Shown: one piece after another, positions 1 through 64,000 of the stretch | Layout: every line of letters begins with the position of its first letter | Position numbering within the stretch: the first letter of the stretch is position 1 | IMG/VR virus record: IMGVR_UViG_3300020429_000529 | Coordinates: 198,762 to 262,761 of that record | Reading direction: 5' to 3' (one strand) | Origin: a virus | Length of the DNA: 64,000 nt | Notes under the pieces: generated by a model | What the model was told of the DNA's origin: nothing | Seen by the model: the letters and a program-made list of their open reading frames with translations, nothing else | Database searches by the model: none | Position numbers and translations under genes: made by a program

Positions 1-542
1 CCGCTTGCTATGGCTACCTGTCTTATACGACCGCATATCTCAAGGCTCACTATCCAGAAGAATACATGTCTTCATACCTCAATGTCATGCTTCGTTCAAA
101 CAAGCAAGACAAGTACGAGAAGATCTCCCAGTTTGAGAAGGAATGCGAGCGGATGGACATGGAGATCCTGCCTCGCAGCATCAACAAATGCAAGTGGGAT
201 TACGAGATCATCACGAAGCGAGACCCCTCTAAGGGCGTCCAGAAGTCTGAGATCCGACCATCTATCAGATGCAAGGGTTTGAGCCAGCGCGCGGCTATGA
301 ACATCATCGAGAATCAGCCCTTCAAGGATTTGCGCGATTTTGCTTTTGCGACAGACCCGAAGAAGGTTGACTCGAAGAGCGTTGAGTGTCTTGCTCTTGC
401 CGGTTTCTTCAAAGAGAAGAAAGGCAATCGGGTTGTTCGTCGCAAGGCGGAAGAAGTTGTTGAAGAGTTCAGTGTATTGCGAGAAGATCGCAAACGAGTA
501 GGCCGAAAAGGTGTTGAGTCAGATGACCTATTTGGAGGATGA
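1..542 (+). CDS. dnaE: C-terminal fragment of DNA polymerase III alpha subunit (DnaE-like); the 5' end lies outside the window
   Basis: Frame 3 is open from position 3 to the stop at 542. The translation ACYGYLSYTTAYLKAHYPEEYM...EILPRSINKCKWDYEI...IRCKGLSQRAAMNII resembles the conserved DnaE C-terminal region (SYQTAYLKAHYPAEFM, VLPPDIN, IRxGLxAIKG). The ORF track only shows the internal Met at 66. Confidence 0.55.
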   Translation, partial: ACYGYLSYTTAYLKAHYPEEYMSSYLNVMLRSNKQDKYEKISQFEKECERMDMEILPRSINKCKWDYEIITKRDPSKGVQKSEIRPSIRCKGLSQRAAMNIIENQPFKDLRDFAFATDPKKVDSKSVECLALAGFFKEKKGNRVVRRKAEEVVEEFSVLREDRKRVGRKGVESDDLFGG

Positions 543-841
543 CAATGGCAGATGAAGCAAAGACGCCGCGTAAGGCGGTTATCACGAAGACAATCGTGAG
601 GAAGTTGAACACGGCAAAGTATGAGACGATGGATGTCTCGGCGAGTATTTCTCAGGAAGTTGAGTGGAACAACATCACGGAGCTTCTTGAGAAATCCGAG
701 AACATTGGCAAGCTCGTATTGCGAGATTACCAGGGTTTTGAGGCTGAGGCGCTGGAAGAGTTGAACTTGAACTCGTCTCATTCGTCAAAGAATGATGGAG
801 CAACCAAGCCGTTCTCGAAGGATGATTTCGACGGGCTTTGA
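539..841 (+). CDS. hypothetical protein
   Basis: 100-aa ORF that overlaps the dnaE stop by 4 nt (ATGA). No recognisable motif. Confidence 0.4.
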   Translation: MTMADEAKTPRKAVITKTIVRKLNTAKYETMDVSASISQEVEWNNITELLEKSENIGKLVLRDYQGFEAEALEELNLNSSHSSKNDGATKPFSKDDFDGL

Positions 842-860
842 ATCATAAAGGTGCGGACAG

Positions 861-2111
861 ATGGTTGACTATGACATTGCTGAAACAATGGACGACATCT
901 TTGGCGTCCCGCAAGACGGAAGCAACGTAAACGCTTCGTCTGATGAATCTCAAGAAGGCGCATACGCAGAGGTCTCAAATGATGGCGGTAACGCTACATT
1001 TGAAGACAAGGCTGCTGCTGTTAAGGAGACCATCAACGGAGACGGGGACGTTGAATACGGCGATGTTCCCGAGCCAGAGACGCCAGCGCCGCAGGCTGAG
1101 TCTCAAAGCGAGGAGCCATCTCATGATTCCGAACCGAGCAGTTTCGAAGACATCCTCACGGATGCGATTTCAGGCGAAGATAACGGAGGATCGAAGAGTC
1201 CAGAAGTGGATGACGAACCGACCGCTGATTCTGAACCTCCCTTCGACACCGGAGGCGATGAGACGAGCAGCGAAGTACGGGCCGAGCCTCCAATCGATCC
1301 TCAAGATGAGACCAAGATGAGCCAAGAAGAGAAGCCGGTCGAGACCAAAGCCGAAGAACCGACCAACGAGTTCGATGAGGCAGAGTCCGAATCACAAGAA
1401 GATGAGGACGGCTGGATTCTCAGCTTCCCAAGTTCCAAGTACGATGAGTTCTATCGAGAGAAGCGACGAGCCCTGAAGCAAGCTCTGGTTGGAGGCAAGC
1501 TGCCTGTTGACCGTTATGCGAAGGAGCTTATGGATTCTCGGGTAGATACTCGCAACGTGGATATGTATGCTCACGATCTCATCGCTGAGAAGATGGCTGA
1601 TATCCGCATGCAGAAGGATCGAGTCCTTGAGATTCGAGGGCGAGTTCTCCGTCAATACTACAAGTTCCAACGAACGACAGAGATGCTTGAGGGAGCCCTT
1701 GCTCGTTGTCAGTACGAGAAGCCCGTCATTCGTCAGCAGGGTCTCAATCTGATCCATCTGAGGGATTGCGAAAACTACCTGGCAGAACTCAAATATCTCG
1801 TTGAGTTCAGTAGCGAGGTCATGAAGAACCTCGAAGCTGGCTACGAGAACATGAGCCGTTTGGTGTCCATGTCGATGCCCAACAAGATGCTCGAAGGATA
1901 CCAGTCAAACCCTGTCCCCAGGGACTCAAAACCAGCCCCTCAAACTCCTTCTTCAGAACCGCAAAATGAAGAAGAAAACAAGTCCGATTTAAGTGACTTT
2001 GATGGGCTAAAAACCTGCGTGGAAGACAAGGGAAATAAGGCCGAAAAGCCGAAAGAGAATATACCGCCTAAGAAAGGCAACGGCAGTCTGGATTGGGGCG
2101 ACATTGACTGA
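861..2111 (+). CDS. hypothetical protein with a highly acidic low-complexity N-terminal region (about 180 aa) and a C-terminal helical domain
   Basis: 416-aa ORF. The N-terminal half is rich in D/E/S/P. The C-terminal part has a coiled-coil-like composition. No catalytic motif recognised. Confidence 0.45.
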   Translation: MVDYDIAETMDDIFGVPQDGSNVNASSDESQEGAYAEVSNDGGNATFEDKAAAVKETINGDGDVEYGDVPEPETPAPQAESQSEEPSHDSEPSSFEDILTDAISGEDNGGSKSPEVDDEPTADSEPPFDTGGDETSSEVRAEPPIDPQDETKMSQEEKPVETKAEEPTNEFDEAESESQEDEDGWILSFPSSKYDEFYREKRRALKQALVGGKLPVDRYAKELMDSRVDTRNVDMYAHDLIAEKMADIRMQKDRVLEIRGRVLRQYYKFQRTTEMLEGALARCQYEKPVIRQQGLNLIHLRDCENYLAELKYLVEFSSEVMKNLEAGYENMSRLVSMSMPNKMLEGYQSNPVPRDSKPAPQTPSSEPQNEEENKSDLSDFDGLKTCVEDKGNKAEKPKENIPPKKGNGSLDWGDID

Positions 2112-2159
2112 GCCCAGGACTGACGGAAACCCATGTTTGTAAGGAGCAGAAGCGCACAG

Positions 2160-2253
2160 AGAGTACGATAAGAACAGACCACCGAACAGATAAGAACGTT
2201 GAACAGCTAAAGACTAAGAACAGACAGAACAACCATGAACAGGAGAAACAATC
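2160..2253 (+). promoter_or_regulatory. array of short direct repeats (5x GAACAG, 3x TAAGAAC) upstream of the putative SSB gene
   Basis: GAACAG occurs at 2172, 2184, 2201, 2218 and 2237. TAAGAAC occurs at 2169, 2191 and 2215, about 22-24 nt apart. The last copy overlaps the AGGAG ribosome-binding site before the ATG at 2254. Confidence 0.35.
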
Positions 2254-2934
2254 ATGGGTACAGTAGATTGGGATAACGTAGACCCTCGTCCCGAGGGCGC
2301 AGGCTCGGGCAATGGCCGCAGCCGTTTTCTGAAGCTCGAAGCCAACAAGGAATACAAGATTCGACCTGTCGGTAAGCCTTACGAGGTACGCCGATACTTT
2401 GTCCGAGGCGAAGGCGGCAAGTTCAATGTCGCAATCACGGACGCCGGCGATGATTGCGTCATTCTTCGCAACTACAAGAACGCCGATGGAGAGCCTGAGT
2501 ACCAGCAGAGGGTACGCTATGCTCTCAACTGCCTCGACCGCAATGACACCGACCCGGATACCGGCCTTCCTCGACTGAAGATCATTGAGGTTCCGGTCAC
2601 CGTTGCTCGCTTCATCCGCGATTGGGGCAAGGAGATGGGAGTCAACCCCGGCTCTGGTAAGGGCGCTGACTTCAAGATCAAGGTTGTCCTCAAGGGAGAT
2701 GACCGTCGTAACACTCGTTACGAGACCTTCCCGCTCGCTCAGACCGCCTTTACCGATGAGGAGAAGGCGTTCCTCAAGGAGCATGGAGCGTATGACCTTG
2801 AAGAGCAGTTCGCTCCAACCCCGCAGAGCGAGATCGAGGAGAAGCTCGGTCTTTCTGGCGGAGGTTCCACCGTAACCGCAGGCGCATCGAGCGGCTCGTC
2901 TTCGAGCAGCGACGATGACGATCTCGACTTCTAA
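2254..2934 (+). CDS. putative single-stranded DNA-binding protein with an acidic C-terminal tail ending in Phe (T7 gp2.5 / bacterial SSB-tail-like)
   Basis: 226 aa. The C-terminus is GGGSTVTAGASSGSSSSSDDDDLDF, comparable to the SSB tail DDDIPF and the gp2.5 tail ending in DF. The gene sits immediately upstream of recA in the replication module. Assigned by architecture, not by sequence identity. Confidence 0.45.
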   Translation: MGTVDWDNVDPRPEGAGSGNGRSRFLKLEANKEYKIRPVGKPYEVRRYFVRGEGGKFNVAITDAGDDCVILRNYKNADGEPEYQQRVRYALNCLDRNDTDPDTGLPRLKIIEVPVTVARFIRDWGKEMGVNPGSGKGADFKIKVVLKGDDRRNTRYETFPLAQTAFTDEEKAFLKEHGAYDLEEQFAPTPQSEIEEKLGLSGGGSTVTAGASSGSSSSSDDDDLDF

Positions 2935-2965
2935 TCAACGACTCAGACAACTTGGTTAGAACGAC

Positions 2966-3007
2966 GAGCGCCGTGGCCGTTCCCCTCGGCTGCGGCGCTC
3001 ATTTTAC
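2966..3007 (+). terminator. rho-independent terminator-like hairpin between the SSB and recA genes
   Basis: The stem is GAGCGCCGTGGCCG / CGGCTGCGGCGCTC, with two G-U wobbles and loop TTCCCCT, followed by ATTTTA. Confidence 0.4.
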
Positions 3008-3031
3008 ATGCACACATTGCAGGAGCAAAAA

Positions 3032-4285
3032 ATGGCAAAGAAGAATCCAAAGCTTGATGCTCTGCGGAATCTCGCAAATCACGATCCAGATCTTGATAAG
3101 AACTCCCAGATCATTCCAAGCGGTCACTCAGAGCTTGACTTCTACATCTCTCGCGGGCTGTACGAAGATGAGCATGGACAGACAATCGAATACGATGAAG
3201 AAGTGCTGTATGGTTTTCCGAGCGGTAAGCTTGCGATGCTTTATGGCGGCGAGGGTTGCGGTAAGTCATCTCTTGCGTATCGCATTGGCGGCAACGCTCA
3301 GCAGATGGGGCGAGTGGTTTTCTGGATCGACGCAGAGAACTCGTTCAGTCCTCAGTTGGCAAAGATCAACGGTCTTGATCCCGATCAGATCGCTATCCAA
3401 CGACTCTTTGACACAAACGATCCTGACAAGATCTTTGATGCCGAGACGATTCTCGACATTGTGATGGACGCCTGTAAGAAGGGCGCTGGCGTTGTTGTTC
3501 TTGACTCTGTTGCTTCGCTTGTTCCGAAGTATGTCATGGATAACCCGACAGAGAAGGATACTGTCGCTGTTCTGGCGAGAGTCCTTGGCAAGTCGCTATC
3601 CAAGATCGCAGGATATGCTGCGGCCAACGATACGCTTGTCATCTTCCTAAACCAGCTTCGAGTCAACCCAGGACAGATGTTTGGCAACCCCGAGGGTACG
3701 ACTGGCGGTAACGCTCTTCGTCACTTCGTTAGCATCACGCTCAAGATGAACAAGCTGAGCAGCAAGGAAGCGTATCACTACGTTCAAGATGATGAGGGTT
3801 CTGAAACCCTAATCGCTGGGTCAACAAACGTTTGGATCGAGAAGAATCGCTTTGCGAGTCCTCACCGAGAAGCGGTCAAGATTCCGATCTACTACCGCTA
3901 CTACTTCCCTGATGCGGAAGAGATCATCTTTGATTACGGTCGTAAGACTCGCGTGATTTCTGTCCGTAAGGGCGTTTACTCATGGAACGATATCAAGGTT
4001 GAAGGCCGAGAAGATTTCATGAGCGCCGTGAAGGCCAGCGATGCGATCGGCGGTTTGGTCGAAGCTATTCGTGAGGCAGCCGTTGAGAAGGGCATTCCGA
4101 TCCCTCCCGAGGTTGTCAACTACGAGAAGCACGTTCAGTTTGGGCAGAACAACGAGGTTCAGCAGGGCAAAGAGCCGCCTGATTTCGATCCTGACAAGGA
4201 AGCGCCCAAGCGTAAGCAGACCAAGAAGAAGACAAGCAGGATGCCCAAGGTTACTGCAGGCAGCAATGACGAAGCAGAGATATGA
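3032..4285 (+). CDS. recA: RecA-family recombinase
   Basis: Walker A is GGEGCGKSS. The motifs IDAENSF, VLDSVASLVPK, IFLNQLR and MFGNPEGTTGGNALRHFVSITL match the RecA core (IDAE, [37 protein letters not shown]). The ORF track starts at 3008. The ATG at 3032 has an AGGAGC ribosome-binding site. Confidence 0.85.
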   Translation: MAKKNPKLDALRNLANHDPDLDKNSQIIPSGHSELDFYISRGLYEDEHGQTIEYDEEVLYGFPSGKLAMLYGGEGCGKSSLAYRIGGNAQQMGRVVFWIDAENSFSPQLAKINGLDPDQIAIQRLFDTNDPDKIFDAETILDIVMDACKKGAGVVVLDSVASLVPKYVMDNPTEKDTVAVLARVLGKSLSKIAGYAAANDTLVIFLNQLRVNPGQMFGNPEGTTGGNALRHFVSITLKMNKLSSKEAYHYVQDDEGSETLIAGSTNVWIEKNRFASPHREAVKIPIYYRYYFPDAEEIIFDYGRKTRVISVRKGVYSWNDIKVEGREDFMSAVKASDAIGGLVEAIREAAVEKGIPIPPEVVNYEKHVQFGQNNEVQQGKEPPDFDPDKEAPKRKQTKKKTSRMPKVTAGSNDEAEI

Positions 4286-5088
4286 GCGAAATCCGCCTAC
4301 CCGAGATTCAGCGAGAAAGAATTTGCCATCTTGGGCAGGACACTCTGTGGGAAGATGACGCACATGATGTTGAAGAAGCAAGAGAATACTTGCTGAAGAA
4401 GAGAAGGCTGCCAGAGCGTATCTTGAGAGAGTATCGCTTTGGCTACATGCCTCGCAGAGTTCGGCATGATTGGTCTGAGAGGATCATCATGCCGCTTTAC
4501 GACCCATACGGGGAACTCATTGTTCTGACCAGCCGCAAGTTCAGAGCAACCGAACAAAGAGAGTATCCTCACCTTCATGAGACTTTCAACAAGCGGTTCT
4601 ACTTTTACGGTTTCGATGTCGCCAAGAAAGACATCATGCAAAAAGGAAAGGCCATCGTTGTCGAAGGCCAGTTTGATACCGCGCGCATGCGGGCGGCAGG
4701 ATTCAAGATGACAATTGGCATCTTGGGTTCGGCCTTCACATTTGAGCATGCCTGTATTCTCCGTCGCTATTGTAGCGAAGTTTACCTGCTTTTCGATCAT
4801 GATGAGTCAGGACTAAAAACGCTCCGTCGCTCAATGGAGATGATGGACACCCAAGACATTACAGGCACGTTCGGCATGGACTTCATTCCTGTGATATTGC
4901 CAAAGCAGGAAGATCAGAAGAAGATCGATCCGGACGCTTTCCTTGAGGAGCGAGGCGCTGCAGAAATGCGTGATGTTCTCGCTCAGGCCAAACTCGAAAG
5001 AAAACAGTTCTCCTATGAGGACATAGACCGAAGGATCGAAAAGTATGGCATTTCTCAAGCAGCCAACGGAGGTTCAGGCTCTAAGTAA
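4282..5088 (+). CDS. DnaG-like DNA primase (Toprim domain)
   Basis: The Toprim signature is present: EGQFD (conserved Glu) and DHDESG (DxD). The start overlaps the recA stop (ATGA). Confidence 0.6.
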   Translation: MSEIRLPEIQRERICHLGQDTLWEDDAHDVEEAREYLLKKRRLPERILREYRFGYMPRRVRHDWSERIIMPLYDPYGELIVLTSRKFRATEQREYPHLHETFNKRFYFYGFDVAKKDIMQKGKAIVVEGQFDTARMRAAGFKMTIGILGSAFTFEHACILRRYCSEVYLLFDHDESGLKTLRRSMEMMDTQDITGTFGMDFIPVILPKQEDQKKIDPDAFLEERGAAEMRDVLAQAKLERKQFSYEDIDRRIEKYGISQAANGGSGSK

Positions 5089-6085
5089 CGTCCTGAACAC
5101 TTACCTGCGATGGAAGAGTCTTAACGGGCCTCCTCGCGGATACGAAATCTATCACCCCTCTGCATTCGGCAGTTGTCTTCGTAGGATGCAGTATCAGCGA
5201 TACGCAGAGCGAGGGCATATTGAAGTTGCGCCTATCGCTCACGAAGCGAAGACTGTCCGCATCTTTGACTCAGGTCACTCGATGCATGATCGATGGGCGA
5301 AGTATTGGGAAGAGATTGGGGTTCTTCGAGGTATCTGGGAGTGTAAGAACCCATGCTGCCGTCTGTGGGACGATGAGGGCAACTACAAGGGCGATAGCGA
5401 TAGCTGTCCGTTCGTGGTGCCTGAGCATGGAGGCAAGCCATCAGACGAGCCCCTGTCGCCTCCTCGCAAGTACGGCAAGGAAGACAAGCTCGGCGCTTTC
5501 AAGCCCGAGCGCTGCGTTTGCGGATGTCAGGATTTCGAGTATCATGAAATCACGGTCTACGACAAGGAACTGAACTTCCGAGGTCATGTTGACCAGATTA
5601 TTGACTTCTCAAAGTTTCCTGGCGGCAAGACCTACAAGGAGGGAAGACCCGTCAAGGTGCTTTTCAAGGACGAAGATCTTCCCAAGGAACCTATCGTTGT
5701 TGACATGAAGAGCATCAACTCTTTCGGTTTCAAGACCAAGCTTGAAGATGGCGCTGCACCCTTTGGGTACAGAGTCCAGGTCAACATCTATTTGCATCTG
5801 CTGGATCTGCAGTGCGGCGTCCTCTACTTCGAGAACAAGGACAACAGCGGAACTCGACTTGTTCATGTCCCAAGAGATCCTGATTTGTGGGAGAAGATCA
5901 AAGAACAGGCGAGGACAATGACAGATATGGTTGATGACTTGCTTTTGCCTCCTCCAAGACCCAAGGGCCAGGGCGAGTTTGAGTGTAGAAATTGTGAATT
6001 TCAGTCGATATGTCACTCATCGGGTATATGGGAAGACCCAAACCTGGCTGAGAAACGGCTGAAGTTCTATGGAGGCTTCTCCTAA
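5045..6085 (+). CDS. PD-(D/E)XK nuclease of the Cas4/RecB type with Cys clusters
   Basis: GHVDQIID ... VVDMKS gives a D...D/ExK arrangement. The C-terminal CRNCEFQSIC cluster is typical of Cas4/AddB Fe-S nucleases. There is an internal Cys-rich insert (CKNPCC...CVCGC). Confidence 0.5.
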   Translation: MAFLKQPTEVQALSNVLNTYLRWKSLNGPPRGYEIYHPSAFGSCLRRMQYQRYAERGHIEVAPIAHEAKTVRIFDSGHSMHDRWAKYWEEIGVLRGIWECKNPCCRLWDDEGNYKGDSDSCPFVVPEHGGKPSDEPLSPPRKYGKEDKLGAFKPERCVCGCQDFEYHEITVYDKELNFRGHVDQIIDFSKFPGGKTYKEGRPVKVLFKDEDLPKEPIVVDMKSINSFGFKTKLEDGAAPFGYRVQVNIYLHLLDLQCGVLYFENKDNSGTRLVHVPRDPDLWEKIKEQARTMTDMVDDLLLPPPRPKGQGEFECRNCEFQSICHSSGIWEDPNLAEKRLKFYGGFS

Positions 6086-6109
6086 AGGACTTGGCAGATC
6101 AAGGAGAAG

Positions 6110-6457
6110 ATGATGAGTAGCTACGCAGATGATCCAACCCTTCTGAAAGTTCGAGGCGAAGGCAACGGACAACGCGGTGCAAACGATGAAGAACGAGACC
6201 TGCAGCGAAAAGAGTATGTCAAGAAGGTTTCTTCTGCTGTCCTCACGGTTATCGGTAAGCATGGTTCCGCCAAGCTGAAGGCAGTTGGCGCTCCATCGTT
6301 GAGCAATGCAGTGAAGGCGGCGATTATTGCCCGAGGCGAGGGCGCTAAGAAGGGCATGGATCTCGTGGCAGAGATGAGTTTTGACAACGCAGAGTTCGAT
6401 GGATCTGTTAAGACAGCGATCGTTCTTCGCATTGTTGATCGCAACAACGGAGGTTGA
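6110..6457 (+). CDS. SpoVS-like (stage V sporulation protein S family) small protein
   Basis: SAVLTVIGKHGSAKLKAVGAPSLSNAVKAAIIARGEGAKKGMDLVAEMSFDNAEFDGSVKTAIVLRIV aligns with SpoVS (AIGAGALNQAVKAVAIARGFV...ERTAIKLIV). Confidence 0.55.
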   Translation: MMSSYADDPTLLKVRGEGNGQRGANDEERDLQRKEYVKKVSSAVLTVIGKHGSAKLKAVGAPSLSNAVKAAIIARGEGAKKGMDLVAEMSFDNAEFDGSVKTAIVLRIVDRNNGG

Positions 6458-7073
6458 AGTGAGTTACGACGCAGTAATCGATGAAATCTTGCAAGCAGAG
6501 CCGGATAAAATCTCGCGCATCTTGAGAGGCGAGGAAGAGATCGGCGATCCAACAGAGATCGAAGATGTCCTTCTTGAGATCAACCGACTCGAACGGAATG
6601 TCGAGTTCTTCAAGAAGCTCAAGAAGCGACGAACCGAGCCTTTGGATCAGCGGATCAAGGAGAGCGATGCGCAGATCGATCAGCTTCGAGCAGCCATTAT
6701 TGACTGCATGGAGCGAACCAACAATAGCAGCCTTGATTTCCCCGAGGTTGCCAAGATCAGTTGTCGCAAGAAGGCCGGATCCTGGGATATCAAGGATGAG
6801 GCCAATGTGGAAGAGCATCTTCAGGAGCTTGGCGTTCTCGATGATGTTGCAACCAGGACGTTGAAGTTCGACAAGAGGAAGCTGTATAAGCTCCTCAACG
6901 AGCTTCTTGAGAACAACAACGTTCCCGAAGGAGCAGAGAAGTCTGAGGACAGCCAAACGGTTGCTATCTCGTTCTATGAAAAGGCAGAAGATCGTGCGAA
7001 GCAGGATCAGGCCGAGCGAGAGGCAGCCAGGTGGAAGAAGGCTGAATCCAACTACGACTCGCTGACGATCTGA
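6381..7073 (+). CDS. hypothetical coiled-coil protein (true start probably the GTG near 6459)
   Basis: The ORF overlaps the SpoVS-like gene. GGAGG followed by a GTG at about 6459 sits right after the upstream stop. The protein is charged and helical, with no motif recognised. Confidence 0.4.
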   Translation: MTTQSSMDLLRQRSFFALLIATTEVEVSYDAVIDEILQAEPDKISRILRGEEEIGDPTEIEDVLLEINRLERNVEFFKKLKKRRTEPLDQRIKESDAQIDQLRAAIIDCMERTNNSSLDFPEVAKISCRKKAGSWDIKDEANVEEHLQELGVLDDVATRTLKFDKRKLYKLLNELLENNNVPEGAEKSEDSQTVAISFYEKAEDRAKQDQAEREAARWKKAESNYDSLTI

Positions 7074-7813
7074 TGAGCAAACGATTAGAAGACTCACGAA
7101 AACTGCTCGATTACATCTACTCAAAGATACCTGAGACAAAAGGATGTATGGAGCATATCTCGAAGCCCGTTTCCGAAGGAGGATGCGGAGCTTGGTGCTG
7201 TCAAACTCAGAACCCTCAAGTTCTGTACGTTGAGTTCCGCAATGCATGGAACAACGTACAAGAGAACTGGTCTGACCAGGATATCATTGAGCTTGTCCGC
7301 AGAAGCCTGCGAGCATATCTCTTTGCATCAGAGCGCGATGGTTGCGTGTTCTGGGATCGAGAAACCAAGATGTGTTCGCACCATGAAACCCGACCATTCA
7401 ACTGTCGAGTTTATGGCATTACTCCCGAGGAGGAATGGAGACCTCGCTACGAGCGACTCAAGGTCATCTATCCCGACACAAGGGAACAATGCAACCTTGT
7501 TTCGACAGCAGACGGTTCGGAGTTCACGAAGAAGAAAAGCGATTCTCTCTGGAACATGCTCAAGAACGCGGAGAAGACAATCGGCGTTCGTCCCTCTGAT
7601 ATCCATGATGATTTCGGGGGATCGTACCGCAGGTACTACGAGCATGTCATCTTGCATCTCATGGGCGATGAAGGCATGGAGATGTTGAGTCAAGTCAGAG
7701 AGCATGGCAGTAACGATGAGAAAGAAGGCGTTATCAAGGCGGCGCTCGACGGTCTCATCAAGATGAAGGAGACTGCAAATGTCGGAGCGACGAGCGACGA
7801 TTCTGACGGCTGA
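7073..7813 (+). CDS. YkgJ/UPF0153-like putative Fe-S or zinc-binding protein
   Basis: GGCGAWCCQ plus CVFWDRETKMCSHHETRPFNCRVYG matches the CxxCxxCC ... C..IY..RP..CR pattern of the YkgJ (PF03692-like) family. Confidence 0.45.
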   Translation: MSKRLEDSRKLLDYIYSKIPETKGCMEHISKPVSEGGCGAWCCQTQNPQVLYVEFRNAWNNVQENWSDQDIIELVRRSLRAYLFASERDGCVFWDRETKMCSHHETRPFNCRVYGITPEEEWRPRYERLKVIYPDTREQCNLVSTADGSEFTKKKSDSLWNMLKNAEKTIGVRPSDIHDDFGGSYRRYYEHVILHLMGDEGMEMLSQVREHGSNDEKEGVIKAALDGLIKMKETANVGATSDDSDG

Positions 7814-8090
7814 TTACAAGTCCGAAAGCGACCTGATGATTTGGACTCTTCGTTTTCACGACAACGATGAGGAGCAATCATTTTGTTGGCCGAGTCGAGA
7901 CTACCTTGAGCATGTTGTCAACATCAGCGTCCCCAAGAAGTTCGTGATCGATGAGAATCTCATCAAGCAGTTGTCCGATCATTGCGAGGCAATGAAAGGG
8001 AAAGAAGTCAACTTTGATGTGAGGAAAGAGATCAACAACCCGTTGACGGACATTGCGAAGGAGCTTTCATCGGGGAGTATTGAGGAATGA
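7779..8090 (+). CDS. hypothetical protein
   Basis: 103-aa ORF overlapping its neighbours. No motif recognised. Confidence 0.3.
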   Translation: MSERRATILTADYKSESDLMIWTLRFHDNDEEQSFCWPSRDYLEHVVNISVPKKFVIDENLIKQLSDHCEAMKGKEVNFDVRKEINNPLTDIAKELSSGSIEE

Positions 8091-8494
8091 GCGAAAAGCC
8101 AGGCATCATCAAGATTCGTATGTTTGGATCGCATGATTGCGACGAGTGTACGAAGTTTCGTAAGGCTTTTGGTATCTATTCGATACCTGTTGATTTCATT
8201 GATGCCATGGCTGATGAGAACCAAGAGTTGTGCGATCGGCATGGAGTTGACAAGCTTCCTCATATACAGGCCTTTAGGTCTGGTAGCGACGATATCATCT
8301 ACGAACGGATTGGTTACACATCTCCATTGTCGGTCATCGCAGAGATTGCAGAAGCGAAGGAATCGCAAAGAAGCAACATGACCCTTCAGGGTGTAAGAAG
8401 GCCTTCTCTCGGTCCAAAACTGCCGAAGAGAGGGTACAAGGGTCGAGGATGTAGCGGGTGCCGAAATGCAAAAACAAAAGATCAGTCTGAATGA
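8087..8494 (+). CDS. glutaredoxin/NrdH-like thioredoxin-fold protein
   Basis: CDEC (CxxC) active-site motif near the N-terminus in a thioredoxin-fold-like context (IKIRMFGSHDCDEC...). Confidence 0.45.
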   Translation: MSEKPGIIKIRMFGSHDCDECTKFRKAFGIYSIPVDFIDAMADENQELCDRHGVDKLPHIQAFRSGSDDIIYERIGYTSPLSVIAEIAEAKESQRSNMTLQGVRRPSLGPKLPKRGYKGRGCSGCRNAKTKDQSE

Positions 8495-10379
8495 ACATCA
8501 GGAACGAGCCGTCAATCACACTTGGGGGCCTTGCTTCGTTTCCGCATGTCCTGGATCCGGTAAAACGAGAGTCATCGTTGAGCGTTGCGCTCGATTGATC
8601 TCAGACGGTTTCGACCCAAAGTCGATCCTCTGCATCACGTTTACCAACAAAGCCGCAGCAGAGATGAAGAGTCGCCTGCAAGCCATGATCGGCGAAGAGG
8701 CGAACAAGCTCTACATCTCAACTTTCCATGCCTTGTGCGCGAACATTCTTCGCAAGTTTGGCAGCTATCTCGGCTATGACAAGAACCTCTCGATCCTGAC
8801 GCCTGATGATTCTGAATCATTGATGGCGCAGTGCGCCCGAGGTCTTGAGTATGAGCTTCAGACCCGAGATGTCCGCAAGATTATCTGGCAGTCAAATGAC
8901 GCCAGAGAGAAGCTTGTTGATGTTGATACGAGCGAGTTCGATAGCTTCTTCCAGGCTCCGTTCGAAGCAAGGATCGCCAGAGAGTATCTTGATCGCATGA
9001 GGAAGGCGAATCAGATCGACTTCAGCGGTCTTCTCTCCGAAACCATCCGTCTTCTTGAGAAGGACTCAGAGATCCTTGAGAAGCTACAGGACCGCTTCGA
9101 GCTTATACAGGTCGATGAGGCGCAAGATACGAACCTTGCTCAGTTCAAGATCGTTGAGATGCTCGGCGAACATACGAACGTCCTCATGGTCGGAGATCCG
9201 GATCAGTCGATTTACGGTTGGCGCGGCGCTCGATTCGAGAATATCGAAGACTTCATCGTCAACTTCAGCGCCGATGTCATCCGTCTTCCGTTGAACTACA
9301 GATCAACCAAGAAGATAGTTTCGACTGCATCGAGACTAATCAGTCACAACGAAAATCGAGAAGAGGTTGATTTCGACACGATCAATCCCGATGGACGAGA
9401 CGTTGACTGCTTTATCTTCCGCAACCCCGATGAAGAGGGTTCATGGATTGCTCATGCTATCCGAACTCTGATGGGGCGTCATGGGTACAAGCCTCACGAT
9501 TTCGCTGTTCTGTATCGAGCGAACTCGATGTCGAGAGCTATTGAAACGGGATTGCTTGGGGCTGGCATTGATTACGAGGTCATTGGATCTCGTAGCTTCT
9601 TTGATCGCATGGAGGTCAAGGATTCGCTGTCAATGCTCAAGTTTTATGCGAACCCGAAAGACGGTATCGCTCTCAATCGATTCATCAACAAGCCAACTCG
9701 ACGCATCGGACAGGGTACTGTTGCCAAAATCGAGAAGTATGCGAATGACCATAAGATCGATCTCATCGAGTCTATGGGCAAGGCCGACCAGTATATCAAC
9801 GGGGCAAACAGCAGCACGATCAAAACCGAACTGAAGCGAATATCAGGACTGTTTGCCGCAGCGCCCAAGGGCGATATCGGCTCGCTCATGCAGCATCTTG
9901 TGAGCGGTATGAACTATGTCAAGTATCTTGAAGAATACGATGACAAGGGCGTTCGCAACAGGCAAGATAACCTCGAAGAACTCTACAACTCTGCTTCGCA
10001 GTTCAAGGGCGATGCCTCTGCATACTTGAACAAGATTGCTTTGCAGAGCGCTTCTGACAAGGAGTCTGTGGACGACTGCGTTTCGCTGATGACTATCCAT
10101 GCTTCCAAGGGGCTTGAGTTCCCGGTTGTCTTCATGCCCTGCATGGACGAGGGAAGCATGCCGAGCAGCCTGGCGCTACAAGACAGAGATAACAACGCTG
10201 AAGAAGAGAGACGTTTGGCATACGTCGGTATGACGAGAGCCAAGGAGCATCTCATCTTCTCATACCCATCTACGCGCCTTAAGAGGGGTCGCAGGGGAAC
10301 GTTCCCGGTCAATACTCAGCCGAGCCGTTTCCTCAAGGAATGCGATGTTCTTGAACGGGCGAAGAGGATTAATCCATGA
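8466..10379 (+). CDS. uvrD: UvrD/Rep/PcrA-family superfamily 1 DNA helicase
   Basis: Walker A is ACPGSGKTRVIVER. Also ITFTNKAAAEM, QVDEAQDTN (motif II), LNYRST and TIHASKGLEFPVVF (motif V/VI). Confidence 0.85.
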   Translation: MQKQKISLNEHQERAVNHTWGPCFVSACPGSGKTRVIVERCARLISDGFDPKSILCITFTNKAAAEMKSRLQAMIGEEANKLYISTFHALCANILRKFGSYLGYDKNLSILTPDDSESLMAQCARGLEYELQTRDVRKIIWQSNDAREKLVDVDTSEFDSFFQAPFEARIAREYLDRMRKANQIDFSGLLSETIRLLEKDSEILEKLQDRFELIQVDEAQDTNLAQFKIVEMLGEHTNVLMVGDPDQSIYGWRGARFENIEDFIVNFSADVIRLPLNYRSTKKIVSTASRLISHNENREEVDFDTINPDGRDVDCFIFRNPDEEGSWIAHAIRTLMGRHGYKPHDFAVLYRANSMSRAIETGLLGAGIDYEVIGSRSFFDRMEVKDSLSMLKFYANPKDGIALNRFINKPTRRIGQGTVAKIEKYANDHKIDLIESMGKADQYINGANSSTIKTELKRISGLFAAAPKGDIGSLMQHLVSGMNYVKYLEEYDDKGVRNRQDNLEELYNSASQFKGDASAYLNKIALQSASDKESVDDCVSLMTIHASKGLEFPVVFMPCMDEGSMPSSLALQDRDNNAEEERRLAYVGMTRAKEHLIFSYPSTRLKRGRRGTFPVNTQPSRFLKECDVLERAKRINP

Positions 10380-10672
10380 ATGGAGTCGAGAGTTTCATGT
10401 CGTCGTTAGATGCGGACAACAAAGTTCACAAGCTAATGGTCCATGCGGCGACAAACTATCTTGTTACGACGATCAAGTTTTTCGATATCAGTCGTCATGA
10501 GTTCGGTCCACAAGTAACTCGCATTGTGATGGAGATGCATCAAGTTCTTGACGAAAGCGGGTCGATAGAGGTTCTGTGGGAACTTTACGCAGAGCTTGTA
10601 GCCGCTTGCAAGACAGAGGGACTCGATATCACAATGGTTCCATTGAGGGCATTCGGCTGCAGCATCCATTAG
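10376..10672 (+). CDS. hypothetical protein
   Basis: 98-aa ORF, start overlaps uvrD stop. Confidence 0.35.
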   Translation: MNGVESFMSSLDADNKVHKLMVHAATNYLVTTIKFFDISRHEFGPQVTRIVMEMHQVLDESGSIEVLWELYAELVAACKTEGLDITMVPLRAFGCSIH

Positions 10673-10681
10673 GAGGGCTGC

Positions 10682-10987
10682 ATGAACGTCTATGACGAGA
10701 AGATGAGAGAGGCAAGTCGTGAGTTTGTCCGAGCATATCTGAGATTCTACTTCGAGTTTTCGTTTGTTGCTGGCGAAGAGGGAGAGTATCCCGTCAATCT
10801 TGTTGCCGAAGCAAATGACTATCTCATGAAGATCGAAGACGAGAACACATCGGATCATGAACTCGTTGGCATTTACCAGATGGCGCTTACAAGTCTTGGA
10901 AACTCTGGCAATATCGAGGGTTACAACGCTCTGCCAGTACGGTTTTTGAGAGATGACACAGGGATTCCGTATGGGGCAAGTTTTTAG
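10682..10987 (+). CDS. hypothetical protein
   Basis: 101-aa ORF. Confidence 0.35.
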   Translation: MNVYDEKMREASREFVRAYLRFYFEFSFVAGEEGEYPVNLVAEANDYLMKIEDENTSDHELVGIYQMALTSLGNSGNIEGYNALPVRFLRDDTGIPYGASF

Positions 10988-11975
10988 CGAACCAGGCAAG
11001 TTTGACATCTACGTTGGCGATCCGCGAGAAGTATTGCCCGAGTCATTCGAGAAGCAGAGCGTTCATTGTTCTATCACAAGTCCTCCGTACTGGAAGCAGC
11101 GAACATACGGGCACGACGGAGAGATAGGCAATGAGCCAACTCTCGAAAGCTACCTCGACAACGTATGCGGTGTCTTTGATGCTGTTCGACCTGTGCTTCG
11201 CAACGACGGCACGCTCTTTGTGAACATCGGAGATAAGGTTGATGATGGTCAATGCCTGAACATTCCCTTCATGTTTGCTGAAGAGATGAAGCGTCGAGGA
11301 TGGTTTCAGAGACAGTGGATGCCCTGGTTGAAGCGTAACGGCATCCCCAAGGGAGGGCCATCCAAGCCCAACGACAATCTCGAAGTCATCCTCATGTTCT
11401 CGAAAACGAAGGGTAACTATTACTACGATCAGTTGTCGGCGAAAGAACAGGCAGGCTTGACGACTCGTATGTTCCGTAATGGCGATTCGATCACGCTTGA
11501 TCCAGAACCCGATTATTGGGTCTTCGACGTTCTGACTCGCAAGAACTTCTCGCCGCATTTCTCGACGTTTCCGCCGCTCTTGGCAGAGATCATGGTCAGA
11601 GCAGGCACGAGCGACGAGGGCGTTCACCCGACGACAGGCGAGCCCGCTGTCCGCAAGGTAGAGAAGCGTCGGTACGCAACAAGATCTGGTACAAAGTCAA
11701 AAGAAGACAAGAGCGGTATGGCGTTCCGAGACAAGGGTCGTCATATCACAGAGTTCAGCACTCTTGGGTGGGAGTTTTCTCAGCCGATCAAGGTTGATGA
11801 GATGAGTAAGCCCATTGTTCTTGATCCGTTTAGCGGTCTTGCGACAACCGGAGTGGCTTGTATGGATCACAGAAGGTTCTACAAGGGAATCGAGCTTGTT
11901 GAGGAGTTTGCTCAAGAGGGACGAGACAGGCTGTTGACCCATAATCCGCCGGATGTTTTCGATGACGTTCAGTAA
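10953..11975 (+). CDS. DNA methyltransferase (amino-MTase of the N6A/N4C type, beta-class motif order)
   Basis: SPPY motif IV (ITSPPYW) lies upstream of FDPFSGLATTG motif I. No adjacent restriction endonuclease is recognisable, so this looks like an orphan methyltransferase. Confidence 0.8.
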   Translation: MTQGFRMGQVFSEPGKFDIYVGDPREVLPESFEKQSVHCSITSPPYWKQRTYGHDGEIGNEPTLESYLDNVCGVFDAVRPVLRNDGTLFVNIGDKVDDGQCLNIPFMFAEEMKRRGWFQRQWMPWLKRNGIPKGGPSKPNDNLEVILMFSKTKGNYYYDQLSAKEQAGLTTRMFRNGDSITLDPEPDYWVFDVLTRKNFSPHFSTFPPLLAEIMVRAGTSDEGVHPTTGEPAVRKVEKRRYATRSGTKSKEDKSGMAFRDKGRHITEFSTLGWEFSQPIKVDEMSKPIVLDPFSGLATTGVACMDHRRFYKGIELVEEFAQEGRDRLLTHNPPDVFDDVQ

Positions 11976-12336
11976 TCACTACGACTATTACAGGGATAAA
12001 GCCTCGGATTGGTTCTATGAGAACGGCATCGAAGAGTATGTCGAAGCAACGACCATCGGAGACCCTTTGCCGGTTTACATGGCCAGAGTTGGCGACGAGT
12101 GGATGAGGATAACCTGTCACGAAATGGGGATAGAGATGGCTTACGGAAACATCAAGAAGCTCAAGACATCTGACGATCAGGTTGTCGAGATGGAGCAGCA
12201 CGATCCCAAGAAGGGCACGATGTCTATCCGAGATGTGGCTGAAGCCAAGCAGAAGGCAGAGAAGAAACGAAAAGACGAGGAAGAGCATCGCCTATCGAGA
12301 GAGGCGTCTCGGGGCGAGTTCATTGAACTTGATTGA
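11953..12336 (+). CDS. hypothetical protein ending in RGEFIELD
   Basis: 127-aa ORF. Its C-terminal octapeptide is shared with the next gene. Confidence 0.4.
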   Translation: MFSMTFSNHYDYYRDKASDWFYENGIEEYVEATTIGDPLPVYMARVGDEWMRITCHEMGIEMAYGNIKKLKTSDDQVVEMEQHDPKKGTMSIRDVAEAKQKAEKKRKDEEEHRLSREASRGEFIELD

Positions 12337-12770
12337 TGAAGATTGCGCTACCAGGCAAGACTGATGTCCTACGAGTTGGATCGGACCCCATTCTGTTGAG
12401 CAGAATGAAGGGCGTTCATGTGGACTTCGATGGTAAGCGAGTTTTGTATCAGGCGTGGGTCGTTACGAGCGATCACAACAAGCTCAAGCCTCCCATGAAG
12501 AACGTCATCGCAACCGATTCGTTCGAGATTCAGTCTGCTGGTACTTTTACGTCTGACAACGTATCGCATCCGTGCCATGTCCATCGGGCTGTTTATCACG
12601 CTGCAAAGCATATGTATCTTGTCGAGTTCACGTGCGGGCTCGATATGGAATCTGATCTGAAACCTACAACCATACAAAAAGGCATGTCGAATACACCGAA
12701 TACTGAAACAGACATAGCCGTTAAGGATGTTGCTGATAATGGCAGAGGAAACTTCATCGAGTTCGACTAA
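12333..12770 (+). CDS. hypothetical protein ending in RGNFIEFD
   Basis: 145-aa ORF. The C-terminal motif is similar to that of the preceding ORF. Confidence 0.4.
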   Translation: MMKIALPGKTDVLRVGSDPILLSRMKGVHVDFDGKRVLYQAWVVTSDHNKLKPPMKNVIATDSFEIQSAGTFTSDNVSHPCHVHRAVYHAAKHMYLVEFTCGLDMESDLKPTTIQKGMSNTPNTETDIAVKDVADNGRGNFIEFD

Positions 12771-13515
12771 GAGTATCAACGAACTCTCGGGCGCTCACAA
12801 AGAGCAGATGGCCTTCATTCTCGGAGCGGGGCCATCTCTACATTTCCAGGACTTAGAACCGCTTCATAACTATGTCACCTTTGCTGTCAATTCTGGTCTC
12901 CTAAAGATGCCAGATTGCGATTACTTTGTGACAGATGATGGCGCTGCGGCAGATTGGAACTACTTCAGAGACACCGCCAAGAATAGCCATTGCAAGAAGC
13001 TTCTTTTCCGCGCCAAGCTAAAGAAGTCGGCATCTCACTTTCGCCAAAATGAAGTCTTCTGGTACGATCATGTCAGAGAGCATAGCCCTGACTTTGACGG
13101 AGCCAATCTGAACGGCTATGAAATGGGACCAGTCAATCCTCTCATGGCCGCAAGAACCTCAGCAGGGTCAGCGGTACATGCTGCGCACATCATGGGGTGT
13201 AGTCCGATTGTTCTTCTCGGATGCGATTCGTGTCATAAGTACGGCAAGCGATATTTCTGGCAGTTCCCCAAGGAAGAGAAAGCGTACCGAGTCAATGATT
13301 CTCGACCGCCTTGGACAAAGGCTGACAGAGGCCAGCTTAGGGGCAAGCCGGTTGACCAGCATTGCATAGATTTCGATGTCTATTGGAAGCGAGTTGCCAA
13401 GGCCAATCCTGGTGTAAACATCATCTATGCGTCAGAGGGTGGACTGATTGATGCGTTCCCGTCGATGAAGCTGACAGAAGTGTTAGCGGAATACGGCGGG
13501 CGCACCAAGCAATGA
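12727..13515 (+). CDS. GT42/DUF115 (MAF, CstII-like) putative nonulosonic-acid (sialyl) transferase, paralog 1
   Basis: An N-terminal GAGPSL motif and an LLGCDSCH motif resemble CstII GNGPSL ... LSGIDFY. It is a tandem paralog of the next gene. Confidence 0.5.
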   Translation: MLLIMAEETSSSSTKSINELSGAHKEQMAFILGAGPSLHFQDLEPLHNYVTFAVNSGLLKMPDCDYFVTDDGAAADWNYFRDTAKNSHCKKLLFRAKLKKSASHFRQNEVFWYDHVREHSPDFDGANLNGYEMGPVNPLMAARTSAGSAVHAAHIMGCSPIVLLGCDSCHKYGKRYFWQFPKEEKAYRVNDSRPPWTKADRGQLRGKPVDQHCIDFDVYWKRVAKANPGVNIIYASEGGLIDAFPSMKLTEVLAEYGGRTKQ

Positions 13516-14261
13516 ACCTCAAAGACCTCGAAGACAAGCATAAGGGCAAACTCGGGTTTGTAGTAGGAGCAGGGCCATCGCTCCATTTTCAAGATGTTGA
13601 GCCCCTTAGCAACTACGTCACAATAACCGCAAACTCGGGTATTCTCAAAATTCCAGATTGCGACTACTTCGTCAGCGATGACGAAGGCGTTCGCCATTGG
13701 AACTACTACAGAGTCACAGCCAAAAACAGTAAGTGTACCAAGCTACTGTATCGAGCCAAGCTCGGAGATCATATCGGGCACTTCAAGCCCGAAGAGGTTT
13801 TGCTCTTTGATCACAAATCCTGGTATGAGCCAAGCAAAAGGGCATGGAAAGAAGGCGGCGGAACGATGACCAAGGATGCCGAAGCACCGATTATTGGCGC
13901 TCGGACATCTCTTGCAACCGGCCTTCATTGGGCTCACATTATGGGTTGCGATCCCATCGTTCTTCTCGGGTGCGATTGCTGCTACAAGGGTCGTAACCGT
14001 TACTTCTGGCAGTTCCCTGGTGAAACCAAGGGATACCAGATGAATAACCGACCTGTCTTTTCTACTCCGAATCGAGGGTTGAAAAAGAACAAGCCGGTCG
14101 ATAATCACTGTGTTGACTTCCTTGAGTATTGGAAGAAGCTCGCCGAAGAAGCCAAAGGCGTTGCGAACATCATCTACGCATCAGAGGGCGGCATCCTTGA
14201 TGTCTTTCCTTCGATGACTCTGGTTGAGGTTCTTGAGAAGTACGGAGATAGGACCAAATGA
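13512..14261 (+). CDS. GT42/DUF115-like putative sialyltransferase, paralog 2 (tandem duplicate)
   Basis: GAGPSLHFQDVEPLSNYVTITANSGILKIPDCDYFVSDD and LLGCDCCYKG are highly similar to the preceding ORF. Confidence 0.5.
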   Translation: MNLKDLEDKHKGKLGFVVGAGPSLHFQDVEPLSNYVTITANSGILKIPDCDYFVSDDEGVRHWNYYRVTAKNSKCTKLLYRAKLGDHIGHFKPEEVLLFDHKSWYEPSKRAWKEGGGTMTKDAEAPIIGARTSLATGLHWAHIMGCDPIVLLGCDCCYKGRNRYFWQFPGETKGYQMNNRPVFSTPNRGLKKNKPVDNHCVDFLEYWKKLAEEAKGVANIIYASEGGILDVFPSMTLVEVLEKYGDRTK

Positions 14262-14962
14262 TAAACGACCGCAGAGTCCTTGCAATCATACCGGCACGAG
14301 CCGGATCTAAAGGCGTTCCTGGTAAGAACTATCAAGACCTTGCAGGCAAGCCTCTTATTTCATGGAGCATCGAGGCCGCTATCAAGAGCGAGCTTATTGA
14401 TGCTATTTGCGTCACGACCAACTGCGATGAGTGCGCGAAGATCGCCAAGCGATACGAGAAGGATCATGTTATTACGATCCGTCGTCCCGAAGATCTTTGT
14501 TCGGCTACATCAAGAACAGAAGATGCCATGTCTCATGCCGTGGCATGTCTTGGCGAGAAGTGGGGATATGTCTGTCTGCTTCAGCCAACATCTCCCGCTC
14601 GTCCTCGAAGGCTGATCGATCGGGCCATCATGAAGATGATCGATACGGAGTCGGACAGCGTTATCACGGTAACATCAGAGACGCCTTTCTTTTGGCGAGT
14701 TACTCCCGATGCTCATCAGCCCTACCCGCTGTATTCCAATATCCGCCGTCCCATGCGTCAGGATCTTGACGACTCAGAGATGTTCTATCACGACAACGGC
14801 AACTTTTACGCCGTTGAAGGAGAGTTGTTGAGAGAGTATGGACGGATTGGAAGGAAAACCGCTCTTCAGGTAACGACTAAGTATGAAAGTATGCAAATAG
14901 ATACTGAAGAAGACTTCGCTGTTATGAACTCGATGGCGGAGGTATATGGCCCCCTGATCTAA
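14258..14962 (+). CDS. neuA: acylneuraminate (CMP-nonulosonate) cytidylyltransferase
   Basis: AIIPARAGSKGVPGKNYQDLAGKPLI is the N-terminal signature of the CMP-NeuAc/CMP-Kdo synthetase family. Confidence 0.7.
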   Translation: MINDRRVLAIIPARAGSKGVPGKNYQDLAGKPLISWSIEAAIKSELIDAICVTTNCDECAKIAKRYEKDHVITIRRPEDLCSATSRTEDAMSHAVACLGEKWGYVCLLQPTSPARPRRLIDRAIMKMIDTESDSVITVTSETPFFWRVTPDAHQPYPLYSNIRRPMRQDLDDSEMFYHDNGNFYAVEGELLREYGRIGRKTALQVTTKYESMQIDTEEDFAVMNSMAEVYGPLI

Positions 14963-14972
14963 GGGAGAAAAC

Positions 14973-15845
14973 GTGGAATACCCAACCCCTAATGTCATTG
15001 CCGAGATTGGCTGCGTGCATCTCGGTAAACCTGAAAGAGCTAAAGAGCTATGTAAGCTGGCAAAGCTTTGCTCCGCAGATTACGTCAAGTTCCAAAAGAG
15101 GAATCCCGAAGAGAGTACGCCTGTTCATATGAGGGACAAGCCTCATCCGAACAAGATCTTTGCTTACGGCGAGACTTACCTTGAGCATCGCCAGAATCTC
15201 GAACTCAGCATCATTGAGCATGCGGAGATCAAGCAGTTCTGCGAAGATATCGGTATCGGTTACTCGACATCGGTCTGGGATCTCACTTCAGCAAAAGAGG
15301 TCGTAGAGCTTGACCCCGAGTTTGTGAAGATCCCGAGCGCTTGCAATCAACACTATGAGATGCTGAAGTATCTCGTTGACAACTTCAAGGGCGATATTCA
15401 TGTTTCAACGGGCATGACTGATCGAAATGAGATGCAAGCTCTTCGCGAGTTTGTAGGTCAGAATCCCGATCGCTTTGTTGTCTACCATTGCACGAGCAAG
15501 TACCCATGCGAGTTTGATGATCTTCACTTGCTTGAGATAGAACGTCTCAAAAGCGAATGGAAGACCCGCATTGGTTTCAGCAACCACGGTAAGGGTATCG
15601 CTGCGGATGTAGCGGCATACATGCTTGGCGCAGAATGGATCGAGCGACACTTTGTTGATGATCGAACAATGCGTCATACTGATGCTGCTGCGAGTCTTGA
15701 GTCGCCCGGATTGCAGAGGCTCTGCAGAGACTTGAGAGCGATCCGTCGTGCATTGGTAAATCGGCCAGATGAAATGGACGAAGAAGAGTTGCTGCAGCGG
15801 CACAAGATGAAGTTCCACGGAGACAGTTATGGGTCTGGACATTGA
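14973..15845 (+). CDS. neuB: NeuB-family nonulosonic acid (sialic/legionaminic/pseudaminic) synthase, TIM-barrel core only
   Basis: IAEIGCVHLGKPERAKELCKLAKLCSADYVKFQKRNPEE matches the NeuB N-terminus. There is no C-terminal SAF domain. GTG start. Confidence 0.7.
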   Translation: MEYPTPNVIAEIGCVHLGKPERAKELCKLAKLCSADYVKFQKRNPEESTPVHMRDKPHPNKIFAYGETYLEHRQNLELSIIEHAEIKQFCEDIGIGYSTSVWDLTSAKEVVELDPEFVKIPSACNQHYEMLKYLVDNFKGDIHVSTGMTDRNEMQALREFVGQNPDRFVVYHCTSKYPCEFDDLHLLEIERLKSEWKTRIGFSNHGKGIAADVAAYMLGAEWIERHFVDDRTMRHTDAAASLESPGLQRLCRDLRAIRRALVNRPDEMDEEELLQRHKMKFHGDSYGSGH

Positions 15846-16317
15846 TAAGGTCAAGATGTTTGCGGTCGATGTTGATGGAACGCTCACAAACGGTCTCTAC
15901 ACCGTGGACGAATCAGGCATCGTTTCCAAGAGCTTTCATACCCGAGATTTTTACGCGCTCAATCGAATGAAGCAGCTTGGCTTCACGATTGTCATCATCA
16001 CATCAGCGCAAGATACTGTCATCGAAGAGAAGTGCCGTCCATTCGATTTCCTTGTCTATACAGGTGTTGAGAACAAGGCCGAAGAGATGGGCCGCATCCT
16101 GAAAGCTCACAAGATGAAGTGGGAGAATCTTGGGTATATCGGAGACGCAGAGAACGATCTTGAGTGCATGTCACATGCGGCATTCACAGGATGCCCTCTG
16201 GATGCAATCCCCGAAGTTGCAGAAAGTATCAATTATCAGTCTGTCCAGCACGGCGGGCACGCTGCTGTCTATGACATTATGCGTAAGTATTGCGATTACG
16301 CTGCTCTCGACTGGTGA
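15829..16317 (+). CDS. KdsC-like HAD phosphatase (nonulosonate-9-phosphate or KDO-8-P phosphatase)
   Basis: FAVDVDGTLTNG (DxDGT motif) and GDAENDLECM motif III. Size and layout are typical of KdsC. Confidence 0.7.
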   Translation: MGLDIDKVKMFAVDVDGTLTNGLYTVDESGIVSKSFHTRDFYALNRMKQLGFTIVIITSAQDTVIEEKCRPFDFLVYTGVENKAEEMGRILKAHKMKWENLGYIGDAENDLECMSHAAFTGCPLDAIPEVAESINYQSVQHGGHAAVYDIMRKYCDYAALDW

Positions 16318-16342
16318 AGACGAAGTAAGGTAGAATGTAGCC

Positions 16343-16753
16343 ATGTCAGAGTTTCACACGGTTCAGACCGAGTTTCTGCAGGACAATGAGGGAGCCTTGA
16401 TAAAGGCTCTGCAAGACATTGGGTACGAGCCCATTGTCTACGAAGACGCTGTTCATCTCGAAGGATACAGGGGAGACAAGAGAGAGCAGAAGGCTCACAT
16501 TGTCATTCCTCGCAAACAGATCAGCAACGCCAGCAACGATATCGGATTCGAGCGATTGGAGAACGGCAAGTACCGTCTTCATGTTTCTGAGTTCGATGAG
16601 ACTGGCTGGAAGAAGCAGTCTGAGAAACTGGTTCAGTATTACGGCAAGGCTGTTGTAGAGTCGATCGCTGAGTCTTCTGACTACTCGATGGTTGAGGAAG
16701 TTGAGGACGAAGATGGCACCATCCGTATCCGTATGCGGATCAACGAGTATTGA
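16343..16753 (+). CDS. DUF1257-like protein
   Basis: MSEFHTVQTEFLQDNEGALIKALQDIGYEP...GYRGDKREQKAHIVIPRKQ...DIGFERLENGKYRLHVSEFD matches the pattern I recall for the DUF1257 family. Confidence 0.4.
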   Translation: MSEFHTVQTEFLQDNEGALIKALQDIGYEPIVYEDAVHLEGYRGDKREQKAHIVIPRKQISNASNDIGFERLENGKYRLHVSEFDETGWKKQSEKLVQYYGKAVVESIAESSDYSMVEEVEDEDGTIRIRMRINEY

Positions 16754-17675
16754 TCTCGCTGATGGGCGGATCGAATGCTCGCTCTGTCCGATCCGCTGCA
16801 AGCTCCGTGAGGGACAGCGAGGCCGTTGCATGGCTCGGTACTCGGATGGTCAGTCGATCCTCTTAGAAGCCCCTCAGATCAGTTCTGCGGCTATCGAGCC
16901 GATCGAGAAGAAACCTCTCTATCACTACAAGCCCAATCTTCGAACTCTGTCGTTCGGAGGTTATGGCTGCAACATGTCCTGCGATTTTTGTCAGAACTGG
17001 ATGGTTTCGCAAGAGAAGCCTTCTGATCTGATGGACGGCTATCAGCTTATCAGTATGGCCCGAGAGCATGAATGCGATGCTCTCTGTATGACATACAACG
17101 AGCCGCTGATCTACTTTGAGTTCTTAGATTTCCTGCGACAGTCTTGGGATCAAGATCTGGTCATCAAAACCAATGCCTATTGCGAGGCCGATCCATGGTC
17201 TGAGGTCTGCGATTGGGTCGATGCCATGAATATCGACTGGAAGGGCTCTGAGGCTCGCTACAGGGCTGTCGCAAAGACAGATGGGGCGACGACCCTTCGA
17301 CGCATCGAAGAGGCTCTGGCGGCGTCTGTGCATGTCGAGATCAGCGTTCCTGTCTATCTTGATGGAGAGGATGACGAGTACCTCGATTTTGCTGATTGGT
17401 TGTCGAGCCTCGATCGATCAACGCCTATCCATCTGCTCAAGCTCTTTCCCGCATTCAGGAACGTGTCGCAGCCTGCTACTCCCGACAAGAAGATCTCTCG
17501 TATCCGAGATGCGATGCTTGAGCGTCTTGATTACGTCTATGCTCACAATATCTTTGGCGAAGCTGGACGAGAGATGAAGAGAACCATCTGCAGATCTTGC
17601 GGGCAAAAAATCGCTGATCGGACGGGTCTTCGTACCGAGTTTTCTGTCTGTGGATGCGGCACGATTAGGACATAA
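16692..17675 (+). CDS. radical SAM enzyme (PflA / AmmeMemoRadiSam-like)
   Basis: The CNMSCDFCQNW CxxxCxxC cluster and an N-terminal Cys motif (CSLCPIRCKL...GRC) resemble PFL-activating-enzyme-like radical SAM proteins. It lies inside the glycan island. The start is uncertain (16692 or 16713). Confidence 0.65.
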   Translation: MRKLRTKMAPSVSVCGSTSIDLADGRIECSLCPIRCKLREGQRGRCMARYSDGQSILLEAPQISSAAIEPIEKKPLYHYKPNLRTLSFGGYGCNMSCDFCQNWMVSQEKPSDLMDGYQLISMAREHECDALCMTYNEPLIYFEFLDFLRQSWDQDLVIKTNAYCEADPWSEVCDWVDAMNIDWKGSEARYRAVAKTDGATTLRRIEEALAASVHVEISVPVYLDGEDDEYLDFADWLSSLDRSTPIHLLKLFPAFRNVSQPATPDKKISRIRDAMLERLDYVYAHNIFGEAGREMKRTICRSCGQKIADRTGLRTEFSVCGCGTIRT

Positions 17676-17718
17676 ACCGCTTCTGGACGATACATGAGTA
17701 TCGTACCTGGGAGCAAGT

Positions 17719-18771
17719 ATGTCTAAACTCGATATCTTTCATGTCATACCGACGCTGTTTCCGTATGGGGCATATAGCTCGCTCTCGGAACTCCATTACG
17801 CAATCGACAAGTATTACGGAGACGTTGGACAATATATCTTGTCTCTGAAAGACGAGAATCATAAGGGGATGTTCGAACTCCCTCACAAGATCGTTCCATT
17901 GAGCGGTCTCAAAGCGAAGATCCAATCCAAGTCAACGAATCCGGTTGTCTTTTTTCACAAGCTCTCAGCGACAGATTGCAAGCCTGTGTCCGCTGTTCTT
18001 TACAATGACATACCCTTTGTCATTGTAAATCATACGCAGACTAATAAGCCGAGAGGTTTTGCTCGCAACAATGGTATCGTTGCGGTGTCCGATCATATGT
18101 ACCAAACATTGTCAAAGGGCTTCAAGGGATTCAATTTTCATCGTATCCGAAATGGCGTCAACGGCGAACGCTATGAGAACATCGAGCCCTATTACCCTGA
18201 CGAAGTTGAAGGCTACTTTGTTACGGGTCGGATGAACAACTTCAATGGATGCAAGCATCCGAACGACTGGATCCCGTGGGTCAAGGCGACTTGGATCGGC
18301 TCTCCTCATTGGCATGACTATCTTGGCGACGGTCAATACTTTCAACGAGCCAGTCAGCAGGCCAACAAGCGGGGTCGATCAGCCATGCGACCCAATGTCT
18401 GCAATATGCCAGGTCGAATCAACGGCTTCAAAGACAAGGTTGCCTATCTGAAGCGATGGCAAGTATTCTTGTACGAGATCCGAGGAACTGAAGGTACGAG
18501 CATGGCTCTTCTCGAAGCGCTTGCTTGCGGAATCCCTGCCATCATCAACAACAAGCCAGGAAACCATGAGATTGTCACAAAGAAGGTCAATGGCTATGTC
18601 TACAACAGCAGAGAACAACTGCTTGCAAAGATAAAATACCTGGTTGAAAACCCAGCCTATCTTGAAGACTTGAGCGCCAGCACGAAGGCCAACTTTGATG
18701 CCAAGCTCGACGCAAGGTACATGGCGAAAGAATACGTCGATCTGGCGAAGAAGGTCATCAATGAGTTCTGA
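17719..18771 (+). CDS. GT-B glycosyltransferase (GT4-like)
   Basis: The C-terminal EGTSMALLEALACGIPAIINN motif is typical of the GT1/GT4 retaining glycosyltransferases. Confidence 0.65.
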   Translation: MSKLDIFHVIPTLFPYGAYSSLSELHYAIDKYYGDVGQYILSLKDENHKGMFELPHKIVPLSGLKAKIQSKSTNPVVFFHKLSATDCKPVSAVLYNDIPFVIVNHTQTNKPRGFARNNGIVAVSDHMYQTLSKGFKGFNFHRIRNGVNGERYENIEPYYPDEVEGYFVTGRMNNFNGCKHPNDWIPWVKATWIGSPHWHDYLGDGQYFQRASQQANKRGRSAMRPNVCNMPGRINGFKDKVAYLKRWQVFLYEIRGTEGTSMALLEALACGIPAIINNKPGNHEIVTKKVNGYVYNSREQLLAKIKYLVENPAYLEDLSASTKANFDAKLDARYMAKEYVDLAKKVINEF

Positions 18772-19540
18772 GAAGCCTCTGTTCTCTATTTTGACCTGCT
18801 CCTACAATCAGAAGCAGTTCCAAGGTGTTTGGCTGAAGTCCGTGTTGCGTCAGGACTATCGACCTCTTGAGGTTGTGTTTGTTGATGATTGCTCCGATAC
18901 AAACGATGCAAAAGCTCTTGAGAAGCATCGCAAGCTATTCGAGGATGCAGGTATAGATCTCACGATTCATCGCAATCAAGACAGTCTCTACTGCGCCTCT
19001 TCTTACCTTGAGGCTCTGCGTCTTGCTAAAGGAGACTACTTCGGGGTTGTTGACGCTGATGATGCTTTGACTGAGGGATCTGTTTCGGCTGTCATGAAGT
19101 GCTATCTCAAGCATCCTGATGTTGGCTTTATCTATACGCAGTTTGATTGGTGTAACTCTGAAATGGGAAACTGCCGCAGGGGATTCTGCAGACAACCAGC
19201 AAGGGGTCGTAATCTGTTGACGGGAGAGAAGAGTCCGCAGTCAAGGCATTGCTATTCTCACTGGCGGACGTTTAGGCGGCTTCCTGATATTGAGTCGATT
19301 TTCAAGCCAAGGTTGAGATGTTCAGTTGACAAGTATATGGGCTACCGTCTTGAGGAGTTGGCTCCAGGAGTCTTCTTAAATCGGGTATGTTACAAGTATC
19401 GTAACGGCGTATCTTCGGGGGTAACTCAAAACGAAAAGTCGATAGAAACATGGAAGTCGGTACGAAGAGAAGTCATGCGGCGCAGAAAAGCCAATCAAAC
19501 CAAGGTCTATCCAATCAGGACAATACAGACTAAACGATGA
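18761..19540 (+). CDS. GT2 family glycosyltransferase
   Basis: FSILTCSYNQ ... VVFVDDCSDTND is the GT-A N-terminal signature. The ORF track starts at 18695; the ATG at 18761 overlaps the upstream stop. Confidence 0.65.
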   Translation: MSSEKPLFSILTCSYNQKQFQGVWLKSVLRQDYRPLEVVFVDDCSDTNDAKALEKHRKLFEDAGIDLTIHRNQDSLYCASSYLEALRLAKGDYFGVVDADDALTEGSVSAVMKCYLKHPDVGFIYTQFDWCNSEMGNCRRGFCRQPARGRNLLTGEKSPQSRHCYSHWRTFRRLPDIESIFKPRLRCSVDKYMGYRLEELAPGVFLNRVCYKYRNGVSSGVTQNEKSIETWKSVRREVMRRRKANQTKVYPIRTIQTKR

Positions 19541-20478
19541 GACTATCGCTATCAAGAAGTTTGAAAGGCGACCGAGGAGTAAATCACTTCATGCGTCGTC
19601 TCGTGAAGCATCTGAAGTCAGATTACGATGTCAAGATTGTAGATGCCAAGGCTCCGTCTGATATCCATCTGGCAGTCATCAGCGGCATCAAGCCTGGCAC
19701 AAAGAACGTCTTGCGTCTGGATGGCGTCTACTATGACGTTGGTCGTCTCAAGATGAATGTCCCCATTCTGAAGGCTCTCAAGGCCGCAGATGGAGTTGTC
19801 TACCAGAGCGCATGGTGTCAGACATTCGTTCAGAAGATGCTCAGAGCAAAGCCTCGTAGTTCTACGGTTGTATGGAACGGCGTCGATCAGTCTCAGTTCA
19901 AGCTCCCGAAGCAGAAGAACCCCCATGGCTTTGATAAGGTGTTCGTCTCATGCGCTCACTGGCGACCCAATAAAAGACCTGAAGCTATGGCTGAGGCCTT
20001 CATCCAGGCCAACAATCTGACTGATTTGAACTTGGGTTTCTACTTCATAGGTAAGGTTGAAAAGCGAGCCAAAGTCGATCATCCCAATATCATCTACCAC
20101 GGGACGGTCTCGAATGACTCTTTACCGGAGTTGTATTCTCAATCAGACTACATGGTTCACATTTGTCACATTGATGCCTGCCCCAACTCGGTTGTCGAGG
20201 GGCTTTCGGCAGGGCTGCCTGTCTTGAGCAACAACTTGTCGGGCACTCCTGAGATTGTTGGCAAGAGCGGAATCATTCTTCCGATCGACAAGCCATTTAA
20301 CTTCAAACCGTTGCATGATATCAACTCGGTCGGGTCATCCTCTGTAAGGATCAAGACTCTGCGACAAGGCATGCTGAGCATGCTTGATAAAGATTGGAAC
20401 ATAGAAAGACCAGACCTCGATATCAAGGTCTCGGCGAGGAAGTATTATGACTACTTCTGCGAAATCCTCAAGTCCTAA
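19537..20478 (+). CDS. GT-B glycosyltransferase (GT1/GT4-like)
   Basis: CPNSVVEGLSAGLPVLSNN C-terminal GT-B motif. Confidence 0.6.
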   Translation: MRLSLSRSLKGDRGVNHFMRRLVKHLKSDYDVKIVDAKAPSDIHLAVISGIKPGTKNVLRLDGVYYDVGRLKMNVPILKALKAADGVVYQSAWCQTFVQKMLRAKPRSSTVVWNGVDQSQFKLPKQKNPHGFDKVFVSCAHWRPNKRPEAMAEAFIQANNLTDLNLGFYFIGKVEKRAKVDHPNIIYHGTVSNDSLPELYSQSDYMVHICHIDACPNSVVEGLSAGLPVLSNNLSGTPEIVGKSGIILPIDKPFNFKPLHDINSVGSSSVRIKTLRQGMLSMLDKDWNIERPDLDIKVSARKYYDYFCEILKS

Positions 20479-21271
20479 GACGACTATCGTTGTTTCGAAC
20501 TACAACTACAAGCGGTACGTCGGTGCGTGCCTTGAAAGCTGCGCGAAACAGACAAACCCTTGCAAGGTCATTATTGTTGATGATTGTTCGACCGATAGTT
20601 CTTGGCAGGTTATCAAGAAGACCATTGACGAGAATCCTCATTTCTCTGCAATCCGACTGAACGCAAACAGCGGAGGCAACGCCAGGGGCAAGAACGTCGG
20701 TATCTTCTATGCGAAGACCCCATATATCATGTGTCTCGATTCTGATGATGCTCTTGTTCCGAAGGCAATTGAGAAGCTTGAAGACAGTATCGAGGGCGTT
20801 GATATTGTCCATGGCAAGGCTCGTCGAGTCGAGACAACAGTCGATACCTTCAAGGGGATGATGGCGAAAAAGTATCAGACCTGGGAACGATACGAAAAGT
20901 TTGAAAACACTCCCGAAGACAGCATCGAATGGTATAAGTGCATGGAGGCCTCAACCATCCTTGTTCGTCGAAATGTCTATGAGCATGTAGGTCTTTTTAA
21001 CGAAGACCTGAAGTGGAAGATAGACAGAGAGATGTGGTATAGAGCAATCAACGAGGGACATTCTCGTCGATTCCTTGATCTCCATGTTTCTCTCTATCGA
21101 GGTCATCCGCAGCAGATTACAAGAAACCCGAAGAGGAAGAAGCCGCTCAAGATTGACGAGAAGTTTGAGCAGATTATCCGTTCGTATGGAACCAAAACCG
21201 ACAAGAGGCTTTCGTTGGACTCGTACAACCCCGAACCTCATGTCCTTAAGACCATTGGGGCACCTCTCTAA
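20447..21271 (+). CDS. GT2 family glycosyltransferase
   Basis: TIVVSNYNYKRYVGACLESCAKQTNPCKVIIVDDCSTDSS is the GT-A signature. Confidence 0.65.
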   Translation: MTTSAKSSSPKTTIVVSNYNYKRYVGACLESCAKQTNPCKVIIVDDCSTDSSWQVIKKTIDENPHFSAIRLNANSGGNARGKNVGIFYAKTPYIMCLDSDDALVPKAIEKLEDSIEGVDIVHGKARRVETTVDTFKGMMAKKYQTWERYEKFENTPEDSIEWYKCMEASTILVRRNVYEHVGLFNEDLKWKIDREMWYRAINEGHSRRFLDLHVSLYRGHPQQITRNPKRKKPLKIDEKFEQIIRSYGTKTDKRLSLDSYNPEPHVLKTIGAPL

Positions 21272-21273
21272 GT

Positions 21274-22134
21274 ATGGAATACTTCAAGCTCATCAACGGA
21301 CAGACAGGACGGAACACGGGCTACATCATGGTCCGTCGTCCTCCTATCAATAGGAAGCGCTGGAAAGAAGTCCAGAAGAGATACGAAGGCAAGATCATCG
21401 GCATTTCTTGCAATCGTGATTTCCCTCGCAAGAGTCCCGATGTTGTAGACGTAGCTTCGGGCTGGTTGCATGTCTTCCGAGATCCGCAGGCGCATGGAAT
21501 ACCTGAGTCAATGCCTCAGATGCTATTGGGCGAATCGGACTTCGTTTCCGTTGATAAGAGGTTTGTCACAAAGAAGAAACGCTTTGACTTCTACTATGTC
21601 TGTCTTGGTTCTTCTTCGCAACGTCGCTCCAAGAACTTCAAGCTCTTTCAAGCGAGTCTCCCAATTCTCTGCGGAGAACTTGGACTAAGAGGCGTCGTCA
21701 TCGGTATGAAGCAGTTCAAGGACATGGAGCAATGGAATAGTTATCTCACATGGACGGGCCGCAGACGACCAAGCGAAGTTTTCAACTACATTGGTCAGTC
21801 TCGGTTTGGCTTCTTTCCAAACGTAACAGACGCATCCCCAAAGGCCCTTACCGAGGGCTTTGCTCTCAATGTGCCGTCGCTTGTCAACAACAAGATCTAC
21901 GGAGGCTGGAAATACATAGACGACCAGACTACTGGTCATTTCTTCAATCCGGATCTGACAGATCTCAAGGAGAAGGCTAAGCTCATAACAGCAGGCCACT
22001 ACTCCGCAAGGGATACTTTCTACAAGGACTGGGGGACCAAGAATGCCAGCCGTAAACTTGGCAAGTTTCTCCGAGATATCTACGGTAAGCAAGGTCTGAA
22101 GAAAGTGTATATCCAAAAAGCGCAGAAGGTGTAA
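21274..22134 (+). CDS. putative GT-B-like glycosyltransferase / hypothetical
   Basis: The C-terminal FGFFPNVTDASPKALTEGFALNVPSLV resembles the GT-B E-x7-E region. Weak call. Confidence 0.35.
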   Translation: MEYFKLINGQTGRNTGYIMVRRPPINRKRWKEVQKRYEGKIIGISCNRDFPRKSPDVVDVASGWLHVFRDPQAHGIPESMPQMLLGESDFVSVDKRFVTKKKRFDFYYVCLGSSSQRRSKNFKLFQASLPILCGELGLRGVVIGMKQFKDMEQWNSYLTWTGRRRPSEVFNYIGQSRFGFFPNVTDASPKALTEGFALNVPSLVNNKIYGGWKYIDDQTTGHFFNPDLTDLKEKAKLITAGHYSARDTFYKDWGTKNASRKLGKFLRDIYGKQGLKKVYIQKAQKV

Positions 22135-22135
22135 G

Positions 22136-22894
22136 ATGAGCGATAAGCCACTTGTATCCATTGTGATACCTCTTTACAACTATGCTCGGTACGTTTCAGA
22201 TTGCTTGAAGTCTGTTCTGTCTCAAACGCATCAGAACATCGAAGTCATTGTCATTGACGACTGTTCAAGCGATAATCCAAAGAAGGTCATCAAGCCTTTT
22301 CTTGAGACAGATAGTCGGCTGCAGTTTCACAAGAACGACAGCAATCGAGGCGTAAGCTTTACACGGAATCGAGGCATCAGGATGTGCAAGGGAAGTTACA
22401 TCTGCTATATCGATGCCGATGACATGATGACTTTGAAATCGATTGAGCTAAGGCTTGCAAAGCTTCAAGCGTCTGAGAGGATATGGGTCCATGGCAGGGT
22501 CTATGACCTCATTAATGGCAAGAGGGTGCCCGACAAGAGCTTCCATGGTATTCAGAAACAGTATCGCTCTGCGATGCCGAAGCCTGTAACCCGATATGCG
22601 AAATCGGTTCATTCTCAATCTGTTCTTGTTGAGCGAGAGTTCTTCAAGATACTTGGTATGTTCGAAGAGGATATCCATTACGGAGAAGAGCAAGACTTAT
22701 GGCGTCGGGCTCTTGCCTTTGGTTATCATCCTGAATACGTTAGCGACTTTGTTGCGGTTCATAGAAATCACAAGCAGCAAACCAGATTTGGCAAGTATAG
22801 GCCAAGAAAAGAAGAGTGGTACAAAGAGTCTGAGCGACGACTGAAGATCAGGCTAAAGAACGGTATTACAGCCGAGAACACGATATTGCTATGA
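22136..22894 (+). CDS. GT2 family glycosyltransferase
   Basis: VSIVIPLYNYARYVSDCLKSVLSQTHQNIEVIVIDDCSSDN and a DAD (DxD) motif. Confidence 0.65.
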   Translation: MSDKPLVSIVIPLYNYARYVSDCLKSVLSQTHQNIEVIVIDDCSSDNPKKVIKPFLETDSRLQFHKNDSNRGVSFTRNRGIRMCKGSYICYIDADDMMTLKSIELRLAKLQASERIWVHGRVYDLINGKRVPDKSFHGIQKQYRSAMPKPVTRYAKSVHSQSVLVEREFFKILGMFEEDIHYGEEQDLWRRALAFGYHPEYVSDFVAVHRNHKQQTRFGKYRPRKEEWYKESERRLKIRLKNGITAENTILL

Positions 22895-23508
22895 TCGTAC
22901 ACGGAAAGAGATGCATCTTCATACATATCAACCGCTGCGCCGGGAACAGCATGGAGGAGATTCTGCGCCCCTTCACTCAGGGTAAGTTTGGGCTTCAATC
23001 TCCGTATCCAAGTCGGTCAGCCAAACATCTCAATGCTATTGAGCATCGCAATGCTGCTCACAGGTTAGCATGGCGAGATTACTACAAGTTCTCTTTTGTG
23101 AGGAATCCTTGGGACAAAATGCTTTCGTACTATCTTCTCAAGAGGCGAGACAACAAAGACTTCAAGAAACAGTACCGAACGTTCGACGACTGGATCAAGT
23201 CGGATTTCTTTACTCTCAAGCTTCCTTACATGCATACTTATCGTCATCGCAAGTTTACCAATCAGATCGATTGGCTCACAAACGAGCGAGGTCAGAATCA
23301 GATGAACTTCGTAGGCAGGTTTGAGACGATAGCAAAGGACTGGGCAACGGTTGCGGCCAGAATCGGCGTCGATCGAAAACTTCCTCACACCAACAAGACA
23401 AGTCACGATCATTATTCTTGCTACTATGACGATGAAAGCATAGAGATTGTTCGAAAGCTATTTGAGAAAGACATAGCGTACTTCAGGTACGATTTCGAGG
23501 AGGCCTGA
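22891..23508 (+). CDS. carbohydrate sulfotransferase (Sulfotransfer_2-like)
   Basis: CIFIHINRCAGNSMEEIL is the 5'-PSB-like motif (compare IFIHIPKTGGTS). VRNPWDKMLSYY is the 3'-PB motif (compare RDPxxRxxSxY). Confidence 0.6.
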   Translation: MIVHGKRCIFIHINRCAGNSMEEILRPFTQGKFGLQSPYPSRSAKHLNAIEHRNAAHRLAWRDYYKFSFVRNPWDKMLSYYLLKRRDNKDFKKQYRTFDDWIKSDFFTLKLPYMHTYRHRKFTNQIDWLTNERGQNQMNFVGRFETIAKDWATVAARIGVDRKLPHTNKTSHDHYSCYYDDESIEIVRKLFEKDIAYFRYDFEEA

Positions 23509-24140
23509 TGCTATTTCAGTGTAGGACAAAGCTCAAGAATGCAATGGATGATCCCAAGATCCGAAGCGTGCTTGAAATAGGCAGCGGCCTAAATGCTACT
23601 CCGGTCATCGTCAAGAAGTTTGATCGAGGAGCTATCGACCGCTATGTTTCTCTTGAAACAAGTTCCGAATGGGCTGAGAAGGTCAACGGCAAGTGCAAGA
23701 GAGAAGTCGTCACGCTGGCGGACTTTGGCTTCGACAAAGAACGAGGCATCTTTGCGTATGACTACAGCAGCGTTTACAAGTTTGATCTCATCTTCGTAGA
23801 TGGGCCTGGCAAGCTTCAGGGAGACGACTATAGCGCTGCGGTCAAGCTCTGCGAACAATCAGACTTTTGTTTGAGTTCTCCTACCGCTGCTGGTATCCAG
23901 TCCATCCATATGATCGAGGCATTCCGCAGCAACATCCATGACGATACGGTTATCATGGTAGACGGTCGCAGGGCGGCTGTCCTCTATTATCTGAGCAGGT
24001 ATCAGGATGAGTTTGATTTCTTCTTTGGCGGGACTCCGTATCCCAAGAAGCGACTCAAGGAAATACTGAAACCAGAGTTTCGCCATCTCGCTAAATTCAA
24101 TGTCGGAGAAATCACGACCATGGTAAGGAAGAAGAAGTGA
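23508..24140 (+). CDS. putative class I SAM-dependent O-methyltransferase (Methyltransf_24-like)
   Basis: VLEIGSGLN motif I and DLIFVDGPG (compare DLIFIDGDH). Confidence 0.45.
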   Translation: MLFQCRTKLKNAMDDPKIRSVLEIGSGLNATPVIVKKFDRGAIDRYVSLETSSEWAEKVNGKCKREVVTLADFGFDKERGIFAYDYSSVYKFDLIFVDGPGKLQGDDYSAAVKLCEQSDFCLSSPTAAGIQSIHMIEAFRSNIHDDTVIMVDGRRAAVLYYLSRYQDEFDFFFGGTPYPKKRLKEILKPEFRHLAKFNVGEITTMVRKKK

Positions 24141-24787
24141 GAGTATTTGACTTTAGCACAGCAAGGCAAGCCGATGCGGTTGTTGTGATCGGCGGCGGTC
24201 CAACCGCAGGCAGACGGCTGCCAGATGCTCGAAAGTTCGCAGAAGAACGAGGCGCTCTCGTCTATTCGGCCAACTATGAGCATGACGATTTGCCTTCAGA
24301 TTACATCTGCTTCGCTACGCCATCGAAGTTCAAAGAGTGTCTCAACAAGAAACCGAACTGCAAAGATCTTGTTGTTCGAGACAAGGTGGCTCCAAAGACC
24401 AAGAGGTATCCTGGGTACAACTATTACCAGTTCTGCTCGCAAGACGCCAGCGATGGGGCATATTCGATCAAGAGCATCCCCTTGACAAAGTATGGTCATT
24501 TCCCCCTTTACAACATTGGTAACGCTGGCTTTTCAACCATAGCCCTCGCTTGCTTGAGCAGACCCAAGGATATGCTTCTTGTTGGCTTTGATGGATTGAG
24601 AGACGAAAGCAGTAAGCTCACATACGAAAACAAAGTCATGGCGTATCCTGCAAAGAAGGGCGCTGACAAGAAGATCTACTTCGGCAAGGTCATTCTTCAG
24701 TTTGCCCTTGATAGGGGCATACGGTTGCATGCCTTTGAGGATGACGCCCTATGGGGATGGCAGAGTAAGGCAAATATCATCGCATGA
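24137..24787 (+). CDS. DUF115/GT42-like protein, paralog 3
   Basis: VVVIGGGPTAG ... LLVGFDGLRDE has the same GxGPS + GxDG architecture as the 12727 and 13512 genes. Confidence 0.4.
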   Translation: MRVFDFSTARQADAVVVIGGGPTAGRRLPDARKFAEERGALVYSANYEHDDLPSDYICFATPSKFKECLNKKPNCKDLVVRDKVAPKTKRYPGYNYYQFCSQDASDGAYSIKSIPLTKYGHFPLYNIGNAGFSTIALACLSRPKDMLLVGFDGLRDESSKLTYENKVMAYPAKKGADKKIYFGKVILQFALDRGIRLHAFEDDALWGWQSKANIIA

Positions 24788-25443
24788 AGAATGTAAGCTA
24801 CGACATTTTCAAGCCTGTTGATTCGGTAATCATCATGGCTGCGGGACCATCTATCAGCAGTAACTTTGATGGTATACGCAGGTTCCAGGCGGAGAATCCT
24901 GATCACGTGGTTCTTGCTTGCAACTATGATTTTCCGATTGATGCGGAGTATACGGTCTTCATAGACAATGGCAGATATCGCAGGTTCATCGATTCGATTC
25001 GTAGCCCCAACATCATCATTGCTCCCTACTTTGGGCCTTGGCTTAAGAAGAAGCACTTCACGGCAGATCGTACCTTCTACAAGCTAAAATGGAATGCTGA
25101 CGTACAGCCATATGACGTAAGCGGAATTCTCGTCAACAAAGATGGCAGTACGGGTCATAAGCTTGGCAACTGCGGAATGACATGCTTGTATCTTGCTCAC
25201 ATGTTTAGGCCAACCAAGGTTCTTGTTGCTGGTCTCGACGGCCCTCAGCCTGACAATAAGACTGTCAAGCATTTCAACAATATCACAAGGACTTGGACTA
25301 AGAAAGACATCGATCGAGTAGATCCGAAGAAGAAGTACCTTCGAAAGCTTGTCAAGTTTTTGCGAGCAAGAGGTGCGGAGACTTACACGTTTAGTAACTG
25401 TCCTTTTTGGGAACAGCAGAGCATAGCGAGGATTTGGGAATGA
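24784..25443 (+). CDS. DUF115/GT42-like protein, paralog 4
   Basis: VIIMAAGPSISS ... VLVAGLDGPQPDN. Confidence 0.4.
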   Translation: MKNVSYDIFKPVDSVIIMAAGPSISSNFDGIRRFQAENPDHVVLACNYDFPIDAEYTVFIDNGRYRRFIDSIRSPNIIIAPYFGPWLKKKHFTADRTFYKLKWNADVQPYDVSGILVNKDGSTGHKLGNCGMTCLYLAHMFRPTKVLVAGLDGPQPDNKTVKHFNNITRTWTKKDIDRVDPKKKYLRKLVKFLRARGAETYTFSNCPFWEQQSIARIWE

Positions 25444-26102
25444 GCCTGGTAGAGGCATTCATCTTCACTAATGGAGCAGAAATTGCCAAGCATTGCGAGC
25501 AATGCCTGAAGGCGCAGACGGTTCCCTGCCCATATCGCATTATACAAGGCAAGTCTCTGTTGGATGCGATACAGTTTGCCATGGAAGAGAGCGTATCGGA
25601 TTTCTTCATCAAGCTCGATGATGACATGTTGCTTCATCCGAGAGCGATTGAGTATCTAACTCCGAGGCTAAGGGTCTGTAGAGAGCGACGAAATCTCGCT
25701 ATGTACGGATGCAGGCTATGGGAGCCTTGGGGCAATAGGACAATTCGTTGCATCAAGGCATACAAGACCAAGGCTTGTCGAGACATTGGTTTTCGATCAG
25801 ACAAGAGAGGCAAGATAGATCGCGCCTTTGTTGCCGATATGACTCAGAAGGGGTACAGGCATCTGCAGGATCGAAGCGTGATTGCCGTTCATGGTTTGAG
25901 ATCGCTTTCGGATCAGCAGCAGTATCGTCGGCTTTGGGCCAGGAATGCTGGCAAGACCGTTTCTGAACTAAGATCGGTAGACAAGGATCAGACTCGCATT
26001 GTCTCAGTCGTTCCTTCATACAAAAAACAGGTCAAATGGATTCGCAAAATTGACACTGTAAACGAGAAGACCAAGTTTGGCAAGTTGCTAAGAGATGGGT
26101 AA
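25440..26102 (+). CDS. putative GT-A-like glycosyltransferase / hypothetical
   Basis: N-terminal layout with IKLDDDMLLHP (DxD-like). The ORF track starts at 25407. Weak call. Confidence 0.3.
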   Translation: MSLVEAFIFTNGAEIAKHCEQCLKAQTVPCPYRIIQGKSLLDAIQFAMEESVSDFFIKLDDDMLLHPRAIEYLTPRLRVCRERRNLAMYGCRLWEPWGNRTIRCIKAYKTKACRDIGFRSDKRGKIDRAFVADMTQKGYRHLQDRSVIAVHGLRSLSDQQQYRRLWARNAGKTVSELRSVDKDQTRIVSVVPSYKKQVKWIRKIDTVNEKTKFGKLLRDG

Positions 26103-26904
26103 TCGCATACGACAACTTTTCACGTTTCCTCAGGTTCAGCATCTACATGATCGGCTGAAGGCGAGGTACGGTCTTGAGGATCGGGCGACTAAGAAGGCTC
26201 CGATGATTTCCTTCGGCTGCTATCCTGGTAGCAAGAAAGAGATCCAGATGTTACTTAAGCAGCAGGATCTTGTCGTTGTCGTTTGGGCCGGTAGCGATGC
26301 CATGTATATGAGAATGCCCAAGCATCGCGAGATGATGAAGGCGGTCAAGAAGGCATCTCATTTCCGTCATATCGCTATCTCTCAATACATTGTCAAAGAC
26401 CTCAAAGCTCTCGGGATACGCCATGAGTTTCTCCCGGTTTCGCAGGTCAACGAATCAATGTTTTCGCCCGAGCCTATGGGGGACAGTATCTTCTTCTACG
26501 ATTCAGTTTCATCTCGTAAGAGCGTTTTCTATGGAAGCGAGATTGTCAAGGAGATCAAGGCCAAGATGCCTGGCGTCAAGTTTGTCTCGGGCGCTCAGGC
26601 AGGTAAGACTCATGTTTCATACGCATCAATGCCCGATGTCTATCGGAAGTGCTTCTTAGGACTAAGGCCGACCCCTCATGATGGTTTGCCGAATACGGCG
26701 GTTGAACTCGGCCTCATGGGACGGAGATGCATTTGCAATCATGAGCTACCAAACTGCCTTCGCTACAGAGATGTCAAAGACATCATGGAGATTATCGAGC
26801 GAGAGCAGGGTCGTATTGGTCAAACGGATATTGAGACGGCTGAAAAGATGAAACGATACATCAGTATACCTGATGATTGGCTAAATGAGGATCACTATGG
26901 CTGA
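26095..26904 (+). CDS. hypothetical protein, possibly glycosyltransferase-like
   Basis: GLRPTPHDGLPNTAVELGLMGRRCICN is weakly like a GT-B C-terminal segment. Confidence 0.3.
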   Translation: MGNRIRQLFTFPQVQHLHDRLKARYGLEDRATKKAPMISFGCYPGSKKEIQMLLKQQDLVVVVWAGSDAMYMRMPKHREMMKAVKKASHFRHIAISQYIVKDLKALGIRHEFLPVSQVNESMFSPEPMGDSIFFYDSVSSRKSVFYGSEIVKEIKAKMPGVKFVSGAQAGKTHVSYASMPDVYRKCFLGLRPTPHDGLPNTAVELGLMGRRCICNHELPNCLRYRDVKDIMEIIEREQGRIGQTDIETAEKMKRYISIPDDWLNEDHYG

Positions 26905-27562
26905 ATGGAATGCAAATAAGACTCGGATTATCTATGAGAGCGAAGAAGAGTTCTTGGAGATTCAATCTGGTCGAACCAAGGATGAACTTGAGCCTTACGA
27001 CTCAACGCAATACCCGCAAGTTGTAACTGATCTTCTTCGATTCTATCCCTACATCGAGAAGAACTCGTTGATCCTTGATGCTGGATGCAGAGACGGATGG
27101 ACCATGCTCCGCATGAAGGAAGATGGTTATAATTGCGTCACTGGTGTTGATGTTGTTCCAAGGGCTATCGATTTCTGTCATCAGAGGGGGCTGAACGCTT
27201 CTGTTCAGAACATTCAAGAGATGGACTTCGATGACGCCTCGTTTGATGCTGCCTTTTGCAGGCATACGCTTGAACACACCATCAACCCCAAGAAGGCATT
27301 GAAGGAGATGGCGAGGGTCGTAAAGCCCGGTGGCGTCGTCTTTGTAATCATTCCCATTGAGTCAGGCAAGAGGAAGCTCAAGGCGAGACGGAAGATCAAG
27401 TTTGGTCACTCTTATGTCTTTGAAGGCGACAACAAGTTCCTTGAACTGATCGATGATTCTCTATACAAGCTGGTTGGCCGATTCCATGACCAAACCATCA
27501 AATACATTGCTTCGATTTTTGTGCTGAGAAGGAGATCCGATGACGACGAAGCTGATAGCTGA
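26885..27562 (+). CDS. class I SAM-dependent methyltransferase
   Basis: ILDAGCRDGWTM (motif I), VTGVDVV (motif II) and VKPGGVVFV (post-III). Confidence 0.65.
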   Translation: MRITMAEWNANKTRIIYESEEEFLEIQSGRTKDELEPYDSTQYPQVVTDLLRFYPYIEKNSLILDAGCRDGWTMLRMKEDGYNCVTGVDVVPRAIDFCHQRGLNASVQNIQEMDFDDASFDAAFCRHTLEHTINPKKALKEMARVVKPGGVVFVIIPIESGKRKLKARRKIKFGHSYVFEGDNKFLELIDDSLYKLVGRFHDQTIKYIASIFVLRRRSDDDEADS

Positions 27563-28337
27563 ACTGTCAATGAACTTCATGGGCGACATGGAGCTTGCCG
27601 AAGAGATGATCTCTGCTGCCGCTCATGCAGGCGCAGATTACGTCAAGTTTCAAACCTGGAAGGTTGACAAGCTTGTAGAAGGTCCATGGGACAATGATGG
27701 GCGTCGAGAGGTCTACGAGAAGGCAGAGCTTTCTGAGGCCGATCATGAGCATCTGAAGGTCATCTGCGAGGCGAATGGGACGAAGTTCTTGACTTCGGTC
27801 TTCTCTCCTGATCTGCTCCCCATGGTCAGCGGTCTGAGCGATTCTGTGAAGATCGCAAGCACCGAATGTTGCAATCGAGAACTGATCGATCAAGCAACAA
27901 GGTTGTTTGAGAATGTCTTTGTGAGCGTTGGCGCTACGAATGCCGAAGACTACCGATATCTTGCGGATATCGAGAATGTCTACATGTTGCATTGCGTTTC
28001 GGCATACCCTTGTCCTGCAGATCAAGTCAACATGCCTCGCCTTGACTACATCAGGAGTTTGACTCCTCGCTTTGGTTATAGCGGTCATTACTTTGGCATA
28101 TGGGATGCTATTGCTGCCATCAGCAGAGGCGCAACAGTTGTAGAGAAGCACTTCACTACTGACCAATCTCTTCCGTTTCGAGATAACCAGTTTGCGATTT
28201 TGCCGCAAGATCTGGCTCTAATCAGAGAGTATGCCGATGAGTTCGATAGGATGAACATCGATCATGGGGTCGATATGCAATCCGCCGAGGCCGAAGTTAA
28301 GAAAGCGTACTCTGGCAGATGGATGGGCACCTCTTGA
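27540..28337 (+). CDS. second NeuB-family nonulosonic acid synthase (core TIM barrel)
   Basis: IAELSMNFMGDMELAEEMISAAAHAGADYVKFQTWK matches the NeuB/PseI N-terminus. Confidence 0.65.
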   Translation: MTTKLIAELSMNFMGDMELAEEMISAAAHAGADYVKFQTWKVDKLVEGPWDNDGRREVYEKAELSEADHEHLKVICEANGTKFLTSVFSPDLLPMVSGLSDSVKIASTECCNRELIDQATRLFENVFVSVGATNAEDYRYLADIENVYMLHCVSAYPCPADQVNMPRLDYIRSLTPRFGYSGHYFGIWDAIAAISRGATVVEKHFTTDQSLPFRDNQFAILPQDLALIREYADEFDRMNIDHGVDMQSAEAEVKKAYSGRWMGTS

Positions 28338-29251
28338 TACTGTATGTTGGTCCAACTGAATACATGGATCTTGTCAAAGAAGTTTCCGGCATGTCGGTTT
28401 TTGCCGTCAACGACGAGCGAGAGATTGACATTCTCATACCGGAATGCGAATACATCCTCGATGCTTGCGTCAAGATCCCTTTTGATGCCAAGAGACTTTC
28501 GAGGGCCATGGTACTGAGGGCTTATGTTGCGGCATCAACGGGCACTTCTCACATTGATGTCGATCATCTTTCCGAGAGAAACATCCCGGTTTTGTCTCTT
28601 CTTGGTCGTCCTGAGATCAAGAATATCACATCGGCTGCCGAGCATTCATGGCATTTGTTGATGGCCGCTGCCAGAAATGTAAGAGCCTCAACGCAGCATG
28701 TTATCGACGGAGAGTGGGATCGGATGGCCTTCGATTCTCCCATGTTCATCGGTAGAACGCTTGGCGTCATCGGCTGCGGACGCATCGGAACTTGGATGGG
28801 AAGATACGCAACCGCTTTTGGCATGAATGTTGTCGGTTGCGATCCTCACGTGTCTGATTGGGAGTTTGAGCTTGCCGATATGGACGAGGTTCTGAGTCGT
28901 TCAGATTTTGTCACGATCAATGTCGCTTTGACCGATGATACGAAAGACATGATCGATCATGCTCAGTTGATGAAGATGAAGGATGGGGTCATCCTTGTCA
29001 ATACCTCCAATGGAGGCGTCATCAATGAGTACGCCTTGGCAGATAAGCTGATGTCGGGTAAGGTAGCTGCTGTAGGTCTTGATGTTCTGAAGAACGAACC
29101 CAACGTTCAAGAGAGCCCCCTTCTTGTTCTGGCTCGAAAGAATCCGAACATTGTCATAACCCCTCATATCGGAGGACGTAGCAGCGATGCCCTCAAGTAC
29201 GTCATCAAGTTCTGCGCAGAGCGAATCAGGGACCACGCCATACCTCGTTGA
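28319..29251 (+). CDS. D-isomer-specific 2-hydroxyacid dehydrogenase (phosphoglycerate dehydrogenase-like)
   Basis: Its NAD-binding motif is GVIGCGRIGTWMGRYATAFGMNVVGCDP. Catalytic-region motifs are present (VTPHIGG). Confidence 0.65.
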   Translation: MDGHLLILYVGPTEYMDLVKEVSGMSVFAVNDEREIDILIPECEYILDACVKIPFDAKRLSRAMVLRAYVAASTGTSHIDVDHLSERNIPVLSLLGRPEIKNITSAAEHSWHLLMAAARNVRASTQHVIDGEWDRMAFDSPMFIGRTLGVIGCGRIGTWMGRYATAFGMNVVGCDPHVSDWEFELADMDEVLSRSDFVTINVALTDDTKDMIDHAQLMKMKDGVILVNTSNGGVINEYALADKLMSGKVAAVGLDVLKNEPNVQESPLLVLARKNPNIVITPHIGGRSSDALKYVIKFCAERIRDHAIPR

Positions 29252-30611
29252 TGTAGCCTTTGGCGTTACGGGTAGCGGCAAATCTTGGCGAGTCGCCGAC
29301 AGCCTTGGGCCTCGATACATTCCGACGTATCACGAGGCTTCTGCTGCAATTATGGCCGGGGCTGTGAGTCTCAAAGGTTTCTTAGGGGCATCTCTTTCGA
29401 TCAAAGGGCCGGGCCTTACGAATGCCTTGCCGGGCATTGCAAACAACTTCTTTGAGAATCGACCGGCTCTCTCGATTTCTGAGCGATTCGAAGACGGATC
29501 AGAAAAGGCCCACAAAAGAGTAGACCATGACGCTCTCTTGCGACCCCTTGTGAAGGCAAGAGGACGACAAGGCTCTGACCTTGAAGTTCTATGGCATCGA
29601 GCAAGGATAGAACCTTGCGGTCCTGTTCATCAAGATCTTTGCGAGGGCGGAGAGATAGTTGTCGAGGCAGATCCGTATCGCCTGGATCCTGATGATTATC
29701 GCAAATCAAAGAGACCATCCATCCTTCTTGGAGGCGCTGCCTTGCGGAAGGGCGTTGATTTTTCGGGCGTCAACGTGCCCGTCTTTACGACTGCGACAGC
29801 GAAGGGTCTTCTCGATGAGTCGTTACCTCAGAGCGCTGGCGTCTTTACCGGGGTTGGGCTTGAGAACACCTGCGAGCCAATGACTGTTGCGGGCGATTGC
29901 GTTATCTGCGTTCAGGTTTACGATCATGAGCTTCTTTCTCCGCCTCCGAGGGCTAAGCACATAACGCTGAATGGCGTTGATGAGTTGCTGTCGTTCTTGG
30001 ATGGTAAAGAATGGGGTCTCCCGGTCATAGAGAAGACCAAGAGACAGCTTTCTGAGTTCAACATGGACGCCTGGTTGCCCTATCAGGCGTTTGACCATCT
30101 CAGCGCCCTTCCATGGCATCATGATGTTGTTGTCGATGTGGGGCTGTTCTCTGTCGTTGGAGAGCATGTCTGGCGGGCGTCTCCTGATAGAGGGTTCTAC
30201 GGAAGCCTGAATAGCCGCTATATGGGGACGGCGATCCCAACGGCCATCGGTCTCGGAGCAGTAAGCAAGAAGCCTATTTTCTGCGTCACCGGCGATGGCG
30301 GTTCCAATATGTACCTGACTGAGGCAAGAATCGCAGCAAACAGATCGATGCCCATCTGCTTCGTCATCATGTCCGATGGACGTTACGGAAGTATCGCACA
30401 GTCTTCGTCTGAACTGTATCAAGATGCTGTGAATATCTCTGCTCCCGATCATCGGGTTTTTGAAACATTTGGCATAGAGACTCATCAGGCTTTCTCGTTC
30501 AACTCTTTCGCGCACTACGTCGATACTTGGGATAGGGAATCTCCGCTCGCAATCTTCTGCTCGTTTGACCAAGATAGATATGCGACAATGACGAGAGGCT
30601 TGCGAAGATGA
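29187..30611 (+). CDS. thiamine-diphosphate-dependent enzyme (acetolactate synthase / sulfopyruvate decarboxylase / YerE-like carboligase family)
   Basis: The N-terminal Pyr domain is VDVAFGVTGSG. The C-terminal TPP-binding motif is GDGGSNMYLTEARIAANRSMPICFVIMSDGRYGSI (GDG-x24-N). The start overlaps the upstream gene by 65 nt. Confidence 0.6.
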   Translation: MPSSTSSSSAQSESGTTPYLVDVAFGVTGSGKSWRVADSLGPRYIPTYHEASAAIMAGAVSLKGFLGASLSIKGPGLTNALPGIANNFFENRPALSISERFEDGSEKAHKRVDHDALLRPLVKARGRQGSDLEVLWHRARIEPCGPVHQDLCEGGEIVVEADPYRLDPDDYRKSKRPSILLGGAALRKGVDFSGVNVPVFTTATAKGLLDESLPQSAGVFTGVGLENTCEPMTVAGDCVICVQVYDHELLSPPPRAKHITLNGVDELLSFLDGKEWGLPVIEKTKRQLSEFNMDAWLPYQAFDHLSALPWHHDVVVDVGLFSVVGEHVWRASPDRGFYGSLNSRYMGTAIPTAIGLGAVSKKPIFCVTGDGGSNMYLTEARIAANRSMPICFVIMSDGRYGSIAQSSSELYQDAVNISAPDHRVFETFGIETHQAFSFNSFAHYVDTWDRESPLAIFCSFDQDRYATMTRGLRR

Positions 30612-31582
30612 AGATACTGATACTTGGCGCTGGTTCGGTCGGTAAACGACATGCTCGTAATCTGAAAGAGCTTGGCGCTGATGTGTCTGTTTTTGACCCC
30701 AGGGAAGACCGTCGCAAAGAATGCGAAGACTTTACCGAATACCAGTTTGATGATTTAGTTTCTGTGTTTGATATCAACTGGGACGGAGCCGTTATAGCTT
30801 CGCCTCCTCATGTCCACTGCGAGCAGTTGCAGATGCTCGCAGAACGAAACATCCCGACTCTTCTTGAGAAACCGATCTGTCCAACAAGAGACGCTGCCCT
30901 TGAGACGTACAGAAAGATCGGCGGCTTCTCCAAGAAAGTCATTCTTGGGTACTCGTATCGCTGGTGGGCTCCGTTCTTGTTCTTCAAAGAGAGTCTGAGC
31001 GAGGTTGGCGATATTTTGCGAGTTGAATGCAGTATGGCTGCTCATCTTGAGGATTGGCATCCTTGGGAGTCTTACAAGGATTTCTTCATGGCTCATAAAG
31101 AGCAGGGCGGAGGCGCTTTGCTGGATGAGAGTCATGTTATTGATCTCATGCTGTGGCTATTTGGCGCTCCCAGGAAGCTTTTTGGCTGCGTAAGCAAGGT
31201 CAGCGACCTCGATATCACGACCGATGACAATGTTGACACAATCTGGTATTACGATGATAAGATCGTTCAGATTCATCTTGATTTGCATCGTCGTCCGCAT
31301 GAAAGGTCCATCAAGGCTTACGGTACAAATGGTCAGTTGACATGGAGCTTTGACGAGGTTCGCATGGACCCTAAAGACGGACCAGGTAGATCTCATAAGT
31401 TTGAGATAGAACGCAACGAAATGTTCATGCATACGGCAAGAGAGTTCTTGGATTTCATTCGCAACGGGTCTCCTTTGCGATGCTCGCTTGCCGATGGTAT
31501 ATGGGCTCTCGATATGGTTGAGGCCATCAGAGAAAGTTCACAGAAGGAAGAGGTAGTCAAATGCTCTCTGTCGCGATTGTAG
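30608..31582 (+). CDS. Gfo/Idh/MocA-family NAD(P) oxidoreductase
   Basis: MKILILGAGSVGKRHARNL Rossmann N-terminus and EKP motif (LLEKPICPT). Confidence 0.65.
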   Translation: MKILILGAGSVGKRHARNLKELGADVSVFDPREDRRKECEDFTEYQFDDLVSVFDINWDGAVIASPPHVHCEQLQMLAERNIPTLLEKPICPTRDAALETYRKIGGFSKKVILGYSYRWWAPFLFFKESLSEVGDILRVECSMAAHLEDWHPWESYKDFFMAHKEQGGGALLDESHVIDLMLWLFGAPRKLFGCVSKVSDLDITTDDNVDTIWYYDDKIVQIHLDLHRRPHERSIKAYGTNGQLTWSFDEVRMDPKDGPGRSHKFEIERNEMFMHTAREFLDFIRNGSPLRCSLADGIWALDMVEAIRESSQKEEVVKCSLSRL

Positions 31583-32232
31583 TCAATGCAAGGCTCGGTT
31601 CTTCGAGACTGCCGAACAAGATCATCAAGCCTTTCGGAGACACAACTCTCCTTGATATCGCTCTGAAGAAACTTGCAGCCATCGATAATCGAGAGAAGTA
31701 TCTCGCTGTTCATGACCAAGAACTGATCGATATCTATCGGAAGTACGAGAACGACATAGGCCTTATAGTGAGGTCTCCTGAATCGGTAGAGAAGGGAGCG
31801 GTTCCTCATCATATCGCTTTCCAGCACTACATGGATGTCAACGCCGATTCTGTCATGGTCATGAACCCTTGCCATCCCTTTACTCGACCTGAGACATACG
31901 AGAATGCTATTCAGCACTATATCGCAAAGGGTATGAGGTCCATGACATCTGTTGTCAAGAAGGAGAACATCTTCTTCGACCAGAACGGAGGGGTCGTGAA
32001 CTCCTCAAAGCAAAGGGAAGTCACGACTGTTGGGCATGACGCTCTATTCGAGATGGCGCATGCCTTCCATATCTTCCCGAAGAATGCCTTCCAAGAGGGC
32101 AGCAAAATTTGGAGCTATGAGTACGGCGATCCTGAGATGTATATTGTTGACAAGATGTCAGCCCTTGATGTAGATGATGAGATCGACTTCGCTCTCTGCG
32201 AAGGACTATACAAGAGCAATGCGAGAGATTAG
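31561..32232 (+). CDS. second CMP-sugar cytidylyltransferase (CTP_transf_3 family; CMP-nonulosonate synthetase-like)
   Basis: VAIVVNARLGSSRLPNKIIKPFGDTTLL is the N-terminal signature. Confidence 0.6.
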   Translation: MLSVAIVVNARLGSSRLPNKIIKPFGDTTLLDIALKKLAAIDNREKYLAVHDQELIDIYRKYENDIGLIVRSPESVEKGAVPHHIAFQHYMDVNADSVMVMNPCHPFTRPETYENAIQHYIAKGMRSMTSVVKKENIFFDQNGGVVNSSKQREVTTVGHDALFEMAHAFHIFPKNAFQEGSKIWSYEYGDPEMYIVDKMSALDVDDEIDFALCEGLYKSNARD

Positions 32233-32818
32233 TCTTGAACAATACATCATATCGAGAAGACCGATACTTGACAAAGAAGGCAAGTTCATTTTCTTCCCCA
32301 CGCATAAAGCATGCATGACATCCATTCAGCATGTGCTGAGGGATCGTATACTGACTCACAAAAAGCATGGTAAGAAGTACCAGAAGGCATTGAGAGCGGC
32401 AGCGGCATACCCCAAGGGGTACTACAAGTTCACGGTTGTTCGCAATCCCTATGACAGAACACTGTCTGCTTACAGGTATCTGAGCAAGATCAAGAGATAT
32501 CGAACTCTTGCGGAAGATAGGTTTAGGGACTTTTGCGTTAAGGGACTGGTTGGCTATTTGGGAGATGCGCATTTTTCGCACCAGCATCACAATGTCATGT
32601 TCCAAAACAGTCAGTTTGTTGACTTCGTTGCAAGATTCGAGAACATCGATACTGATTGGGAGATAATCGCTAACACGATTGGCTGCAAGGCCTCGCTTCC
32701 TGTCAAGAATGCGTCGAAGAAGAAGGTTGACTATCGAGACTACTACACGGACATGTCCAAGAAGACAGTCAAAAAGATATACAAGAATGATCTGAGGATA
32801 TTAGGGTATGACTTCTAA
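32174..32818 (+). CDS. second carbohydrate sulfotransferase
   Basis: FIFFPTHKACMTSIQHVL (5'-PSB-like) and VRNPYDRTLSAYRY (3'-PB RDPxxRxxSxY-like). Confidence 0.6.
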   Translation: MMRSTSLSAKDYTRAMREISLEQYIISRRPILDKEGKFIFFPTHKACMTSIQHVLRDRILTHKKHGKKYQKALRAAAAYPKGYYKFTVVRNPYDRTLSAYRYLSKIKRYRTLAEDRFRDFCVKGLVGYLGDAHFSHQHHNVMFQNSQFVDFVARFENIDTDWEIIANTIGCKASLPVKNASKKKVDYRDYYTDMSKKTVKKIYKNDLRILGYDF

Positions 32819-33911
32819 GCTCGTCGTTCCAATGTCAAACCGAACGAACTACACGAAGATACGCCCCGTGTTGTTTGAGCTTCAGAAGCATCCTGAGGTT
32901 GATGTCTCGGTTATTCTTAGCTCGGCCATACTCCTTGACGAGTACGGAGGAGCATGCAAGGATATAGAGAAGGACGGCTTCAGGATCGCCGCCAACATTG
33001 ATTGTCTATTCAAGAGCGATAGCCTCTCTGCAATGTCAAAGACGGTTGCGGTGTCTCTTCTTGAGCATACCTCGACCTTTGATCGCATCGAAGCAGATGG
33101 CATGATGTTGGTTGGAGATCGATTTGACATTTTGGGCTCTGTGCTTGCGGCAAGAATGCTCAATGTCCCGATCTTTCATATTCAGGGCGGCGAGATCACT
33201 GGCTCGATTGATGATGCTGTTCGAGACATGATTAGCGTCTGCTCTTCGAGGCATTATGTTGCCACCGATGCAGCCGCAGAACGGCTCAAGTCGATTGTCA
33301 AGCAGCCAGAGAACATCTTCAACTACGGCTGCCCTGCTGTAGAGATGATTGCCAAGACAATCATCGGAGATCCATGCCATGAGGTTTGGGGGCAAGTCGG
33401 ATTGAGCTACGGCGAAGAGTTTTTCTTGATTGCTCTCCATCCCAATACGGATGACAAGAACGATGTCGATTTCGATGTCATTATGGATGGCGTCAATCAG
33501 TTTGACAAGAAGTGTCTGATCTTTCAGCCAAATCCTGATGCGTTCAACTCGTACATCAGAGACAAGATGAACGCCATGAACTCGGACAGGCTCAGGGTCA
33601 TCAAGCATTTGCCGGTTGAATCGTTCGTTGTTCTGATGGCTCATACCAAATGCATGATCGGGAACTCAAGCGCTGGTATTCGAGAGGCCGCAAGCTTCGG
33701 AACGCCTGTTGTCAACATTGGCAAGAGGCAGAGATTCAGAGAGAGAAATCACAACGTGATCGATGTAGATTGCGGGAAAAATGAGATCGCTGATGCGATA
33801 ACGAAGTCTCTTGAAATCGGTCGATACGAGAGAAAGAACATCTATTACAAGACGGATGCATCGAAGCTCATTGCGAGCGATATTGTTTCAACTCTAACGG
33901 AGAAGTCATGA
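32808..33911 (+). CDS. neuC: UDP-N-acetylglucosamine 2-epimerase (NeuC-like, probably hydrolysing)
   Basis: The overall epimerase_2 layout is present. The N-terminal segment is TNYTKIRPVLFELQKHPEVDVSVI. The HIQGGE motif and the C-terminal GNSSAGIREA segment are present. Confidence 0.7.
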   Translation: MTSKLVVPMSNRTNYTKIRPVLFELQKHPEVDVSVILSSAILLDEYGGACKDIEKDGFRIAANIDCLFKSDSLSAMSKTVAVSLLEHTSTFDRIEADGMMLVGDRFDILGSVLAARMLNVPIFHIQGGEITGSIDDAVRDMISVCSSRHYVATDAAAERLKSIVKQPENIFNYGCPAVEMIAKTIIGDPCHEVWGQVGLSYGEEFFLIALHPNTDDKNDVDFDVIMDGVNQFDKKCLIFQPNPDAFNSYIRDKMNAMNSDRLRVIKHLPVESFVVLMAHTKCMIGNSSAGIREAASFGTPVVNIGKRQRFRERNHNVIDVDCGKNEIADAITKSLEIGRYERKNIYYKTDASKLIASDIVSTLTEKS

Positions 33912-34846
33912 AGATACTTGTCACAGGAGCTTCGGGTCAGATCGGAGCCAATCTCATAGATCGCTGGGAAGGCGAGGCCGTTGGCGTTGACCGCAACCCT
34001 CAACCATGGCCCATTAGCCACGATCGATTGGAGTTCGTACACGCTGATCTTATGGACCCGAACTGGCATGAATCAGTCAACTGGAACGACATCGACTTCC
34101 TTGTTCATTTTGCTGCATATGCCAAGGTTCATGAACTTGTTGTTGAGCCTCGAAAGGCGCTGGAGAACATTCAGGTTCTCTACAATGCTCTCGAAGTTGC
34201 CCGAGACAAGAAGTTGCCGTTTCTCTTTTCGAGTTCGAGAGAGGTCTACGGCAATATCCAAGAAAGGGATCGTCCCATCGATGAGGACGATTACGACCTC
34301 ATGCAGGAGAGCCCCTACAGCGCAAGCAAGCTCTCGGGAGAGGCAATGGTTCATGGGTTCGCCAACTGCTACGGCATGAAGTGCGGCATCATTCGCTTCA
34401 GTAATGTGTATGGGCGATTTGACAACGATCTTGAGAGAATGGAGCGAGTGATCCCGCTGTTCTTCAAGAAGATAGCCAACGATGAGCCGATCGAGGTTTA
34501 TGGGCCTGAGAAGACTCTTGACTTCACATATGTTGCGGACGCTGTTGCGGGTATCAAGTCTGCCATCCGTCATGTCAGCGAGAAAATGAAACCAGGAAGC
34601 GTTGAGACGTTCAATCTGGCTTATGGGAGCGGGCACTCGCTGAGAGAGCTTGTGATGTTCATTTCCGAGGCTGTAGGCAAGGTTCCCGACGTTTCTTGGC
34701 AGAAGCCCAGGGTAGGAGAGGTCTGTTGGTATGTTGCGGATATTGACCATGCGAAGACATGGCTTGATTTTGATCCTCAAGTGAGTCTTCGAGAGGGGAT
34801 TCAAAAAACCGCCCAATGGTACAGGGAGACTGGATTCATCTCATGA
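33908..34846 (+). CDS. NAD-dependent epimerase/dehydratase (extended SDR)
   Basis: MKILVTGASGQIGANLI (GxxGxxG) and YSASK catalytic motif. Confidence 0.7.
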   Translation: MKILVTGASGQIGANLIDRWEGEAVGVDRNPQPWPISHDRLEFVHADLMDPNWHESVNWNDIDFLVHFAAYAKVHELVVEPRKALENIQVLYNALEVARDKKLPFLFSSSREVYGNIQERDRPIDEDDYDLMQESPYSASKLSGEAMVHGFANCYGMKCGIIRFSNVYGRFDNDLERMERVIPLFFKKIANDEPIEVYGPEKTLDFTYVADAVAGIKSAIRHVSEKMKPGSVETFNLAYGSGHSLRELVMFISEAVGKVPDVSWQKPRVGEVCWYVADIDHAKTWLDFDPQVSLREGIQKTAQWYRETGFIS

Positions 34847-34889
34847 ATCTGGCCGATGTCATAGAATGTAACTGCAGGAGGATCTCTAA

Positions 34890-35753
34890 ATGCAAACAGT
34901 AGCCATCATCGGTCACGGATACGTTGGTCAAGCGATGACCGGATTCTTCCGAGACCATTACAACCTCGTTGTTGTTGACACCAAGTTCGCAGGCGATATC
35001 GTTGAGGGGCAGGTCGGCGGAACCGATCCGATCTGCACTTTCACCAAGGACTACAGAGCCGCCAATGGCGCAGACCTCGTTGTCGTCTGTCTGCCAACTC
35101 CGAGAGACGAAAAGGGGTTCTGCGATACCTCTCTTGTCGAAGAGGCGTTGCGGACGATTGAGGCTCCGTTCTTCATCATCAAGTCTACGGTTGAGCCTGG
35201 AACGACCAAGAAGCTCCAAGAAGAGACAGGCAAGAACATTGTCTTTGCTCCCGAGTTCGCTGGTGAGTCAAGGTACTGGACTGAATACAAGTTCCACACG
35301 GATGTCAAGGAGACGCCATGGTTTGTCTTCGGAGGCGAGCCCGAGTGGACGGAGAAGGCAGTCCAGTTCTACATCAAGGTTGCAGGCCCAACCAAGACCT
35401 ATCATCAGACAGACTGCACTACGGCGGAACTCGTCAAATACATCGAGAACACTTTCTTCGCCATGAAGGTTGCTTTCTGCTATGAAGTCGATCAGGTCTG
35501 CAAGACCTTTGGCGTTGACTACTACAAGCTTCGCACTGCTTGGTTGCTTGATCCAAGGCTCAGCCCGATGCATACGGCAGTCTTCGAGGAGAGCGAGAAG
35601 CCATTCGGCGGTAAGTGCTTCCCGAAGGACGTTTCTGCGATCGTAGAAGCAAGCTCTGCTAATGGATATGAACCTGAGTTGCTCAGGGAAATCTTGAAGT
35701 CAAATGAGCGCATTGGCGAGATTAGGCGAGAGCAGCACGCCAAGAAACAGTGA
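34890..35753 (+). CDS. UDP-glucose/GDP-mannose dehydrogenase family protein lacking the C-terminal UDP-binding domain
   Basis: N-terminal VAIIGHGYVGQAMT NAD-binding motif. The catalytic motif FGGKCFPKDV (GGxCFxKD) is present. The ORF ends about 100 aa short of the full-length family. Confidence 0.5.
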   Translation: MQTVAIIGHGYVGQAMTGFFRDHYNLVVVDTKFAGDIVEGQVGGTDPICTFTKDYRAANGADLVVVCLPTPRDEKGFCDTSLVEEALRTIEAPFFIIKSTVEPGTTKKLQEETGKNIVFAPEFAGESRYWTEYKFHTDVKETPWFVFGGEPEWTEKAVQFYIKVAGPTKTYHQTDCTTAELVKYIENTFFAMKVAFCYEVDQVCKTFGVDYYKLRTAWLLDPRLSPMHTAVFEESEKPFGGKCFPKDVSAIVEASSANGYEPELLREILKSNERIGEIRREQHAKKQ

Positions 35754-35846
35754 GATTTACAAGCGCTTTGCGTGGAATGCTCAGTGAAACTTGCAGGTAT
35801 CTCCGATTTTAAGTTATAGCGTCAGGCTACAACTACGGAGAACACC

Positions 35847-36164
35847 ATGCCACGCCGAAGGAAAAAGATACAGGAAGAGTTTCCATACGAAGCTACGGCT
35901 GTCATCAACATGGACGACATTTATGCGGTCATCAACTATGTTCAGTTGTCCCGCAAGAACTGCTCGTTCATTGCTGATACAGACGATTCAATCACAATGG
36001 AACATCTCTTCAAGGATTGTGAGATCAGCTTTTCGAAGCTACCCGACCCCAGCGGAGTCAAGTATAGTTTAGAGCCTCCTCCAGTGAATGCTATTCCTGA
36101 GGAGGCTTTTTTGATCGATGAAGACTACGACGACGAGATTACTGAAGAAGGTCAGTGTTTCTGA
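35847..36164 (+). CDS. hypothetical acidic protein
   Basis: 105-aa ORF preceded by a 93-nt intergenic gap. Confidence 0.35.
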   Translation: MPRRRKKIQEEFPYEATAVINMDDIYAVINYVQLSRKNCSFIADTDDSITMEHLFKDCEISFSKLPDPSGVKYSLEPPPVNAIPEEAFLIDEDYDDEITEEGQCF

Positions 36165-36232
36165 GTCAGCGAATGACAGAACGAACCGATATGTCTTAGA
36201 CAGCAGTCGTAAAACTTGAAGGAACAAACACG

Positions 36233-36685
36233 ATGCCGATACGAAAGTCAGAAGATGGAACCAGTCACCTGCGAAGCATGCGTCAGTTCAGCGGTACGCG
36301 AGGAGAGCGTATTGAAGAGAATACTCTGGTGAATCCAGAGACTCTTGAGCCGTTGACCGAGCAAGATCGCCAGGAGCTTGGTATTGAAGAACCGCTTGTT
36401 CTCTACATTGGAGTTGTCGCCGTTGTCAATGCGGTAATGCAGCCGATGGGTCCGATTGGGATTCCTTGCGATGCAAGATTCCCCATTCGAGATGCGACCA
36501 CTCCCGCCGAGGCTCTTGCAAACTTCGACACAGCAGTCGAGGCTTTTGAGCAGCGAATGAGAGAGCAGCAGGAAGCAGTCGAGCAGAAGATCCGAGAGCA
36601 GCAATCTCAGAGCGAGTTGATCGTCCCGAATGCGGCTGAGTCGCAAGCGATCAATGAAGGACTAAAGCTTGTGACTGACGACTAA
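36233..36685 (+). CDS. hypothetical protein
   Basis: 150-aa ORF. Confidence 0.35.
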   Translation: MPIRKSEDGTSHLRSMRQFSGTRGERIEENTLVNPETLEPLTEQDRQELGIEEPLVLYIGVVAVVNAVMQPMGPIGIPCDARFPIRDATTPAEALANFDTAVEAFEQRMREQQEAVEQKIREQQSQSELIVPNAAESQAINEGLKLVTDD

Positions 36686-36736
36686 GCTCTCGATTGACGA
36701 TACACAAGTGCTGTCGCTGTTTTTGAGGTCAGCGCT

Positions 36737-37369
36737 ATGAAGATCGCAATCGTGAGCGATACGCTCGGTACTCTTCCCAACATCAAAGAAAGCTTCGATG
36801 TTTTCATCCATTGTGGAAACTTCTGCCCAAGGCCATCTTCGGATGGTCTTGCTATTGCTACGCAGCAACATTGGCTTGAAACCAGGTTTTCGCCATGGTT
36901 GAAAAACATCGATGCCGAAGTCAAGATCGTTATACCAGGTCAATCCGATATTGCGGTCAACTTTTTGGAGGCTCAGTTTGAGTATCACATCGGGGCCATG
37001 TTTCTCAAGGATTCTCAGGCTATGGTCGGAGGACTTGTGGTTCATGGAATGCCCTGGATACCCAACTACTACCGACAGAAGTTACCAGCAAAATCAGCCT
37101 ACATCGCTCGTAACAAAATGATGTATGAGGCAGCGATCGATAACATACCTGACGAGACAAACATTCTTCTCACCCGGATCCCGCCGCAAGGAATCTTGGA
37201 TTCAGGTTCGGGCGATAAGCTGCTTCGAGACAAGGTTGAGAGCATGAAGAATCTCAAGATGCATTGTTTCGGTTTCCTGCAGTCTGAGGAAGCTCCCTTT
37301 GAGAACGAAGGCGTTTGCTATGCGAACGGCTATCTCGGCAAACCAGGCTACATTGAAGTAAATGCGTGA
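36737..37369 (+). CDS. calcineurin-like metallophosphoesterase
   Basis: MKIAIVSDTLG (compare IxxxSDxHG), VFIHCGNF (GDxxD/GNH-like) and VVHGMPW. Confidence 0.45.
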   Translation: MKIAIVSDTLGTLPNIKESFDVFIHCGNFCPRPSSDGLAIATQQHWLETRFSPWLKNIDAEVKIVIPGQSDIAVNFLEAQFEYHIGAMFLKDSQAMVGGLVVHGMPWIPNYYRQKLPAKSAYIARNKMMYEAAIDNIPDETNILLTRIPPQGILDSGSGDKLLRDKVESMKNLKMHCFGFLQSEEAPFENEGVCYANGYLGKPGYIEVNA

Positions 37370-37835
37370 ACCTCTCAGACTTTATGGCAAAGCGTTCGAT
37401 AAGAGACTTGTGAGGAAGATCAAAATGAACAACAAGTACGAGCAGGTCGTTCGGCTGGTTTGCGGGGACGACTGGTGCGGACCCGATAAGTCTGCTGACG
37501 ATCGAGATGGAGCGTTGGGGGTAGCGATTATCCTTGCCTATCTGCAAGGCATTCCCGCTCGTTTGCCTGATTTGGCAAGCGCTCTCGATCTCCCTCCTTA
37601 TCTATTGGAGATGTCATACAAGCGTCTTCAAGCCAATGGATTGTTCTCTCCTCGATCATACATCGTAGGCGATCCAGTTCTGATGGGTCATGCTGGTAGC
37701 GATGAGAGCCGCTTGACGGCTTGGTGCTACATCGCTGGCATGGCAAGCGGCTATACAGGAATGGGCTTTACGAGAGATGAGTACGCCGCATTGTACGGCA
37801 ACAAAGAAGAGCAGAAGCATGAATCCAGAGCGTAA
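37362..37835 (+). CDS. hypothetical protein
   Basis: 157-aa ORF. The start may be the internal Met (MNNKYEQ). Confidence 0.3.
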   Translation: MREPLRLYGKAFDKRLVRKIKMNNKYEQVVRLVCGDDWCGPDKSADDRDGALGVAIILAYLQGIPARLPDLASALDLPPYLLEMSYKRLQANGLFSPRSYIVGDPVLMGHAGSDESRLTAWCYIAGMASGYTGMGFTRDEYAALYGNKEEQKHESRA

Positions 37836-38469
37836 GATCGCTATCGCAGTCATCAAGAGGTACAGAGAGAATCTTGACGATACGTTGAGACCGACTGTTG
37901 TACCCGAGATGTTCGTACAGAAACAGACCGACAATGCTATTTTCTTCGCCATGGGCGGAGACGAGCGTCCAGATGTCGAAGATGCAGCGACCAAGCGACT
38001 CGAAAACAACCTGAAAGAAGCTTTCAAGGAGATCAACACTGATCTTATGAAGCATGTTCAGGAAGAGTATGATGCTCGGTTGACAGAGACTATCGATGCT
38101 GCGATGGCTCGCATCGAAGACTATCTCGTCAAAGAGTTCACAAACGAAGAGCTTGATCGTCTTAGCGAGATTGTTGAAGATGGTCTTGTTTTGAAGCTCT
38201 TCGATAAGAGCGGTATGTTCGAGATTCTTGACGAAGAGAAGCATGGTTTGTGGATGCAGGTCAACTCTGCCTTCACGACGTTCTCATCCAATCGTGATCG
38301 TCAGGACGAAATCCGAGCAGCGGTTCAGTTGGCTGTCGATAGGTATCGAGAAGAGAAGCATGGAGACGAAGAGCTTGATGTCTCATTCGAGTTTGATGTC
38401 TTCGATTCCAATGATCTCGTCGATCCCGATATTCTCGATGACGATGATGACGATGACAATCCGTTTTGA
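37777..38469 (+). CDS. hypothetical acidic helical protein with an SSB-tail-like C-terminus (DDDDDDDNPF)
   Basis: The C-terminus ILDDDDDDDNPF resembles the bacterial SSB tip DDDIPF. The start is possibly at 37819 (MNPERK). Confidence 0.4.
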   Translation: MSTPHCTATKKSRSMNPERKIAIAVIKRYRENLDDTLRPTVVPEMFVQKQTDNAIFFAMGGDERPDVEDAATKRLENNLKEAFKEINTDLMKHVQEEYDARLTETIDAAMARIEDYLVKEFTNEELDRLSEIVEDGLVLKLFDKSGMFEILDEEKHGLWMQVNSAFTTFSSNRDRQDEIRAAVQLAVDRYREEKHGDEELDVSFEFDVFDSNDLVDPDILDDDDDDDNPF

Positions 38470-38511
38470 TCCCGAAACGATCGCAGTAACACAAGAAGAA
38501 GGAGTTTGAAT

Positions 38512-38754
38512 ATGGCATCAACAGAGAGCATTCAGAAGCGTGTCGTCAATACCAAGCGACACACCGTTGGTTATCTTCTGCGGGGCGGCAAGCGTGTCAC
38601 CCGCACTCAGGCGTACAACATGGCCCGTCGAAACCAGATCCGAAACGTTCGCGCAGTCAACGGTCCTAACGGTCGGTACATTCAGAGCATCAATGGTGCG
38701 CGTAATCTGTATGACCTGCCGATCACGATCGAAAGCGGAAGCAGGCGTAGCTGA
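38512..38754 (+). CDS. small basic protein (about 80 aa)
   Basis: AGGAG ribosome-binding site before the ATG at 38512. Arg/Lys-rich. Followed by a strong terminator hairpin. The ORF track starts at 38506. Confidence 0.4.
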   Translation: MASTESIQKRVVNTKRHTVGYLLRGGKRVTRTQAYNMARRNQIRNVRAVNGPNGRYIQSINGARNLYDLPITIESGSRRS

Positions 38755-38779
38755 CCTTTTTGGTCGTTTCGGGATATTC

Positions 38780-38813
38780 AAGCCGTGGCCTGAGAAGGCT
38801 GCGGCTTTTTTCT
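38780..38813 (+). terminator. rho-independent terminator
   Basis: AGCCGTGGCC-TGAGAA-GGCTGCGGCT stem-loop (10 bp including two G-U pairs) followed by TTTTTTCTT. Confidence 0.55.
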
Positions 38814-38829
38814 TGCCGATAGGAATCCC

Positions 38830-40836
38830 ATGGCTAAATACCTCGTCATAGTCGAGGCTCCGAGAAAGACCTCGAAGTATCAGAAGTACCTCGGGAAGGA
38901 TTACAAGGTCGTTGCTACCGCAGGCCATGTTATCGATCTGCCCTCGAAGGGCATCAATATCAAGATCCGCAAAGACAAGAAGTCAGGCGATTACGATTTT
39001 GACCCGCAATATGATGTCATGGATGGCAAAGACTCCATCGTCGATGGCATTATCAAGGATGCTACGAAGTACGGGACCGTCTATGTGATGACTGACCCTG
39101 ACCGAGAGGGCGAGGCTATCGGGTGGCATGTCGCCAACCAACTGCCCGCAGGCACCAAGGTCATCCGAGCATCAACGAACAGCATTACTCAGCAGGGCAT
39201 CGCCGATGCTCTCAAGAATGCTCGACAGATCAGCGATGATCTCGTTTACGCCTACGAAGCGCGACGCATGCTCGATCGTATCGTCGGTTACAAGTGTAGC
39301 TATTTGACCAAGACAGCTACCGGCGGCCCGTCTGTTGGTCGAGTCCAGAGCGCTGCGCTCCGAGTCCTGGCCGAACGAGAAGAAGAGATCCAGAGCTTCA
39401 AGCCTCAAGAGTATTGGGATATCGAAGCGGAGTTGCTCACAAGCAACAAGCACAAGGTTCCGGCGAAACTCGTCAAACCGGACAAGATGGACATCGATAA
39501 CAAGACAAAGGCTGACAAGATCGTACAGGATCTTCAAGGTCAGACGGTTACTATCTCCGTCTATGATGTCAAACAGGTCTCGTCGAAGCCATACGCTCCG
39601 TTTACGACTTCGACGCTGCAGCAGGCCGCATCGACCTATCTGCATTGGAATCCCAAGAAAACGATGCAGGTCGCTCAGGCTCTTTACTCAAACGGCGACA
39701 TCACTTATCACCGTACTGATTCAACATCGATCTCTCCCATTCGAGTTGCGGCGATTCGGACTCACATTCAAACAGCCTTTGCTCCCAAGTATCTTCCCAA
39801 GAATCCGATTGTCTACAAGACGGCAGTCAAGAATGCGCAGGAAGCTCACGAAGCTATCTTGCCAAACGATCCTGCTATTCGCTCTGCAGGTAGCTCTGCG
39901 GATGAGAAGAAGCTGTACGATCTTATCTGGCGTCGATCGGTTGCATCGCAGATGTCGAATGCAGAGTCAGAGAACATCAATGTGAAGTTCGCCTACAAGA
40001 GCTATGAGCTTGAGACAAGGGGCATTCGTTCGCTGTTTGATGGATGGAAGAAGGTTTGGACATATGCCATGGGGCAAGATGTCATTCTCCCGCAAATGGC
40101 AAAGGGTGACAAGCTCGACATCATCGATATCGATGCGCAGCAGAAGTTCACGCAGCCGCCTCCTCGATACTCTGGCGCATCTCTTGTCAAGACGCTTGAG
40201 AAGTCGGGTATTGGTCGTCCTTCGACCTTTGCTTCGATCATCGATACCTTGACAGCCCGGGAATATGTCGAAGAAAAGAAGCGAGTCTTCCATGTGACTG
40301 ATCTCGGTCTCAAGGTTGTCAAGTTCCTCAAGGATGCCAACTTTTGTTTCATCGATCTTCAGTTCACGGCGAATATGGAGAATGACCTTGACCTGATCTC
40401 AAATCAGAAGGCGACCAAAGAGAACGTCCTGAACGTCTTCTACAAGCGATTGCTTCAAGATATCGATAACGCCAAGAAGATCAAGGCATCTGCTCAGATG
40501 ACTGGCATTCCATGTCCTAAATGCGGGACCGAGTTGATGATGAAGCATGGTCGCTTCGGTTCATTCTTCGCTTGTCAGGATAAGGACAACTGCGGTTTCA
40601 CGGCCAATGTTGGCGAAGACGGCAAGCCGAAGGAGAAGGCCAAGAAAGAGTACGGACCTGATCCCTGCCCGAACTGCAAGGCCAAGATGGTCAAGCGAAA
40701 GAGCAAGTTTGGCGAGTTCTTTGGTTGCGAGAAGTATCCCGAGTGCAAGGGTATGCGGGATATGAATGGCGACGAGATCAAGCCGAAGCCAAAGACGGGT
40801 AAGAAGAAAAGGTACACGAGAAAGAAGAAGCCGTGA
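38830..40836 (+). CDS. topA: DNA topoisomerase I (type IA) with C-terminal zinc-ribbon repeats
   Basis: Toprim DPDREGEAIGWHV motif, the TopoIA core, and two C-terminal C4 ribbons (CPKCG...C...C and CPNC...C..C). Confidence 0.85.
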   Translation: MAKYLVIVEAPRKTSKYQKYLGKDYKVVATAGHVIDLPSKGINIKIRKDKKSGDYDFDPQYDVMDGKDSIVDGIIKDATKYGTVYVMTDPDREGEAIGWHVANQLPAGTKVIRASTNSITQQGIADALKNARQISDDLVYAYEARRMLDRIVGYKCSYLTKTATGGPSVGRVQSAALRVLAEREEEIQSFKPQEYWDIEAELLTSNKHKVPAKLVKPDKMDIDNKTKADKIVQDLQGQTVTISVYDVKQVSSKPYAPFTTSTLQQAASTYLHWNPKKTMQVAQALYSNGDITYHRTDSTSISPIRVAAIRTHIQTAFAPKYLPKNPIVYKTAVKNAQEAHEAILPNDPAIRSAGSSADEKKLYDLIWRRSVASQMSNAESENINVKFAYKSYELETRGIRSLFDGWKKVWTYAMGQDVILPQMAKGDKLDIIDIDAQQKFTQPPPRYSGASLVKTLEKSGIGRPSTFASIIDTLTAREYVEEKKRVFHVTDLGLKVVKFLKDANFCFIDLQFTANMENDLDLISNQKATKENVLNVFYKRLLQDIDNAKKIKASAQMTGIPCPKCGTELMMKHGRFGSFFACQDKDNCGFTANVGEDGKPKEKAKKEYGPDPCPNCKAKMVKRKSKFGEFFGCEKYPECKGMRDMNGDEIKPKPKTGKKKRYTRKKKP

Positions 40837-41111
40837 CTCAGGATCGCAGACAGTCTCTTCGCAGGATCAAGAGCAATCAGAGGAGGGTATGGACAGTGAA
40901 CTCGGATGAAGAAAGACGAGCAGTTCATGGGTTCCTTCGGTTGTGTTCATCGATCTTTACGCTCAACGAGATGGATGAACTGAATCAGGAAGATATGCAG
41001 AGAGTGGTAAACGAAATCATTGATGGCAAAACGACGATGGATGATCTAAAGGCGCTCAGCGCGAGCGAACTTTACGATCACATCATAGGACAGGGGCGGC
41101 TTTTCCAATGA
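40833..41111 (+). CDS. hypothetical protein
   Basis: 92-aa ORF. Confidence 0.3.
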   Translation: MTQDRRQSLRRIKSNQRRVWTVNSDEERRAVHGFLRLCSSIFTLNEMDELNQEDMQRVVNEIIDGKTTMDDLKALSASELYDHIIGQGRLFQ

Positions 41112-41305
41112 GAGGCGAGATTCAAGGCCTGAAAGCAGGCACCTACTACTCGGAAGACGAAAGCGCTCTTGTTCGGGTAAGTATGCATGACGACGGTGTA
41201 ATCATAGAGGTAGCGGACTTTGATGCCGATATCTTCTACGAGTTCGTTGTCAACGAAAAGGGCGAAACGAAGTTCAACTACGGTCAAGTCACACCGACCG
41301 GCTGA
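41108..41305 (+). CDS. hypothetical protein
   Basis: 65-aa ORF. Confidence 0.25.
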   Translation: MRGEIQGLKAGTYYSEDESALVRVSMHDDGVIIEVADFDADIFYEFVVNEKGETKFNYGQVTPTG

Positions 41306-41316
41306 AGGAGTAACAG

Positions 41317-41751
41317 ATGCAGAAGGAATGCGAATACGACGAGATCGTTGAGTTTATCGATATCGCTGATAAGCTCGTAGCGAAGTACCCCGATGAGTTT
41401 GGCGATATCGACCTGGCGACCGTCGCTTGCGTTGGCATCACAAACAAAACGAGATCCGACAAGAAGAAGCAGTTCTGGGATATCAAGCCTGTGAAGCAGC
41501 CGCTTGCTCGTTACTGCAACAAGCGGTACGTTGTTGTCTTCTACATGCATGACTGGGATGAGTGGGATGACATTCGTCGAGCGGCCATTACCGCAGACGT
41601 TCTTTGCTCCATTCCTCCCGGCGGTAATGGCGAAGTCACAGCCATGGACTACAAGGACCACGGCATCATGCTTCGTACTCTTGGCGTTGATTACATGGAG
41701 AATGAGCAGTTGCCAAATATCCTCGATGAGGATGTGGAATGGAGGAAGTAA
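41317..41751 (+). CDS. hypothetical protein
   Basis: 144-aa ORF. Acidic, with a WDEWDD segment. Confidence 0.35.
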   Translation: MQKECEYDEIVEFIDIADKLVAKYPDEFGDIDLATVACVGITNKTRSDKKKQFWDIKPVKQPLARYCNKRYVVVFYMHDWDEWDDIRRAAITADVLCSIPPGGNGEVTAMDYKDHGIMLRTLGVDYMENEQLPNILDEDVEWRK

Positions 41752-42167
41752 TGAGTATTCAGGTTATCTCGCGAGACTATAACGGAACGACTTCGATCGT
41801 TGCCACTGTTGAAGACCTTGATGATGCGATCGATCGGATCAAGTCAGAGGTCAGCGACATGAACTTCAACAACGCCCTCACAACGGACAACAAGTTCCGT
41901 TCAATCGAGGCGTATTTCCCGCAGTTCGTTGACGAGGACGGCGAGGTTGTTGAAGGCCTTGTTTACGCTGGTAATGCTACCGATGGTACGCATCGAGTGT
42001 ACGATGAGGGAAGCCTTCGTAACATGACTGATGAAGAGTTGAGGTTCTACATCGGTCGCAACGAGGGCGAAGAGTTCTTCTTGCAGACTTGGCAGAACCG
42101 TCCAGTCAACAACTTTGGTCACGACCTTCTTGAGGACAAGACCTACTTCTTCGTCAAGGTGGTCTAA
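41739..42167 (+). CDS. hypothetical protein
   Basis: 142-aa ORF. Confidence 0.35.
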   Translation: MEEVMSIQVISRDYNGTTSIVATVEDLDDAIDRIKSEVSDMNFNNALTTDNKFRSIEAYFPQFVDEDGEVVEGLVYAGNATDGTHRVYDEGSLRNMTDEELRFYIGRNEGEEFFLQTWQNRPVNNFGHDLLEDKTYFFVKVV

Positions 42168-42973
42168 TGACGTTCATTCTCGCAGTATCAGGTAAGAAAC
42201 AAAGCGGCAAATCAACGCTCGTCGATTTCCTTGTCGAGTGGTTTGAGAACGAGGGGCTGATCGTCAAAGCGTATTCGTTCGCTGATTCGCTCAAGGAGTT
42301 TCTTGTCAACGCCATGGGGCTTCGCCCCGAGCAAGTGTACGGTACTGATGCAGAGAAGAACTCGTTGACCGACTACCGTTGGGAAACTCTGCCTCTCAAA
42401 GTTAGATGGCAGAACTCAGGAAAGCCCGCTGAGACTTTTTTGCGGGCTCATGAAGGCAACTATGCCATGCATCCTGGCGGGAAAGAAATGGCTTGGGCTG
42501 CGTTCGTTAAGTCGCATTGGCAGACTATCTCAAAGGATCTTCGTACAGGGCCAATGAGCGGTCGAGAGATGATGCAGGTGTTCGGAACGGACATCATGCG
42601 AGAGATGTTTGACGATCGCATCTGGGTCAATGCAACATTCCGTTCGATCTGTAAGGATGATCCCGACATTGCTTTGATCCCTGATCTCCGGTTCCCTTCG
42701 GAGATTCGAGGTCTTGAGGAAAATGATGGTTACATCATTCGACTCACAAGGGATGTGAGCGGAGGAGATCCTCACCCGAGCGAGACGGCGCTTGATGATT
42801 TCGATTGGGACAAGATCAGTCACCAGGACGGAATGGCGAGAGTTGTTCCTGCTGAAGCAAGTATTGAAGATGTGAGAGCGGCTGCGTTAAACTTCATAAC
42901 GTGGCTTGGCTATAGCAAGCCAGAGGCTTTCGAGAAATCGGGAGCGATGGCTGAAGAAGAAGGACAGCGATGA
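42167..42973 (+). CDS. deoxynucleoside monophosphate kinase (T4 gp1-like P-loop kinase)
   Basis: MTFILAVSGKKQSGKSTLVDF closely parallels the T4 dNMP kinase N-terminus MKLIFLSGVKRSGKDTTADF. Confidence 0.5.
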   Translation: MTFILAVSGKKQSGKSTLVDFLVEWFENEGLIVKAYSFADSLKEFLVNAMGLRPEQVYGTDAEKNSLTDYRWETLPLKVRWQNSGKPAETFLRAHEGNYAMHPGGKEMAWAAFVKSHWQTISKDLRTGPMSGREMMQVFGTDIMREMFDDRIWVNATFRSICKDDPDIALIPDLRFPSEIRGLEENDGYIIRLTRDVSGGDPHPSETALDDFDWDKISHQDGMARVVPAEASIEDVRAAALNFITWLGYSKPEAFEKSGAMAEEEGQR

Positions 42974-44094
42974 GCAACGATATTCTCGTAGACAAGTACC
43001 GTCCCAAGAAGCTCTCTGAGATTGTTGGGCAAGACCATGTTGTCCGCATCCTTGAGAACTCGATCAAGGAAGGCAAGTTCCATCACGCTTACATCTTTGC
43101 GGGTAACTTCGGTTGCGGCAAGACGAGCGCTGCGAGAGTCTTCGCTGCGTCTTTGAACGACCCGAAGGGCGTTACTCTTGAGCCGAATCTTGAATCAGGA
43201 TTGGTCAAGTCAATCTTCGAGGGCAAGAGCGCAGATGTCCTTGAGATCGATGCTGCTTCTGCTGGTAGCATCGACGGAGTGCGAACGCTCAAAGACAAGA
43301 TCCAGTACGCTCCTATCGAGTGCCGTTACAGATTCGTCATCCTCGACGAGGCGCATCGCTTGAGCGGAGCGGCTGCTGAAGCTGCTCTCAAGATGATCGA
43401 GGAGCCGCCGCCCGAGACCATCTTCATTCTTGCGACAACTGATCCTCAGAAGCTCAAGGACACGATTCATAGCCGCTGTCTGACGCTTCGTTTCAGCCAG
43501 GTCTCATGGGATCGAACGTTCCAGCATCTCAAGATGATTGCGGATGCTGAGGGCTTCGATTACGAAGACAATGCTTTGAGGGTTGCGGCTCGTCGCTCGA
43601 AGGGCAGTGTGAGAAACTCGCTGCAAAACCTGCAAATGGTCAAGACGTTTGCAGGAAAAGATAAGATGACAGCAGAGGGCGCTCTGCAAGCTTTGCAAGC
43701 CGTTGACGAAAGTTATTACTTCGATTTGGTCGATGCAATCTTGAAGCCCGACGCTGGCGATGCCATGCGAGTCATAGCCGATCTACTATCAGACGGTCGT
43801 GATATTGGGGAAGTTTTGAGTGGCCTTGTTGGTCATTTGAGAAACCTTCTGGTTATCAAGACATGTCCCAAAACGGATGGGCTGCTATTTCTCACCGAAG
43901 ACGAGAAGAAGAAGTATCTGCATCAAACCTCGCTTATGCCAGAGGGCAAGGCGATGGTACTGGTCGCTCACATGATCGATCTGTTGCAGAATACGAATCG
44001 AGGCATTGTCCTCAATCTCAACCCGCAAACGCTCCTGGAGAAGTTTGTGGTCGAGTCGATCTCGTTCAATGCGGCTTTGAAGAAGAGGGAATAG
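42970..44094 (+). CDS. dnaX: clamp loader ATPase (DNA polymerase III gamma/tau-like AAA+)
   Basis: Walker A GNFGCGKTSAARV, Walker B ILDEAHRL, the SRC motif (IHSRCLTLRF) and sensor 2. Confidence 0.8.
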   Translation: MSNDILVDKYRPKKLSEIVGQDHVVRILENSIKEGKFHHAYIFAGNFGCGKTSAARVFAASLNDPKGVTLEPNLESGLVKSIFEGKSADVLEIDAASAGSIDGVRTLKDKIQYAPIECRYRFVILDEAHRLSGAAAEAALKMIEEPPPETIFILATTDPQKLKDTIHSRCLTLRFSQVSWDRTFQHLKMIADAEGFDYEDNALRVAARRSKGSVRNSLQNLQMVKTFAGKDKMTAEGALQALQAVDESYYFDLVDAILKPDAGDAMRVIADLLSDGRDIGEVLSGLVGHLRNLLVIKTCPKTDGLLFLTEDEKKKYLHQTSLMPEGKAMVLVAHMIDLLQNTNRGIVLNLNPQTLLEKFVVESISFNAALKKRE

Positions 44095-44114
44095 ACAGGA
44101 ATATCTAATCGCCT

Positions 44115-44894
44115 ATGACTGAACCCCGTAAAAAGACCGGGGCACAGAAAACCGCTAAGAAGACCACAACGAAGAAGATTACGACCAAGAAGGTCGAAGT
44201 AGATGCACAAGAAGAGCAAGAAAATCAGCGGTTCGTCGAGCTTATCGAGACTGTACGAGGGTCGTCTGTTGAGACAGACATCAACAAAGCCTTCGAAGAC
44301 ATCCTCGACAAGCTCAAGCCGCGCATACAGCGCATGGTCAATCGATTCTCCATCAAGGGACTCGATTCCAGCGATGTCATGCAAGAGGCGCTCTTTGCCC
44401 TTCGGTACAAGGCCATTAAAGACTATGACGAAACCCGAGGAACAACGACTGGCGTTGCTCCCTTTGACAGATTCGCCCTTCTCTGTATTCGCAGGCACCT
44501 CTCGACCGAGTTCAAGTCGAGCTTGCAGAACAACCGCAAGAAGGTTCTCAACCAGAGCATCTCGCTCGATCAGGAGAACAAGGGCAACGACGATGAGTTG
44601 GCGCTCATCAATATCTTGCCAGCAGACGAAGGTTCCGTCTTGGAAATCATCCAGGAACAGGAATACTACCAAGATCTCATGTCCGCTCTTGTCAAGACGC
44701 TCTCTCAGTTCGAAAAGGAAGTCCTGGTGCTTTATGCCCAGCGGTTTACTTACGAAGAGATCGCAGAGAAGATCAACGAGAAGAGAGTCAAAATCAGAGT
44801 GAATGTCAAGGGAGTAGACAACGCTTTATCAAGAGTGAAAAACAAAGCTAAAGCGATTTTTGCCCAGTACGAACAAGACAATCCCGAAGACTGA
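44115..44894 (+). CDS. sigma-70-family RNA polymerase sigma factor
   Basis: Region 2-like DVMQEALFALRYKAIKDYD and a region 4-like HTH (LSQFEKEVLVLYAQRFTYEEIAEKINEKRVKIRVNVKGVDNALSRV). Confidence 0.6.
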   Translation: MTEPRKKTGAQKTAKKTTTKKITTKKVEVDAQEEQENQRFVELIETVRGSSVETDINKAFEDILDKLKPRIQRMVNRFSIKGLDSSDVMQEALFALRYKAIKDYDETRGTTTGVAPFDRFALLCIRRHLSTEFKSSLQNNRKKVLNQSISLDQENKGNDDELALINILPADEGSVLEIIQEQEYYQDLMSALVKTLSQFEKEVLVLYAQRFTYEEIAEKINEKRVKIRVNVKGVDNALSRVKNKAKAIFAQYEQDNPED

Positions 44895-44949
44895 CTTAGT
44901 TTTTACCCTTCCTTGAAGGATTATTGGAAGAAGGACTGTAAGGCCATGT

Positions 44950-45741
44950 ATGAAACGACTATTTCAAACATTGGATTCAGAAGATAGCTCATACTGGTTT
45001 GGCTTTACAGCAGCAGATGGCTGTCTTGTAACAGGCGGCAACCGAGTTTCATATACTCAATCAGCTAAGGATGAAGCTCATTTATCTCTGCTTGCTTCTC
45101 ATTTCAATCGTCCGCTGTATAGAGGCTCAACGAAGCTGGGAGAGAATACGCATCATTCAGTTAGCTTGCAAATCAACGGACGAGAAACATGGGACGATTT
45201 GTACGAAAAAGGTATGCGTCCGAGAAAATCATTGACCGCAATGAGAGGCGTGATAAGCTCTGTACCTACTGATATGACCCATCATTTTGTTCGAGGGTAC
45301 TTTGATGGGGACGGTTCAATAACAAGCAATAGACTCACAACAGTTGCGAGTTTTGTTGGATCACATGACTTTCTTGAGGAACTGAAACAGGCGATTTTGA
45401 ATCATGTTCCTCTCAATGATAACAAGGTCATTCCTGATGGCACGATTCATAAGGTAGGCTGGTCTGGTAAACAGCAATTGAATCTTTTCCGAGATTGGCT
45501 GTATAGAGATGCAACGGTATTCTTAGCCAGGAAGAAGAATAGATTTGATGCCTTGCGAAGTCGAAAGTATCGAGGAGTTTCTTGGATCAAGAAGCGAAAC
45601 AAGTGGCAATCGATGATAACCATTGATAAGAAGCCGATGTTTCTTGGATACTTTGATTCCGAAGAAGATGCAGCAAAGGCATATGACGAGCAGATTATCA
45701 ATCACGGGCTTGCTCTTCACAGATTGAACTTTCAGCGGTGA
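44950..45741 (+). mobile_element. free-standing LAGLIDADG-family homing endonuclease with a C-terminal AP2 DNA-binding domain
   Basis: Two dodecapeptide motifs (YWFGFTAADGC and VRGYFDGDGSI). The C-terminal YRGVSWIKKRNKWQSMITIDKKPMFLGYFDSEEDAAKAYD matches the AP2 domain. It has its own ATG and is flanked by a duplicated target. Confidence 0.7.
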
Positions 45742-45769
45742 AAGTTGACCGAGAAGAGGTAGAAAGAGC

Positions 45770-45832
45770 CGAGTTAAGAACAAGGCGAAAGCCATTTTTG
45801 CTCAGTACGAGCAAGACAATCCCGAAGATTGA
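45770..45832 (+). pseudogene. orphan duplicate of the last 20 codons plus stop of the sigma factor gene, recoded synonymously
   Basis: 45770..45832 encodes RVKNKAKAIFAQYEQDNPED*, identical in protein to 44832..44894. It has 9 nucleotide differences over 63 nt, all at synonymous positions. There is an in-frame TGA 8 codons upstream, so it is not part of an intact ORF. Confidence 0.6.
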
Positions 45833-45853
45833 TGAAGCATTGGAGGACAACCG

Positions 45854-47212
45854 ATGAAGTTTCGAGCCGCAGTAAAGGATTTCACCGAGGGATTGAACTC
45901 GGCGATTTCTGTCGCAACAAAGGGCGTCGTCAAAGAGCATCCGCTCGCATTCCTGGTGACGCTCGCCGCTGAAGATGATGAGATCATTGCCCTGTCGCAC
46001 GGCGGACGCATGAGCATCCGTTCGTACATCTCTGATCGCCATGGTTGCGATGATCTGAGATACGACTGCGAAGACAAGGGTCATTGCACCGTTCGCGCCT
46101 CTGATCTGAAGGCGACCCTTTCTTCGTTCGATGAGAGCGATGAGATCTGGGTCGAGCTTCGGACCTACGATGAGCCGCAGGACGGCGATGATGGCGATGA
46201 TGGAGACACCGACGCTCCGAACGCTGAGAAAGACTCGGGACGAGAGCTTGTCCTCACGCTCGTCAATGATCCCGAGCAGTTCCAGACCATGCCGACCTAC
46301 CGCGAGACGATAGAGATCCCGCAGTACGTCAACGACATCATGGAGACTAAGAGCGACGATGATGCGCTCCAAGTCCGCAGAGACATCTTTATCAGCGGCG
46401 CGAACAGAGTCTTCTTCGCTCGCGGATTCGAAGACGAGCGAGAAGCGTACAAGTATTGGAAGATCGATGCCCAGCCTGGCGAAGTTCGCTTTGCCGCCGG
46501 AAGCGGTCCTCGTTTTGCCATCCTCGACCTGTCTGGTCATGATCTAACAAAGGGCAAGGATAAGTTCGGCCTTCTGATGCCCAACGATCAGACCCCTGCG
46601 ATTCTCGATATCCTCAACCAGGCGATCGATGAATACATCAACTTCTACCCCGAAGACAAGTACCTCATCATCAAGAGCAACTCGTTCTTGGCCTACATCG
46701 CTCAGTATGACGCTGATGTGACTTGGCCTGATGTCAATATGTTCCTTGATCGTAAGAGCCCCATCAAGCTCACGACGCAGATCAAGAACTGGGCCAATGT
46801 CGTTCGAGGCATCTCCGCGACGTACAACGACGAGATGAAGAAGGCTCATGACATTCACTTTGCAACTCTGAGCATTGACTTCGAGAACTCGGACTTCATT
46901 GAAACGAAGACTGAGGGAGTCATGCGAGCCCGCCGTAAGGTTGGAGTCGATGACATTGAGATCAACGATTCCGCCAAGAGCGATGGCGCTCTGTCGATCA
47001 GTTGCGTTTCGTTCTATCTTGCCGAGGCTGTCAAGAGAGCGGCTGACGATGACCATGTTCAGGTCGAGTTTGAGTCCTCGAAGGCTCCGATTCTCTTCCG
47101 TTACCACGCTGGTTCGAAGGTCGATGAGCGAGATTTCTGGTCCGAACCCGATCAGTCTGGCATCAAGGAGCGATACTCCATCTTCTTCGCTCCCAAGAAG
47201 TCTCGTCGCTGA
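45854..47212 (+). CDS. dnaN: DnaN-like sliding clamp (beta clamp) with an acidic insertion
   Basis: The N-terminal MKFRAAVKDFTEGLNSAISVATKG...LAFLVTLAAEDDEIIALSHGGRMSIRSYI follows the DnaN pattern (MKF...L...L..V..............PIL..V.L.A....L.L.ATD.E.). Its position between the clamp-loader subunits supports the call. Confidence 0.55.
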   Translation: MKFRAAVKDFTEGLNSAISVATKGVVKEHPLAFLVTLAAEDDEIIALSHGGRMSIRSYISDRHGCDDLRYDCEDKGHCTVRASDLKATLSSFDESDEIWVELRTYDEPQDGDDGDDGDTDAPNAEKDSGRELVLTLVNDPEQFQTMPTYRETIEIPQYVNDIMETKSDDDALQVRRDIFISGANRVFFARGFEDEREAYKYWKIDAQPGEVRFAAGSGPRFAILDLSGHDLTKGKDKFGLLMPNDQTPAILDILNQAIDEYINFYPEDKYLIIKSNSFLAYIAQYDADVTWPDVNMFLDRKSPIKLTTQIKNWANVVRGISATYNDEMKKAHDIHFATLSIDFENSDFIETKTEGVMRARRKVGVDDIEINDSAKSDGALSISCVSFYLAEAVKRAADDDHVQVEFESSKAPILFRYHAGSKVDERDFWSEPDQSGIKERYSIFFAPKKSRR

Positions 47213-47238
47213 TTCTCAAGTCCATTGATTGTTCTCCG

Positions 47239-47273
47239 CCCCTGGCCGCTCTATCGGGGCGTCAGGGGTTTTT
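47239..47273 (+). terminator. hairpin followed by a T-tract downstream of the clamp gene
   Basis: CCCCTGGCC ... GGCGTCAGGGG stem followed by TTTTT. It lies immediately before the ATG at 47274. Confidence 0.4.
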
Positions 47274-48443
47274 ATGAGTAGCGACAAGAGTCATATCGCC
47301 TGGATGCACGGTAGCTATCATGCTCGTCGAGCATTGATGAATCGTTTCCGCGAGAAGTTTCAAGGCTGCGAAACGTTCAGTTGCGATAACGATGTGACGT
47401 ATGAGTTCCTTGCGGTTGAACTGCAAGAGACCGGCTGCTTCGCTGAGCAGAAGCTCGTCATTATCAATGCAATGCCAAAGTTCAAGAACTCGAACAAGGC
47501 AACGCACATCAAGAAGTTCAAGGAAGTCCTCGAAGGTCTTGATGACAATATCTTCGTGATCTTCAATGGTATCGATCCAAAGAAAGAGAAATCTCTCTTC
47601 GATCATGTCAAGAAGCTCGGAGGCAAGGTCTATGAGTTTCCCGACACCCTCGACAAGAATGCTGCGCCGAAATGGGTTAAGGATCAGCTTGAGAAGAGGG
47701 GCTACAAGATTGACTTCGAGGTTGCAGAAGCCATCGTCGAAACATGCGGGCACGATGCCGCCGTCAATGGCATTGGAGCAGACCAGCTTGAGATGGTCAT
47801 TCAGAAGCTTGCTGCATACCAGGGTGGACGCAAGCAGATCACTCTTGAATCTGTAGAAGCGACTGCATCATCGGTTGAGAACTTCATCATCTGGGATCTG
47901 CTGAATGCGATTGATGCCAAGGACTACGAACGCTGTATCAATATGATCTCGAAGGCATATCTGGTAGACAACAACGTTCCTGTTGCGGTCAGCCAGATGC
48001 TCTCTACGTTGTATTGGAAGTTCCGTCTTCTATGGCTGCTCAAAGACAGAGCCGCAAATGAGGATATGACCGCTGCTGCCAAGACTGCTTTGCAGATGCC
48101 GAAGCTCAAGGGCTCGGGATCCGGCTATTCTCGCAAGATGGAAAAGCAGATCAACCAAAGCGGCGATAACGCCGGACAGCCTGCTCAGCAATGGAGCAAG
48201 TTTGTGGTCCAGCAGGCTATCGAAGGAGCCTATGGTCGGCAGCCTTCATTGTCTCTCTACAACAGAAGAGATCTGTATCGCATTGTGAGGTCTCTGCAGA
48301 CGGCGTTGATATGTCTTCGTTCAATCTCGTCTGAGAGCGAAGCATTGCTTATTGCCGATACAGTCTTTATGACGGCTTGCAACACAGCAGAAGATCAGCA
48401 AATCAGGTCGATCATGAGAACGTTTGAAGAGGCAACAGTATGA
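47274..48443 (+). CDS. holA: clamp loader delta subunit (HolA-like)
   Basis: The layout and the motif pattern KLVIINAMPKF...KEVLEGLDDNIFVIFNGID...KLGGKVYEFP...WVKDQLEKRGYKIDFEVAEAIVETCGHD resemble DNA pol III delta. The ORF track starts at 47229. Confidence 0.5.
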   Translation: MSSDKSHIAWMHGSYHARRALMNRFREKFQGCETFSCDNDVTYEFLAVELQETGCFAEQKLVIINAMPKFKNSNKATHIKKFKEVLEGLDDNIFVIFNGIDPKKEKSLFDHVKKLGGKVYEFPDTLDKNAAPKWVKDQLEKRGYKIDFEVAEAIVETCGHDAAVNGIGADQLEMVIQKLAAYQGGRKQITLESVEATASSVENFIIWDLLNAIDAKDYERCINMISKAYLVDNNVPVAVSQMLSTLYWKFRLLWLLKDRAANEDMTAAAKTALQMPKLKGSGSGYSRKMEKQINQSGDNAGQPAQQWSKFVVQQAIEGAYGRQPSLSLYNRRDLYRIVRSLQTALICLRSISSESEALLIADTVFMTACNTAEDQQIRSIMRTFEEATV

Positions 48444-48703
48444 TGCATAAGATTGGAGCAGCTAACAGCGTTGCGGATAAGGGCATGGACCTGATCTCGA
48501 AGATTTCTTCGATCTCCGAAACCCTTCGCCAGTTGGCTGTAGAAACAGAGCAAGAGAATCTCGATCAGATCGCAAAGCAAGCGGGCAAGCTTGAATCCTC
48601 ATACGAGGAATACAAGGCATCGTTGCTTTCGGCTATTCAAGAGATAGCTCACGATTCTGATGAGTTTTCTGGCATTCAAGAGAACGATGGCGTTCGTTTG
48701 TAG
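48440..48703 (+). CDS. hypothetical protein
   Basis: 87-aa ORF. Confidence 0.3.
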   Translation: MMHKIGAANSVADKGMDLISKISSISETLRQLAVETEQENLDQIAKQAGKLESSYEEYKASLLSAIQEIAHDSDEFSGIQENDGVRL

Positions 48704-48712
48704 GAGAAACGC

Positions 48713-49045
48713 TTGTCTAAGAATATCGACAGACCCGATGATGGTCTTCCTCCGATGGATGATAGCGGCATCAACAACGATCATATCCTTGACTTGTGCG
48801 ATTTCATCATCACTAAGTCCTGGGAAAAGTACGTCCATAATCAGAACCGTCCGACCGCTGAAGAGCTTTCGATCCGGGATCTGAGGGATCTTGCTTACAC
48901 GATCGGGGCGGTATGGGGCCTTGTCCAAGACATCATCGATCTTGACTCTCGTTTGAGAGAGATGGGCGGGCCGCCTGATATGGATGGGCCTGCTGGTCCT
49001 CCCGGCGGACCAACTTTCGGACCATATGAAGACGAGGATGACTGA
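48713..49045 (+). CDS. hypothetical protein with a Pro/Gly-rich acidic C-terminus
   Basis: 110-aa ORF. Its C-terminus is GGPPDMDGPAGPPGGPTFGPYEDEDD. Confidence 0.3.
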   Translation: MSKNIDRPDDGLPPMDDSGINNDHILDLCDFIITKSWEKYVHNQNRPTAEELSIRDLRDLAYTIGAVWGLVQDIIDLDSRLREMGGPPDMDGPAGPPGGPTFGPYEDEDD

Positions 49046-49242
49046 TGGCAAAGGAAATTGAGTTTCGCATTGGACCTGACGGCAAGATTGACATGGAGCT
49101 AATCGGCTTTCATGGCGATGGTTGCGCCGAAGAAGCCCGTAAGCATGTTGAAAGACTTGGCGAGAGCGTTCATAGCGAGCAGAAGGCTGAGTTTTACGAT
49201 ACCTGCGATACCGATGAGGATCAAGAGCAGTACGGATCGTAA
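49045..49242 (+). CDS. DUF2997-like small protein
   Basis: MAKEIEFRIGPDGKIDMELIGFHGDGCAEEARKHVERLGE matches the pattern I recall for DUF2997 (M..IEF.I.PDGKV..EV.G..G..C...T..LE..LG). Confidence 0.4.
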   Translation: MAKEIEFRIGPDGKIDMELIGFHGDGCAEEARKHVERLGESVHSEQKAEFYDTCDTDEDQEQYGS

Positions 49243-50382
49243 ATGCCTGATTACTACAAGACACTTGGGGTTGATCGCAAGGCCAGCGATGATGAGATCA
49301 AGCGAGCTTATCGCAAGCTTGCTATGAAGTATCATCCTGATCGCAATCCTGATGATGCCGCAGCCGAGAAGAAGTTCAAGGAAGCCGCGGAAGCCTATGA
49401 AGTGCTATCGGATTCCAACAAGAAGCAGCAGTACGACAGATTTGGTACTGTAGGAGGTCAGGGCGCTCGCCGTCGTCCGACCCGTTCGCCGATGGACGAC
49501 ATGTTTGATTTCGGCTTTGGCGGCATGGGAGGTAGAGGGCGTTCCCAAGACCCTTTCGGATCAGTAGACCCGAAAGACATTCCGGGTCTCGATCAGCAGT
49601 CCGTAGCGAATGTGACTCTCGAAGAAGCATTCGAGGGTTGCACAAAGACATGTACCGCTCGTTGGAACGACAAGTGTTCCGATTGCGAAGGCAAGGGCCT
49701 GAAAAAGGATGCCCAATCAACAACGTGCCCTGACTGCAATGGCAGAGGCTTCTTCGTCAAGAGCTTCAGCAAAGGCTCTCAATCTGTTCAGGTGCAGCAA
49801 TCGTGCCCGACTTGCCGAGGCGCGGGAACTTTTGTGAGACCGACCGATCGTTGCAATAAGTGCAAGGGCGAAGGTATGGTCTCCTCTTCGAAGAGTATCG
49901 AGGTCAAGATTCCTTCTGGCGTACTGTCGGGCACTTCTCTCCGTATGAAGAATCAGGGCTTGCTTCGACATGCCGAGGGGCATCGAGGCGATTTGTACGT
50001 TGTTGTGAATGTTTTGCGCCATGAAATCTTCGAGGTCAACAATCGACGAGATGTGAGGCTCCTGTATCCTCTCAGTCCGTCTCAGGCGATCTTTGGGGAT
50101 GAGATCAAGGTTCCGACCCTCAGGGGCGATGAAAGCGTCACAGTCGCTCCTGGGACGCAGCACGGACAGATCCATGCAATACCAAGAGCGGGCATACCTC
50201 ACATTCGGGGCGGCGGCGCTGGTGACATGCTGGTTCAGTACGAAATAGAAATGCCAAAAGTTGAAAACGCCGATAGTAGATCTGTGCCACTGACGGATTT
50301 GGAGAGCAAAGAATCTCTACCAGGCACTTACCTGAAAAAACGTAAGATTGAGAGCTACTTACAGGAGAATTCAAATGAGTGA
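49243..50382 (+). CDS. dnaJ: DnaJ (Hsp40) co-chaperone
   Basis: J-domain ([33 protein letters not shown]), a G/F-rich linker, four CxxCxGxG repeats and a C-terminal substrate domain. Confidence 0.85.
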
Positions 50383-50713
50383 CTCACAGAAGAAGGAAAC
50401 CGCCCGAGGCATGGAGGCGGTCGTAAGGAACGCAAGCGTCATGAATCGTTCCGCTATCTCAAAGGTCCACTTCAAGGAAGGCGACCGAATCATCATCAGC
50501 AACCAGGACTATGCAGCCCAAGAGCTTCGGATCGTCGATGTTCAGCGTTCAGGCGGAGACGTTCATGTTCGTTTGCAGGGCGGAAGCGTAGACATGGTTA
50601 CTGAGATGTCTTGGCTTCAGAGAGAGTACGCAACCGGCAAGGTTGCTCGTCTTGACGAGAATGGCGAGATCATCAAGGATGACGAGAAGCTTAGCGATGG
50701 AACTGGCGCTTGA
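50348..50713 (+). CDS. hypothetical protein
   Basis: 121-aa ORF. Confidence 0.3.
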
Positions 50714-50896
50714 TATCATGCCTGATGGATCTATTCGGTTCTGCCGATGCGATCCAGAGACCAACGAACGTTTGTTCGAGGTCTTAAGCAGGTTGGCTCC
50801 CGAGAAGTCAGTCGAGGTTCGAGAGTTCCTCGACTGCTCTCGGGATGTCAAACGTCTCTTTGGAGACGAGCCGCTATGCGGATAGGAGATTACGCA

Positions 50897-51243
50897 TGAA
50901 GATGACAAGACCAGATTTCATGGATCATACTTATAGAAACATTGATATCTATGTCATCGATCTTGATCCTGAACAGTTTCAAGGGCTTGTAGGGTTGAAG
51001 AATTCCTCAACCGAAGAAGATGTCTTGTTACCATTTTGGCGACTTGAACAAATCACAGATGAATCTCATCGGAGCGTTGAGTTTCAAATCAAAGCATGCA
51101 TAGATGCATCGCATGAGGAAAAAGAAAATCAACATACCTCATGCTACTTATTGTATCGAGGCGATGAGTTAGCCATGTGCATGACGGGTTCATTTTTTGA
51201 TTTGCTAATGTTCTCGTCTTACGAGAAGCTTGAACTGGACTAA
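50897..51243 (+). CDS. hypothetical protein
   Basis: The ORF track starts at 50845; the ATG at 50897 (MKMTRPDF) is more likely. Confidence 0.3.
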
Positions 51244-51349
51244 AGTTTTCCAGGTCTTTTGACCGATAAGCCACAATGACATACTTCACGCTATGACGTT
51301 TGCTCAGAGTAAGTGCCTGGCAAGGGTTAGTAGTAAAAGGAGAATGAAT

Positions 51350-51811
51350 ATGGCTAAGAAGCGCACTGCGCGGAAGGCAAGCTCTACAAAGAAGGGGGCT
51401 TGTACGGAAGCAAAGGAGGGCGGGATCTCCCTGATGGTCCGCCCTGACAAACTGCCCGAGCATATCTATGTGCTAAGGGGCGGAACCAGGACCAAAGTCA
51501 ACGTTAATCCGATACCGAAAGAGTTTTTCGAAGTTGATGATAGCAACTTCGGAACTTGCGGTCATAAGAACATCCATTTGGGCGGAAGTTCTGTGGCGGT
51601 CAAGGAACATCTCCGCTTTCGACACATTGACTTTGAAAAGCTTGCCCAAAACCTCAAAGAGAAGAACGACGCCCGAATCGCTGAAGCCGAAGAGAAACTT
51701 CGCGCGGAGAGAGACAAGGGGAACTACTGGACGATCCGCAAGCCGAAACTTTGGCTTCGCTTGGAGAAGACGGTGGTATACTCAAAGATTCGGAGGCTTT
51801 TTAGACGATAA
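51350..51811 (+). CDS. hypothetical protein with a basic N-terminal tail
   Basis: AAAGGAGA ribosome-binding site before the ATG at 51350. The N-terminus MAKKRTARKASSTKKG is Lys/Arg-rich. Confidence 0.4.
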   Translation: MAKKRTARKASSTKKGACTEAKEGGISLMVRPDKLPEHIYVLRGGTRTKVNVNPIPKEFFEVDDSNFGTCGHKNIHLGGSSVAVKEHLRFRHIDFEKLAQNLKEKNDARIAEAEEKLRAERDKGNYWTIRKPKLWLRLEKTVVYSKIRRLFRR

Positions 51812-51839
51812 GTAGCCAGACACCAAAGGAGATTTCTCT

Positions 51840-52772
51840 ATGCGAGTTCTGGTTACTGGCGGTTGTGGTTTCATCGGGACAAACCTTGTCATTCGATGTT
51901 TCAATGAGGGATGGAAAACTGACGTAGTTGACAACAGCTACGAACATGTTCAACGAGCAACCGAATGCCTACCGTCTGTGAGAATTCTCAATACCGACTT
52001 TGCAAGCGAAGAAGTTCTTGATGCCATACATCACGAGCATTATGACGTAATCTTTCACCAAGCAGCAGTACCCCGAGTCTCGTACTCGGTCGAAGAACCA
52101 GCATATACAACTGACGAGAACCTGTTTAAGACCGTCAGGCTACTCGAAGCGGCGGCGGGCCACTGCCGTCGCTTTGTTTTCGCATCATCTTCATCAGTCT
52201 ATGGAGACACCGAAAGACTGCCGATCGTCGAAGACGATTTCATCGGTTCGGTCACGAAGTCTCCCTATGCGCTGCAGAAGAAGTCGTCGGAAGAGTTCAT
52301 TCGACTCTTCTGCGATCTCTATGAGATGGATGCTGTTTGTCTCAGGTATTTCAATGTCTTTGGACCGCATCAGTATGGTGACAGTCCGTACTCAACGGCG
52401 CTTAGCAGTTGGTGTCATCGCATCAAGGAAGGTACGCCTCTCCGCAAGGATGGAGACGGAGAGCAGAGCCGAGACCTTTGCTATGTTGACAACGTAGTTG
52501 AGGCCAACATTCTCGCTGCAAAGGCTTCTCGAACTTTCAAGGGCGAGGGAATCAACATTGCTTGCGGCGACCGTACATCGAACAATGAGATCCTGGACGC
52601 TTTTGCTAAGAAGTTCAAGTTCGAGATCGATCAGCAGCCGTTTAGAGTTGGAGATATCATGCATACGCAGGCAGACATCTCGTATGCAAAGGAAATGCTC
52701 GGTTACGAGCCGGTTGTACGCTTCTGGGACGGTTTCGAGAAAACGCTCGATTGGTGGGGACTGAATGACTGA
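51840..52772 (+). CDS. NAD-dependent epimerase/dehydratase (extended SDR, UDP-sugar 4-epimerase / 4,6-dehydratase-like)
   Basis: MRVLVTGGCGFIGTNLV and a YALQK-type YxxxK motif. Confidence 0.7.
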   Translation: MRVLVTGGCGFIGTNLVIRCFNEGWKTDVVDNSYEHVQRATECLPSVRILNTDFASEEVLDAIHHEHYDVIFHQAAVPRVSYSVEEPAYTTDENLFKTVRLLEAAAGHCRRFVFASSSSVYGDTERLPIVEDDFIGSVTKSPYALQKKSSEEFIRLFCDLYEMDAVCLRYFNVFGPHQYGDSPYSTALSSWCHRIKEGTPLRKDGDGEQSRDLCYVDNVVEANILAAKASRTFKGEGINIACGDRTSNNEILDAFAKKFKFEIDQQPFRVGDIMHTQADISYAKEMLGYEPVVRFWDGFEKTLDWWGLND

Positions 52773-53451
52773 CGAGAGCTTGCTACATCAGGTTATCTAT
52801 CAGATTGCGAATACGCCGATGCGCAAGTATCCGTATCCGCATCTCATAACGGACAACGTATTTCCCAGCGATTACTACAAGGAGATGCTGCGTCTCTTCC
52901 CAGAGCAGAAGCTCATGGATTCGCATTCTGCTACATACAAGAAGCGAACCATATTCAAGCTAAGCGATATTGATGATTCGTTGATGAGCGATGAGCAGAA
53001 AACCTTCTGGACGGGTTTTAATTCTGCCCTTGGCGGCGATGAGTTTCGGAACTTCATGCTCGACGTTTGGGGAACATCGTTCAGAGAGACATACTCATTC
53101 CATACCTATTCTCGTATTGAGCTTGCTGAGGATATGCCTGGTTATTCGATTGGGGCTCATAAGGATAGTCACAATAAGATGGTAACTATCTTGTTCTATC
53201 TTGCAGAAGACACCAAAAGAAGGGATCTCGGTACGAACATTCTTGTTCCAAAGGGCGAGATTGCCGAAGGCTTTGGTCACGGAAACAACAAGGAGTTCCA
53301 CCAGGCTTCCATGGTCGAGTTCGTCCCGAATCGAATGTTTGCTTTTGCGCCTAACGATTATACCTACCACTCGGTATCGAAGTTGAAGACCAAGCTGCCT
53401 CGTAAGACAGTTCAGTTCAACATTACTCACAAAGACCTTGGGAAGATCTAA
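52765..53451 (+). CDS. putative 2OG-Fe(II) oxygenase-like protein
   Basis: The N-terminal KYPYPHLITDNVFP resembles the PfPHLVIDNFL start of 2OG oxygenases. HKD (HxD) and a later His are present. Weak call. Confidence 0.35.
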   Translation: MTDESLLHQVIYQIANTPMRKYPYPHLITDNVFPSDYYKEMLRLFPEQKLMDSHSATYKKRTIFKLSDIDDSLMSDEQKTFWTGFNSALGGDEFRNFMLDVWGTSFRETYSFHTYSRIELAEDMPGYSIGAHKDSHNKMVTILFYLAEDTKRRDLGTNILVPKGEIAEGFGHGNNKEFHQASMVEFVPNRMFAFAPNDYTYHSVSKLKTKLPRKTVQFNITHKDLGKI

Positions 53452-54509
53452 CCTTCGATATACCCTTTTCGCATCGGGTTGGGAGGAGCAATAACTGCCC
53501 TCTGCTTGGCGAGTGCTTTTTCCAACTCTGCGATCTTCTCTTCGAGAATGGCAATCGGATCGGGTTCATCGAGATCAGATGGTTCTGGCTGGTCGTTGAC
53601 CATAAACAGTTTGTTCGCGTCGATTAGACCAAATCCAGTTGTCACATCGTGCCCGCCGCCTTCCAGATCGATACATGTCCATTTCAGATGCTCTCTGATC
53701 TGTTCGACGGTATCTACGGGCGTTGATCCGCCATGAAGACGATGCTTAGAGAGCATCAAGGCAATGACGCCCGAAACCCAAGGCGTAGCCATGCTTGTTC
53801 CGCTGTATGACTGGTAGACGTTGCCTCCAATGGTTGAAACGATGTCTACGCCTGGCGCTACAAAGTCGAGACCGATGCCCGTATTACTGAACCACGCTCG
53901 AACGTTGTTGCGATCGATTGCCCCTACTGCGATAGCTTCATTGTAGCGAGCGGGAAACTCGACTTGACCTACATCGCCAGCGTTGCCTGCTGCGCAGACG
54001 ACAGGCACATTCAGGGCATAAGCTCGTTTGATAGCCGCATGGATTTCAGGAGACTCGGTAGGTCCGCCAAGAGACATGTTGATAACATCTGCGTTGTTGG
54101 CGAGAGCCAGGTCGATGCCTCGTGCGATATGATGATCGTATCCCCATCCCTCGTCATGCAGAACCTTGATAGGCATGAGTTTGCATTTTGGGGCAATGCC
54201 TGAAACGCCAAAGCTGTTGTTGTTTGCGGCGATAGTCCCGCAGACGTGCGTTCCATGACCATCGGGATCATTGACATTGTTTGAGTTGTCAACGACATTC
54301 CAGACGTAGGGAGCGAAACGATCTTGCAAGTCGTCGTGCTGAACCCAGCACCCGATGTCAAGGACAGCGACGGTAACGCCTTCTCCTTGAGAGTGCGTCC
54401 ACGCTTCGGGTATGTTGTAGTTTGTGATTTGATATCCGAAGGTTTGGCCGAGCGCTACTCGATCAAACTTCTTCATTCGACGCAAGGATGGCAGATAGCG
54501 TTCGCCCAT
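53448..54509 (-). CDS. subtilisin-like serine protease (S8 family)
   Basis: Catalytic triad motifs VAVLDIG (Asp), HGTHVCGTIAA (His) and GTSMATPWVSG (Ser). Confidence 0.8.
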   Translation of the reverse strand: MGERYLPSLRRMKKFDRVALGQTFGYQITNYNIPEAWTHSQGEGVTVAVLDIGCWVQHDDLQDRFAPYVWNVVDNSNNVNDPDGHGTHVCGTIAANNNSFGVSGIAPKCKLMPIKVLHDEGWGYDHHIARGIDLALANNADVINMSLGGPTESPEIHAAIKRAYALNVPVVCAAGNAGDVGQVEFPARYNEAIAVGAIDRNNVRAWFSNTGIGLDFVAPGVDIVSTIGGNVYQSYSGTSMATPWVSGVIALMLSKHRLHGGSTPVDTVEQIREHLKWTCIDLEGGGHDVTTGFGLIDANKLFMVNDQPEPSDLDEPDPIAILEEKIAELEKALAKQRAVIAPPNPMRKGYIEG

Positions 54510-54558
54510 AGCGATGTTTACTATGGGAGACCAGTCGAATCCTTGGGGCGGATATCAT

Positions 54559-54969
54559 TTACGCAGAGAAACTGGACCCGCAGCCGCAACTACTGGTTGC
54601 GTTGGGGTTATTGAATACGAATCCTCGACCCATGATCTCGTCTCGGAAATCGATCTGAGTGCCATTCAGGTAGAGCAGGCTCTTAGGATCGCAGATGACC
54701 GTGACTCCATGCTGCTCGAACTCCTCGTCGGTGTCCTTTTTGCTCTCAGTCAGGTCAAGGAGATAACTGAATCCAGAGCAGCCTCCGCCACGAACTCCCA
54801 CGCGAAGATAAGCGCCTGTATCAAGCTCTTGCTCTTCCGTGATTTTGCGTATTTCTTTTGCGGCGCTTTCCGTGAGAATCACACCCTCGCTCAAGGACTG
54901 TTCCGCATTCGGGACAGATTGTGTCTCTGGGGTAGAGGTATCCTGATTTTCCGGACCTGTATCGCTCAT
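54559..54969 (-). CDS. iscA: IscA/HesB-family Fe-S cluster assembly protein
   Basis: ILTESAAKEI ... GGGCSGFSY ... CGCGSSF are the three conserved Cys of the IscA signature. The N-terminal extension overlaps the upstream ORF, so the true start may be internal. Confidence 0.75.
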   Translation of the reverse strand: MSDTGPENQDTSTPETQSVPNAEQSLSEGVILTESAAKEIRKITEEQELDTGAYLRVGVRGGGCSGFSYLLDLTESKKDTDEEFEQHGVTVICDPKSLLYLNGTQIDFRDEIMGRGFVFNNPNATSSCGCGSSFSA

Positions 54970-55246
54970 AGTTATCCCTCGTCATTCCTGGGTAGCCCGC
55001 TTGGGCATGCGCTCTTCGCCAAACAAAGAACTCGTCTCCGTTGTCAATGGTATCGACTTGACAGTTGTTGCATGCTCGAACCTTGCCATAACCCTTGTAC
55101 GTTCTGATGCTTGAGCAGTTCGTACAAACAGGTAGTCCGCATACAAAGCAAGAAGCCCGCAGAACGGGCATCTGATCTTCATCGAGATTGGCGGGAGCAT
55201 GGCAGCCTTGATCGCAGACGCAGCACGGTTCTCGTTCAGTCGAAGT
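54821..55246 (-). CDS. Cys-rich putative zinc-finger protein
   Basis: Several CxxC pairs (CCVCDQGC, CFVCGLPVCTNC, CNNCQ, CPECG). The ORF track starts at 55321. The 3' end overlaps the IscA 5' region. Confidence 0.35.
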   Translation of the reverse strand, partial: TSTEREPCCVCDQGCHAPANLDEDQMPVLRASCFVCGLPVCTNCSSIRTYKGYGKVRACNNCQVDTIDNGDEFFVWRRAHAQAGYPGMTRDNYERYRSGKSGYLYPRDTICPECGTVLERGCDSHGKRRKRNTQNHGRARA

Positions 55247-55586
55247 CATCGAAAGGTATCCTTGGCAAATCGTATCCGTCCTCGGGAGCATTGTCGGCAA
55301 GGTCTGCCAGAACATCTCCATGGCAAGGTCTGCCCGGATCCGATGGGATCTTGCACCAACATCCGAGCCGTTTGCCTCTTAGTTCGTGTATCGAATCAAG
55401 AAGCTCGGGCTGTTTCATGATCCACTCTCGGTATTTGGCGATAGCCTCGTCCCGAGTATCAACTTGGAACTTTGCCGTGGTGCCTGATTTGTGAGTGAAT
55501 GGGTTGCCCCATTTTGAGCCGCGACCGATGTAGACATCGTATGCGTCAATCTTGCAGTGAACTACCTGAGTCTTTTGAGTCATCAT
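55236..55586 (-). CDS. DUF4326-family protein
   Basis: MMTQKTQVVHCKIDAYDVYIGRGSKWGNPF...GCWCKIP...CHGDVL matches what I recall of DUF4326. The ORF track extends to 55709. Confidence 0.45.
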   Translation of the reverse strand: MMTQKTQVVHCKIDAYDVYIGRGSKWGNPFTHKSGTTAKFQVDTRDEAIAKYREWIMKQPELLDSIHELRGKRLGCWCKIPSDPGRPCHGDVLADLADNAPEDGYDLPRIPFDDFD

Positions 55587-55964
55587 CTTGCCTTTTCTGG
55601 CAGCAGCAACAGCACGAGCCGTTAGACGGATAGTCTCTGCGGAGACGACGTTCCAGCCATTTCGCTTGCACGAACGTCCTGAGGATGTCCCATATCGCCA
55701 TCCCTGCAAATCCCGCTAATGCTATTCCGAACGGCTCCATAGACAGTCTCCGTTGGACAATCGTCCAAGCAAAGTAGGCTCAAGAAACGACTACACAAAA
55801 CGAACCAACTATTAGGACCGCCTTCGTCCTCGTCCATTCTGCGATCTACCTCCTGAAGAGAAAACGGCTCTTCGTGGATCGTGATACATGATTATTGTAC
55901 CAAGAACCTTCTCACCTTGTAGCCGTTTACGCAAGTTTACCAGCTATCTTGTCGAAAAGATAGT

Positions 55965-56600
55965 ATGGCTAACTGGCAAACATATACCACTATCATCGGC
56001 ATAGATCCCGGAATCGGGGGCGGAATCACGATTTTGACTGAAGATTCTGTCTCAGTCCATTACGTTCCTCATATCACAGAGAAGCGCGGGAAAACTAACA
56101 AGAAGAACTACGACAAGCGAGCGATGGCGGATCTTCTGCGTCCTCATGCTGGTCCGAAGACCGTGGCTGTTCTTGAACAGGTGCATGCGATGCGAGGTCA
56201 AGGCGTCACATCGATGTTCAACTTCGGTCGGGGCTTTGGCATTTGGGAGGGGATTTTCGCGGGCTTGGAGTTTGACGTTGAGTTGGTGACTCCGCAAACG
56301 TGGAAGAAGCAATGGGCCGATGAACTGATGGCGAAAGTCGTCAAACCTGAGATTCTCAAGACCAAGACCGCCGAATACAATCGACTCTCTCCAAAGAAGC
56401 GTCTTGAGTACGACGAAGCAGAGAAGGAATGGCAGCAGGAAAAGAAGAAAGCTAAAGAGAACGCTAAGGATGCTGCTCGAACGCTGGCGGCGAAACTGTA
56501 TCCTGACCTGTCCGACCATTTCAAGCTCAAAAAAGACGATGGTAAGGCAGAATCGCTCTTGATCGCTGAACGCAAGAGATTGGAGATTGCAGATGGCTGA
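55965..56600 (+). CDS. RuvC-like Holliday junction resolvase (RNase H fold)
   Basis: The N-terminal IIGIDPGIGGGITIL resembles RuvC ILGIDPGSRVTGYAV. It has a basic C-terminal extension. Confidence 0.45.
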   Translation: MANWQTYTTIIGIDPGIGGGITILTEDSVSVHYVPHITEKRGKTNKKNYDKRAMADLLRPHAGPKTVAVLEQVHAMRGQGVTSMFNFGRGFGIWEGIFAGLEFDVELVTPQTWKKQWADELMAKVVKPEILKTKTAEYNRLSPKKRLEYDEAEKEWQQEKKKAKENAKDAARTLAAKLYPDLSDHFKLKKDDGKAESLLIAERKRLEIADG

Positions 56601-57297
56601 TAGAAGTAAAGAAACGCTGGAAGAAAAGCGGGCCGCGGCTGAAGAAGCAAATCGTATGAATCGAGTAGACAAAGAGGGTCTGCTTGAAAATCTCCTGCGT
56701 ATTGGTACGGGTCACAGTCCTATTTACAAAGACGCAGGAGGGCGAGAGCCGTCAGGGTTCATTGATACATCCGCCGATCGTCCAGATGCGGATGTTGAAG
56801 CAGAGCATATTGACTTCGATGGGTTGATGTCCTCGATGGGCTATGCTCCTCCTCAGACTCAAACCAAGGTTGCATCGATCCAGTCGTTTGGCGACATCGA
56901 TCCCTTGTTCCAGGATATTGCTGAGTTCAAGTTCTCTTCGAGAAACCGAGATGACGAAATCGCCATCTTGCGAGAGGCTATCCGTCAGGGGAAGCTCGTC
57001 ATCATACAGCAGCGTCAGAAGGAAGTCACAAATCAGGTCGTAGAGAACACGAAGAAGGCATCGAAGGGAACGGAGAAGTTCTTCAGGCTCAAGGACGGCG
57101 GTCTTCGAGTCGAGTTTTCGCTACTTGGTCAAAAGTATTCCATGAGCGCTCACGGCATGCTTCAAAGCAACGACTGCCTTTGCTGGCAGGTTGAAGGCGA
57201 TTCTATTCAGGGTCATGTCATGAGGCTTCAGAACGGGCAGTTCCATAACGTCAGTAGCGGTTTTGAAATCAACGTGACTCAGGGCTGGAAGAGCTAA
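56587..57297 (+). CDS. hypothetical protein
   Basis: 236-aa ORF. Confidence 0.35.
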   Translation: MQMADRSKETLEEKRAAAEEANRMNRVDKEGLLENLLRIGTGHSPIYKDAGGREPSGFIDTSADRPDADVEAEHIDFDGLMSSMGYAPPQTQTKVASIQSFGDIDPLFQDIAEFKFSSRNRDDEIAILREAIRQGKLVIIQQRQKEVTNQVVENTKKASKGTEKFFRLKDGGLRVEFSLLGQKYSMSAHGMLQSNDCLCWQVEGDSIQGHVMRLQNGQFHNVSSGFEINVTQGWKS

Positions 57298-57689
57298 TGC
57301 GAAACTGGTACAAGATAGCTAAAGACGAGAAGCCTGAGGTCCAGTCGATTCATTCGATGGAAGACCGTAATCGCGTGAACGCGAAGATCAGGCATCTTGA
57401 AGCTCTTGTATCTGTTCTTGACCGAGCGGCGGATCTTGCTTTTCAGACTCAGCGAGGCGCTCGCGGTATGGTTCAGCGAGTTCTTGCCGATAAGAGATTG
57501 TCGTCTTACCCGTCGATCAAAGGAGTTCTTGTCGAGGCCGATGAGATTGCTATGGACTCTCCTCCCCGTTTCATCGAAGTATGCCGAGCCGGTATCATCG
57601 AGATCGAAATGAAAATCGCAGCCCTCAAAGCAGAGCGTAAGCGATTTGTTGATGAAGAGTTGGGCTTGCCTCGCAAGGGACTCTCCTAA
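57297..57689 (+). CDS. hypothetical protein
   Basis: 130-aa ORF. Confidence 0.35.
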   Translation: MRNWYKIAKDEKPEVQSIHSMEDRNRVNAKIRHLEALVSVLDRAADLAFQTQRGARGMVQRVLADKRLSSYPSIKGVLVEADEIAMDSPPRFIEVCRAGIIEIEMKIAALKAERKRFVDEELGLPRKGLS

Positions 57690-57700
57690 AGGAGTCCTGT

Positions 57701-58342
57701 ATGTCGGATGAAGAAAAGGCGCTTGCCAAAAACGAAGATTCCTCATCGCTTTCTGATTTTGCCGACTCGATAGATACGAGTCGAGTTGTCACAAGAGCCA
57801 ACTGCCGTCTTTGCAACCATCCGCTTCGAGAACAAGCGGAAGCCATGTACGCAGAGAGCAGCAATGCCAAGAAGGTCCATCGTTGGCTTGTTTCGCAAGG
57901 CCTCAACGATATCCATTACAACTCGGTCTACAATCATCTGACCCGACACTTCATGCAGCCGATCCTCGATGAGAGGATCAAAGATTACGCAAGCGACCTG
58001 AAGAGATACGCTCAGCTTCAGGAAGCTCAAGAAGAGAAGATCAGGCGACACATCGGAATGATCGAGAGGCGTATTCTCTTGATCGAGGCGAATACAGACG
58101 AGGAGAATATCGATTCGCAGCGAAAGACGGGCGAGACAGTCGCTAAGCTGATGGATCAGATTCACAAGTGGGAAGAGAAGCTTGCCGAACTCGAAGGGGC
58201 CAAGGAGCCAGTTCGAATCGTTCTGCACAAGTTCAATGATATCGTGAGAATCAAAATCGATGACATCCAAGATCCTGCGGCAAGGTTGGTCCTGCAGGAG
58301 ATCATCGATGAGTTTGCCCAAGAGGTTCAGGAGATTCAATAA
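57701..58342 (+). CDS. hypothetical coiled-coil protein with an N-terminal CxxC (possibly a DNA-packaging or regulatory protein)
   Basis: 213 aa. CRLCNHP near the N-terminus; the rest is helical and charged. Confidence 0.3.
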   Translation: MSDEEKALAKNEDSSSLSDFADSIDTSRVVTRANCRLCNHPLREQAEAMYAESSNAKKVHRWLVSQGLNDIHYNSVYNHLTRHFMQPILDERIKDYASDLKRYAQLQEAQEEKIRRHIGMIERRILLIEANTDEENIDSQRKTGETVAKLMDQIHKWEEKLAELEGAKEPVRIVLHKFNDIVRIKIDDIQDPAARLVLQEIIDEFAQEVQEIQ

Positions 58343-58345
58343 CTA

Positions 58346-58510
58346 TGGCTGAACATCATGACAGCATGAAGCGACTCATGCAAAAAGTCGAGGGGAAGAA
58401 AACCGTGCAGAGCAAACCTATTGCAAAGGCTCAGTCGAATACAAGCAAGACAACCACGGTCAATGCCTCTTCAAAGAAACGTGGCTGCGGCTGTAAGCGG
58501 AGAAAGAAGT
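58346..58510 (+). CDS. small Lys/Arg-rich peptide (54 aa), not in the ORF track
   Basis: ATG at 58346 to TAG at 58508-58510. It ends SSKKRGCGCKRRKK. Confidence 0.25.
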
Positions 58511-58511
58511 A

Positions 58512-61165
58512 GATTGGATAGCAACCAGATCATCTCGGATCTGCAGACTGTTGTTCACTCTCGTAATGGAAGATCGATCTCTGATAAAGAGGCTCGATCT
58601 GTCATTAGGGGACTGCTGTCGTATCGCGATACCTCAAAACAACTGCTCTCTGCGCCTCGGCATCTGTTTCAGGCGATCGTTGAAAACGACAGTTTCTACG
58701 GCAAGAGCCTGATCCCCTGCGATACCGTCCAACTTCGTTCAATGCTGTCGGACCAGCAGATCTCAACATGCGGAAGTCTGTGCGTCTTTTCGCTGTCTCT
58801 TGCCAAGAAGCTCTTCAGAGACTACGCTTGCTTCCTGATTCTCAAAGGAGAGCCAGAAGATATCTGTCACGATTTGAAGACCGTTGGCGGGATGGCTGTT
58901 TGCGGTCGAAACCGAATCAACTTCAAGGGTAGAGTTTCGAGTATCGTTGTCAACGATGATGCTCCCTTCGATGAGGTTGAGCGTATTGTTTCCGACACAA
59001 TCCCCGAGTGCCCGATCTACAACGTCAGCTATATTCCTGGCCTTGAGCAGGTCAGGGTTGCCGCTGTAGAGAGGCGATATGTTGTTGAGCTATCGGCTGT
59101 CAACCTGCATAAGATGATTGTCAAGGCTCCTACCGCTGAGGATGCCGTAGACCGAGCTTTGACAAAGCGGTGGAATACAAATCCGGACAACAAGGGCAAG
59201 AGACGATCAGAGCGATACCGTTCAGAGTATTGGAAGAATTCAGGTTTTTGGGACTCAATCGTGCGAGAAGCATCTATCAGAACATCTCAGTCGCAGGCAC
59301 CGTCGCTGCAGCTAACTCCTGAAGAGGAGCAGGTGTTCTCTACGATCATGGCAATCGATAAGCAGTTCGGGCTTGGACAGCAGTACCGAGTTGCGGGCGG
59401 ATGGGTTCGAGATCGATTGCTCGGAACGCAGAGCGACGACATCGACATCGCTCTTGACAAGATGACTGGTCAACAGTTCCGAGAGTATGCGGATCGATAT
59501 GCTCAGCAAAATCCTGATTCGCAGATCGGCAAGAGCTACGTTGTCGATCAGAATCCTGATGCCTCGAAGCATCTTGAAACGACTGCGATTCAGATGGGTC
59601 CGTTCAAGATCGACTTTGTAAATCTTCGCACCGAAGACTACGCCTCGGACAGTCGTATCCCTGAGATGCAGTTTGGATCTCCCGAGGAAGATGCTCAGCG
59701 ACGAGACCTGACGATCAATGCTTTGTTCTACAACATTGGAACAGGTCAGGTTGAGGATTATGTCGGAGGGCTGCAGGATATTCAGTCCATGACGCTCAGG
59801 ACGCCGTTGGATGCTCAACAGACGTTCATGGATGACCCTCTCCGTATGCTGAGGGTACTGAGGTTCCATAGCCGCTACGAGGGCTCTCAGATCGCTCCTG
59901 AGACGCTTGAGGGCATGAGCCATCCCGAGGTCCATGAGGCGTACAGAACGAAGGTCTCGCCCGAACGAGCGGGCCCTGAGATCATGAAGCTGTTTGGCGG
60001 AGCTACGCCCGAGGCATCTGTGCGCGTTCTCTACGAAACCGGCATGGATGCGGCTATTTTGAATCTGCCAGACTTCCAGGGCCTTCAGCCTGCAACCATG
60101 GACCAGAGGAATCCCAATCATCGCCTCAACTGGCTTGAGCATACGCTGAAGGTTGTCAAGAACCTGAATGATCTTCTCGCGCAAAATGGCATCGAAGGCA
60201 AGGATCGATCGCTTGCTCTAATGGGAGCTTGGTTCCATGACTTCGGTAAGTTGCATCCTGATATTCAGCAGCCCAAGGACGGCAATCCTGACCACATGAC
60301 CTATCACGGTCATGAGGATGTCTCCGCTAAGCTGTCCGAGAAGTTCCTCAAGAGTATCGGCGTAGGACGAGACGATCGAGAAGTCGTCAACATGATCGTG
60401 CAAGAACATATGACGCCCCACAACTATGGGAAGGACTGGAACAAGCGACAGATGGGCAAGTTCCGTCAGAAGACATTGATCCCTGGTCAGGACCGAGAGG
60501 ATCTTTGGAAGCTTGTCATGTGGCATGCCCAGGCGGATGCTGCGGCAAAGAGCGAAGACTCGACCCTTGAGGACGTTCCTGAGTATGCCGATCGCTTCAG
60601 CGCTATGCAGACGTACATGGATACCCCTCCGCCTGCGAAGCCTCTTGTTGACGGGAGGAGATTGATTGAACTTTTCCCAACACTAAGTCCTAAGAGCGGG
60701 TTTATTCGAGACGTTCATAGCCGACTGCTCGATGAGCAGGGCGCGGGAAACATTACAGACCAAGCGCAGGCTGAGGCCTATGTTGAGAGTCTCCGTTTGG
60801 AAATCGAATCAAGATACGGCGGAGGTCAGCCCATGGCGTCAAACTGGTACAAGAAAGTCAAAATCGCAGATGCCAGCAGCGCTTCCGGCACTGAGGGTTA
60901 CAACGCTGGCCCAGACAGCAACCCAGAGAGAGATCGATGGGATGGCGTAAAGCAAATGATCCGATATGAACCTGGGGAGAATAGTGTCTTCCGAGTCGGC
61001 GATCGGGTTAAGCGCCGTCAAGTTGGGCTTGGCGACGAACCTCTCATGGGCAAGGTCATTGGAAAGAAGGGGAATCGCATCAAGGTTCGTTGGGACGATG
61101 GCGATGAGGTTGAATCCTTTGATCTCAACGACACCAAGACGACTTTTACGTTGGAGCGGTTTTGA
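58512..61165 (+). CDS. CCA-adding tRNA nucleotidyltransferase / poly(A) polymerase family enzyme (Pol-beta-like head plus HD domain) with about 280-aa N-terminal and about 190-aa C-terminal extensions
   Basis: Head-domain GGWVRDRLLG ... DDIDIALD and RDLTINALFYNI. The HD motif is WFHDFGK...H. The ORF track start at 58421 overlaps the small ORF; a TTG at 58512 is a possible start. Confidence 0.6.
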
Positions 61166-61172
61166 GTTATAG

Positions 61173-64000
61173 ATGCCAACTTCTGATCTAACCATCATCA
61201 ACTTCAAGCAGGAATGGATCGTCGGTCCCGATGTCACGTTTAACTCGGGCTTTGAGGCCGATTCAAATGAACCATTCTTCAGCGCCGTAACGCTCGAAGC
61301 TGAGCGTCCCTTTACCGAGAGGTTGAGGGAGACGATTCAGCCTACTGCTGTTTCTGGCGTCGAAGGTCCAATTGTCTACGGAGGCAACTACAAGCCTGTC
61401 CTGCAGGATATTGAGATCGTTGAAGTTGCAAGTCAGGATCTTGATGCAACGCAGTTGCAAGTCATTCGTCAAAACCTCACGGTCAATGTAAGCCCGGATC
61501 CTGGCGGTCCTGATGTTTTCTTGCTGAACATCACGCCAATCGCTCTTGCAGGAGCGCAGTTCTTTGAGTTGAAGATTCCGTATGAGGAAACGGATATCGT
61601 CAACAACAGCCCTGACCTTACGATTCCGTTCTTGCAGTTTACAGGAACCGACGCCCTTCCGACAGAAACAGTCATAGGACTTAGCCAGTCCAACAACGAG
61701 CTTACTGTCTATGCGGGCAACGAGGTTATCACCGAACTCGTTCTTGAAGTTAATGATATCACAGCAGGAACTCGAACTTTTACTTCTAAGACGGCTGAGG
61801 TAACAGCGACAGATCTGGATATCAACTGGGCTGAGGACATCAACGGTCAAACATTGTTGATGATGGATAATCCAGGAGATACATTCCCTCAGTTCGTGCA
61901 GGCCACTTCTCTTGGTAGTAACACGATCGGCGTCAACTATTACTATTTGATGACAATCGATCCGAATACAGATACCATTAGCGCATTAGTCAACAAAGAA
62001 GTTGCTGGTGTAGAGGGCGGATCATTCGAAACGTCATCGACAGGCGTTCCTCTTTTCTCAATTTGTGTTGGGCCTGGTATTTTTGTTAGCGTCAATAAGG
62101 GTTCTCAAGGCGCATCAGGTATGCTTACTGTTACGGTTAACAGACAAAGCCTGCCAACTCCTGGAAACTTCAGAAGAAGCCTTCCTGTTATAGCCTTCAG
62201 AAACAATCACTCTTTCAATCAGGCTCTTTCAGTAACATGCGGAACAAGCACAATTGAACTCTCATCGACAAAAGATGCGATAGGCACAGTCGCTAATGCA
62301 ACGGCGATAGTCGATGCAGACATGACTGTAACCGAACTCATTACGGCGCTGAATGATGCTATTGCCACAGTGCCCGAATGGGTTCCCTGGTTCGAAGCTG
62401 TTTTGTTTGAAGGAGAATGGCAGCCAATTGCAAGTGCAGTTCTTTACATCAATGATCTTGCTATCAATGCCAAGTACGGTAATAACACAACAGGATTGCT
62501 TGATGGCATTAGGCATGGAACCTACATTATTCCAGATAACGGAGGCAACATTCCGACAAGGTTGCCGTCAGACCCTACTTCATTTGCTCTTCCTCTTGAG
62601 GTAGAACAAGGAACTGGTCTTCCTATCTATAGCGAATCGTATGATGCTTCTGATCTGAGTATCACAATCAAAGATGTTTTCGATGACCTTATTGAAAACC
62701 TTCCTGCAGGTTTCTTCCGCTTTTACCAGGGATCGACTTTTGCTGGAAGCGCATTCAATAACATTGACTTCACAACATTTGTTGATACGCCAATTGAATA
62801 CTACGAGAATCTTCCAATCGCAGCGATTAACGATGGAACGGTTTCCGTAAGCGGCAACAATGCAAGCAATAATGTCATCCATCTACAATGGATAAAGTTT
62901 GACCATACGTTCGAAACAGCGGTCGGTCAGTATACTTACTCCATCGCAACAGATACTATGTCTACTGTTGCTGCGGCTCTCGAAGCGGACGCTGATTTTA
63001 CCTCAGTCGGCGCATCGATCGAAGCAGGACTCCTGCTTGGAGATGCTCCCGTAGGCCTGATTGATAGACCAGAAACCATTACTGTCAATTCGATGCTGGC
63101 TCCGTTTGTGCTGACCGTCAAAGGAGAGCCCGGACAATCAATCTCTGCAAGCTCGACATTTTCATTGGCAGGCAAAACCGTTAATGAACTGATCTCTGAG
63201 TTCAATATCGACGCTGATATCGGCGGAGCTTTTGAAGCGGTTCTGCTGAATAGCACAAGAGGCAACGCTTCGGCAACTTCACTTATTGAAGCAGGCCCCC
63301 TTGATATCGATGAGCCACCTTCATCGCCAGCGAAGTTTGCTGGTTCGTTTACTCGACCTCGTTTTTCTCAGTACGATCTGTCAACTTTCCCAACCCTTGC
63401 CTCTCTGGCGACTCGCATCAACAGCGATTGGAGCGGAGATGGATTGTCTGTATTGGTCCGCTCTGAAACAAATCCGTTTCCAGATGCTATCTCAGCCAAT
63501 CTCCTTGAGGTCATTCCTGCTGTCTCGATTTACGATACGGTTGTTGTCTTCAATGGAGTTGTCAAAGAAGTTGCAACGCCAGAGGCTCCAAGAGAAGATG
63601 TCACGCTATCTTTCAACATCAAGTTTGCTGCTGGCGGCGTACCTTTCGAAGAAACAGGCATTCAAGTTGCGCTTGGAGGATACGAGAGCGAGGGAACGTT
63701 CTTCCCCAACAATGCTCCAAACTCATTCTTCGAACCTGGTTACAATACTCTCTTCCCGATAACGTTTAGCGTCGTTGATGCTGATACGATCTATCTGCTT
63801 GTGCGAACCCGTAAGAACCTTGACGGAACGATTTATCTATCTGAAGTCAATGATTATGCTGGTCGCATAACATACACAAACGGATCGAGAGGCGAACAAG
63901 CCTCGCCCTTCATCCCTACCGAACCGCAGTTCGTTGATGCATGGGAAGAGACAAATCTTGGCGATCCTCCTACGGATCAAGTTCCTGTTGTTGTCGCTTT
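61173..64000 (+). CDS. large virion structural protein (tail fibre or other structural component), 3' end outside the window
   Basis: I translated by hand from the ATG at 61173 and it stays open to the window end (more than 940 codons). It is absent from the ORF track, presumably because no stop lies inside the window. The composition is rich in T/S/N/G/A and low in charge, typical of fibre or beta-rich structural proteins. Confidence 0.45.
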   Translation, partial: MPTSDLTIINFKQEWIVGPDVTFNSGFEADSNEPFFSAVTLEAERPFTERLRETIQPTAVSGVEGPIVYGGNYKPVLQDIEIVEVASQDLDATQLQVIRQNLTVNVSPDPGGPDVFLLNITPIALAGAQFFELKIPYEETDIVNNSPDLTIPFLQFTGTDALPTETVIGLSQSNNELTVYAGNEVITELVLEVNDITAGTRTFTSKTAEVTATDLDINWAEDINGQTLLMMDNPGDTFPQFVQATSLGSNTIGVNYYYLMTIDPNTDTISALVNKEVAGVEGGSFETSSTGVPLFSICVGPGIFVSVNKGSQGASGMLTVTVNRQSLPTPGNFRRSLPVIAFRNNHSFNQALSVTCGTSTIELSSTKDAIGTVANATAIVDADMTVTELITALNDAIATVPEWVPWFEAVLFEGEWQPIASAVLYINDLAINAKYGNNTTGLLDGIRHGTYIIPDNGGNIPTRLPSDPTSFALPLEVEQGTGLPIYSESYDASDLSITIKDVFDDLIENLPAGFFRFYQGSTFAGSAFNNIDFTTFVDTPIEYYENLPIAAINDGTVSVSGNNASNNVIHLQWIKFDHTFETAVGQYTYSIATDTMSTVAAALEADADFTSVGASIEAGLLLGDAPVGLIDRPETITVNSMLAPFVLTVKGEPGQSISASSTFSLAGKTVNELISEFNIDADIGGAFEAVLLNSTRGNASATSLIEAGPLDIDEPPSSPAKFAGSFTRPRFSQYDLSTFPTLASLATRINSDWSGDGLSVLVRSETNPFPDAISANLLEVIPAVSIYDTVVVFNGVVKEVATPEAPREDVTLSFNIKFAAGGVPFEETGIQVALGGYESEGTFFPNNAPNSFFEPGYNTLFPITFSVVDADTIYLLVRTRKNLDGTIYLSEVNDYAGRITYTNGSRGEQASPFIPTEPQFVDAWEETNLGDPPTDQVPVVVA

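Follow-up and report, generated by a model that had tools for sequence, protein, structure and literature searches.

A tandem pair of putative Maf/CstII-like nonulosonate transferases beside a NeuA-NeuB-phosphatase cassette in a huge phage

Two adjacent paralogs and the surrounding glycan genes

The window analysed was a 64,000-nucleotide stretch of a phage genome of roughly 500 kb, and all positions given here refer to it. Two adjacent genes were of interest: ORF A (12727..13515, + strand, 262 aa), the upstream DUF115/Maf-like putative nonulosonate transferase, and ORF B (13512..14261, + strand, 249 aa), its downstream paralog of the more widely conserved ‘core’ type. The two genes overlap by 4 nt (ATGA). 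For ORF A, the ATG at 12739 is the more likely start, since AAGGA is found 11 nt 5′ of it, and the product would then be 258 aa. The translation of ORF A contains GAGPSLHFQDLEPLHNYVTFAVNSGLLKMPDCDYFVTDD and LLGCDSCHK, and that of ORF B contains GAGPSLHFQDVEPLSNYVTITANSGILKIPDCDYFVSDD and LLGCDCCYK. When compared by BLASTP, A and B were 54% identical over 249 residues (E = 6e-100), which is far beyond chance. The adjacent paralogs with shared motifs that the first-pass annotation had described were therefore present as proposed. The donor-site motifs are common to both proteins; residues 101–140 and 181–200 have diverged.

Three further genes follow immediately, forming with ORFs A and B a tightly packed operon (A-B-NeuA-NeuB-HAD) with overlaps of 4, 4 and 17 nt; only NeuA and NeuB are separated, by 10 nt. 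The NeuA-like CMP-nonulosonate synthetase gene (14258..14962, + strand, PF02348 E = 3e-21) overlaps the end of ORF B by 4 nt. The closest solved relatives of its product were CMP-Neu5Ac synthetases (E = 3e-27 to 8e-17), with CMP-Kdo synthetases reaching just ~1e-5. Next is a NeuB-family nonulosonate (possibly 9-phosphate) synthase of a short form that lacks the SAF domain (14973..15845, + strand, PF03102 E = 1e-61). It scored 173.7 bits against TIGR03569, under the equivalog cutoff, and its PDB matches were PseI and NeuB. The last gene (15829..16317, + strand) was assigned from NCBIfam and PDB matches to the Type C0 HAD phosphatases of the KdsC/Kdn-9-P phosphatase family, with NCBIfam scores of 82.8 bits for KdsC and 69 bits for Kdn-9-P phosphatase, both under the cutoffs, and PDB matches to KdsC and BT1713-type phosphatases.

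The Kdn pathway of Bacteroides thetaiotaomicron reportedly consists of a Kdn-9-P synthase, the Kdn-9-P phosphatase BT1713 and a CMP-Kdn synthetase. These three enzyme types match the genes 3′ of ORF B (NeuB-family synthase, C0 HAD phosphatase and NeuA-type synthetase), and the HAD protein matched the BT1713-type chain 3E81 with E = 9e-8. The phage equivalog scores were, however, all under their cutoffs, and both Man-6-P and ManNAc-6-P are candidate substrates.

The remainder of an all-soluble glycan island (16692..35753, + strand) was delineated by Pfam scans and encodes GT4 and GT2 glycosyltransferases, two sulfotransferases, a methyltransferase, a radical SAM enzyme, a TPP enzyme, dehydrogenases and epimerases. 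It includes another NeuB-family synthase, which belongs to a second nonulosonate pathway (27540..28337, + strand, PF03102 E = 3.9e-45), a second CMP-sugar cytidylyltransferase (31561..32232, + strand, PF02348 E = 3.8e-13) and a NeuC-type hydrolysing UDP-GlcNAc 2-epimerase (32808..33911, + strand), which scored 311 bits against TIGR03568, exceeding the cutoff of 235.9. Transmembrane segments, sought as a hydrophobic 19-residue window of at least 1.6, were found in none of 30 island ORFs, and membrane assembly of the Wzx/Wzy type encoded by the island was rejected on this basis.

A second, more divergent tandem pair that had been proposed at 24137..25443 was also recovered. Its first gene, ORF C (24137..24787, + strand, 216 aa), is of the DUF115 fold and its second, ORF D (24784..25443, + strand, 219 aa), has a sialyltransferase-like/Maf-like fold; C and D were 24% identical (BLASTP E = 2e-16). 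The second pair matched the family profile of A and B by hhalign with E = 3.8e-6 over 141 columns, and the fold was also related. ORF D scored 20.1 bits against PF01973, under the threshold, ORF C did not match this family, and neither matched phrog_4603. ORF C also lacks equivalents of D71 and S145 of the A/B family, and just 3 homologs of it were found in 5.8 billion proteins. The second pair presents a weaker case for nonulosonate transferases than A and B. The ORF at 26095–26904, the only one compared as a possible further hidden paralog, showed no similarity.

Family placement and candidate active-site residues

In a Pfam scan, ORF A and ORF B scored 36.7 and 36.6 bits, respectively, against PF01973 (DUF115/Maf_flag10/“MptE-like”), each covering profile positions 13–169 of 171. 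Both scores are ~2 bits over the gathering threshold of 34.6 bits, and the DUF115 kinship first suggested from motifs was thereby upheld. The Maf catalytic domain belongs to PF01973. The profile built for the catalytic-domain family covered A (258 or 262 aa, depending on the start) and B (249 aa) end to end, and the structure model (pLDDT 95.9) displayed the central catalytic domain of Maf type, a modified GT-A, sialyltransferase-like fold that is also common to the GT42 enzymes CstII and Cst-I. Elsewhere in the family, such domains were found fused to GT2, sulfotransferase and methyltransferase domains.

Homology to GT42 was detected at a distance. The Pfam CST-I family gave no match to A or B at E ≤ 1, and among solved structures neither a phmmer search with A nor a narrow 44-sequence profile retrieved any GT42 chain at E ≤ 10. 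CstII and Maf were thus out of reach for single-sequence and narrow-profile searches, and CstII was reached only with a broader, 108-sequence family profile, which matched CstII and other GT42 chains over ~178 positions with E = 1.4e-4 to 2.9e-3 (CstII itself at 1.4e-4, profile positions 15–192). The likeness to the GNGPSL...GIDFY signature of CstII that had been noted by eye thus reflects real homology, and the outcome in which only the MptE kinase would be matched, with no glycosyltransferase homologs, was not obtained. The proposed GT42/MAF-type identity was supported, with qualifications: PF01973 membership and remote homology to CstII speak for it, but the proteins fall outside GT42 on sequence criteria, and they are not full Maf proteins because only the catalytic domain is present.

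The CstII residues that we take to bind the donor or act in catalysis are the GNGPS loop, N31, R129, T131/S132, G152-x-D154, Y156, Y162 and H188; their roles have reportedly been described. Using hhalign in local mode (the global alignment was meaningless) and a CstII sequence checked against 1RO7, all of these found aligned counterparts. GAGPSL was aligned with GNGPSL, R143/T144/S145 with R129/T131/S132, G165/D167 with G152/D154, H/Y170 with Y156, Y176 with Y162 and H212 with H188, and the GNGPS loop and N31 paired with G33–S37 and N55 of ORF A. Position 170 is His in A, and Tyr in B and most of the family. Near H188 the alignment has low confidence, and just 34 of 122 broad-family domains have His at position 212. 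Across the 122 diverse domains G165 was invariant, and D167, S37, N55, D71 and G35 were each more than 90% conserved. A and B each keep all the conserved donor-site and catalytic-candidate residues.

For Maf, the acids E324 and D415 of MmMaf have been shown to be critical, and S334 is a conserved Ser of CbMaf. Profile positions 121–159 matched Maf residues 390–428, and since both spans are 39 long, D167 would fall on D415, a mapping by span length. S145 and D71 are likewise conserved and correctly spaced.

Compared with the Maf flagellin nonulosonate O-glycosyltransferases, such as those of Magnetospirillum magneticum (PDB 5MU5), CbMaf and GkMaf, the phage proteins are ~13% identical and much shorter. 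Maf proteins are ~600 aa, and their N- and C-terminal domains (e.g. TPR) or a GlfM partner bind flagellin, whereas A and B are ~250 aa of catalytic domain that lack the flanking acceptor-binding domains, are phage-encoded and have no evident flagellin context. Identity to CstII and Cst-I of Campylobacter jejuni (GT42; PDB 1RO7 and 2P56) was 14–20%. CstII works at the membrane, on lipooligosaccharide, and its acceptor loops are not conserved in the phage family. That family has features of its own, namely a distinct C-terminal module with an invariant W220 and the tail FP..L..VL, and a GCDCCY motif rich in Cys.

Distant homologs annotated “sialyltransferase-like” (phrog_4603) are already known in cultured jumbo phages. 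The phrog_4603 ‘alpha-2,3-sialyltransferase’ HMM matched A with E = 7.9e-11 and B with E = 3.4e-7, with partial coverage (profile positions 1–122 of 178). When 50,697 phage records were searched by tblastn, A returned nothing at 1e-5 and B gave weak matches (E = 6e-3 to 0.1) that pointed to gp126 of the Caulobacter jumbo phage CcrColossus. This is also a phage-encoded standalone protein, of 216 aa, and it matched the A/B family by hhalign with a probability of 98.2% and E = 4.5e-14 over 199 columns. However, gp126/phrog_4603 and A/B are only ~21–24% identical, and gp126 is neighboured by tail genes, lysis genes and further GTs, with neither NeuA nor NeuB beside it. No discussion of gp126 was found in the literature searched, its ‘sialyltransferase’ name being annotation only.

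A role in anti-phage defence was rejected, as the PADLOC defence-protein models gave no meaningful match for A, B, C or D. A mention of ‘DUF115’ in a BREX paper actually concerned DUF1156.

Recurrence in huge phages

The cassette was present at 17 of the 18 huge-phage loci that carry close homologs, and it follows UvrD in divergent huge-phage contigs too. At one locus (L009) there was no other GT within 9 kb of it. Both transferase copies were kept at 13 of the 18 loci; the remaining five have a single copy, closer to B than to A, and so the pair is not obligatory. The downstream copies from different phages grouped as a clade of orthologs (bootstrap 88.5%), and in 200 bootstraps the two copies of one locus never grouped together, which rejects a recent or independent tandem duplication. 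As the upstream and downstream copies are separate orthologous groups, the duplication is old.

Proposed function and alternative explanations

A and B are likely to be single-domain glycosyltransferases, paralogous to each other, with CMP-activated nonulosonic acids as donors and a Maf/CstII-like ‘sialyltransferase-like’ fold. Homology, fold and the conservation of residues were shown, as were the structure of the operon and the recurrence of the cassette in huge phages; donor identity, catalytic roles and acceptor were inferred. Most likely, the sugars attached are sialic-acid-like products of the three adjoining downstream genes. From PEP and a phosphorylated hexose the NeuB-type synthase would form a condensation product, whose phosphate the KdsC/Kdn-9-P-type phosphatase would take off, leaving the NeuA-type synthetase to make the CMP-sugar, probably of the Kdn or Neu5Ac type. 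The donor would be held by the GAGPS loop, N55, R143-T144-S145, G165-x-D167 and Y176, and the sugar transferred with inversion to a hydroxyl acceptor, with catalysis possibly via H212 (aligned with H188 of CstII) and/or D71 and D167, two acids that are conserved. The acceptor is probably cytoplasmic, for example virion proteins or the phage-built glycan. Judging from their sequences, A and B probably share the same donor and differ in acceptor or linkage; multiple acceptor or linkage specificities among the paralogs, as the first-pass annotation had supposed, may be inferred.

The Pfam name and automated annotations point instead to small-molecule pyrophosphokinases of the MptE/thiamine-pyrophosphokinase type, a reading to which we assign very little probability. 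In sequence searches, similarity to MptE was confined to the N-terminal 24–33 residues (24 residues at E = 0.058 with the 108-sequence profile), against the ~178 positions matched in CstII. Maf was aligned over 198 residues with a higher Z than MptE, so fewer residues align with the archaeal 6-hydroxymethyl-7,8-dihydropterin pyrophosphokinase (PDB 8SD5), whose pathway context is also unrelated: pterin, folate and thiamine genes are absent among the neighbouring genes of the window, and close homologs are coupled to NeuA and NeuB. Context, alignment extent and the fusions to glycan-modifying domains led to its rejection. A glycosyltransferase with a donor other than the neighbouring nonulosonate, such as CMP-Kdo or another nucleotide sugar, is somewhat easier to entertain but still unlikely. 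Maf enzymes are donor-promiscuous and able to transfer Neu5Ac and Kdo, and the distant family members (L026–L034) have no NeuA or NeuB nearby; close homologs, however, keep the overlapping gene junctions and the synteny with both, and NeuA resembles CMP-Neu5Ac, not CMP-Kdo, synthetases.

Similarly improbable is a division of labour in which one paralog is catalytic and the other an acceptor-specificity or scaffolding subunit (as GlfM is with Maf-2), or an obligate heterodimer. In its favour, Maf-type enzymes depend on extra domains or a cis-encoded factor for acceptor recognition, and A and B lack such domains; it also agrees with the retention of two never-grouping copies at most loci and with the residues missing from ORF C. 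The complete set of candidate residues in both A and B argues against it, and the five single-copy loci against an obligatory heterodimer. The position of the cassette in the replication region, away from structural genes, was counted against the transferase reading itself.

Tentatively, huge phages may have in this five-gene cassette, which comprises NeuA, NeuB, the phosphatase and one or two minimal Maf-like transferases, a self-contained system that makes a Kdn/sialic-acid-type sugar from central metabolites and attaches it directly, in the cytoplasm, to virion proteins. If so, it would be the first case of a phage encoding protein glycosylation with nonulosonic acids, performed by enzymes without the acceptor-recognition domains of Maf. 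Because the cassette always lies beside UvrD, a DNA methylase and replication genes, hydroxymethylated phage DNA could be the target, although we consider this highly improbable.

On sequence grounds, A and B appear to widen the range of an already known enzyme family to giant phages. No direct precedent for phage-encoded nonulosonate transferases was found in the literature searched, nor was the topic found in the huge-phage and jumbo-phage literature examined. If the transferase reading is correct, a widespread huge-phage lineage (contigs of 160–550 kb) would make and transfer its own sialic-acid-like sugars, much as giant eukaryotic viruses have glycosylation systems that are autonomous. 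The present genome would then encode, in 30 genes over 23 kb, a membrane-free glycan factory in which two nonulosonate pathways and four sialyltransferase-fold genes are joined by sulfotransferases and methyltransferases. At ~250 aa, A and B would be the smallest Maf-type nonulosonate transferases and could suit glycoengineering. For thousands of proteins of this kind (11,895 clusters), the label ‘MptE-like pyrophosphokinase’ given by automated annotation is probably mistaken.

The paralogs A and B and their family

ORFs A (12727-13515, 262 aa) and B (13512-14261, 249 aa), both on the plus strand, overlap by 4 nt (ATGA). The sequence AAGGA was located 11 nt 5' of the second ATG of A, at 12739, which is probably the true start. 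The motifs from which the first-pass annotation had proposed a tandem paralog pair were present in both translations, and the two proteins shared 54% identity across 249 residues (E 6e-100). Divergence was greatest at residues 101-140 (20-30% identity) and 181-200 (35%), compared to 55-75% in the motif-bearing segments. By alignment to CstII, the divergent segments correspond to an insertion ahead of R129 and to the lid, which would fit a common donor and a different acceptor or linkage for the two enzymes.

Both A (36.7 bits) and B (36.6 bits) exceeded the Pfam gathering threshold of 34.6 for PF01973. This family is named for the archaeal kinase MptE and also holds the Maf_flag10/DUF115 catalytic domain of the flagellin nonulosonate transferases. 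In PHROGs, both matched to phrog_4603, 'alpha-2,3-sialyltransferase'. PDB searches with a single sequence and with a narrow profile gave no useful match. A wider-family profile of 108 members, run against the PDB, matched CstII (E 1.4e-4, about 178 positions), an LOS alpha-2,3-sialyltransferase (1.2e-3) and Cst-I (2.9e-3), but MptE over 24 N-terminal residues only (0.058). The kinship to GT42 and PF01973 suspected initially was therefore supported, and an assignment to the MptE kinase alone was not. A and B formally belong to PF01973; with GT42 they share remote homology, and by sequence they are not members of it. Their architecture differs from that of Maf, so they are not Maf proteins. Elsewhere the family domain forms part of larger proteins, joined to domains of the GT2, sulfotransferase and FkbM/SAM methyltransferase types, which ties the family to glycan assembly.

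To compare the active sites, the CstII sequence, identical to that of 1RO7, was aligned to the family. GAGPSL (33-38) of A corresponded to GNGPSL (8-13) of CstII, N55 to N31, R143-T144-S145 to R129 and T131-S132, G165-x-D167 to G152-x-D154, position 170 (His in A, Tyr in B and most of the family) to Y156, Y176 to Y162, and H212 to the catalytic base H188. The S145-to-G165 spacing exactly equals that of S132 to G152. In CstII, His188 is reportedly the general base, with Tyr156, Tyr162 and Arg129 said to act on the CMP phosphate and carboxylate. Profile segment 121-159 matched Maf 390-428, and the equal length of these spans would put D167 on Maf D415. Both D415 and E324 have been shown to be essential in Maf, and a conserved Ser is also needed in CbMaf. 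Across 122 diverse family domains, G165 was invariant, D167, S37, N55, D71 and G35 were each more than 90% conserved, and S145 was kept in 94. His at position 212 was found in just 34 of the 122 (78/96 in the close family), making the acids the safer family-wide catalytic candidates and H212 a tentative counterpart of the catalytic His. A and B probably work like Maf and CstII.

A Cys-rich family motif, MGC...LLGC-D-C-C-Y...H-C, spans residues 158-213 of A (about 13198-13365). Its C168 was Cys in 70 of the 122 broad-family domains and has no counterpart in CstII. The motif might be a metal site or a redox feature.

A recurring cassette and an old duplication

A and B form a tightly packed operon with a NeuA-like cytidylyltransferase, a NeuB-family synthase and a KdsC/Kdn-9-P-type HAD phosphatase (overlaps of 4, 4 and 17 nt; NeuA-NeuB gap of 10 nt). 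The top solved relatives of NeuA were CMP-Neu5Ac synthetases (E 3e-27), CMP-Kdo synthetases scoring far lower, and the phosphatase matched the KdsC and BT1713 Kdn-9-P phosphatase family. The order UvrD, one or more DUF115 genes, NeuA, NeuB, HAD was repeated in divergent huge-phage contigs (17 of 18 loci with a close homolog). At one locus, L009 (37% identity, on a contig of 252 kb), the cassette is isolated: within 9 kb of it, no further glycosyltransferase or gene for sugar modification was found. The presence there of NeuB, phosphatase and NeuA with no upstream sugar-tailoring enzyme suggests a route from an abundant phosphosugar, which could be Man-6-P to Kdn-9-P to Kdn to CMP-Kdn, as is known in Bacteroides thetaiotaomicron.

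After the cassette (16343-17675), as in many relatives (also L003, L009, L013 and L016), come genes for a DUF1257 protein and for a radical SAM enzyme whose N-terminus bears an additional Cys-rich stretch. SpoVS-like and CxxCxxCC proteins are likewise conserved upstream. The UvrD helicase of a related phage (L010, 3809-6799) has an intein (Intein_splicing and Hint domains) and is 996 aa long, compared to 637 aa in the window.

A tree was built of DUF115 pairs from six genomes (200 bootstraps). One group (97.5% bootstrap) joined the upstream copies from L003, L011 and the window; another (88.5%) joined the downstream copies from these three and from L010. Two copies from a single genome paired in 0/200 bootstraps. 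In L001 and L009 the upstream copy was of a third type, very divergent at 27-31% identity. Cassette loci carried two copies in 12 cases, one in five and three in one. The last, L014 (6932-9152), lies on an IMG/VR phage contig of 488 kb and has its three DUF115 genes in tandem before NeuA, NeuB and HAD, so that copy number spans 1 to 3 across the lineage. The one single copy compared (L016/P0042) was closer to B (61%) than to A (45%). Based on this and the copy counts, the B type looks like the core enzyme and the upstream copy like an old addition, retained yet dispensable. That A and B form an obligate heterodimer is argued against by this dispensability.

The glycan island, the second pair and the acceptor

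The cassette opens an island of 30 consecutive ORFs on one strand (12727-35753, 23 kb), with several enzymes of the GT4 and GT2 families, a methyltransferase, two sulfotransferases, nucleotide-sugar dehydrogenases/epimerases, two NeuB and two NeuA-like genes, and NeuC. The sulfotransferases (Sulfotransfer_2, PF03567) lie at 22891-23508 and 32174-32818; it would be unusual for a phage to make sulfated glycans. DUF115, GT2 and sulfotransferase domains are combined in P0210, a related fusion protein found elsewhere.

The second, more diverged tandem pair proposed earlier was recovered as C (24137-24787) and D (24784-25443), which are 24% identical (E 2e-16), with only three homologs each among 5.8 billion proteins. 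Both keep the GGP(S/T), N and G-(F/L)-D-G motifs. The R143 position is Gly in both; at the S145 position D has Cys and C has Ala, and C lacks the D71 acid. That C and D share the fold class of A and B is established; the case for a shared function, though plausible, is weaker, and C may lack catalytic activity. The pair lies about 2 kb upstream of a second nonulosonate pathway with NeuB#2, the cytidylyltransferase NeuA#2 and a bona fide NeuC, whose TIGR03568 score exceeds the cutoff. Between NeuB#2 and NeuA#2 (28319-31582) lie genes for a 2-hydroxyacid dehydrogenase, for a TPP-dependent enzyme and for an oxidoreductase of the GFO/IDH/MocA type; these may tailor an unusual nonulosonate or its N-acyl group.

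Among the 30 island ORFs, no membrane segment was predicted and no flippase, polymerase, phosphoglycosyltransferase/initiating transferase or oligosaccharyltransferase was found. Glycan assembly would thus be cytoplasmic on a soluble acceptor, or would proceed via host machinery. The soluble-acceptor case would resemble Maf on flagellin, or virion glycosylation as mentioned in the literature for mycobacteriophages. Maf acceptor choice needs TPR domains or a GlfM partner, and A and B have neither. A distant homolog, CcrColossus gp126, is encoded directly after tail proteins, consistent with a virion target. In the present lineage the cassette sits among replication genes and adjoins a DNA methylase, which leaves a small chance that the acceptor is a nucleic acid; no hydroxymethylase was found within the window.

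Precedent and source phage

Distant homologs annotated as sialyltransferase-like already exist in cultured jumbo phages, and the literature searched contained no discussion of them. Caulobacter phage CcrColossus gp126 (L007, 7971-8621; 216 aa, 'putative alpha-2,3-sialyltransferase-like protein') is genuinely homologous, if distantly (hhalign E 4.5e-14), and as the phage is culturable it offers a possible experimental entry point. Its gene directly follows two tail protein genes, near two other GTs and a lysis cassette. NeuB homologs were found in only 3/50,697 phage records, and the huge-phage and jumbo-phage papers checked made no mention of sialic acids or glycans. The transferase reading of A and B is coherent and testable, and would not surprise a specialist. 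What is new is at the system level: the cassette conserved among huge phages, the antiquity of the paralog pair and how large the island is.

The source of the window is an uncultivated huge phage. ORF C was also present, 100% identical, on a 502,461-bp ENA contig, and the IMG/VR viral contigs carrying relatives of A reached 548 kb. A single weak fragment came up when the genomes of 185,579 bacterial and archaeal species were scanned once by pattern. The nearest isolated phages shared only about 35-37% identity in a topoisomerase. All neighbourhood genes are tightly packed on the same strand, and the window encodes a UvsX-like recombinase, Cas4-type exonuclease, clamp loader, processivity factor, Toprim primase, DNA methylase, dNMP kinase and a UvrD helicase, the last recognised by homology to Pfam-annotated UvrD genes of related loci. 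No tRNA genes were detected by ARAGORN over the 64-kb window; a 914-aa protein with a CCA-adding tRNA nucleotidyltransferase domain is encoded at 58421-61165. At 44115-44894 lies a gene for a weak sigma-70-like factor, and next to it, at 44950-45741, one that resembles homing endonucleases of the LAGLIDADG/AP2 type. Another NAD-dependent sugar epimerase/dehydratase is encoded at 51840-52772, among replication/transcription genes and some 16 kb away from the island.

Follow-up and report, generated by a model that had tools for sequence, protein, structure and literature searches.

Two paralogous sulfotransferase genes in a viral glycan island

We identified two paralogous genes in a stretch of viral DNA of 64 kb (the window) whose products, designated ST1 and ST2, are compact (about 200 aa), soluble members of the Sulfotransfer_2 family and are encoded within an island of glycan-biosynthesis genes (Table 1). 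The reading that we favor, with a probability of roughly 0.65, is that both are PAPS-dependent sulfotransferases which most likely act on sugars of a phage-directed sialic-acid-type glycan, with PAPS provided by the host or through a gene located elsewhere in the genome. The two plus-strand ORFs and the motifs quoted for them in a first-pass annotation, which had classified them as carbohydrate sulfotransferases, are present exactly in the sequence. Both proteins matched the Pfam profile PF03567 (Sulfotransfer_2) above its gathering score of 22, ST1 with E=1.3e-12 (48.9 bits) and ST2 with E=1.8e-10 (41.8 bits), and judged by sequence the agreement with motifs and family is far beyond chance. 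PF03567 was also carried by all 555 ST1 homologues and all 10 ST2 homologues. ST1 and ST2 share 30% identity (E=2e-16), and no third copy was found in the window or its 10-kb flanks. The Pfam alignment of ST2 (214-aa version) spans residues 61-213 only, and its 5'-PSB was therefore checked in a family alignment and a structure model. The PHROGs profile phrog_3347 matched ST1 over nearly its full length (residues 4-203, E=7e-21) and ST2 over the C-terminal two-thirds (residues 65-199, E=1.1e-20). Neither protein contains a hydrophobic segment, the maximal 19-residue Kyte-Doolittle mean being 0.40 for ST1 and 0.53 for ST2. An alternative start of ST2 at 32174, used in the first-pass annotation, yields the 214-aa version (32174-32818).

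Table 1. Features of the glycan island and of the two sulfotransferase genes (positions in the window).
Feature	Position (nt)	Strand	Evidence or remark
Ulosonic-acid module A	12727-16317	+	precomputed Pfam annotation
Module A MptE/DUF115-like paralogues	12727-13515 and 13512-14261	+	54% identical
Module A PseF/KdsB-like cytidylyltransferase	14258-14962	+	NCBIfam PseF match below equivalog cut-off
Module A NeuB-family synthase	14973-15845	+	NCBIfam NeuB/PseI match below equivalog cut-off
Module A HAD-type hydrolase	15829-16317	+	precomputed Pfam annotation
DUF1257 protein	16343-16753	+	precomputed Pfam; between module A and glycosyltransferase block
Radical-SAM protein	16713-17675	+	precomputed Pfam; between module A and glycosyltransferase block
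Six-gene glycosyltransferase block	17719-22894	+	Pfam; GT2 paralogy; directly upstream of ST1
GT1-type	17719-18771	+	Pfam
GT2	18761-19540	+	Pfam
GT1-type	19537/19591-20478	+	Pfam
GT2	20447-21271	+	Pfam
Weak GT1-like	21274-22134	+	Pfam
GT2	22136-22894	+	Pfam; translationally coupled to ST1
ST1	22891-23508	+	205 aa, soluble, Sulfotransfer_2 family; candidate base His46
ST1 5'-PSB FIHINRCAGNS	22918-22950		Arg15 in Lys/Arg column
ST1 3'-PB VRNPWDKMLSYY	23098-23133		Arg71, Ser79
ST1 VGRFE motif			Arg143, Glu145
Five unannotated soluble proteins	23508-26904	+	downstream of ST1; without TM segments
Paralogous pair among these five	24137-24787 and 24784-25443	+	25% identity, E=2e-14
SAM-dependent methyltransferase	26885-27562	+	Pfam Methyltransf_11, E=2.3e-21
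Ulosonic-acid module B, upstream part	27540-32232	+	Pfam, NCBIfam, gene calls; ends at ST2
Module B NeuB-family synthase	27540-28337	+	
Module B D-2-hydroxyacid dehydrogenase	28319-29251	+	
Module B acetolactate-synthase-like TPP enzyme	29187/29352-30611	+	
Module B GFO/IDH/MocA oxidoreductase	30608-31582	+	
Module B CMP-sugar cytidylyltransferase	31561-32232	+	
ST2	32219-32818	+	199 aa per public gene calls; ST1 paralogue; candidate base His47
ST2 5'-PSB FFPTHKACMTS	32291-32323		Lys30
ST2 3'-PB VRNPYDRTLSAY	32438-32473		Arg75, Ser83
ST2 VARFE motif			
Module B, downstream part	32808-35753	+	NCBIfam, Pfam
Hydrolysing UDP-GlcNAc 2-epimerase NeuC	32808-33911	+	TIGR03568 NeuC_NnaA, 311.4 bits vs cut-off 235.9
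SDR epimerase/dehydratase	33908-34846	+	Pfam
UDP-glucose/GDP-mannose dehydrogenase-family protein	34890-35753	+	Pfam

Conserved motifs and fold of ST1 and ST2

In an alignment of 74 family sequences, Arg71, Pro73, Asp75, Ser79, Arg143, and Glu145 (ST1 numbering) are invariant. The Lys/Arg column of the PSB holds Lys in 63 sequences and Arg in 11, ST1 being among the latter; the column of Ser20 (ST1) has Ser in 71 and Thr in three, and the column of His46 (ST1) and His47 (ST2) is occupied by His in 73 of the 74. Some bacterial enzymes, such as Stf0 and those with the NodH-type RxG, tolerate an Arg at the position of this Lys (PMC11625862). The PSB loop of ST2 departs from the family consensus, lacking the usual His and Gly, and its variant K-x-C-x-x-S is common to its closest relatives, P0122 and P0123.

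Structure models place the 5'-PSB on a strand-loop-helix (ST1: strand 8-11, Arg15 in the loop, helix 18-28; ST2: strand 23-26, Lys30 in the loop, helix 33-43) and the 3'-PB on a strand-turn-helix (ST1: strand 65-70, helix 73-87; ST2: strand 69-74, helix 77-89). A strand-loop-helix with Lys/Arg and a strand-turn-helix with Arg and a helix Ser (PxxRxxS) are the defining elements of sulfotransferases (PMC11625862). The PSB segment aligned with the PSB loop of HS6ST3, and the 3'-PB segment with RNPxDxxVS of solved SULTs. Searching PDB chains with the ST1 sequence alone returned chance-level matches only, so that profile and fold searches were needed; sequence-level PDB matches were weak (E about 0.003-0.3), no close relative that has been characterised emerged, and identity to solved sulfotransferases reached 18% at best. 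Both proteins adopt the sulfotransferase alpha/beta fold in these models and lie nearer to sulfotransferases than to P-loop kinases. Membership of the PAPS-dependent Sulfotransfer_2 family is borne out by the profile scores, the motifs and where they sit, and the fold. That ST1 and ST2 are instead P-loop nucleotide kinases, or belong to an unrelated P-loop family which mimics the motifs, is extremely improbable and was graded as already largely refuted, as neither a Walker A motif (GxxxxGK[ST]) nor a kinase fold as best structural match was found. The first-pass annotation had itself named unsuitable motif spacing or fold, and membership of a P-loop kinase family, as grounds for abandoning its assignment; motif placement and fold fit, and a kinase is disfavored.

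In the mechanism that we propose, the 5'-phosphosulfate of PAPS would be bound on the strand-loop-helix by Arg15 and Ser20 in ST1 or Lys30 and Ser35 in ST2, and the 3'-phosphate on the strand-turn-helix by Arg71 and Ser79 or Arg75 and Ser83, respectively. The conserved His (His46/His47) probably deprotonates the acceptor hydroxyl, which would then attack the sulfate in-line. A residue-level alignment of His46 with the catalytic His of HS6ST was not obtained, a long HS6ST insertion intervening.

The eukaryotic Sulfotransfer_2 enzymes (heparan-sulfate 6-O- and 2-O-sulfotransferases, CHST) have catalytic domains of 300-400 aa, compared to about 200 aa for ST1 and ST2, which are at most 18% identical to eukaryotic carbohydrate sulfotransferases and of which ST1 has Arg replacing the PSB Lys. 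Unlike the Golgi-type CHST and HS-ST enzymes, ST1 and ST2 have neither a type II membrane anchor nor a luminal domain; the first strand of ST1 begins at residue 8. In contrast to the eukaryotic enzymes, their acceptor is certainly not a glycosaminoglycan from the known pathway. PAPS-dependent sulfation of sugars in prokaryotic glycoconjugates is known from the characterised bacterial enzymes NodH, KpsS, and Stf0.

The glycan island and the putative acceptor

The island covers roughly 23 kb (12.7-35.8 kb) and consists of co-directional genes for soluble enzymes: two NeuB/CMP-transferase modules, a NeuC equivalog, six glycosyltransferases, four MptE/DUF115-like proteins, and a methyltransferase. 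The sulfotransferase genes are interleaved and overlap with glycosyltransferase, NeuB, NeuC, and CMP-transferase genes, ST2 being wedged between the CMP-transferase gene and the NeuC gene. Gene context thereby bears out the initial placement of both ORFs in a viral glycan-biosynthesis cluster, the genome being most likely that of a huge phage. Among the unannotated proteins downstream of ST1, the one at 24784-25443 has a weak MptE/DUF115-like Pfam match (E=5.9e-4, below cut-off), and the three compared to PHROGs (23508-24140, 24137-24787, and 26095-26904) gave no match. No TM segment was found in any island protein, and the island encodes no flippase, polymerase, initiating/polyprenyl-phosphate transferase, ABC exporter, or membrane protein. 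The island lies amid replication genes and DNA methyltransferases, and it was also considered whether it might serve DNA hypermodification; this reading was set aside for want of any specific support.

Because the sulfotransferase genes interleave with glycan genes and their viral homologues are flanked by glycan enzymes, we take the most likely acceptors to be sugars in a glycoconjugate, which would be built by the six glycosyltransferases, the two sialic-acid-type modules, and the four MptE/DUF115-like proteins. The absence of TM segments, flippase, polymerase, and initiating transferase from the island suggests that assembly and sulfation would take place in the cytoplasm of the infected cell. 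Fold searches also matched tyrosylprotein, steroid, and glycopeptide (StaL) sulfotransferases at slightly lower Z, and since several acceptor classes match at similar Z the fold leaves the acceptor class unfixed. These matches lend support to the view, which we consider unlikely, that ST1 and ST2 are true PAPS-dependent sulfotransferases whose acceptor is a protein side chain, a small molecule, or a lipid. Also pointing in that direction are a 2OG-FeII_Oxy_3 gene about 7 kb past the window end (some 35 kb from ST2) and the prediction of bacterial operons that combine sulfotransferases, 2OG-dioxygenases, and PAPS synthetases, with tail-collar or collagen-like proteins as the targets of modification (Iyer et al., 2010, PMC2938197). 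Examples of a protein acceptor would be a hydroxylated residue or a Tyr, Ser, or Thr of a tail-fibre or collagen-like protein.

Nonulosonic-acid islands with Maf/DUF115 (MptE-like) proteins glycosylate the flagellins of Campylobacter and Helicobacter. The island described here appears similar in having NeuB-type synthases, CMP-transferases, a NeuC-type epimerase, and several MptE-like proteins, all soluble; it differs in that the MptE-like matches at 24137-25443 are weak, and to our knowledge the Campylobacter and Helicobacter islands contain no sulfotransferases. The analogy hints at where the sulfated sugar might end up. A sulfated sialic-acid-type glycan could be made wholly in the cytoplasm and be put on virion proteins by Maf-like DUF115 transferases, with ST2 sulfating the nonulosonic acid or a precursor of it, a specific scenario that we regard as doubtful. 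If true, it would give the first demonstration of a sulfated glycan produced by a virus of bacteria, and a counterpart among prokaryotic viruses to the sulfo-sialoglycans of animals.

The sulfated glycan might instead leave the virion undecorated and, in the course of a long infection, remodel LPS, capsule, or glycoprotein of the host envelope via the host export machinery, for example to block superinfection or adsorption. We consider this rather less probable than not. The lack of any flippase, polymerase, exporter, polyprenyl-phosphate transferase, or membrane protein in the island argues against it, as do the four MptE/DUF115-like proteins, which we take to resemble Maf-type transferases, enzymes of cytoplasmic protein glycosylation. 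In its favor are the PHROGs category (moron, auxiliary metabolic gene and host takeover), the location of the island among replication-type genes and not beside recognisable structural genes, and the phage-encoded modification of host capsule nonulosonic acids documented in Acinetobacter (PMC6586298, PMC12053666). Returning to the favored reading, ST1 and ST2, if active, would equip a phage-directed sialic-acid-type glycan with a strongly anionic sulfate ester. The surface charge of the virion could change as a result, as could its adsorption, its tendency to stick to marine particles or mucus, or its recognition by hosts and grazers.

PAPS supply

The search for a PAPS supply (CysC/CysN) that the first-pass annotation had proposed was negative for the window and its 10-kb flanks. 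PF01583, PF01747, and PF01507 are absent from the precomputed Pfam annotation across the window, and no APS kinase or ATP sulfurylase was detected within about 84 kb (window and 10-kb flanks in six frames, phmmer/hmmsearch) using E. coli CysC (approximate sequence) and five viral APS-kinase-type sequences as queries. PAPS would then come from the host or from elsewhere in the genome. In some loci of viral relatives an APS kinase gene (PF01583, E=4e-68) adjoins the sulfotransferase genes, and the viral family therefore reads as PAPS-dependent. A self-sufficient module of sulfotransferase and PAPS synthase, as in Moumouvirus or in the viral loci L037 and L183, was not found here.

The glycosylation cluster of Moumouvirus australiensis encodes a sulfotransferase (Ma461) and a SAT/APS kinase (Ma457), related clusters occur in Megavirinae, and the predicted sulfotransferase has been proposed to sulfate virion-fibril sugars, with experimental validation awaited (PMC10117803; PMC11625862). 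Both systems have a virus-encoded predicted sulfotransferase amid sugar-nucleotide and glycosyltransferase genes. However, Moumouvirus is a eukaryotic giant virus with a PAPS synthase gene beside the sulfotransferase gene, whereas here the replication genes are bacterial-type and no such gene lies within about 84 kb; the sugars are bacillosamine and QuiNAc in Moumouvirus and sialic-acid-type here.

Distribution of the family and nature of the genome

Sulfated glycans had initially been described as rare in bacteria and as not known to be phage-encoded, statements which fail for the gene family. Relatives are present in at least 582 species-level genomes of many phyla and on at least 557 IMG/VR contigs, phrog_3347 exists for the family in PHROGs, and annotated homologues are found in Ralstonia phage phiRSL1 and Stenotrophomonas phage DLP_6. 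ST1 and ST2 are both detectable by tblastn in these two phages, at only 23-28% identity, the matches overlapping genes annotated as sulfotransferase; members of phrog_3347 are phage-encoded and of similar size. The label of phrog_3347, 'Galactose-3-O-sulfotransferase', is unsupported, a Pfam scan with hits accepted up to E=0.1 having given no match to PF06990, the Gal-3-O-sulfotransferase profile. Earlier papers already count sulfotransferases among viral auxiliary genes or place them in glycan clusters of giant viruses (PMC8290583, PMC10580990, PMC10117803, PMC11625862). ST1 and ST2 are ordinary further members of a family already catalogued in phages, and for this window the outcome is mainly a solid annotation and a correction of the novelty claim. 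The family is very common on viral contigs, yet the literature searched yielded neither a tested sulfotransferase nor a sulfated glycan from any phage, so that one biochemical characterisation of a phage sulfotransferase would annotate hundreds of viral genes at once.

The best ST1 relative in IMG/VR is 37% identical, and a single-sequence scan of IMG/VR returned no close relatives of ST2. At 78 viral loci, the immediate neighbors are mostly glycosyltransferases, FkbM methyltransferases, and sugar-nucleotide enzymes, and the nearest homologues (P0002 and P0123) likewise lie among glycosyltransferase genes. Viral members often form arrays of two to eight paralogues beside glycosyltransferases, sometimes with their own APS kinase. 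A sialic-acid-type context is rare in the sampled viral loci (CTP_transf_3 in 2 of 130 neighbors). No relative above 37% identity was found in a scan of cellular genomes, which therefore gave no clue to a donor or host.

The genome is roughly 500 kb, marine, and most likely that of a huge phage, its virus status resting on phage-type replication genes and the IMG/VR relatives. No gene for a capsid, portal, or terminase protein turned up in the stretch examined, a PHROG scan of large ORFs past the window end detected no structural family, and the window contains no tRNA genes. Megablast of the 22-34 kb region against deposited phages gave no match, and tblastn searches of phages with the helicase, topoisomerase, and DnaJ genes as queries gave matches of 31-40% only. 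Several of the latter are on records resembling bacterial contamination and are of no help in classifying the genome.

Integrity and variation of the sulfotransferase genes

In all assemblies examined, independent ones included, the two ORFs have their full length, and they are intact in a sister genome of about 2% divergence. The dN/dS values of the two genes (0.14 and 0.23; about 11-12 substitutions each) compare to 0-0.10 for neighboring island genes, except for the methyltransferase (0.13, three substitutions). Both sulfotransferase genes are maintained. It is very unlikely that one or both are decaying or non-catalytic paralogues, kept as binding or scaffold proteins or being lost. Their dN/dS above that of neighboring genes, a D75G substitution in the invariant RNPWD motif of ST1 in a 502-kb sister genome, and the few homologues of ST2 together with its off-consensus PSB would agree with decay; the ratios are, however, well under 1, D75G is limited to one long-read contig versus Asp in 15 contigs, the dominant variants retain the PAPS-contact residues (Lys/Arg, Ser, Arg, Ser), and P0122 and P0123 have the same loop as ST2. 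A truncated ST1 (185 aa, without the PSB) in the 502-kb genome was rejected as a variant, as it reflects the start chosen by the gene caller and not a lesion.

Two sulfotransferase-like genes and their predicted fold

The first-pass annotation had described two ORFs with motifs resembling the 5'-phosphosulfate-binding (PSB) and 3'-phosphate-binding (PB) elements of enzymes that use the sulfate donor PAPS. Both ORFs, here called ST1 and ST2, were recovered on the + strand and the quoted peptides matched exactly (see table). For ST2, an alternative start at 32174, the form used in that annotation, gives a protein of 214 aa. ST1 and ST2 are paralogues (30% identity, E=2e-16), and no third copy was found in the window and 10 kb on each side.

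Both proteins exceed the Pfam gathering score of 22 bits for PF03567 (Sulfotransfer_2), ST1 with 48.9 bits (E=1.3e-12) and ST2 with 41.8 bits (E=1.8e-10). In a set of 5.8 billion proteins ST1 has 555 detectable homologues, all with PF03567 and the best non-self match being 41% identical; ST2 has only 10. Arg71, Pro73, Asp75, Ser79, Arg143, Glu145 and Tyr200 are invariant in an alignment of 74 family sequences, position 20 holds Ser or Thr throughout, and His46 is kept in 73. In the basic PSB column, 63 sequences have Lys, as does ST2, and the other 11 have Arg, as does ST1. Polysaccharide sulfotransferases have a beta-sheet core, with the PSB Lys/Arg on a strand-loop-helix and the PB helix Ser on a strand-turn-helix; the PB consensus in PF03567 is PxxRxxS (PMC11625862). 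AlphaFold2 confidently modeled ST1 (pLDDT 90.1, pTM 0.87) with a strand (8-11), loop and helix (18-28) at the PSB and a strand (65-70), turn and helix (73-87) at the PB, and ST2 (pLDDT 92.9, pTM 0.88) with strand 23-26 and helix 33-43 at the PSB and strand 69-74 and helix 77-89 at the PB. In these predicted structures the motifs fall on exactly the class-defining elements.

A family profile searched against the PDB retrieved sulfotransferases only, weakly (E from 0.0026) and with the alignment on RNPxDxxVS; an N-terminal profile (vifiHinktgGtsiekal) aligns with the PAPS loop of HS6ST3 (vIVFLHIQKTGGTTFGRHL). The question of family was settled by fold comparison, as the best 50 Foldseek matches are all sulfotransferase-fold proteins. 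Because of these matches, and because a Walker A motif is absent from both sequences, it is essentially excluded that ST1 and ST2 are kinases of an unrelated P-loop family, the alternative named in the first-pass annotation. Its assignment to the PAPS-dependent Sulfotransfer_2 family agrees with the PF03567 scores, the motifs, their placement and the fold.

Positions of the features in the window, unless a viral locus outside it (L number) is named
Feature	Position	Strand	Remarks
ST1	22891-23508	+	ORF, 205 aa
ST1 PSB, FIHINRCAGNS	22918-22950	+	exact peptide match
ST1 PB, VRNPWDKMLSYY	23098-23133	+	exact peptide match
ST2	32219-32818	+	public gene calls, ATG at 32219, 199 aa
ST2 PSB, FFPTHKACMTS	32291-32323	+	exact peptide match
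ST2 PB, VRNPYDRTLSAY	32438-32473	+	exact peptide match
Module A	island	+	two MptE/DUF115-like, PseF/KdsB-like cytidylyltransferase, NeuB-family synthase, HAD hydrolase
DUF1257 and radical-SAM genes	island	+	
Six glycosyltransferases	island	+	ST1 directly after
Five unannotated genes	island	+	incl. second DUF115-like pair
SAM methyltransferase	island	+	
Module B	island	+	NeuB, 2-hydroxyacid dehydrogenase, TPP enzyme, GFO/IDH/MocA oxidoreductase, cytidylyltransferase; then ST2
NeuC equivalog, SDR epimerase, UDP-sugar dehydrogenase	island	+	NeuC: TIGR03568, 311 bits (cut-off 236)
APS kinase	L037, L068: 10610-11191		directly after sulfotransferase pair
APS_kinase/CTP_transf_like protein, ~270 aa	L019:4764-5591; L044:8370-9173; L063:10094-10930; L183:5235-6038 (- strand)		L183, contig of ST1's closest homologue
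Sulfotransfer_2 arrays	L019:1-20618; L063:3111-6365; L183:8706-10600		eight copies; five tandem; three tandem
DnaB, split DnaG, split PolIII-alpha	window and flanks		
UvsX/RecA-like recombinase, Cas4-type exonuclease	window and flanks		recombinase: phrog_97
UvrD, several N6/N4 DNA methyltransferases	window and flanks		
Topoisomerase I, T4-type dNMP kinase, clamp loader	window and flanks		clamp loader: phrog_5846, E=2.7e-69
DnaJ, SpoVS, CCA-adding-type enzyme	window and flanks		last: 900 aa

Maintenance of ST1 and ST2 across assemblies

The same island was found in independent marine assemblies, namely a 90 kb Logan contig, MDTC01, TARA scaffolds and genomes of 498,610 and 502,461 bp. Both genes are intact in the 502 kb sister genome (~2% divergence). 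A Nei-Gojobori comparison of the window with this genome gave a dN/dS of 0.14 for ST1 (7 synonymous, 4 non-synonymous) and 0.23 for ST2 (6.3 and 5.7), compared to 0-0.10 for 14 of 15 other island genes, the exception being a methyltransferase (0.13 on three substitutions). The 185-aa ST1 of the sister genome was considered as a truncation and rejected, as it reflects start-codon choice only and the full ORF is kept in the DNA.

One of the four ST1 replacements, D75G (codon 75, window 23113-23115), lies within the invariant RNPWD of the PB, and is possibly an impaired allele or an assembly error. It is confined to one long-read contig; the ST1 variant identical to the window occurs on 15 contigs, some of ~498.6 kb, and the ST2 motifs are unchanged in every variant. 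The genes are thus under purifying selection, somewhat relaxed and with one possibly impaired allele. A rival reading, of ST1 and ST2 as decaying or non-catalytic paralogues, is unlikely in view of the intact ORFs, the low dN/dS and the restriction of D75G to a single contig.

The glycan island and the proposed function

NeuB, NeuC, cytidylyltransferases and six glycosyltransferases flank ST1 and ST2, and their location in a glycan cluster, as described in the first-pass annotation, was confirmed. All genes between 12.7 and 35.8 kb are on the + strand, and many share 1-11 nt with a neighbour: ST1 has ATGA in common with the GT2 gene before it and a single base with the gene after it, and the overlap of ST2 with the NeuC gene is 11 nt. 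None of 30 proteins scanned (29 island proteins, 12727-35753, and an SDR paralogue at 51.8 kb) has TM-like segments, and flippase, polymerase, exporter and polyprenyl-phosphate (initiating) transferase families are absent from the island annotations. We therefore infer that glycan assembly, including sulfation, is cytoplasmic, which would suit the glycosylation of proteins more than a surface polymer made for export.

We consider it likely (probability about 0.65) that ST1 and ST2 are soluble PAPS-dependent sulfotransferases acting on sugars of a phage-directed glycoconjugate that contains sialic-acid-type sugars. The predicted enzymes would bind PAPS through the PSB and PB elements, a conserved His would probably serve as the base in sulfate transfer, and sulfate would pass to the sugars of this glycoconjugate. 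In a rival reading the acceptor is not a sugar but, for example, a hydroxylated protein of the tail-collar or collagen-like kind, a modification predicted for other operons (PMC2938197); neither a dioxygenase nor a gene for such a substrate is adjacent to ST1 or ST2. Remodelling of the host envelope instead of virion decoration, which differs in target and not in chemistry, is weakened by an island without any export gene.

Among the members of the MptE/DUF115 family are Maf-type nonulosonic-acid transferases, by which flagellins are glycosylated in the cytoplasm. The island encodes four proteins resembling this family, two clearly and two weakly, as two paralogous pairs (12727-14261 and 24137-25443); they are candidate transferases for the island product. 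A D-2-hydroxyacid dehydrogenase, an acetolactate-synthase-like TPP enzyme and a GFO/IDH/MocA oxidoreductase (28319-31582) lie inside the NeuB/NeuC/CMP-transferase module; this trio is unusual for sialic-acid-type pathways, and the product might be a branched or unusually acylated sugar. Outside the island, ~4.1-5.2 kb past the window end (L011:19679-20725), a sialyltransferase-like protein (phrog_4603 'alpha-2,3-sialyltransferase', E=1.6e-8) would fit a pathway that uses a CMP-ulosonic acid. A weak GT8/GT24-like gene lies near it, also outside the island.

PAPS supply

A PAPS supply (CysC/CysN), listed for checking in the first-pass annotation, was not found in the window and both flanks. In the precomputed Pfam annotation, which tiles the whole window, the families of APS kinase, ATP sulfurylase and PAPS reductase are all absent, and six-frame searches of the window and both flanks gave no match to E. 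coli CysC (a query validated by strong matches elsewhere), to five viral APS-kinase-type proteins or to a profile of four of those five. The phage would thus rely on host PAPS or encode the supply elsewhere. In two other viral loci a bona fide APS kinase (PF01583, E=4e-68) accompanies the sulfotransferases, and near viral sulfotransferase arrays a conserved ~270-aa protein recurs that combines an N-terminal APS-kinase-like P-loop (PF01583, E ~1e-12) with a C-terminal CTP_transf_like domain. This protein is possibly a compact enzyme of viral PAPS synthesis. APS kinase genes beside viral relatives support the view that the viral family in general depends on PAPS.

Distribution of the family

The first-pass annotation regarded such products as not described in phages. 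For genes and annotations this was incorrect: ST1 and ST2 both match phrog_3347 (~1e-20), filed under auxiliary/host-takeover genes; tblastn detected remote homologues (23-28%) in Ralstonia phage phiRSL1, annotated as 'sulfotransferase-like protein', in Stenotrophomonas phage DLP_6, annotated as 'sulfotransferase', and in two huge phages that are uncultured; and at least 557 viral stretches in an IMG/VR pattern scan encode relatives. Sulfotransferases are also listed among the auxiliary genes already reported for viruses (PMC8290583), Sulfotransfer_3 genes are present in marine phage genomes, where their 'biological function ... remains unclear' (PMC10580990), and in the glycosylation cluster of Moumouvirus australiensis a sulfotransferase adjoins SAT/APS kinase, for which 'experimental validation is needed' (PMC10117803; echoed in PMC11625862). 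For the products the statement is still unrefuted, the literature searched containing no demonstrated phage sulfotransferase activity or sulfated phage glycan. Two features are mildly distinctive here: in a marine phage of ~500 kb, an island that encodes soluble proteins only joins the sulfotransferases to two ulosonic-acid modules, and the window and flanks lack a PAPS supply of their own.

The 78 IMG/VR loci kept contain 187 family genes (2-8 copies in most loci), with mostly glycosyltransferases, FkbM methyltransferases and sugar-nucleotide enzymes as immediate neighbours. Viral contigs often have 2-8 Sulfotransfer_2 paralogues arrayed in a stretch of 20 kb and interleaved with glycosyltransferases, which suggests combinatorial sulfation patterns. 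Among bacteria and archaea, the family occurs in at least 582 genomes at species level, from many phyla.

The source genome

The source is very probably a huge phage with a genome of ~500 kb; the marine 0.22-3 um fraction is its origin, and the name TARA_128_DCM occurs with it. The reading stays short of certainty since the ~84 kb of window and flanks showed neither capsid nor portal nor terminase genes. Many ORFs in this region are without family. Proteins 46-64% identical to the clamp loader are encoded by viral contigs of 257-351 kb in IMG/VR. Many records in the 'phages' collection that match UvrD, TopA and DnaJ (H9-H23, H35-H44) look like short bacterial contigs, under names such as 'Listeria phage LM 4-11-1', 'Enterococcus phage Efs 1-1-1' and 'Bacteriophage sp.', and these matches should not be taken as a sign of phage relatedness.

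The replication genes are split (L091:234-9682, ~10 kb upstream of the window, and window 4282-5088). PolIII-alpha is divided over two ORFs (467 and 678 aa) with three small genes between them. The zinc-ribbon and Toprim parts of DnaG are separate genes, and at least three N6/N4 DNA methyltransferase genes are present. No tRNA genes were found in the whole 64 kb window; the PolyA_pol/HD (CCA-adding-type) protein (58463-61165) has an N-terminal extension of ~300 aa. A 263-aa LAGLIDADG_3/AP2-like gene (44950-45741) that the window shares with the 498 kb genome is missing from the 502 kb sister and probably represents an insertion polymorphism of a mobile homing endonuclease.

Follow-up and report, generated by a model that had tools for sequence, protein, structure and literature searches.

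Gene content of the locus

The window analysed here, a stretch of 64,000 nucleotides, comes from a circular replicon of about 0.5 Mb, probably a marine huge phage, and it includes a 23-kb glycan island. Four adjacent plus-strand genes of this island had been singled out in the first-pass annotation as an atypical sugar-tailoring block (27540-31582), and Pfam searches bear out both the reading frames and their domain assignments. The first gene encodes a NeuB-family nonulosonate synthase of a short form without the SAF domain (27540-28337; PF03102, 154.7 bits), which scores 152 bits against TIGR03569 NeuB_NnaB, below the cutoff of 399.65, and 118.5 bits against PseI. It is followed by the genes for a D-2-hydroxyacid dehydrogenase of a cassette-specific subfamily (HADH, 28319-29251; PF02826, 2-Hacid_dh_C, 166.6 bits), a ThDP-dependent ALS-like enzyme that is the signature of the cassette described below (29187-30611; TPP_enzyme_N 42.6 and TPP_enzyme_C 53.3 bits), and a Gfo/Idh/MocA NAD(P) sugar oxidoreductase (GFO, 30608-31582; PF01408, PF22725 and PF02894, the GFO_IDH_MocA N- and C-terminal domains). 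The proposed limits hold for these four genes but are too narrow for the block, which also comprises, on the same strand, a CMP-ulosonate synthetase-like cytidylyltransferase (CTP_transf_3, 31561-32232; PF02348, 50.2 bits) and a NeuC-type hydrolysing UDP-GlcNAc 2-epimerase (32808-33911; TIGR03568, 311.4 bits, above the cutoff of 235.9).

Two further plus-strand genes probably belong to the block as well, namely a class I SAM methyltransferase (26885-27562; Methyltransf_11, 76.7 bits), which overlaps the NeuB gene by 23 nt and is probably an accessory O-methyltransferase, and an accessory sulfotransferase (32174-32818; PF03567, 41.8 bits) that is a paralogue, at 30 % identity, of another one at 22891-23508. 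An SDR epimerase/dehydratase (33908-34846, plus strand; PF01370, 145.8 bits) and a short gene resembling nucleotide-sugar dehydrogenases (34890-35753, plus strand; TIGR03026, 154.5 bits, profile positions 65-298 of 413) close the island but lie outside the conserved cassette; homologues of the SDR or of the UGDH occur at a few of the compared loci only.

The remainder of the island provides another route to a nonulosonate, together with four Maf-like transferases. The second nonulosonate module (12727-16317, plus strand) encodes two Maf/DUF115-like transferases (MptE-like, 36.7 and 36.6 bits), a CMP-transferase (CTP_transf_3, 76.6 bits), another NeuB of 290 aa (208.9 bits) and a HAD protein resembling KdsC (82.8 bits) and KDN-9-P phosphatase (69 bits); a match to the phrog_4603 'sialyltransferase' family was also found in this module. 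Between it and the methyltransferase gene lies a glycosyltransferase and tailoring stretch (17719-26904, plus strand) with six GT1/GT2 genes assigned by Pfam, the sulfotransferase at 22891-23508, three unassigned ORFs and two further DUF115-like paralogues (24137-24787 and 24784-25443, plus strand), which share 25 % identity, a GxGPS motif and a weak MptE match. A radical SAM protein encoded at 16692-17675 (radical SAM domain, 35.9 bits) had been considered a possible sugar-modifying partner of the block. It does not belong to the cassette, as no homologue of it was found in the 59 non-redundant loci described below. Its best NCBIfam match is of the AmmeMemoRadiSam type (187 bits, cutoff 220), and the protein resembles an AmmeMemoRadiSam/activase-type enzyme more than a sugar C-methylase.

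The four flagged genes are translationally coupled. They are not chance ORFs, since each has hundreds of homologues and strain differences are almost all synonymous, and purifying selection on them is strong (pN/pS 0.01-0.05). In a strain pair with 98.5 % nucleotide identity, synonymous and non-synonymous changes number 16:2 in NeuB (pN/pS 0.03), 20:1 in HADH, 13:2 in the ThDP gene and 21:2 in GFO, and the NeuC gene is similarly constrained (pN/pS 0.01). Every reading frame is intact, with 0 indels across 21,260 bp. No gene of the island escapes purifying selection (overall pN/pS 0.04), and this includes all those at 17719-26904.

A conserved six-gene cassette

Comparative genomics, suggested in the first-pass annotation as a check on the block, demonstrates that in other genomes, too, it is closely and consistently associated with genes for NeuB, NeuC and a CMP-transferase. 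The genes for NeuC, NeuB, HADH, the ThDP enzyme, GFO and the CMP-transferase form a conserved six-gene cassette. We collected 59 non-redundant loci, of which 57 contain the ThDP gene; among the 43 that are long enough, 33 have the complete set of six. The taxonomic range exceeds 12 bacterial phyla and includes two methanogens, with bacterial loci from Bacteroidota, Gamma-, Alpha- and Deltaproteobacteria, Acidobacteriota, Chloroflexota, Planctomycetota, Gemmatimonadota, Omnitrophota and Firmicutes (Cohnella), and archaeal loci from Methanocella and Methanoregula. The ThDP gene directly follows HADH in 52/55 loci and has GFO downstream of it in 46/52; a CTP_transf_3 gene, nearly always immediately after GFO, is found in 41/50, and NeuC and NeuB in 37/43 each. 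Synteny is strict, with HADH, ThDP and GFO placed between NeuC and the CMP-transferase. Conservation is higher in these three tailoring genes, whose median identity to the window is 33-43 %, versus 26-30 % for NeuB, NeuC and the CMP-transferase.

As in the window, methyl- and sulfotransferase genes recur beside the cassette elsewhere: a Methyltransf_23/11 gene lies within or adjoining it in 20/59 loci, and Sulfotransfer_3 genes flank it in 11. A short NeuB (261-265 aa) is found at the equivalent place in locus L006 and on the contig of P0002. In the loci examined, we found no acyl- or alkyl-transferase gene conserved together with the cassette. A literature search found no paper describing the cassette. 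At one locus, from Litoribacillus (L031), HADH, ThDP and GFO occur alone, next to an IS element.

The three tailoring enzymes

The ThDP gene must start at the ATG at 29187, in a 65-nt overlap with the upstream gene. Public gene calls begin at Met56 (P0001, 419 aa), which would cost the protein its GVTGSG strand and the catalytic Glu50; codons 33 and 46, upstream of Met56, carry synonymous changes between strains. The invariant Glu50 and the diphosphate-Mg motif GDGG...SDGRYGS are kept. The protein has 474 aa, compared with about 520 in homologues, and a reduced middle domain, about 45 aa shorter than theirs, that scores 22.5 bits against TPP_enzyme_M, below the Pfam cutoff of 30.4. P0002, its closest relative, is just as short and lies in an identical gene order. 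The AF2 model (pLDDT 93) has three domains and an ALS-like architecture, and Foldseek aligns it with solved structures at TM 0.77-0.80 and about 20 % identity.

The first-pass annotation asked for a detailed classification of this enzyme. At 62.8 bits its best NCBIfam match falls far short of the cutoffs (about 500), so it does not group with the ALS of amino-acid pathways, and its three domains set it apart from the two-domain SPDC and PPDC. As a single sequence it best matches 5AHK in the PDB (66 bits); the family profile gives 222 bits for catabolic ALS, 149 for 5AHK and 129 for JanthE. FAD binding is unlikely, since the nearest solved relatives found with the profile are the FAD-independent catabolic ALS. 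The nearest solved relatives (catabolic ALS, CEAS, AHAS and 5AHK) are all carboligases, and the enzyme is probably one as well. With 155 clusters at E<=1e-30 among 1.84 billion representatives, the sequences place it in a rare ALS-like family of its own, distinct from amino-acid-pathway ALS, SPDC and PPDC.

GFO keeps 54 of the 57 family-conserved positions, including E87-K88-P89, D173 and H176, and its best NCBIfam match is the inositol 2-dehydrogenase IolG (76 bits). Characterised enzymes of the family act on sugars or cyclitols, and GFO probably catalyzes a step that forms or reduces a keto-sugar. The best PDB match of the family profile is 3EZY (120.9 bits), which is also the reported closest structure of ElaA, a 323-aa Gfo/Idh/MocA enzyme that, according to its published description, is encoded beside a CTP-transferase gene and proposed to make CMP-8-keto-legionaminate (PMC13656337). 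The best PDB match of HADH is the M. tuberculosis PGDH (154 bits), and its orthologues have retained the Arg-Glu-His triad typical of 2-oxoacid enzymes. The catalytic R231 is present in 119/119 homologues and 48/49 orthologues, but the copy in the window and its four strain variants have Asn231, although the gene is strongly conserved (20 synonymous changes against 1 non-synonymous).

A proposed pathway and its alternatives

The first-pass annotation had suggested a non-standard, modified nonulosonate, and this is the best reading because the ThDP enzyme stands apart from amino-acid ALS and the block is conserved with sugar genes. NeuC, NeuB and the cytidylyltransferase have established family functions, and NeuB-family enzymes use PEP. 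The further idea that the ThDP enzyme supplies NeuB with an unusual 2-oxoacid for its condensation finds no support, given this use of PEP and the aldose-making NeuC in the cassette. We infer the substrates of the three tailoring enzymes, their order and the product as follows. From their family functions, NeuC would convert UDP-GlcNAc to ManNAc, NeuB would join ManNAc to PEP, forming a 2-oxoacid of the Neu5Ac type, and the cytidylyltransferase would yield the CMP-sugar. One hydroxyl of the (CMP-)nonulosonate may then be oxidized to a ketone by GFO, by analogy with ElaA, whose proposed site is C8 of CMP-legionaminic acid and whose activity is itself only 'proposed' (PMC13656337). HADH could provide the donor, a small 2-oxoacid such as hydroxypyruvate formed from D-glycerate, and the ThDP enzyme would decarboxylate this donor and attach the resulting acyl anion at the keto carbon, so that a C-branched nonulosonate is formed. 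The same ThDP logic has been shown for the acyl-branched sugars of YerE, ErwE and MyGE, and modules combining cluster-encoded 2-oxoacid donor supply, a ThDP carboligase and an NAD(P)H reductase, sometimes with a methyltransferase, have been described (PMC9306805). The neighboring methyl- and sulfotransferases would decorate the sugar, and the Maf/DUF115-like enzymes and glycosyltransferases of the island would place it in a glycan.

YerE-type branching is a live model, but the specific keto-acceptor scheme is doubtful. The acceptors known for YerE-type enzymes are CDP-deoxy-keto-hexoses and not CMP-ulosonates (PMC12247030), and, since catabolic ALS scores above the YerE-like 5AHK and JanthE, the ThDP enzyme is not demonstrably one that accepts ketones as YerE does. 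The HADH triad fits donor supply loosely, as pyruvate needs no dedicated supply, and the pathway does not explain a conserved HADH that lacks its catalytic Arg. We know of no C-branched nonulosonic acid.

Neu5Ac might instead be the ThDP donor: the aldol-type 2-oxoacid from NeuB would undergo decarboxylation on ThDP, as in the ErwE/MyGE scheme, and the C8 acyl anion would be joined to a small acceptor of the ALS or glyoxylate-carboligase type, such as glyoxylate. GFO would then reduce the new 3-ketone, HADH would oxidize the new 2-hydroxy acid to a 2-oxoacid, and the resulting chain-extended C10 3-hydroxy ulosonic acid would be activated by the cytidylyltransferase. This purely inferential scheme, which we consider unlikely, keeps the canonical chemistry of every enzyme, makes the two dehydrogenases a redox-neutral pair and agrees with the 2-oxoacid or glyoxylate acceptors of the ThDP relatives, with the carboxylate-binding Arg of the HADH orthologues and with the better conservation of the tailoring genes, which fits chemistry at the invariant keto-acid end. 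ThDP enzymes taking polyhydroxylated C4-C8 2-oxoacid donors exist (PMC9306805), and unassigned CMP-activated C10 ulosonic acids, with no genes linked to them, are reported in Magnetospirillum (bioRxiv 10.64898/2026.04.20.719630), which however is not among the cassette-bearing genomes recovered. The one-carbon shift would put the N-acetyl group at the position needed for pyranose ring closure, and CMP activation would therefore have to take place on a furanose or septanose form; moreover, the Arg essential to the scheme is absent from the HADH of the window.

Slightly less probable is a remodelling of the side chain that involves no branching. GFO might oxidize a side-chain hydroxyl in the manner of ElaA, and the ThDP enzyme, as a transketolase- or IolD-like lyase, would cleave the alpha-hydroxy-ketone so formed and trim the C7-C9 tail. 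IolG, the best NCBIfam match of GFO, acts upstream of the ThDP-dependent C-C hydrolase IolD; on chemical reasoning, the tail of 8-keto-Neu5Ac carries the ketol motif that ThDP lyases cleave. The second dehydrogenase would reduce or oxidize the new end, and the product would be either an epimer or an analogue of sialic acid with 7 or 8 carbons. However, the ThDP enzyme has carboligases as its closest relatives and no IolD-type model among its best 25 NCBIfam matches, and HADH would be left with no 2-oxoacid substrate unless the tail were first converted to a carboxylate, for which the cassette has no conserved gene. To our knowledge, truncated sialic acids do not occur as natural products. Oxidation and re-reduction of a CMP-nonulosonate does have a precedent in ElaA/ElaC (PMC13656337).

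The trio could also make a small non-sugar unit, for example by oxidation of a hydroxy acid, its decarboxylation into an aldehyde or acyloin and a final reduction, that another enzyme later attaches as a substituent to an ordinary Neu5Ac glycan. A hydroxyacid dehydrogenase followed by a ThDP decarboxylase is a known route to aldehydes, exemplified in coenzyme M synthesis by the conversion of sulfolactate to sulfopyruvate and sulfoacetaldehyde, and in Litoribacillus the trio stands alone beside the IS element. This origin is nevertheless improbable in view of the missing acyl- or alkyl-transferase, the strict placement of the trio between NeuC and the CMP-transferase, and the sugar or cyclitol substrates of characterised GFO enzymes. 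That the cassette is a decaying relic in this replicon, with a dead dehydrogenase (Arg231Asn), a truncated ThDP enzyme and plain CMP-Neu5Ac as its only product, is very improbable: the unique Asn231 and Asn201 substitutions, the about 45 aa missing from the ThDP enzyme and its departure from 13 of 83 family-conserved positions, and the lack of a SAF domain in NeuB would fit decay, but the mostly synonymous strain changes in all three tailoring genes disfavour it, as do the intact frames, the confident ThDP model and the equally short P0002 in the same gene order.

Implications

A dedicated pathway to a modified CMP-nonulosonate is quite likely. Our more specific proposal, in which ThDP-dependent C-C chemistry remodels the carbon skeleton of a CMP-activated nonulosonate of the Neu5Ac type, is put forward tentatively, at a little less than even confidence; the nearest precedents for such remodelling are ElaA-type oxidation and YerE/ErwE-type branching. 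In the bacteria, archaea and probable huge phage that carry it, the cassette most likely makes a still-undescribed sialic-acid-like sugar.

Genomic context of the cassette

The first-pass annotation had described an atypical sugar-tailoring block at 27540-31582, and its four ORFs were all recovered on the + strand exactly where it had placed them: a NeuB-family synthase (NeuB#2, 27540-28337), a D-2-hydroxyacid dehydrogenase (HADH, 28319-29251; PF02826, 166.6 bits), a ThDP-dependent enzyme (29187-30611; N, middle and C domains at 42.6, 22.5 and 53.3 bits) and a Gfo/Idh/MocA oxidoreductase (GFO, 30608-31582). The block is preceded by a SAM methyltransferase gene (26885-27562), and GFO is followed by genes for a CTP_transf_3 cytidylyltransferase (31561-32232), a sulfotransferase (32174-32818) and a NeuC-type hydrolysing UDP-GlcNAc 2-epimerase (32808-33911). 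On the + strand the ORFs follow one another without interruption, each overlapping or abutting the next (overlaps of 4-65 nt), and a consensus scan of 17500-37400 revealed no credible internal promoter or terminator, the promoter-like sites being at chance level and the terminator-like sites weak. The six genes encoding NeuC, NeuB, HADH, the ThDP enzyme, GFO and the CMP-transferase (cytidylyltransferase) are referred to here as the cassette.

NeuC scores above its curated equivalog cutoff (311 against 236 bits), whereas NeuB#2 and the cytidylyltransferase both fall below theirs. NeuB#2 matches PF03102 over residues 23-230 (154.7 bits, cutoff 22.1), reaches 152 bits with TIGR03569 (cutoff 399.65) and scores higher as a Neu/Leg than as a Pse type; a SAF/antifreeze-like domain was not matched anywhere in its 265 aa. 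A short, SAF-less NeuB occupies the same position at locus L006 and on the contig of P0002, the closest relative of the ThDP enzyme.

The cassette lies inside a glycan island of ~23 kb (12727-35753) that additionally encodes six glycosyltransferases, another sulfotransferase, an SDR and a short nucleotide-sugar dehydrogenase-like protein. The latter (34890-35753, 287 aa) covers positions 65-298 of the 413 profile positions and lacks the C-terminal domain. The ORFs at 23508, 25407 and 26095 received no assignment from PHROGs or Pfam. A second nonulosonate module (12727-16317) consists of two Maf/DUF115-like paralogues (54 % identical), a CMP-transferase, a 290-aa NeuB (NeuB#1) and a HAD protein resembling KdsC and KDN-9-P phosphatases, which suggests a 9-phosphate route of the Kdn or Neu5Ac-9-P type, independent of the cassette. 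Two adjoining unannotated ORFs at 24137-25443 are paralogues of each other (25 % identical) that share a GxGPS motif and match MptE/DUF115 weakly; if this pair is DUF115-like, putative nonulosonate transferases of the Maf-like kind would number four in the island.

The stretch separating the two sugar modules holds, at 16343-17675, a DUF1257 gene and a radical SAM gene whose product resembles the AmmeMemoRadiSam/activase type (16692-17675; TIGR04337, 187.2 bits against a cutoff of 220). The radical SAM gene is bordered by the DUF1257 gene and a GT1 gene, not by AMMECR1 or Memo partner genes, and the pair is without a counterpart beside the cassette at other loci. The first-pass annotation had proposed this radical SAM enzyme as a member of the pathway; it has no homologue in any of the cassette loci compared and is for that reason rejected as part of the pathway.

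Distribution and conservation of the cassette

Loci for comparison were found through peptide patterns of the ThDP family, so that the sample is conditioned on the ThDP gene and the counts do not reflect the frequency of the other five genes in its absence. Retrieval of the family's genomic surroundings yielded 57 distinct loci from GTDB species genomes, in addition to metagenome contigs; the window proteins were mapped onto 57 non-redundant loci, with only sufficiently long loci entering each denominator. An HADH gene lies directly upstream of the ThDP gene at 52 of 55 loci and GFO downstream of it at 46 of 52; the CTP_transf_3 gene is present at 41/50, and NeuC and NeuB each at 37/43. The comparative genomics that the first-pass annotation had proposed for the cluster accordingly finds the block conserved together with NeuB, NeuC and CMP-transferase genes, all six occurring jointly at 33 of 43 loci, most commonly in the order NeuB-NeuC-(methyltransferase)-HADH-ThDP-GFO-CTP.

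Carriers include Bacteroidota, several proteobacterial classes, Acidobacteriota, Chloroflexota (marine Dehalococcoidia), Planctomycetota, Gemmatimonadota, Omnitrophota, Rokubacteria, Actinobacteriota and Firmicutes, as well as the archaeal methanogens Methanocella and Methanoregula, and among cultured strains at least Cohnella laeviribosi DSM 21336 (Firmicutes) has the cassette in full. Recurrent neighbours are Methyltransf_23/11 genes (20 loci), an ABC exporter (18), a NodB-type deacetylase (16), a sulfotransferase (11) and putative glycosyltransferases; the methyltransferase and sulfotransferase of the window occupy places matching those at other loci. The best non-self match of the ThDP enzyme (P0002, 45 % identity) is encoded on a 9.5-kb contig that shares the window's gene order (NeuB-HADH-ThDP-GFO-CTP-NeuC), with a subtilase gene and a radical SAM/SPASM gene after it. 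Among viruses, the ThDP protein has no relative in IMG/VR and a single match in GenBank phages, of 21 % coverage, to mis-binned 'Listeria phage' contigs, and the DNA of 27000-32300 has no similarity match in GenBank phages.

Two loci depart from the common arrangement. In Litoribacillus peritrichatus JCM 17551 (L031, 6971-10522), HADH, ThDP and GFO genes occur with no NeuB, NeuC or CMP-transferase gene within 8 kb; an IS1595-family transposase and an ankyrin-repeat gene lie close by, and the trio is evidently able to move as one unit. At a marine locus (L065), the glycan cluster that carries the cassette holds a second set of sugar enzymes forming C-C bonds, encoded at 3751-5171 and 14848-18974: a split transketolase and an E1-type ThDP dehydrogenase pair, together with SIS, HAD and transaldolase genes.

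Classification of the ThDP enzyme

Among the candidates scored in an index of 5.8 billion proteins, 171 relatives of the ThDP protein were found at E<=1e-3, and when all of 1.84 billion cluster representatives were scanned, only 155 reached E<=1e-30; judged by these sequence searches, the family is rare but distinct. The public gene call begins at Met56 (419 aa). Since the GVTGSG strand and the invariant catalytic Glu50 lie upstream of this residue and are omitted from that call, the long ORF starting at ATG 29187 is needed. This start overlaps the HADH gene by 65 nt, and the counterparts at loci L004 and L006 overlap by 41 and 17 nt; such overlap would be compatible with a complex of HADH and the ThDP enzyme.

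The window enzyme is ~45 residues shorter than its homologues: its first helix is missing, as is a portion of the middle domain. It retains 70 of 83 family-conserved positions. Glu50 and the diphosphate-Mg motif (G369-D370-G371...D397) are conserved, and the protein belongs to the ALS-like ThDP enzymes (pyruvate-oxidase/decarboxylase superfamily) by PF02776 and PF02775, both above their cutoffs, with PF00205 at 22.5 bits below its cutoff of 30.4. The AF2 model (pLDDT 93; residues 1-13 disordered and Ser/Thr-rich) has three domains and matches ALS, POX and CEAS at TM 0.73-0.80. The best solved relative in a single-sequence search (66 bits) and the best Foldseek match (E 1e-28, TM 0.77, 20 % identity) are the same structure, 5AHK, which we take to be the YerE homologue (PpYerE) of Pseudomonas protegens of Hampel et al. 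2018. The family profile, compared with the PDB, places catabolic FAD-independent ALS first (219-222 bits), followed by CsmA, CEAS, BbmA, AHAS, pyruvate oxidase, 5AHK (149) and JanthE (129). No NCBIfam model comes near its cutoff, the best reaching 62.8 bits against 500.

The first-pass annotation had asked whether the enzyme is closest to YerE, SPDC, PPDC or ALS, and had held that firm grouping with ordinary acetolactate synthases of amino-acid metabolism, combined with a block not conserved with sugar genes elsewhere, would refute its reading of a branched or modified nonulosonate. Such grouping was not observed: a biosynthetic or catabolic acetolactate synthase (IlvB, AlsS) is rejected on the best ALS model (61.8 bits, cutoff 509) and on the nonulosonate gene context. 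SPDC and PPDC, two-domain proteins of ~370-400 aa, are rejected because a middle domain is present here, and neither has a model among the best 25 NCBIfam matches; the scanned cassette neighbours likewise contained no match to the PEP-mutase family. Among solved structures, the single sequence favours 5AHK and the family profile catabolic ALS. As to whether a middle domain binds FAD, which had also been asked, that domain is present in reduced form, and this reduction, together with the FAD-independent ALS as nearest profile relatives, makes FAD binding unlikely, so that the enzyme is probably not a flavoprotein. From scores, fold and relatives, the ThDP enzyme is classified as a separate branch of the ALS-like carboligase clade.

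Dehydrogenase and oxidoreductase

The closest solved relative of HADH is the PGDH of M. tuberculosis (154 bits), whose two phosphate-binding arginines are missing from the HADH family, which has the motif A-T-T-G-S-D-H instead. Aligned to 1YGY, the window HADH shows DACV and AASTGT at the VRSAT and GRAGxG sites of PGDH, the two Arg of which bind the substrate phosphate. D-3-phosphoglycerate dehydrogenase (SerA) is rejected on the missing arginines and on TIGR01327 (194.6 against 454 bits). The orthologues keep an Arg-Glu-His triad, of which the window retains Glu260 and His283 and has Asn in place of Arg231 (codon aat, 29009-29011), the catalytic, carboxylate-binding Arg that all 119 of the closest homologues keep, as do 48 of the 49 orthologues from cassettes. 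Asn also replaces the near-invariant His201, and both Asn231 and Asn201 are common to all four strain variants; the Asn231 enzyme has either a changed specificity or a non-catalytic role. GFO is assigned to its family by PF01408 (43 bits) and PF22725 (49.8 bits); E87-K88-P89, D173 and H176 are invariant in the family, and the window protein keeps 54 of 57 conserved positions.

Selection and composition

Between the window and a second strain (L066) there are 315 differences over 21,260 positions and not a single indel (98.5 % identity); Nei-Gojobori counting was applied to this pair. The ratios of synonymous to non-synonymous differences are 20:1 for HADH (pN/pS 0.01), 13:2 for the ThDP gene (0.05), 21:2 for GFO (0.03), 16:2 for NeuB#2 (0.03), 19:1 for NeuC (0.01) and about 256:39 for the whole island (0.04), with 11 synonymous and no non-synonymous changes in the short UGDH-like gene at 34890-35753. 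The two differences that the ThDP gene shows ahead of Met56 are both silent when read in the long frame. These pN/pS values imply that the block is maintained by selection, the Arg-less HADH and the short UGDH-like gene included, and pseudogenisation is rejected on the same values. Between 27 and 32 kb, GC climbs to a fraction of 0.51-0.52 and AT skew becomes negative (-0.03 to -0.07), whereas that of the flanks is positive; this anomaly hints at, and is consistent with, acquisition of the HADH, ThDP and GFO genes from another genome.

Proposed pathway and its alternatives

The established functions of the NeuC, NeuB and cytidylyltransferase families would provide a frame leading from UDP-GlcNAc through ManNAc and a Neu5Ac-type 2-oxoacid to a CMP-sugar, and because no dehydratase or aminotransferase is conserved with them, this sugar should not be of the legionaminic or pseudaminic type. 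HADH, ThDP and GFO genes are co-inherited more faithfully than those of the frame and no transferase accompanies them, so that the three extra enzymes most likely act on the sugar itself. On this gene content, the cassette probably specifies a dedicated pathway to a modified, C-C-remodelled CMP-nonulosonate. In one particular scheme, GFO would make a keto-(CMP-)nonulosonate, HADH would provide a 2-oxoacid donor and the ThDP enzyme would attach this donor to give a C-branched sialic-acid-type sugar, which would then be methylated or sulfated and transferred. This division of labour is drawn by analogy with the systems below and is put forward tentatively, as an assignment that may well prove wrong.

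The cassette resembles the NeuC-NeuB-NeuA pathway to CMP-Neu5Ac in its NeuC of equivalog rank, its NeuB-family synthase and its CTP_transf_3 cytidylyltransferase, and differs in the tightly linked HADH, ThDP and GFO genes added between the synthase/epimerase genes and the cytidylyltransferase gene and in the absence of a SAF domain from the window NeuB. The GFO step has a parallel in the ElaA-ElaB-ElaC module for 8-epi-legionaminic acid of A. baumannii KL49, where ElaA, a 323-aa Gfo/Idh/MocA enzyme encoded beside a CTP-transferase gene, is proposed to turn the C8 hydroxyl of CMP-legionaminate into a ketone, the substrate of a second reductase (PMC13656337). The cassette likewise has a GFO of ~323 aa beside a CTP-transferase gene in a nonulosonate locus, and 3EZY, the best PDB relative of the GFO family profile, is also the closest solved relative of ElaA (PMC13656337), so that the likeness of the two is judged through this structure and the gene neighbourhood. 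The second dehydrogenase is of the D-2-hydroxyacid type here and an SDR there, the ThDP enzyme is additional here, and the sugar would be of the Neu5Ac type here and is of the 5,7-diacetamido type there.

The branching step finds its parallel in the surface-glycan clusters of YerE/YerF, ErwE, MMAR_2332 and MyGE, in which an ALS-like, YerE-like ThDP carboligase acts on a keto-sugar with a 2-oxoacid donor whose route is encoded in the cluster itself, alongside one or more NAD(P)H oxidoreductases and sometimes a methyltransferase, the accepted donors ranging from pyruvate up to polyhydroxylated C8 acids (PMC9306805, PMC12247030). The acceptors there are CDP-3,6-dideoxy-4-keto-hexoses, whereas CDP-glucose pathway genes are absent from the cassette context, which is that of a CMP-ulosonate and not of a CDP-hexose; the adjoining candidate for keto-sugar formation beside the ThDP gene is GFO. 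The ThDP enzyme is only ~20 % identical to 5AHK, and its profile prefers catabolic ALS (222 bits) to 5AHK (149) and JanthE (129). YerE is reported to be a flavoprotein (Chen, Guo and Liu 1998), whereas the middle domain of the family studied here is reduced. FAD-independent AlsS is the best PDB relative by profile, over the full length and at TM ~0.8, with the catalytic Glu and the three-domain fold in common; the identity, however, is ~21 %, the NCBIfam AlsS models reach 56 and 49 bits against cutoffs of 510-551, and the cassette context is never that of acetoin or branched-chain amino-acid metabolism. Membership of ALS, PGDH, SPDC and PPDC is denied because the defining scores or residues of these families are missing. 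By analogy, the cassette would work like a NeuBCA pathway carrying an ElaA-like and YerE-like tailoring insert.

The strongest of the alternatives, though still unlikely, is that Neu5Ac itself serves as the ThDP donor and is ligated to glyoxylate, after which GFO and HADH transpose the carbonyl to yield a C10 ulosonic acid. Such a route would give every enzyme a canonical role and echo the unassigned CMP-C10 ulosonates of Magnetospirillum, but its product would be unable to close a pyranose ring, and it would make essential the very Arg that the window HADH has lost. Less probable is a shortening or epimerisation of the sugar tail with the ThDP enzyme as a lyase, and less probable again is the synthesis of a small substituent by the tailoring trio. 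Decay of the block in the phage is contradicted by the selection test and scarcely credible.

Nature of the replicon

The island is flanked on the window by replication and repair genes, comprising a UvsX/RecA-like recombinase, a DnaG-type primase, a Cas4-like exonuclease, Sipho_Gp157, UvrD, a DNA methylase, topoisomerase I, a T4-type dNMP kinase, a clamp loader, a sliding clamp, an HNH endonuclease, DnaJ, a Holliday junction resolvase and a CCA-adding enzyme. The 64-kb window contains no tRNA gene and no capsid or terminase gene. Contigs with its sequence were assembled repeatedly, from Tara Oceans samples and from others of marine origin, at lengths of 498,610, 498,618 and 502,461 bp, the last named 'ctg12106_378x_c'; ENA ERZ17089788 NODE_1289088 and ERZ25074452 ctg12106 represent this apparently circular contig. 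The assemblies suggest a complete replicon of ~0.5 Mb, which, on these circumstantial markers, is most probably that of a marine huge phage.

Two further genes of the window are recorded here. A subtilase gene at 53448-54509 (Peptidase_S8, 198.7 bits; phrog_3677 'protease') is the sole sizeable minus-strand gene of that stretch; as a subtilase gene also follows the cassette on the P0002 contig, that contig may come from a related element. The 914-aa protein encoded at 58421-61165 has a poly(A) polymerase/CCA-adding head domain at residues 323-460 and an HD domain at 572-669, and its N-terminal ~320 residues are without a domain match.

Biological significance

Sialic acids and the other nonulosonic acids (legionaminic and pseudaminic acids among them) influence immune recognition, the adsorption of phages and the chemistry of surfaces. 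To our knowledge, their tailoring concerns only heteroatoms (N-acylation, O-acetylation, O-methylation) or the epimerisation of a centre. A conserved ThDP enzyme encoded between the synthase and the CMP-transferase points to C-C remodelling of a sialic acid. A literature search combining nonulosonate or NeuB with thiamine, 2-hydroxyacid dehydrogenase or phage returned no published description of the cassette, and where these terms coincided in papers on Fusobacterium and on Thaumarchaeota the overlap was fortuitous; for BbmA and CsmA, which rank midway among the PDB relatives, only unrelated papers came up. The cassette is therefore read as a nonulosonate pathway whose tailoring is of a class without precedent; a 2025 review on ThDP enzymes that make tertiary alcohols makes no mention of sialic or nonulosonic acids.

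In its fullest form, which we regard as possible but doubtful, the interpretation is that a marine huge phage of ~0.5 Mb maintains, under purifying selection, a complete pathway to an undescribed sialic-acid-like sugar, with a skeleton branched or extended by the ThDP enzyme, and builds a sulfated or methylated sialoglycan of its own, and that the cassette represents an unrecognised type of nonulosonate across phyla. That the virus would build its own sialoglycan follows from the second nonulosonate route, the four Maf-type transferases, the at least six glycosyltransferases and the sulfo- and methyltransferases. Ulosonic-acid and glycan pathways encoded by viruses have precedents, such as the island of Kdo genes in Cafeteria roenbergensis virus and the glycosylated virions of mycobacteriophages. 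The likeness lies in a large virus with a multi-gene, bacterial-type sugar-acid pathway and glycosyltransferases; the difference lies in a prokaryotic, huge-phage-like replicon and in a nonulosonate type of sugar with two routes and four Maf-like transferases.

If this interpretation is true, a phage-made sialoglycan would be present on the virion or on the infected cell, and the cassette, a concrete six-gene target, would mark an unrecognised nonulosonate type in many bacterial phyla and in methanogenic archaea. It may also account for the unassigned higher-carbon CMP-ulosonic acids now being detected by mass spectrometry. With the cassette found inside the 23-kb glycan island of what is probably a huge phage, the glycosylation encoded by viruses of prokaryotes would come to include sugars of the sialic-acid type.
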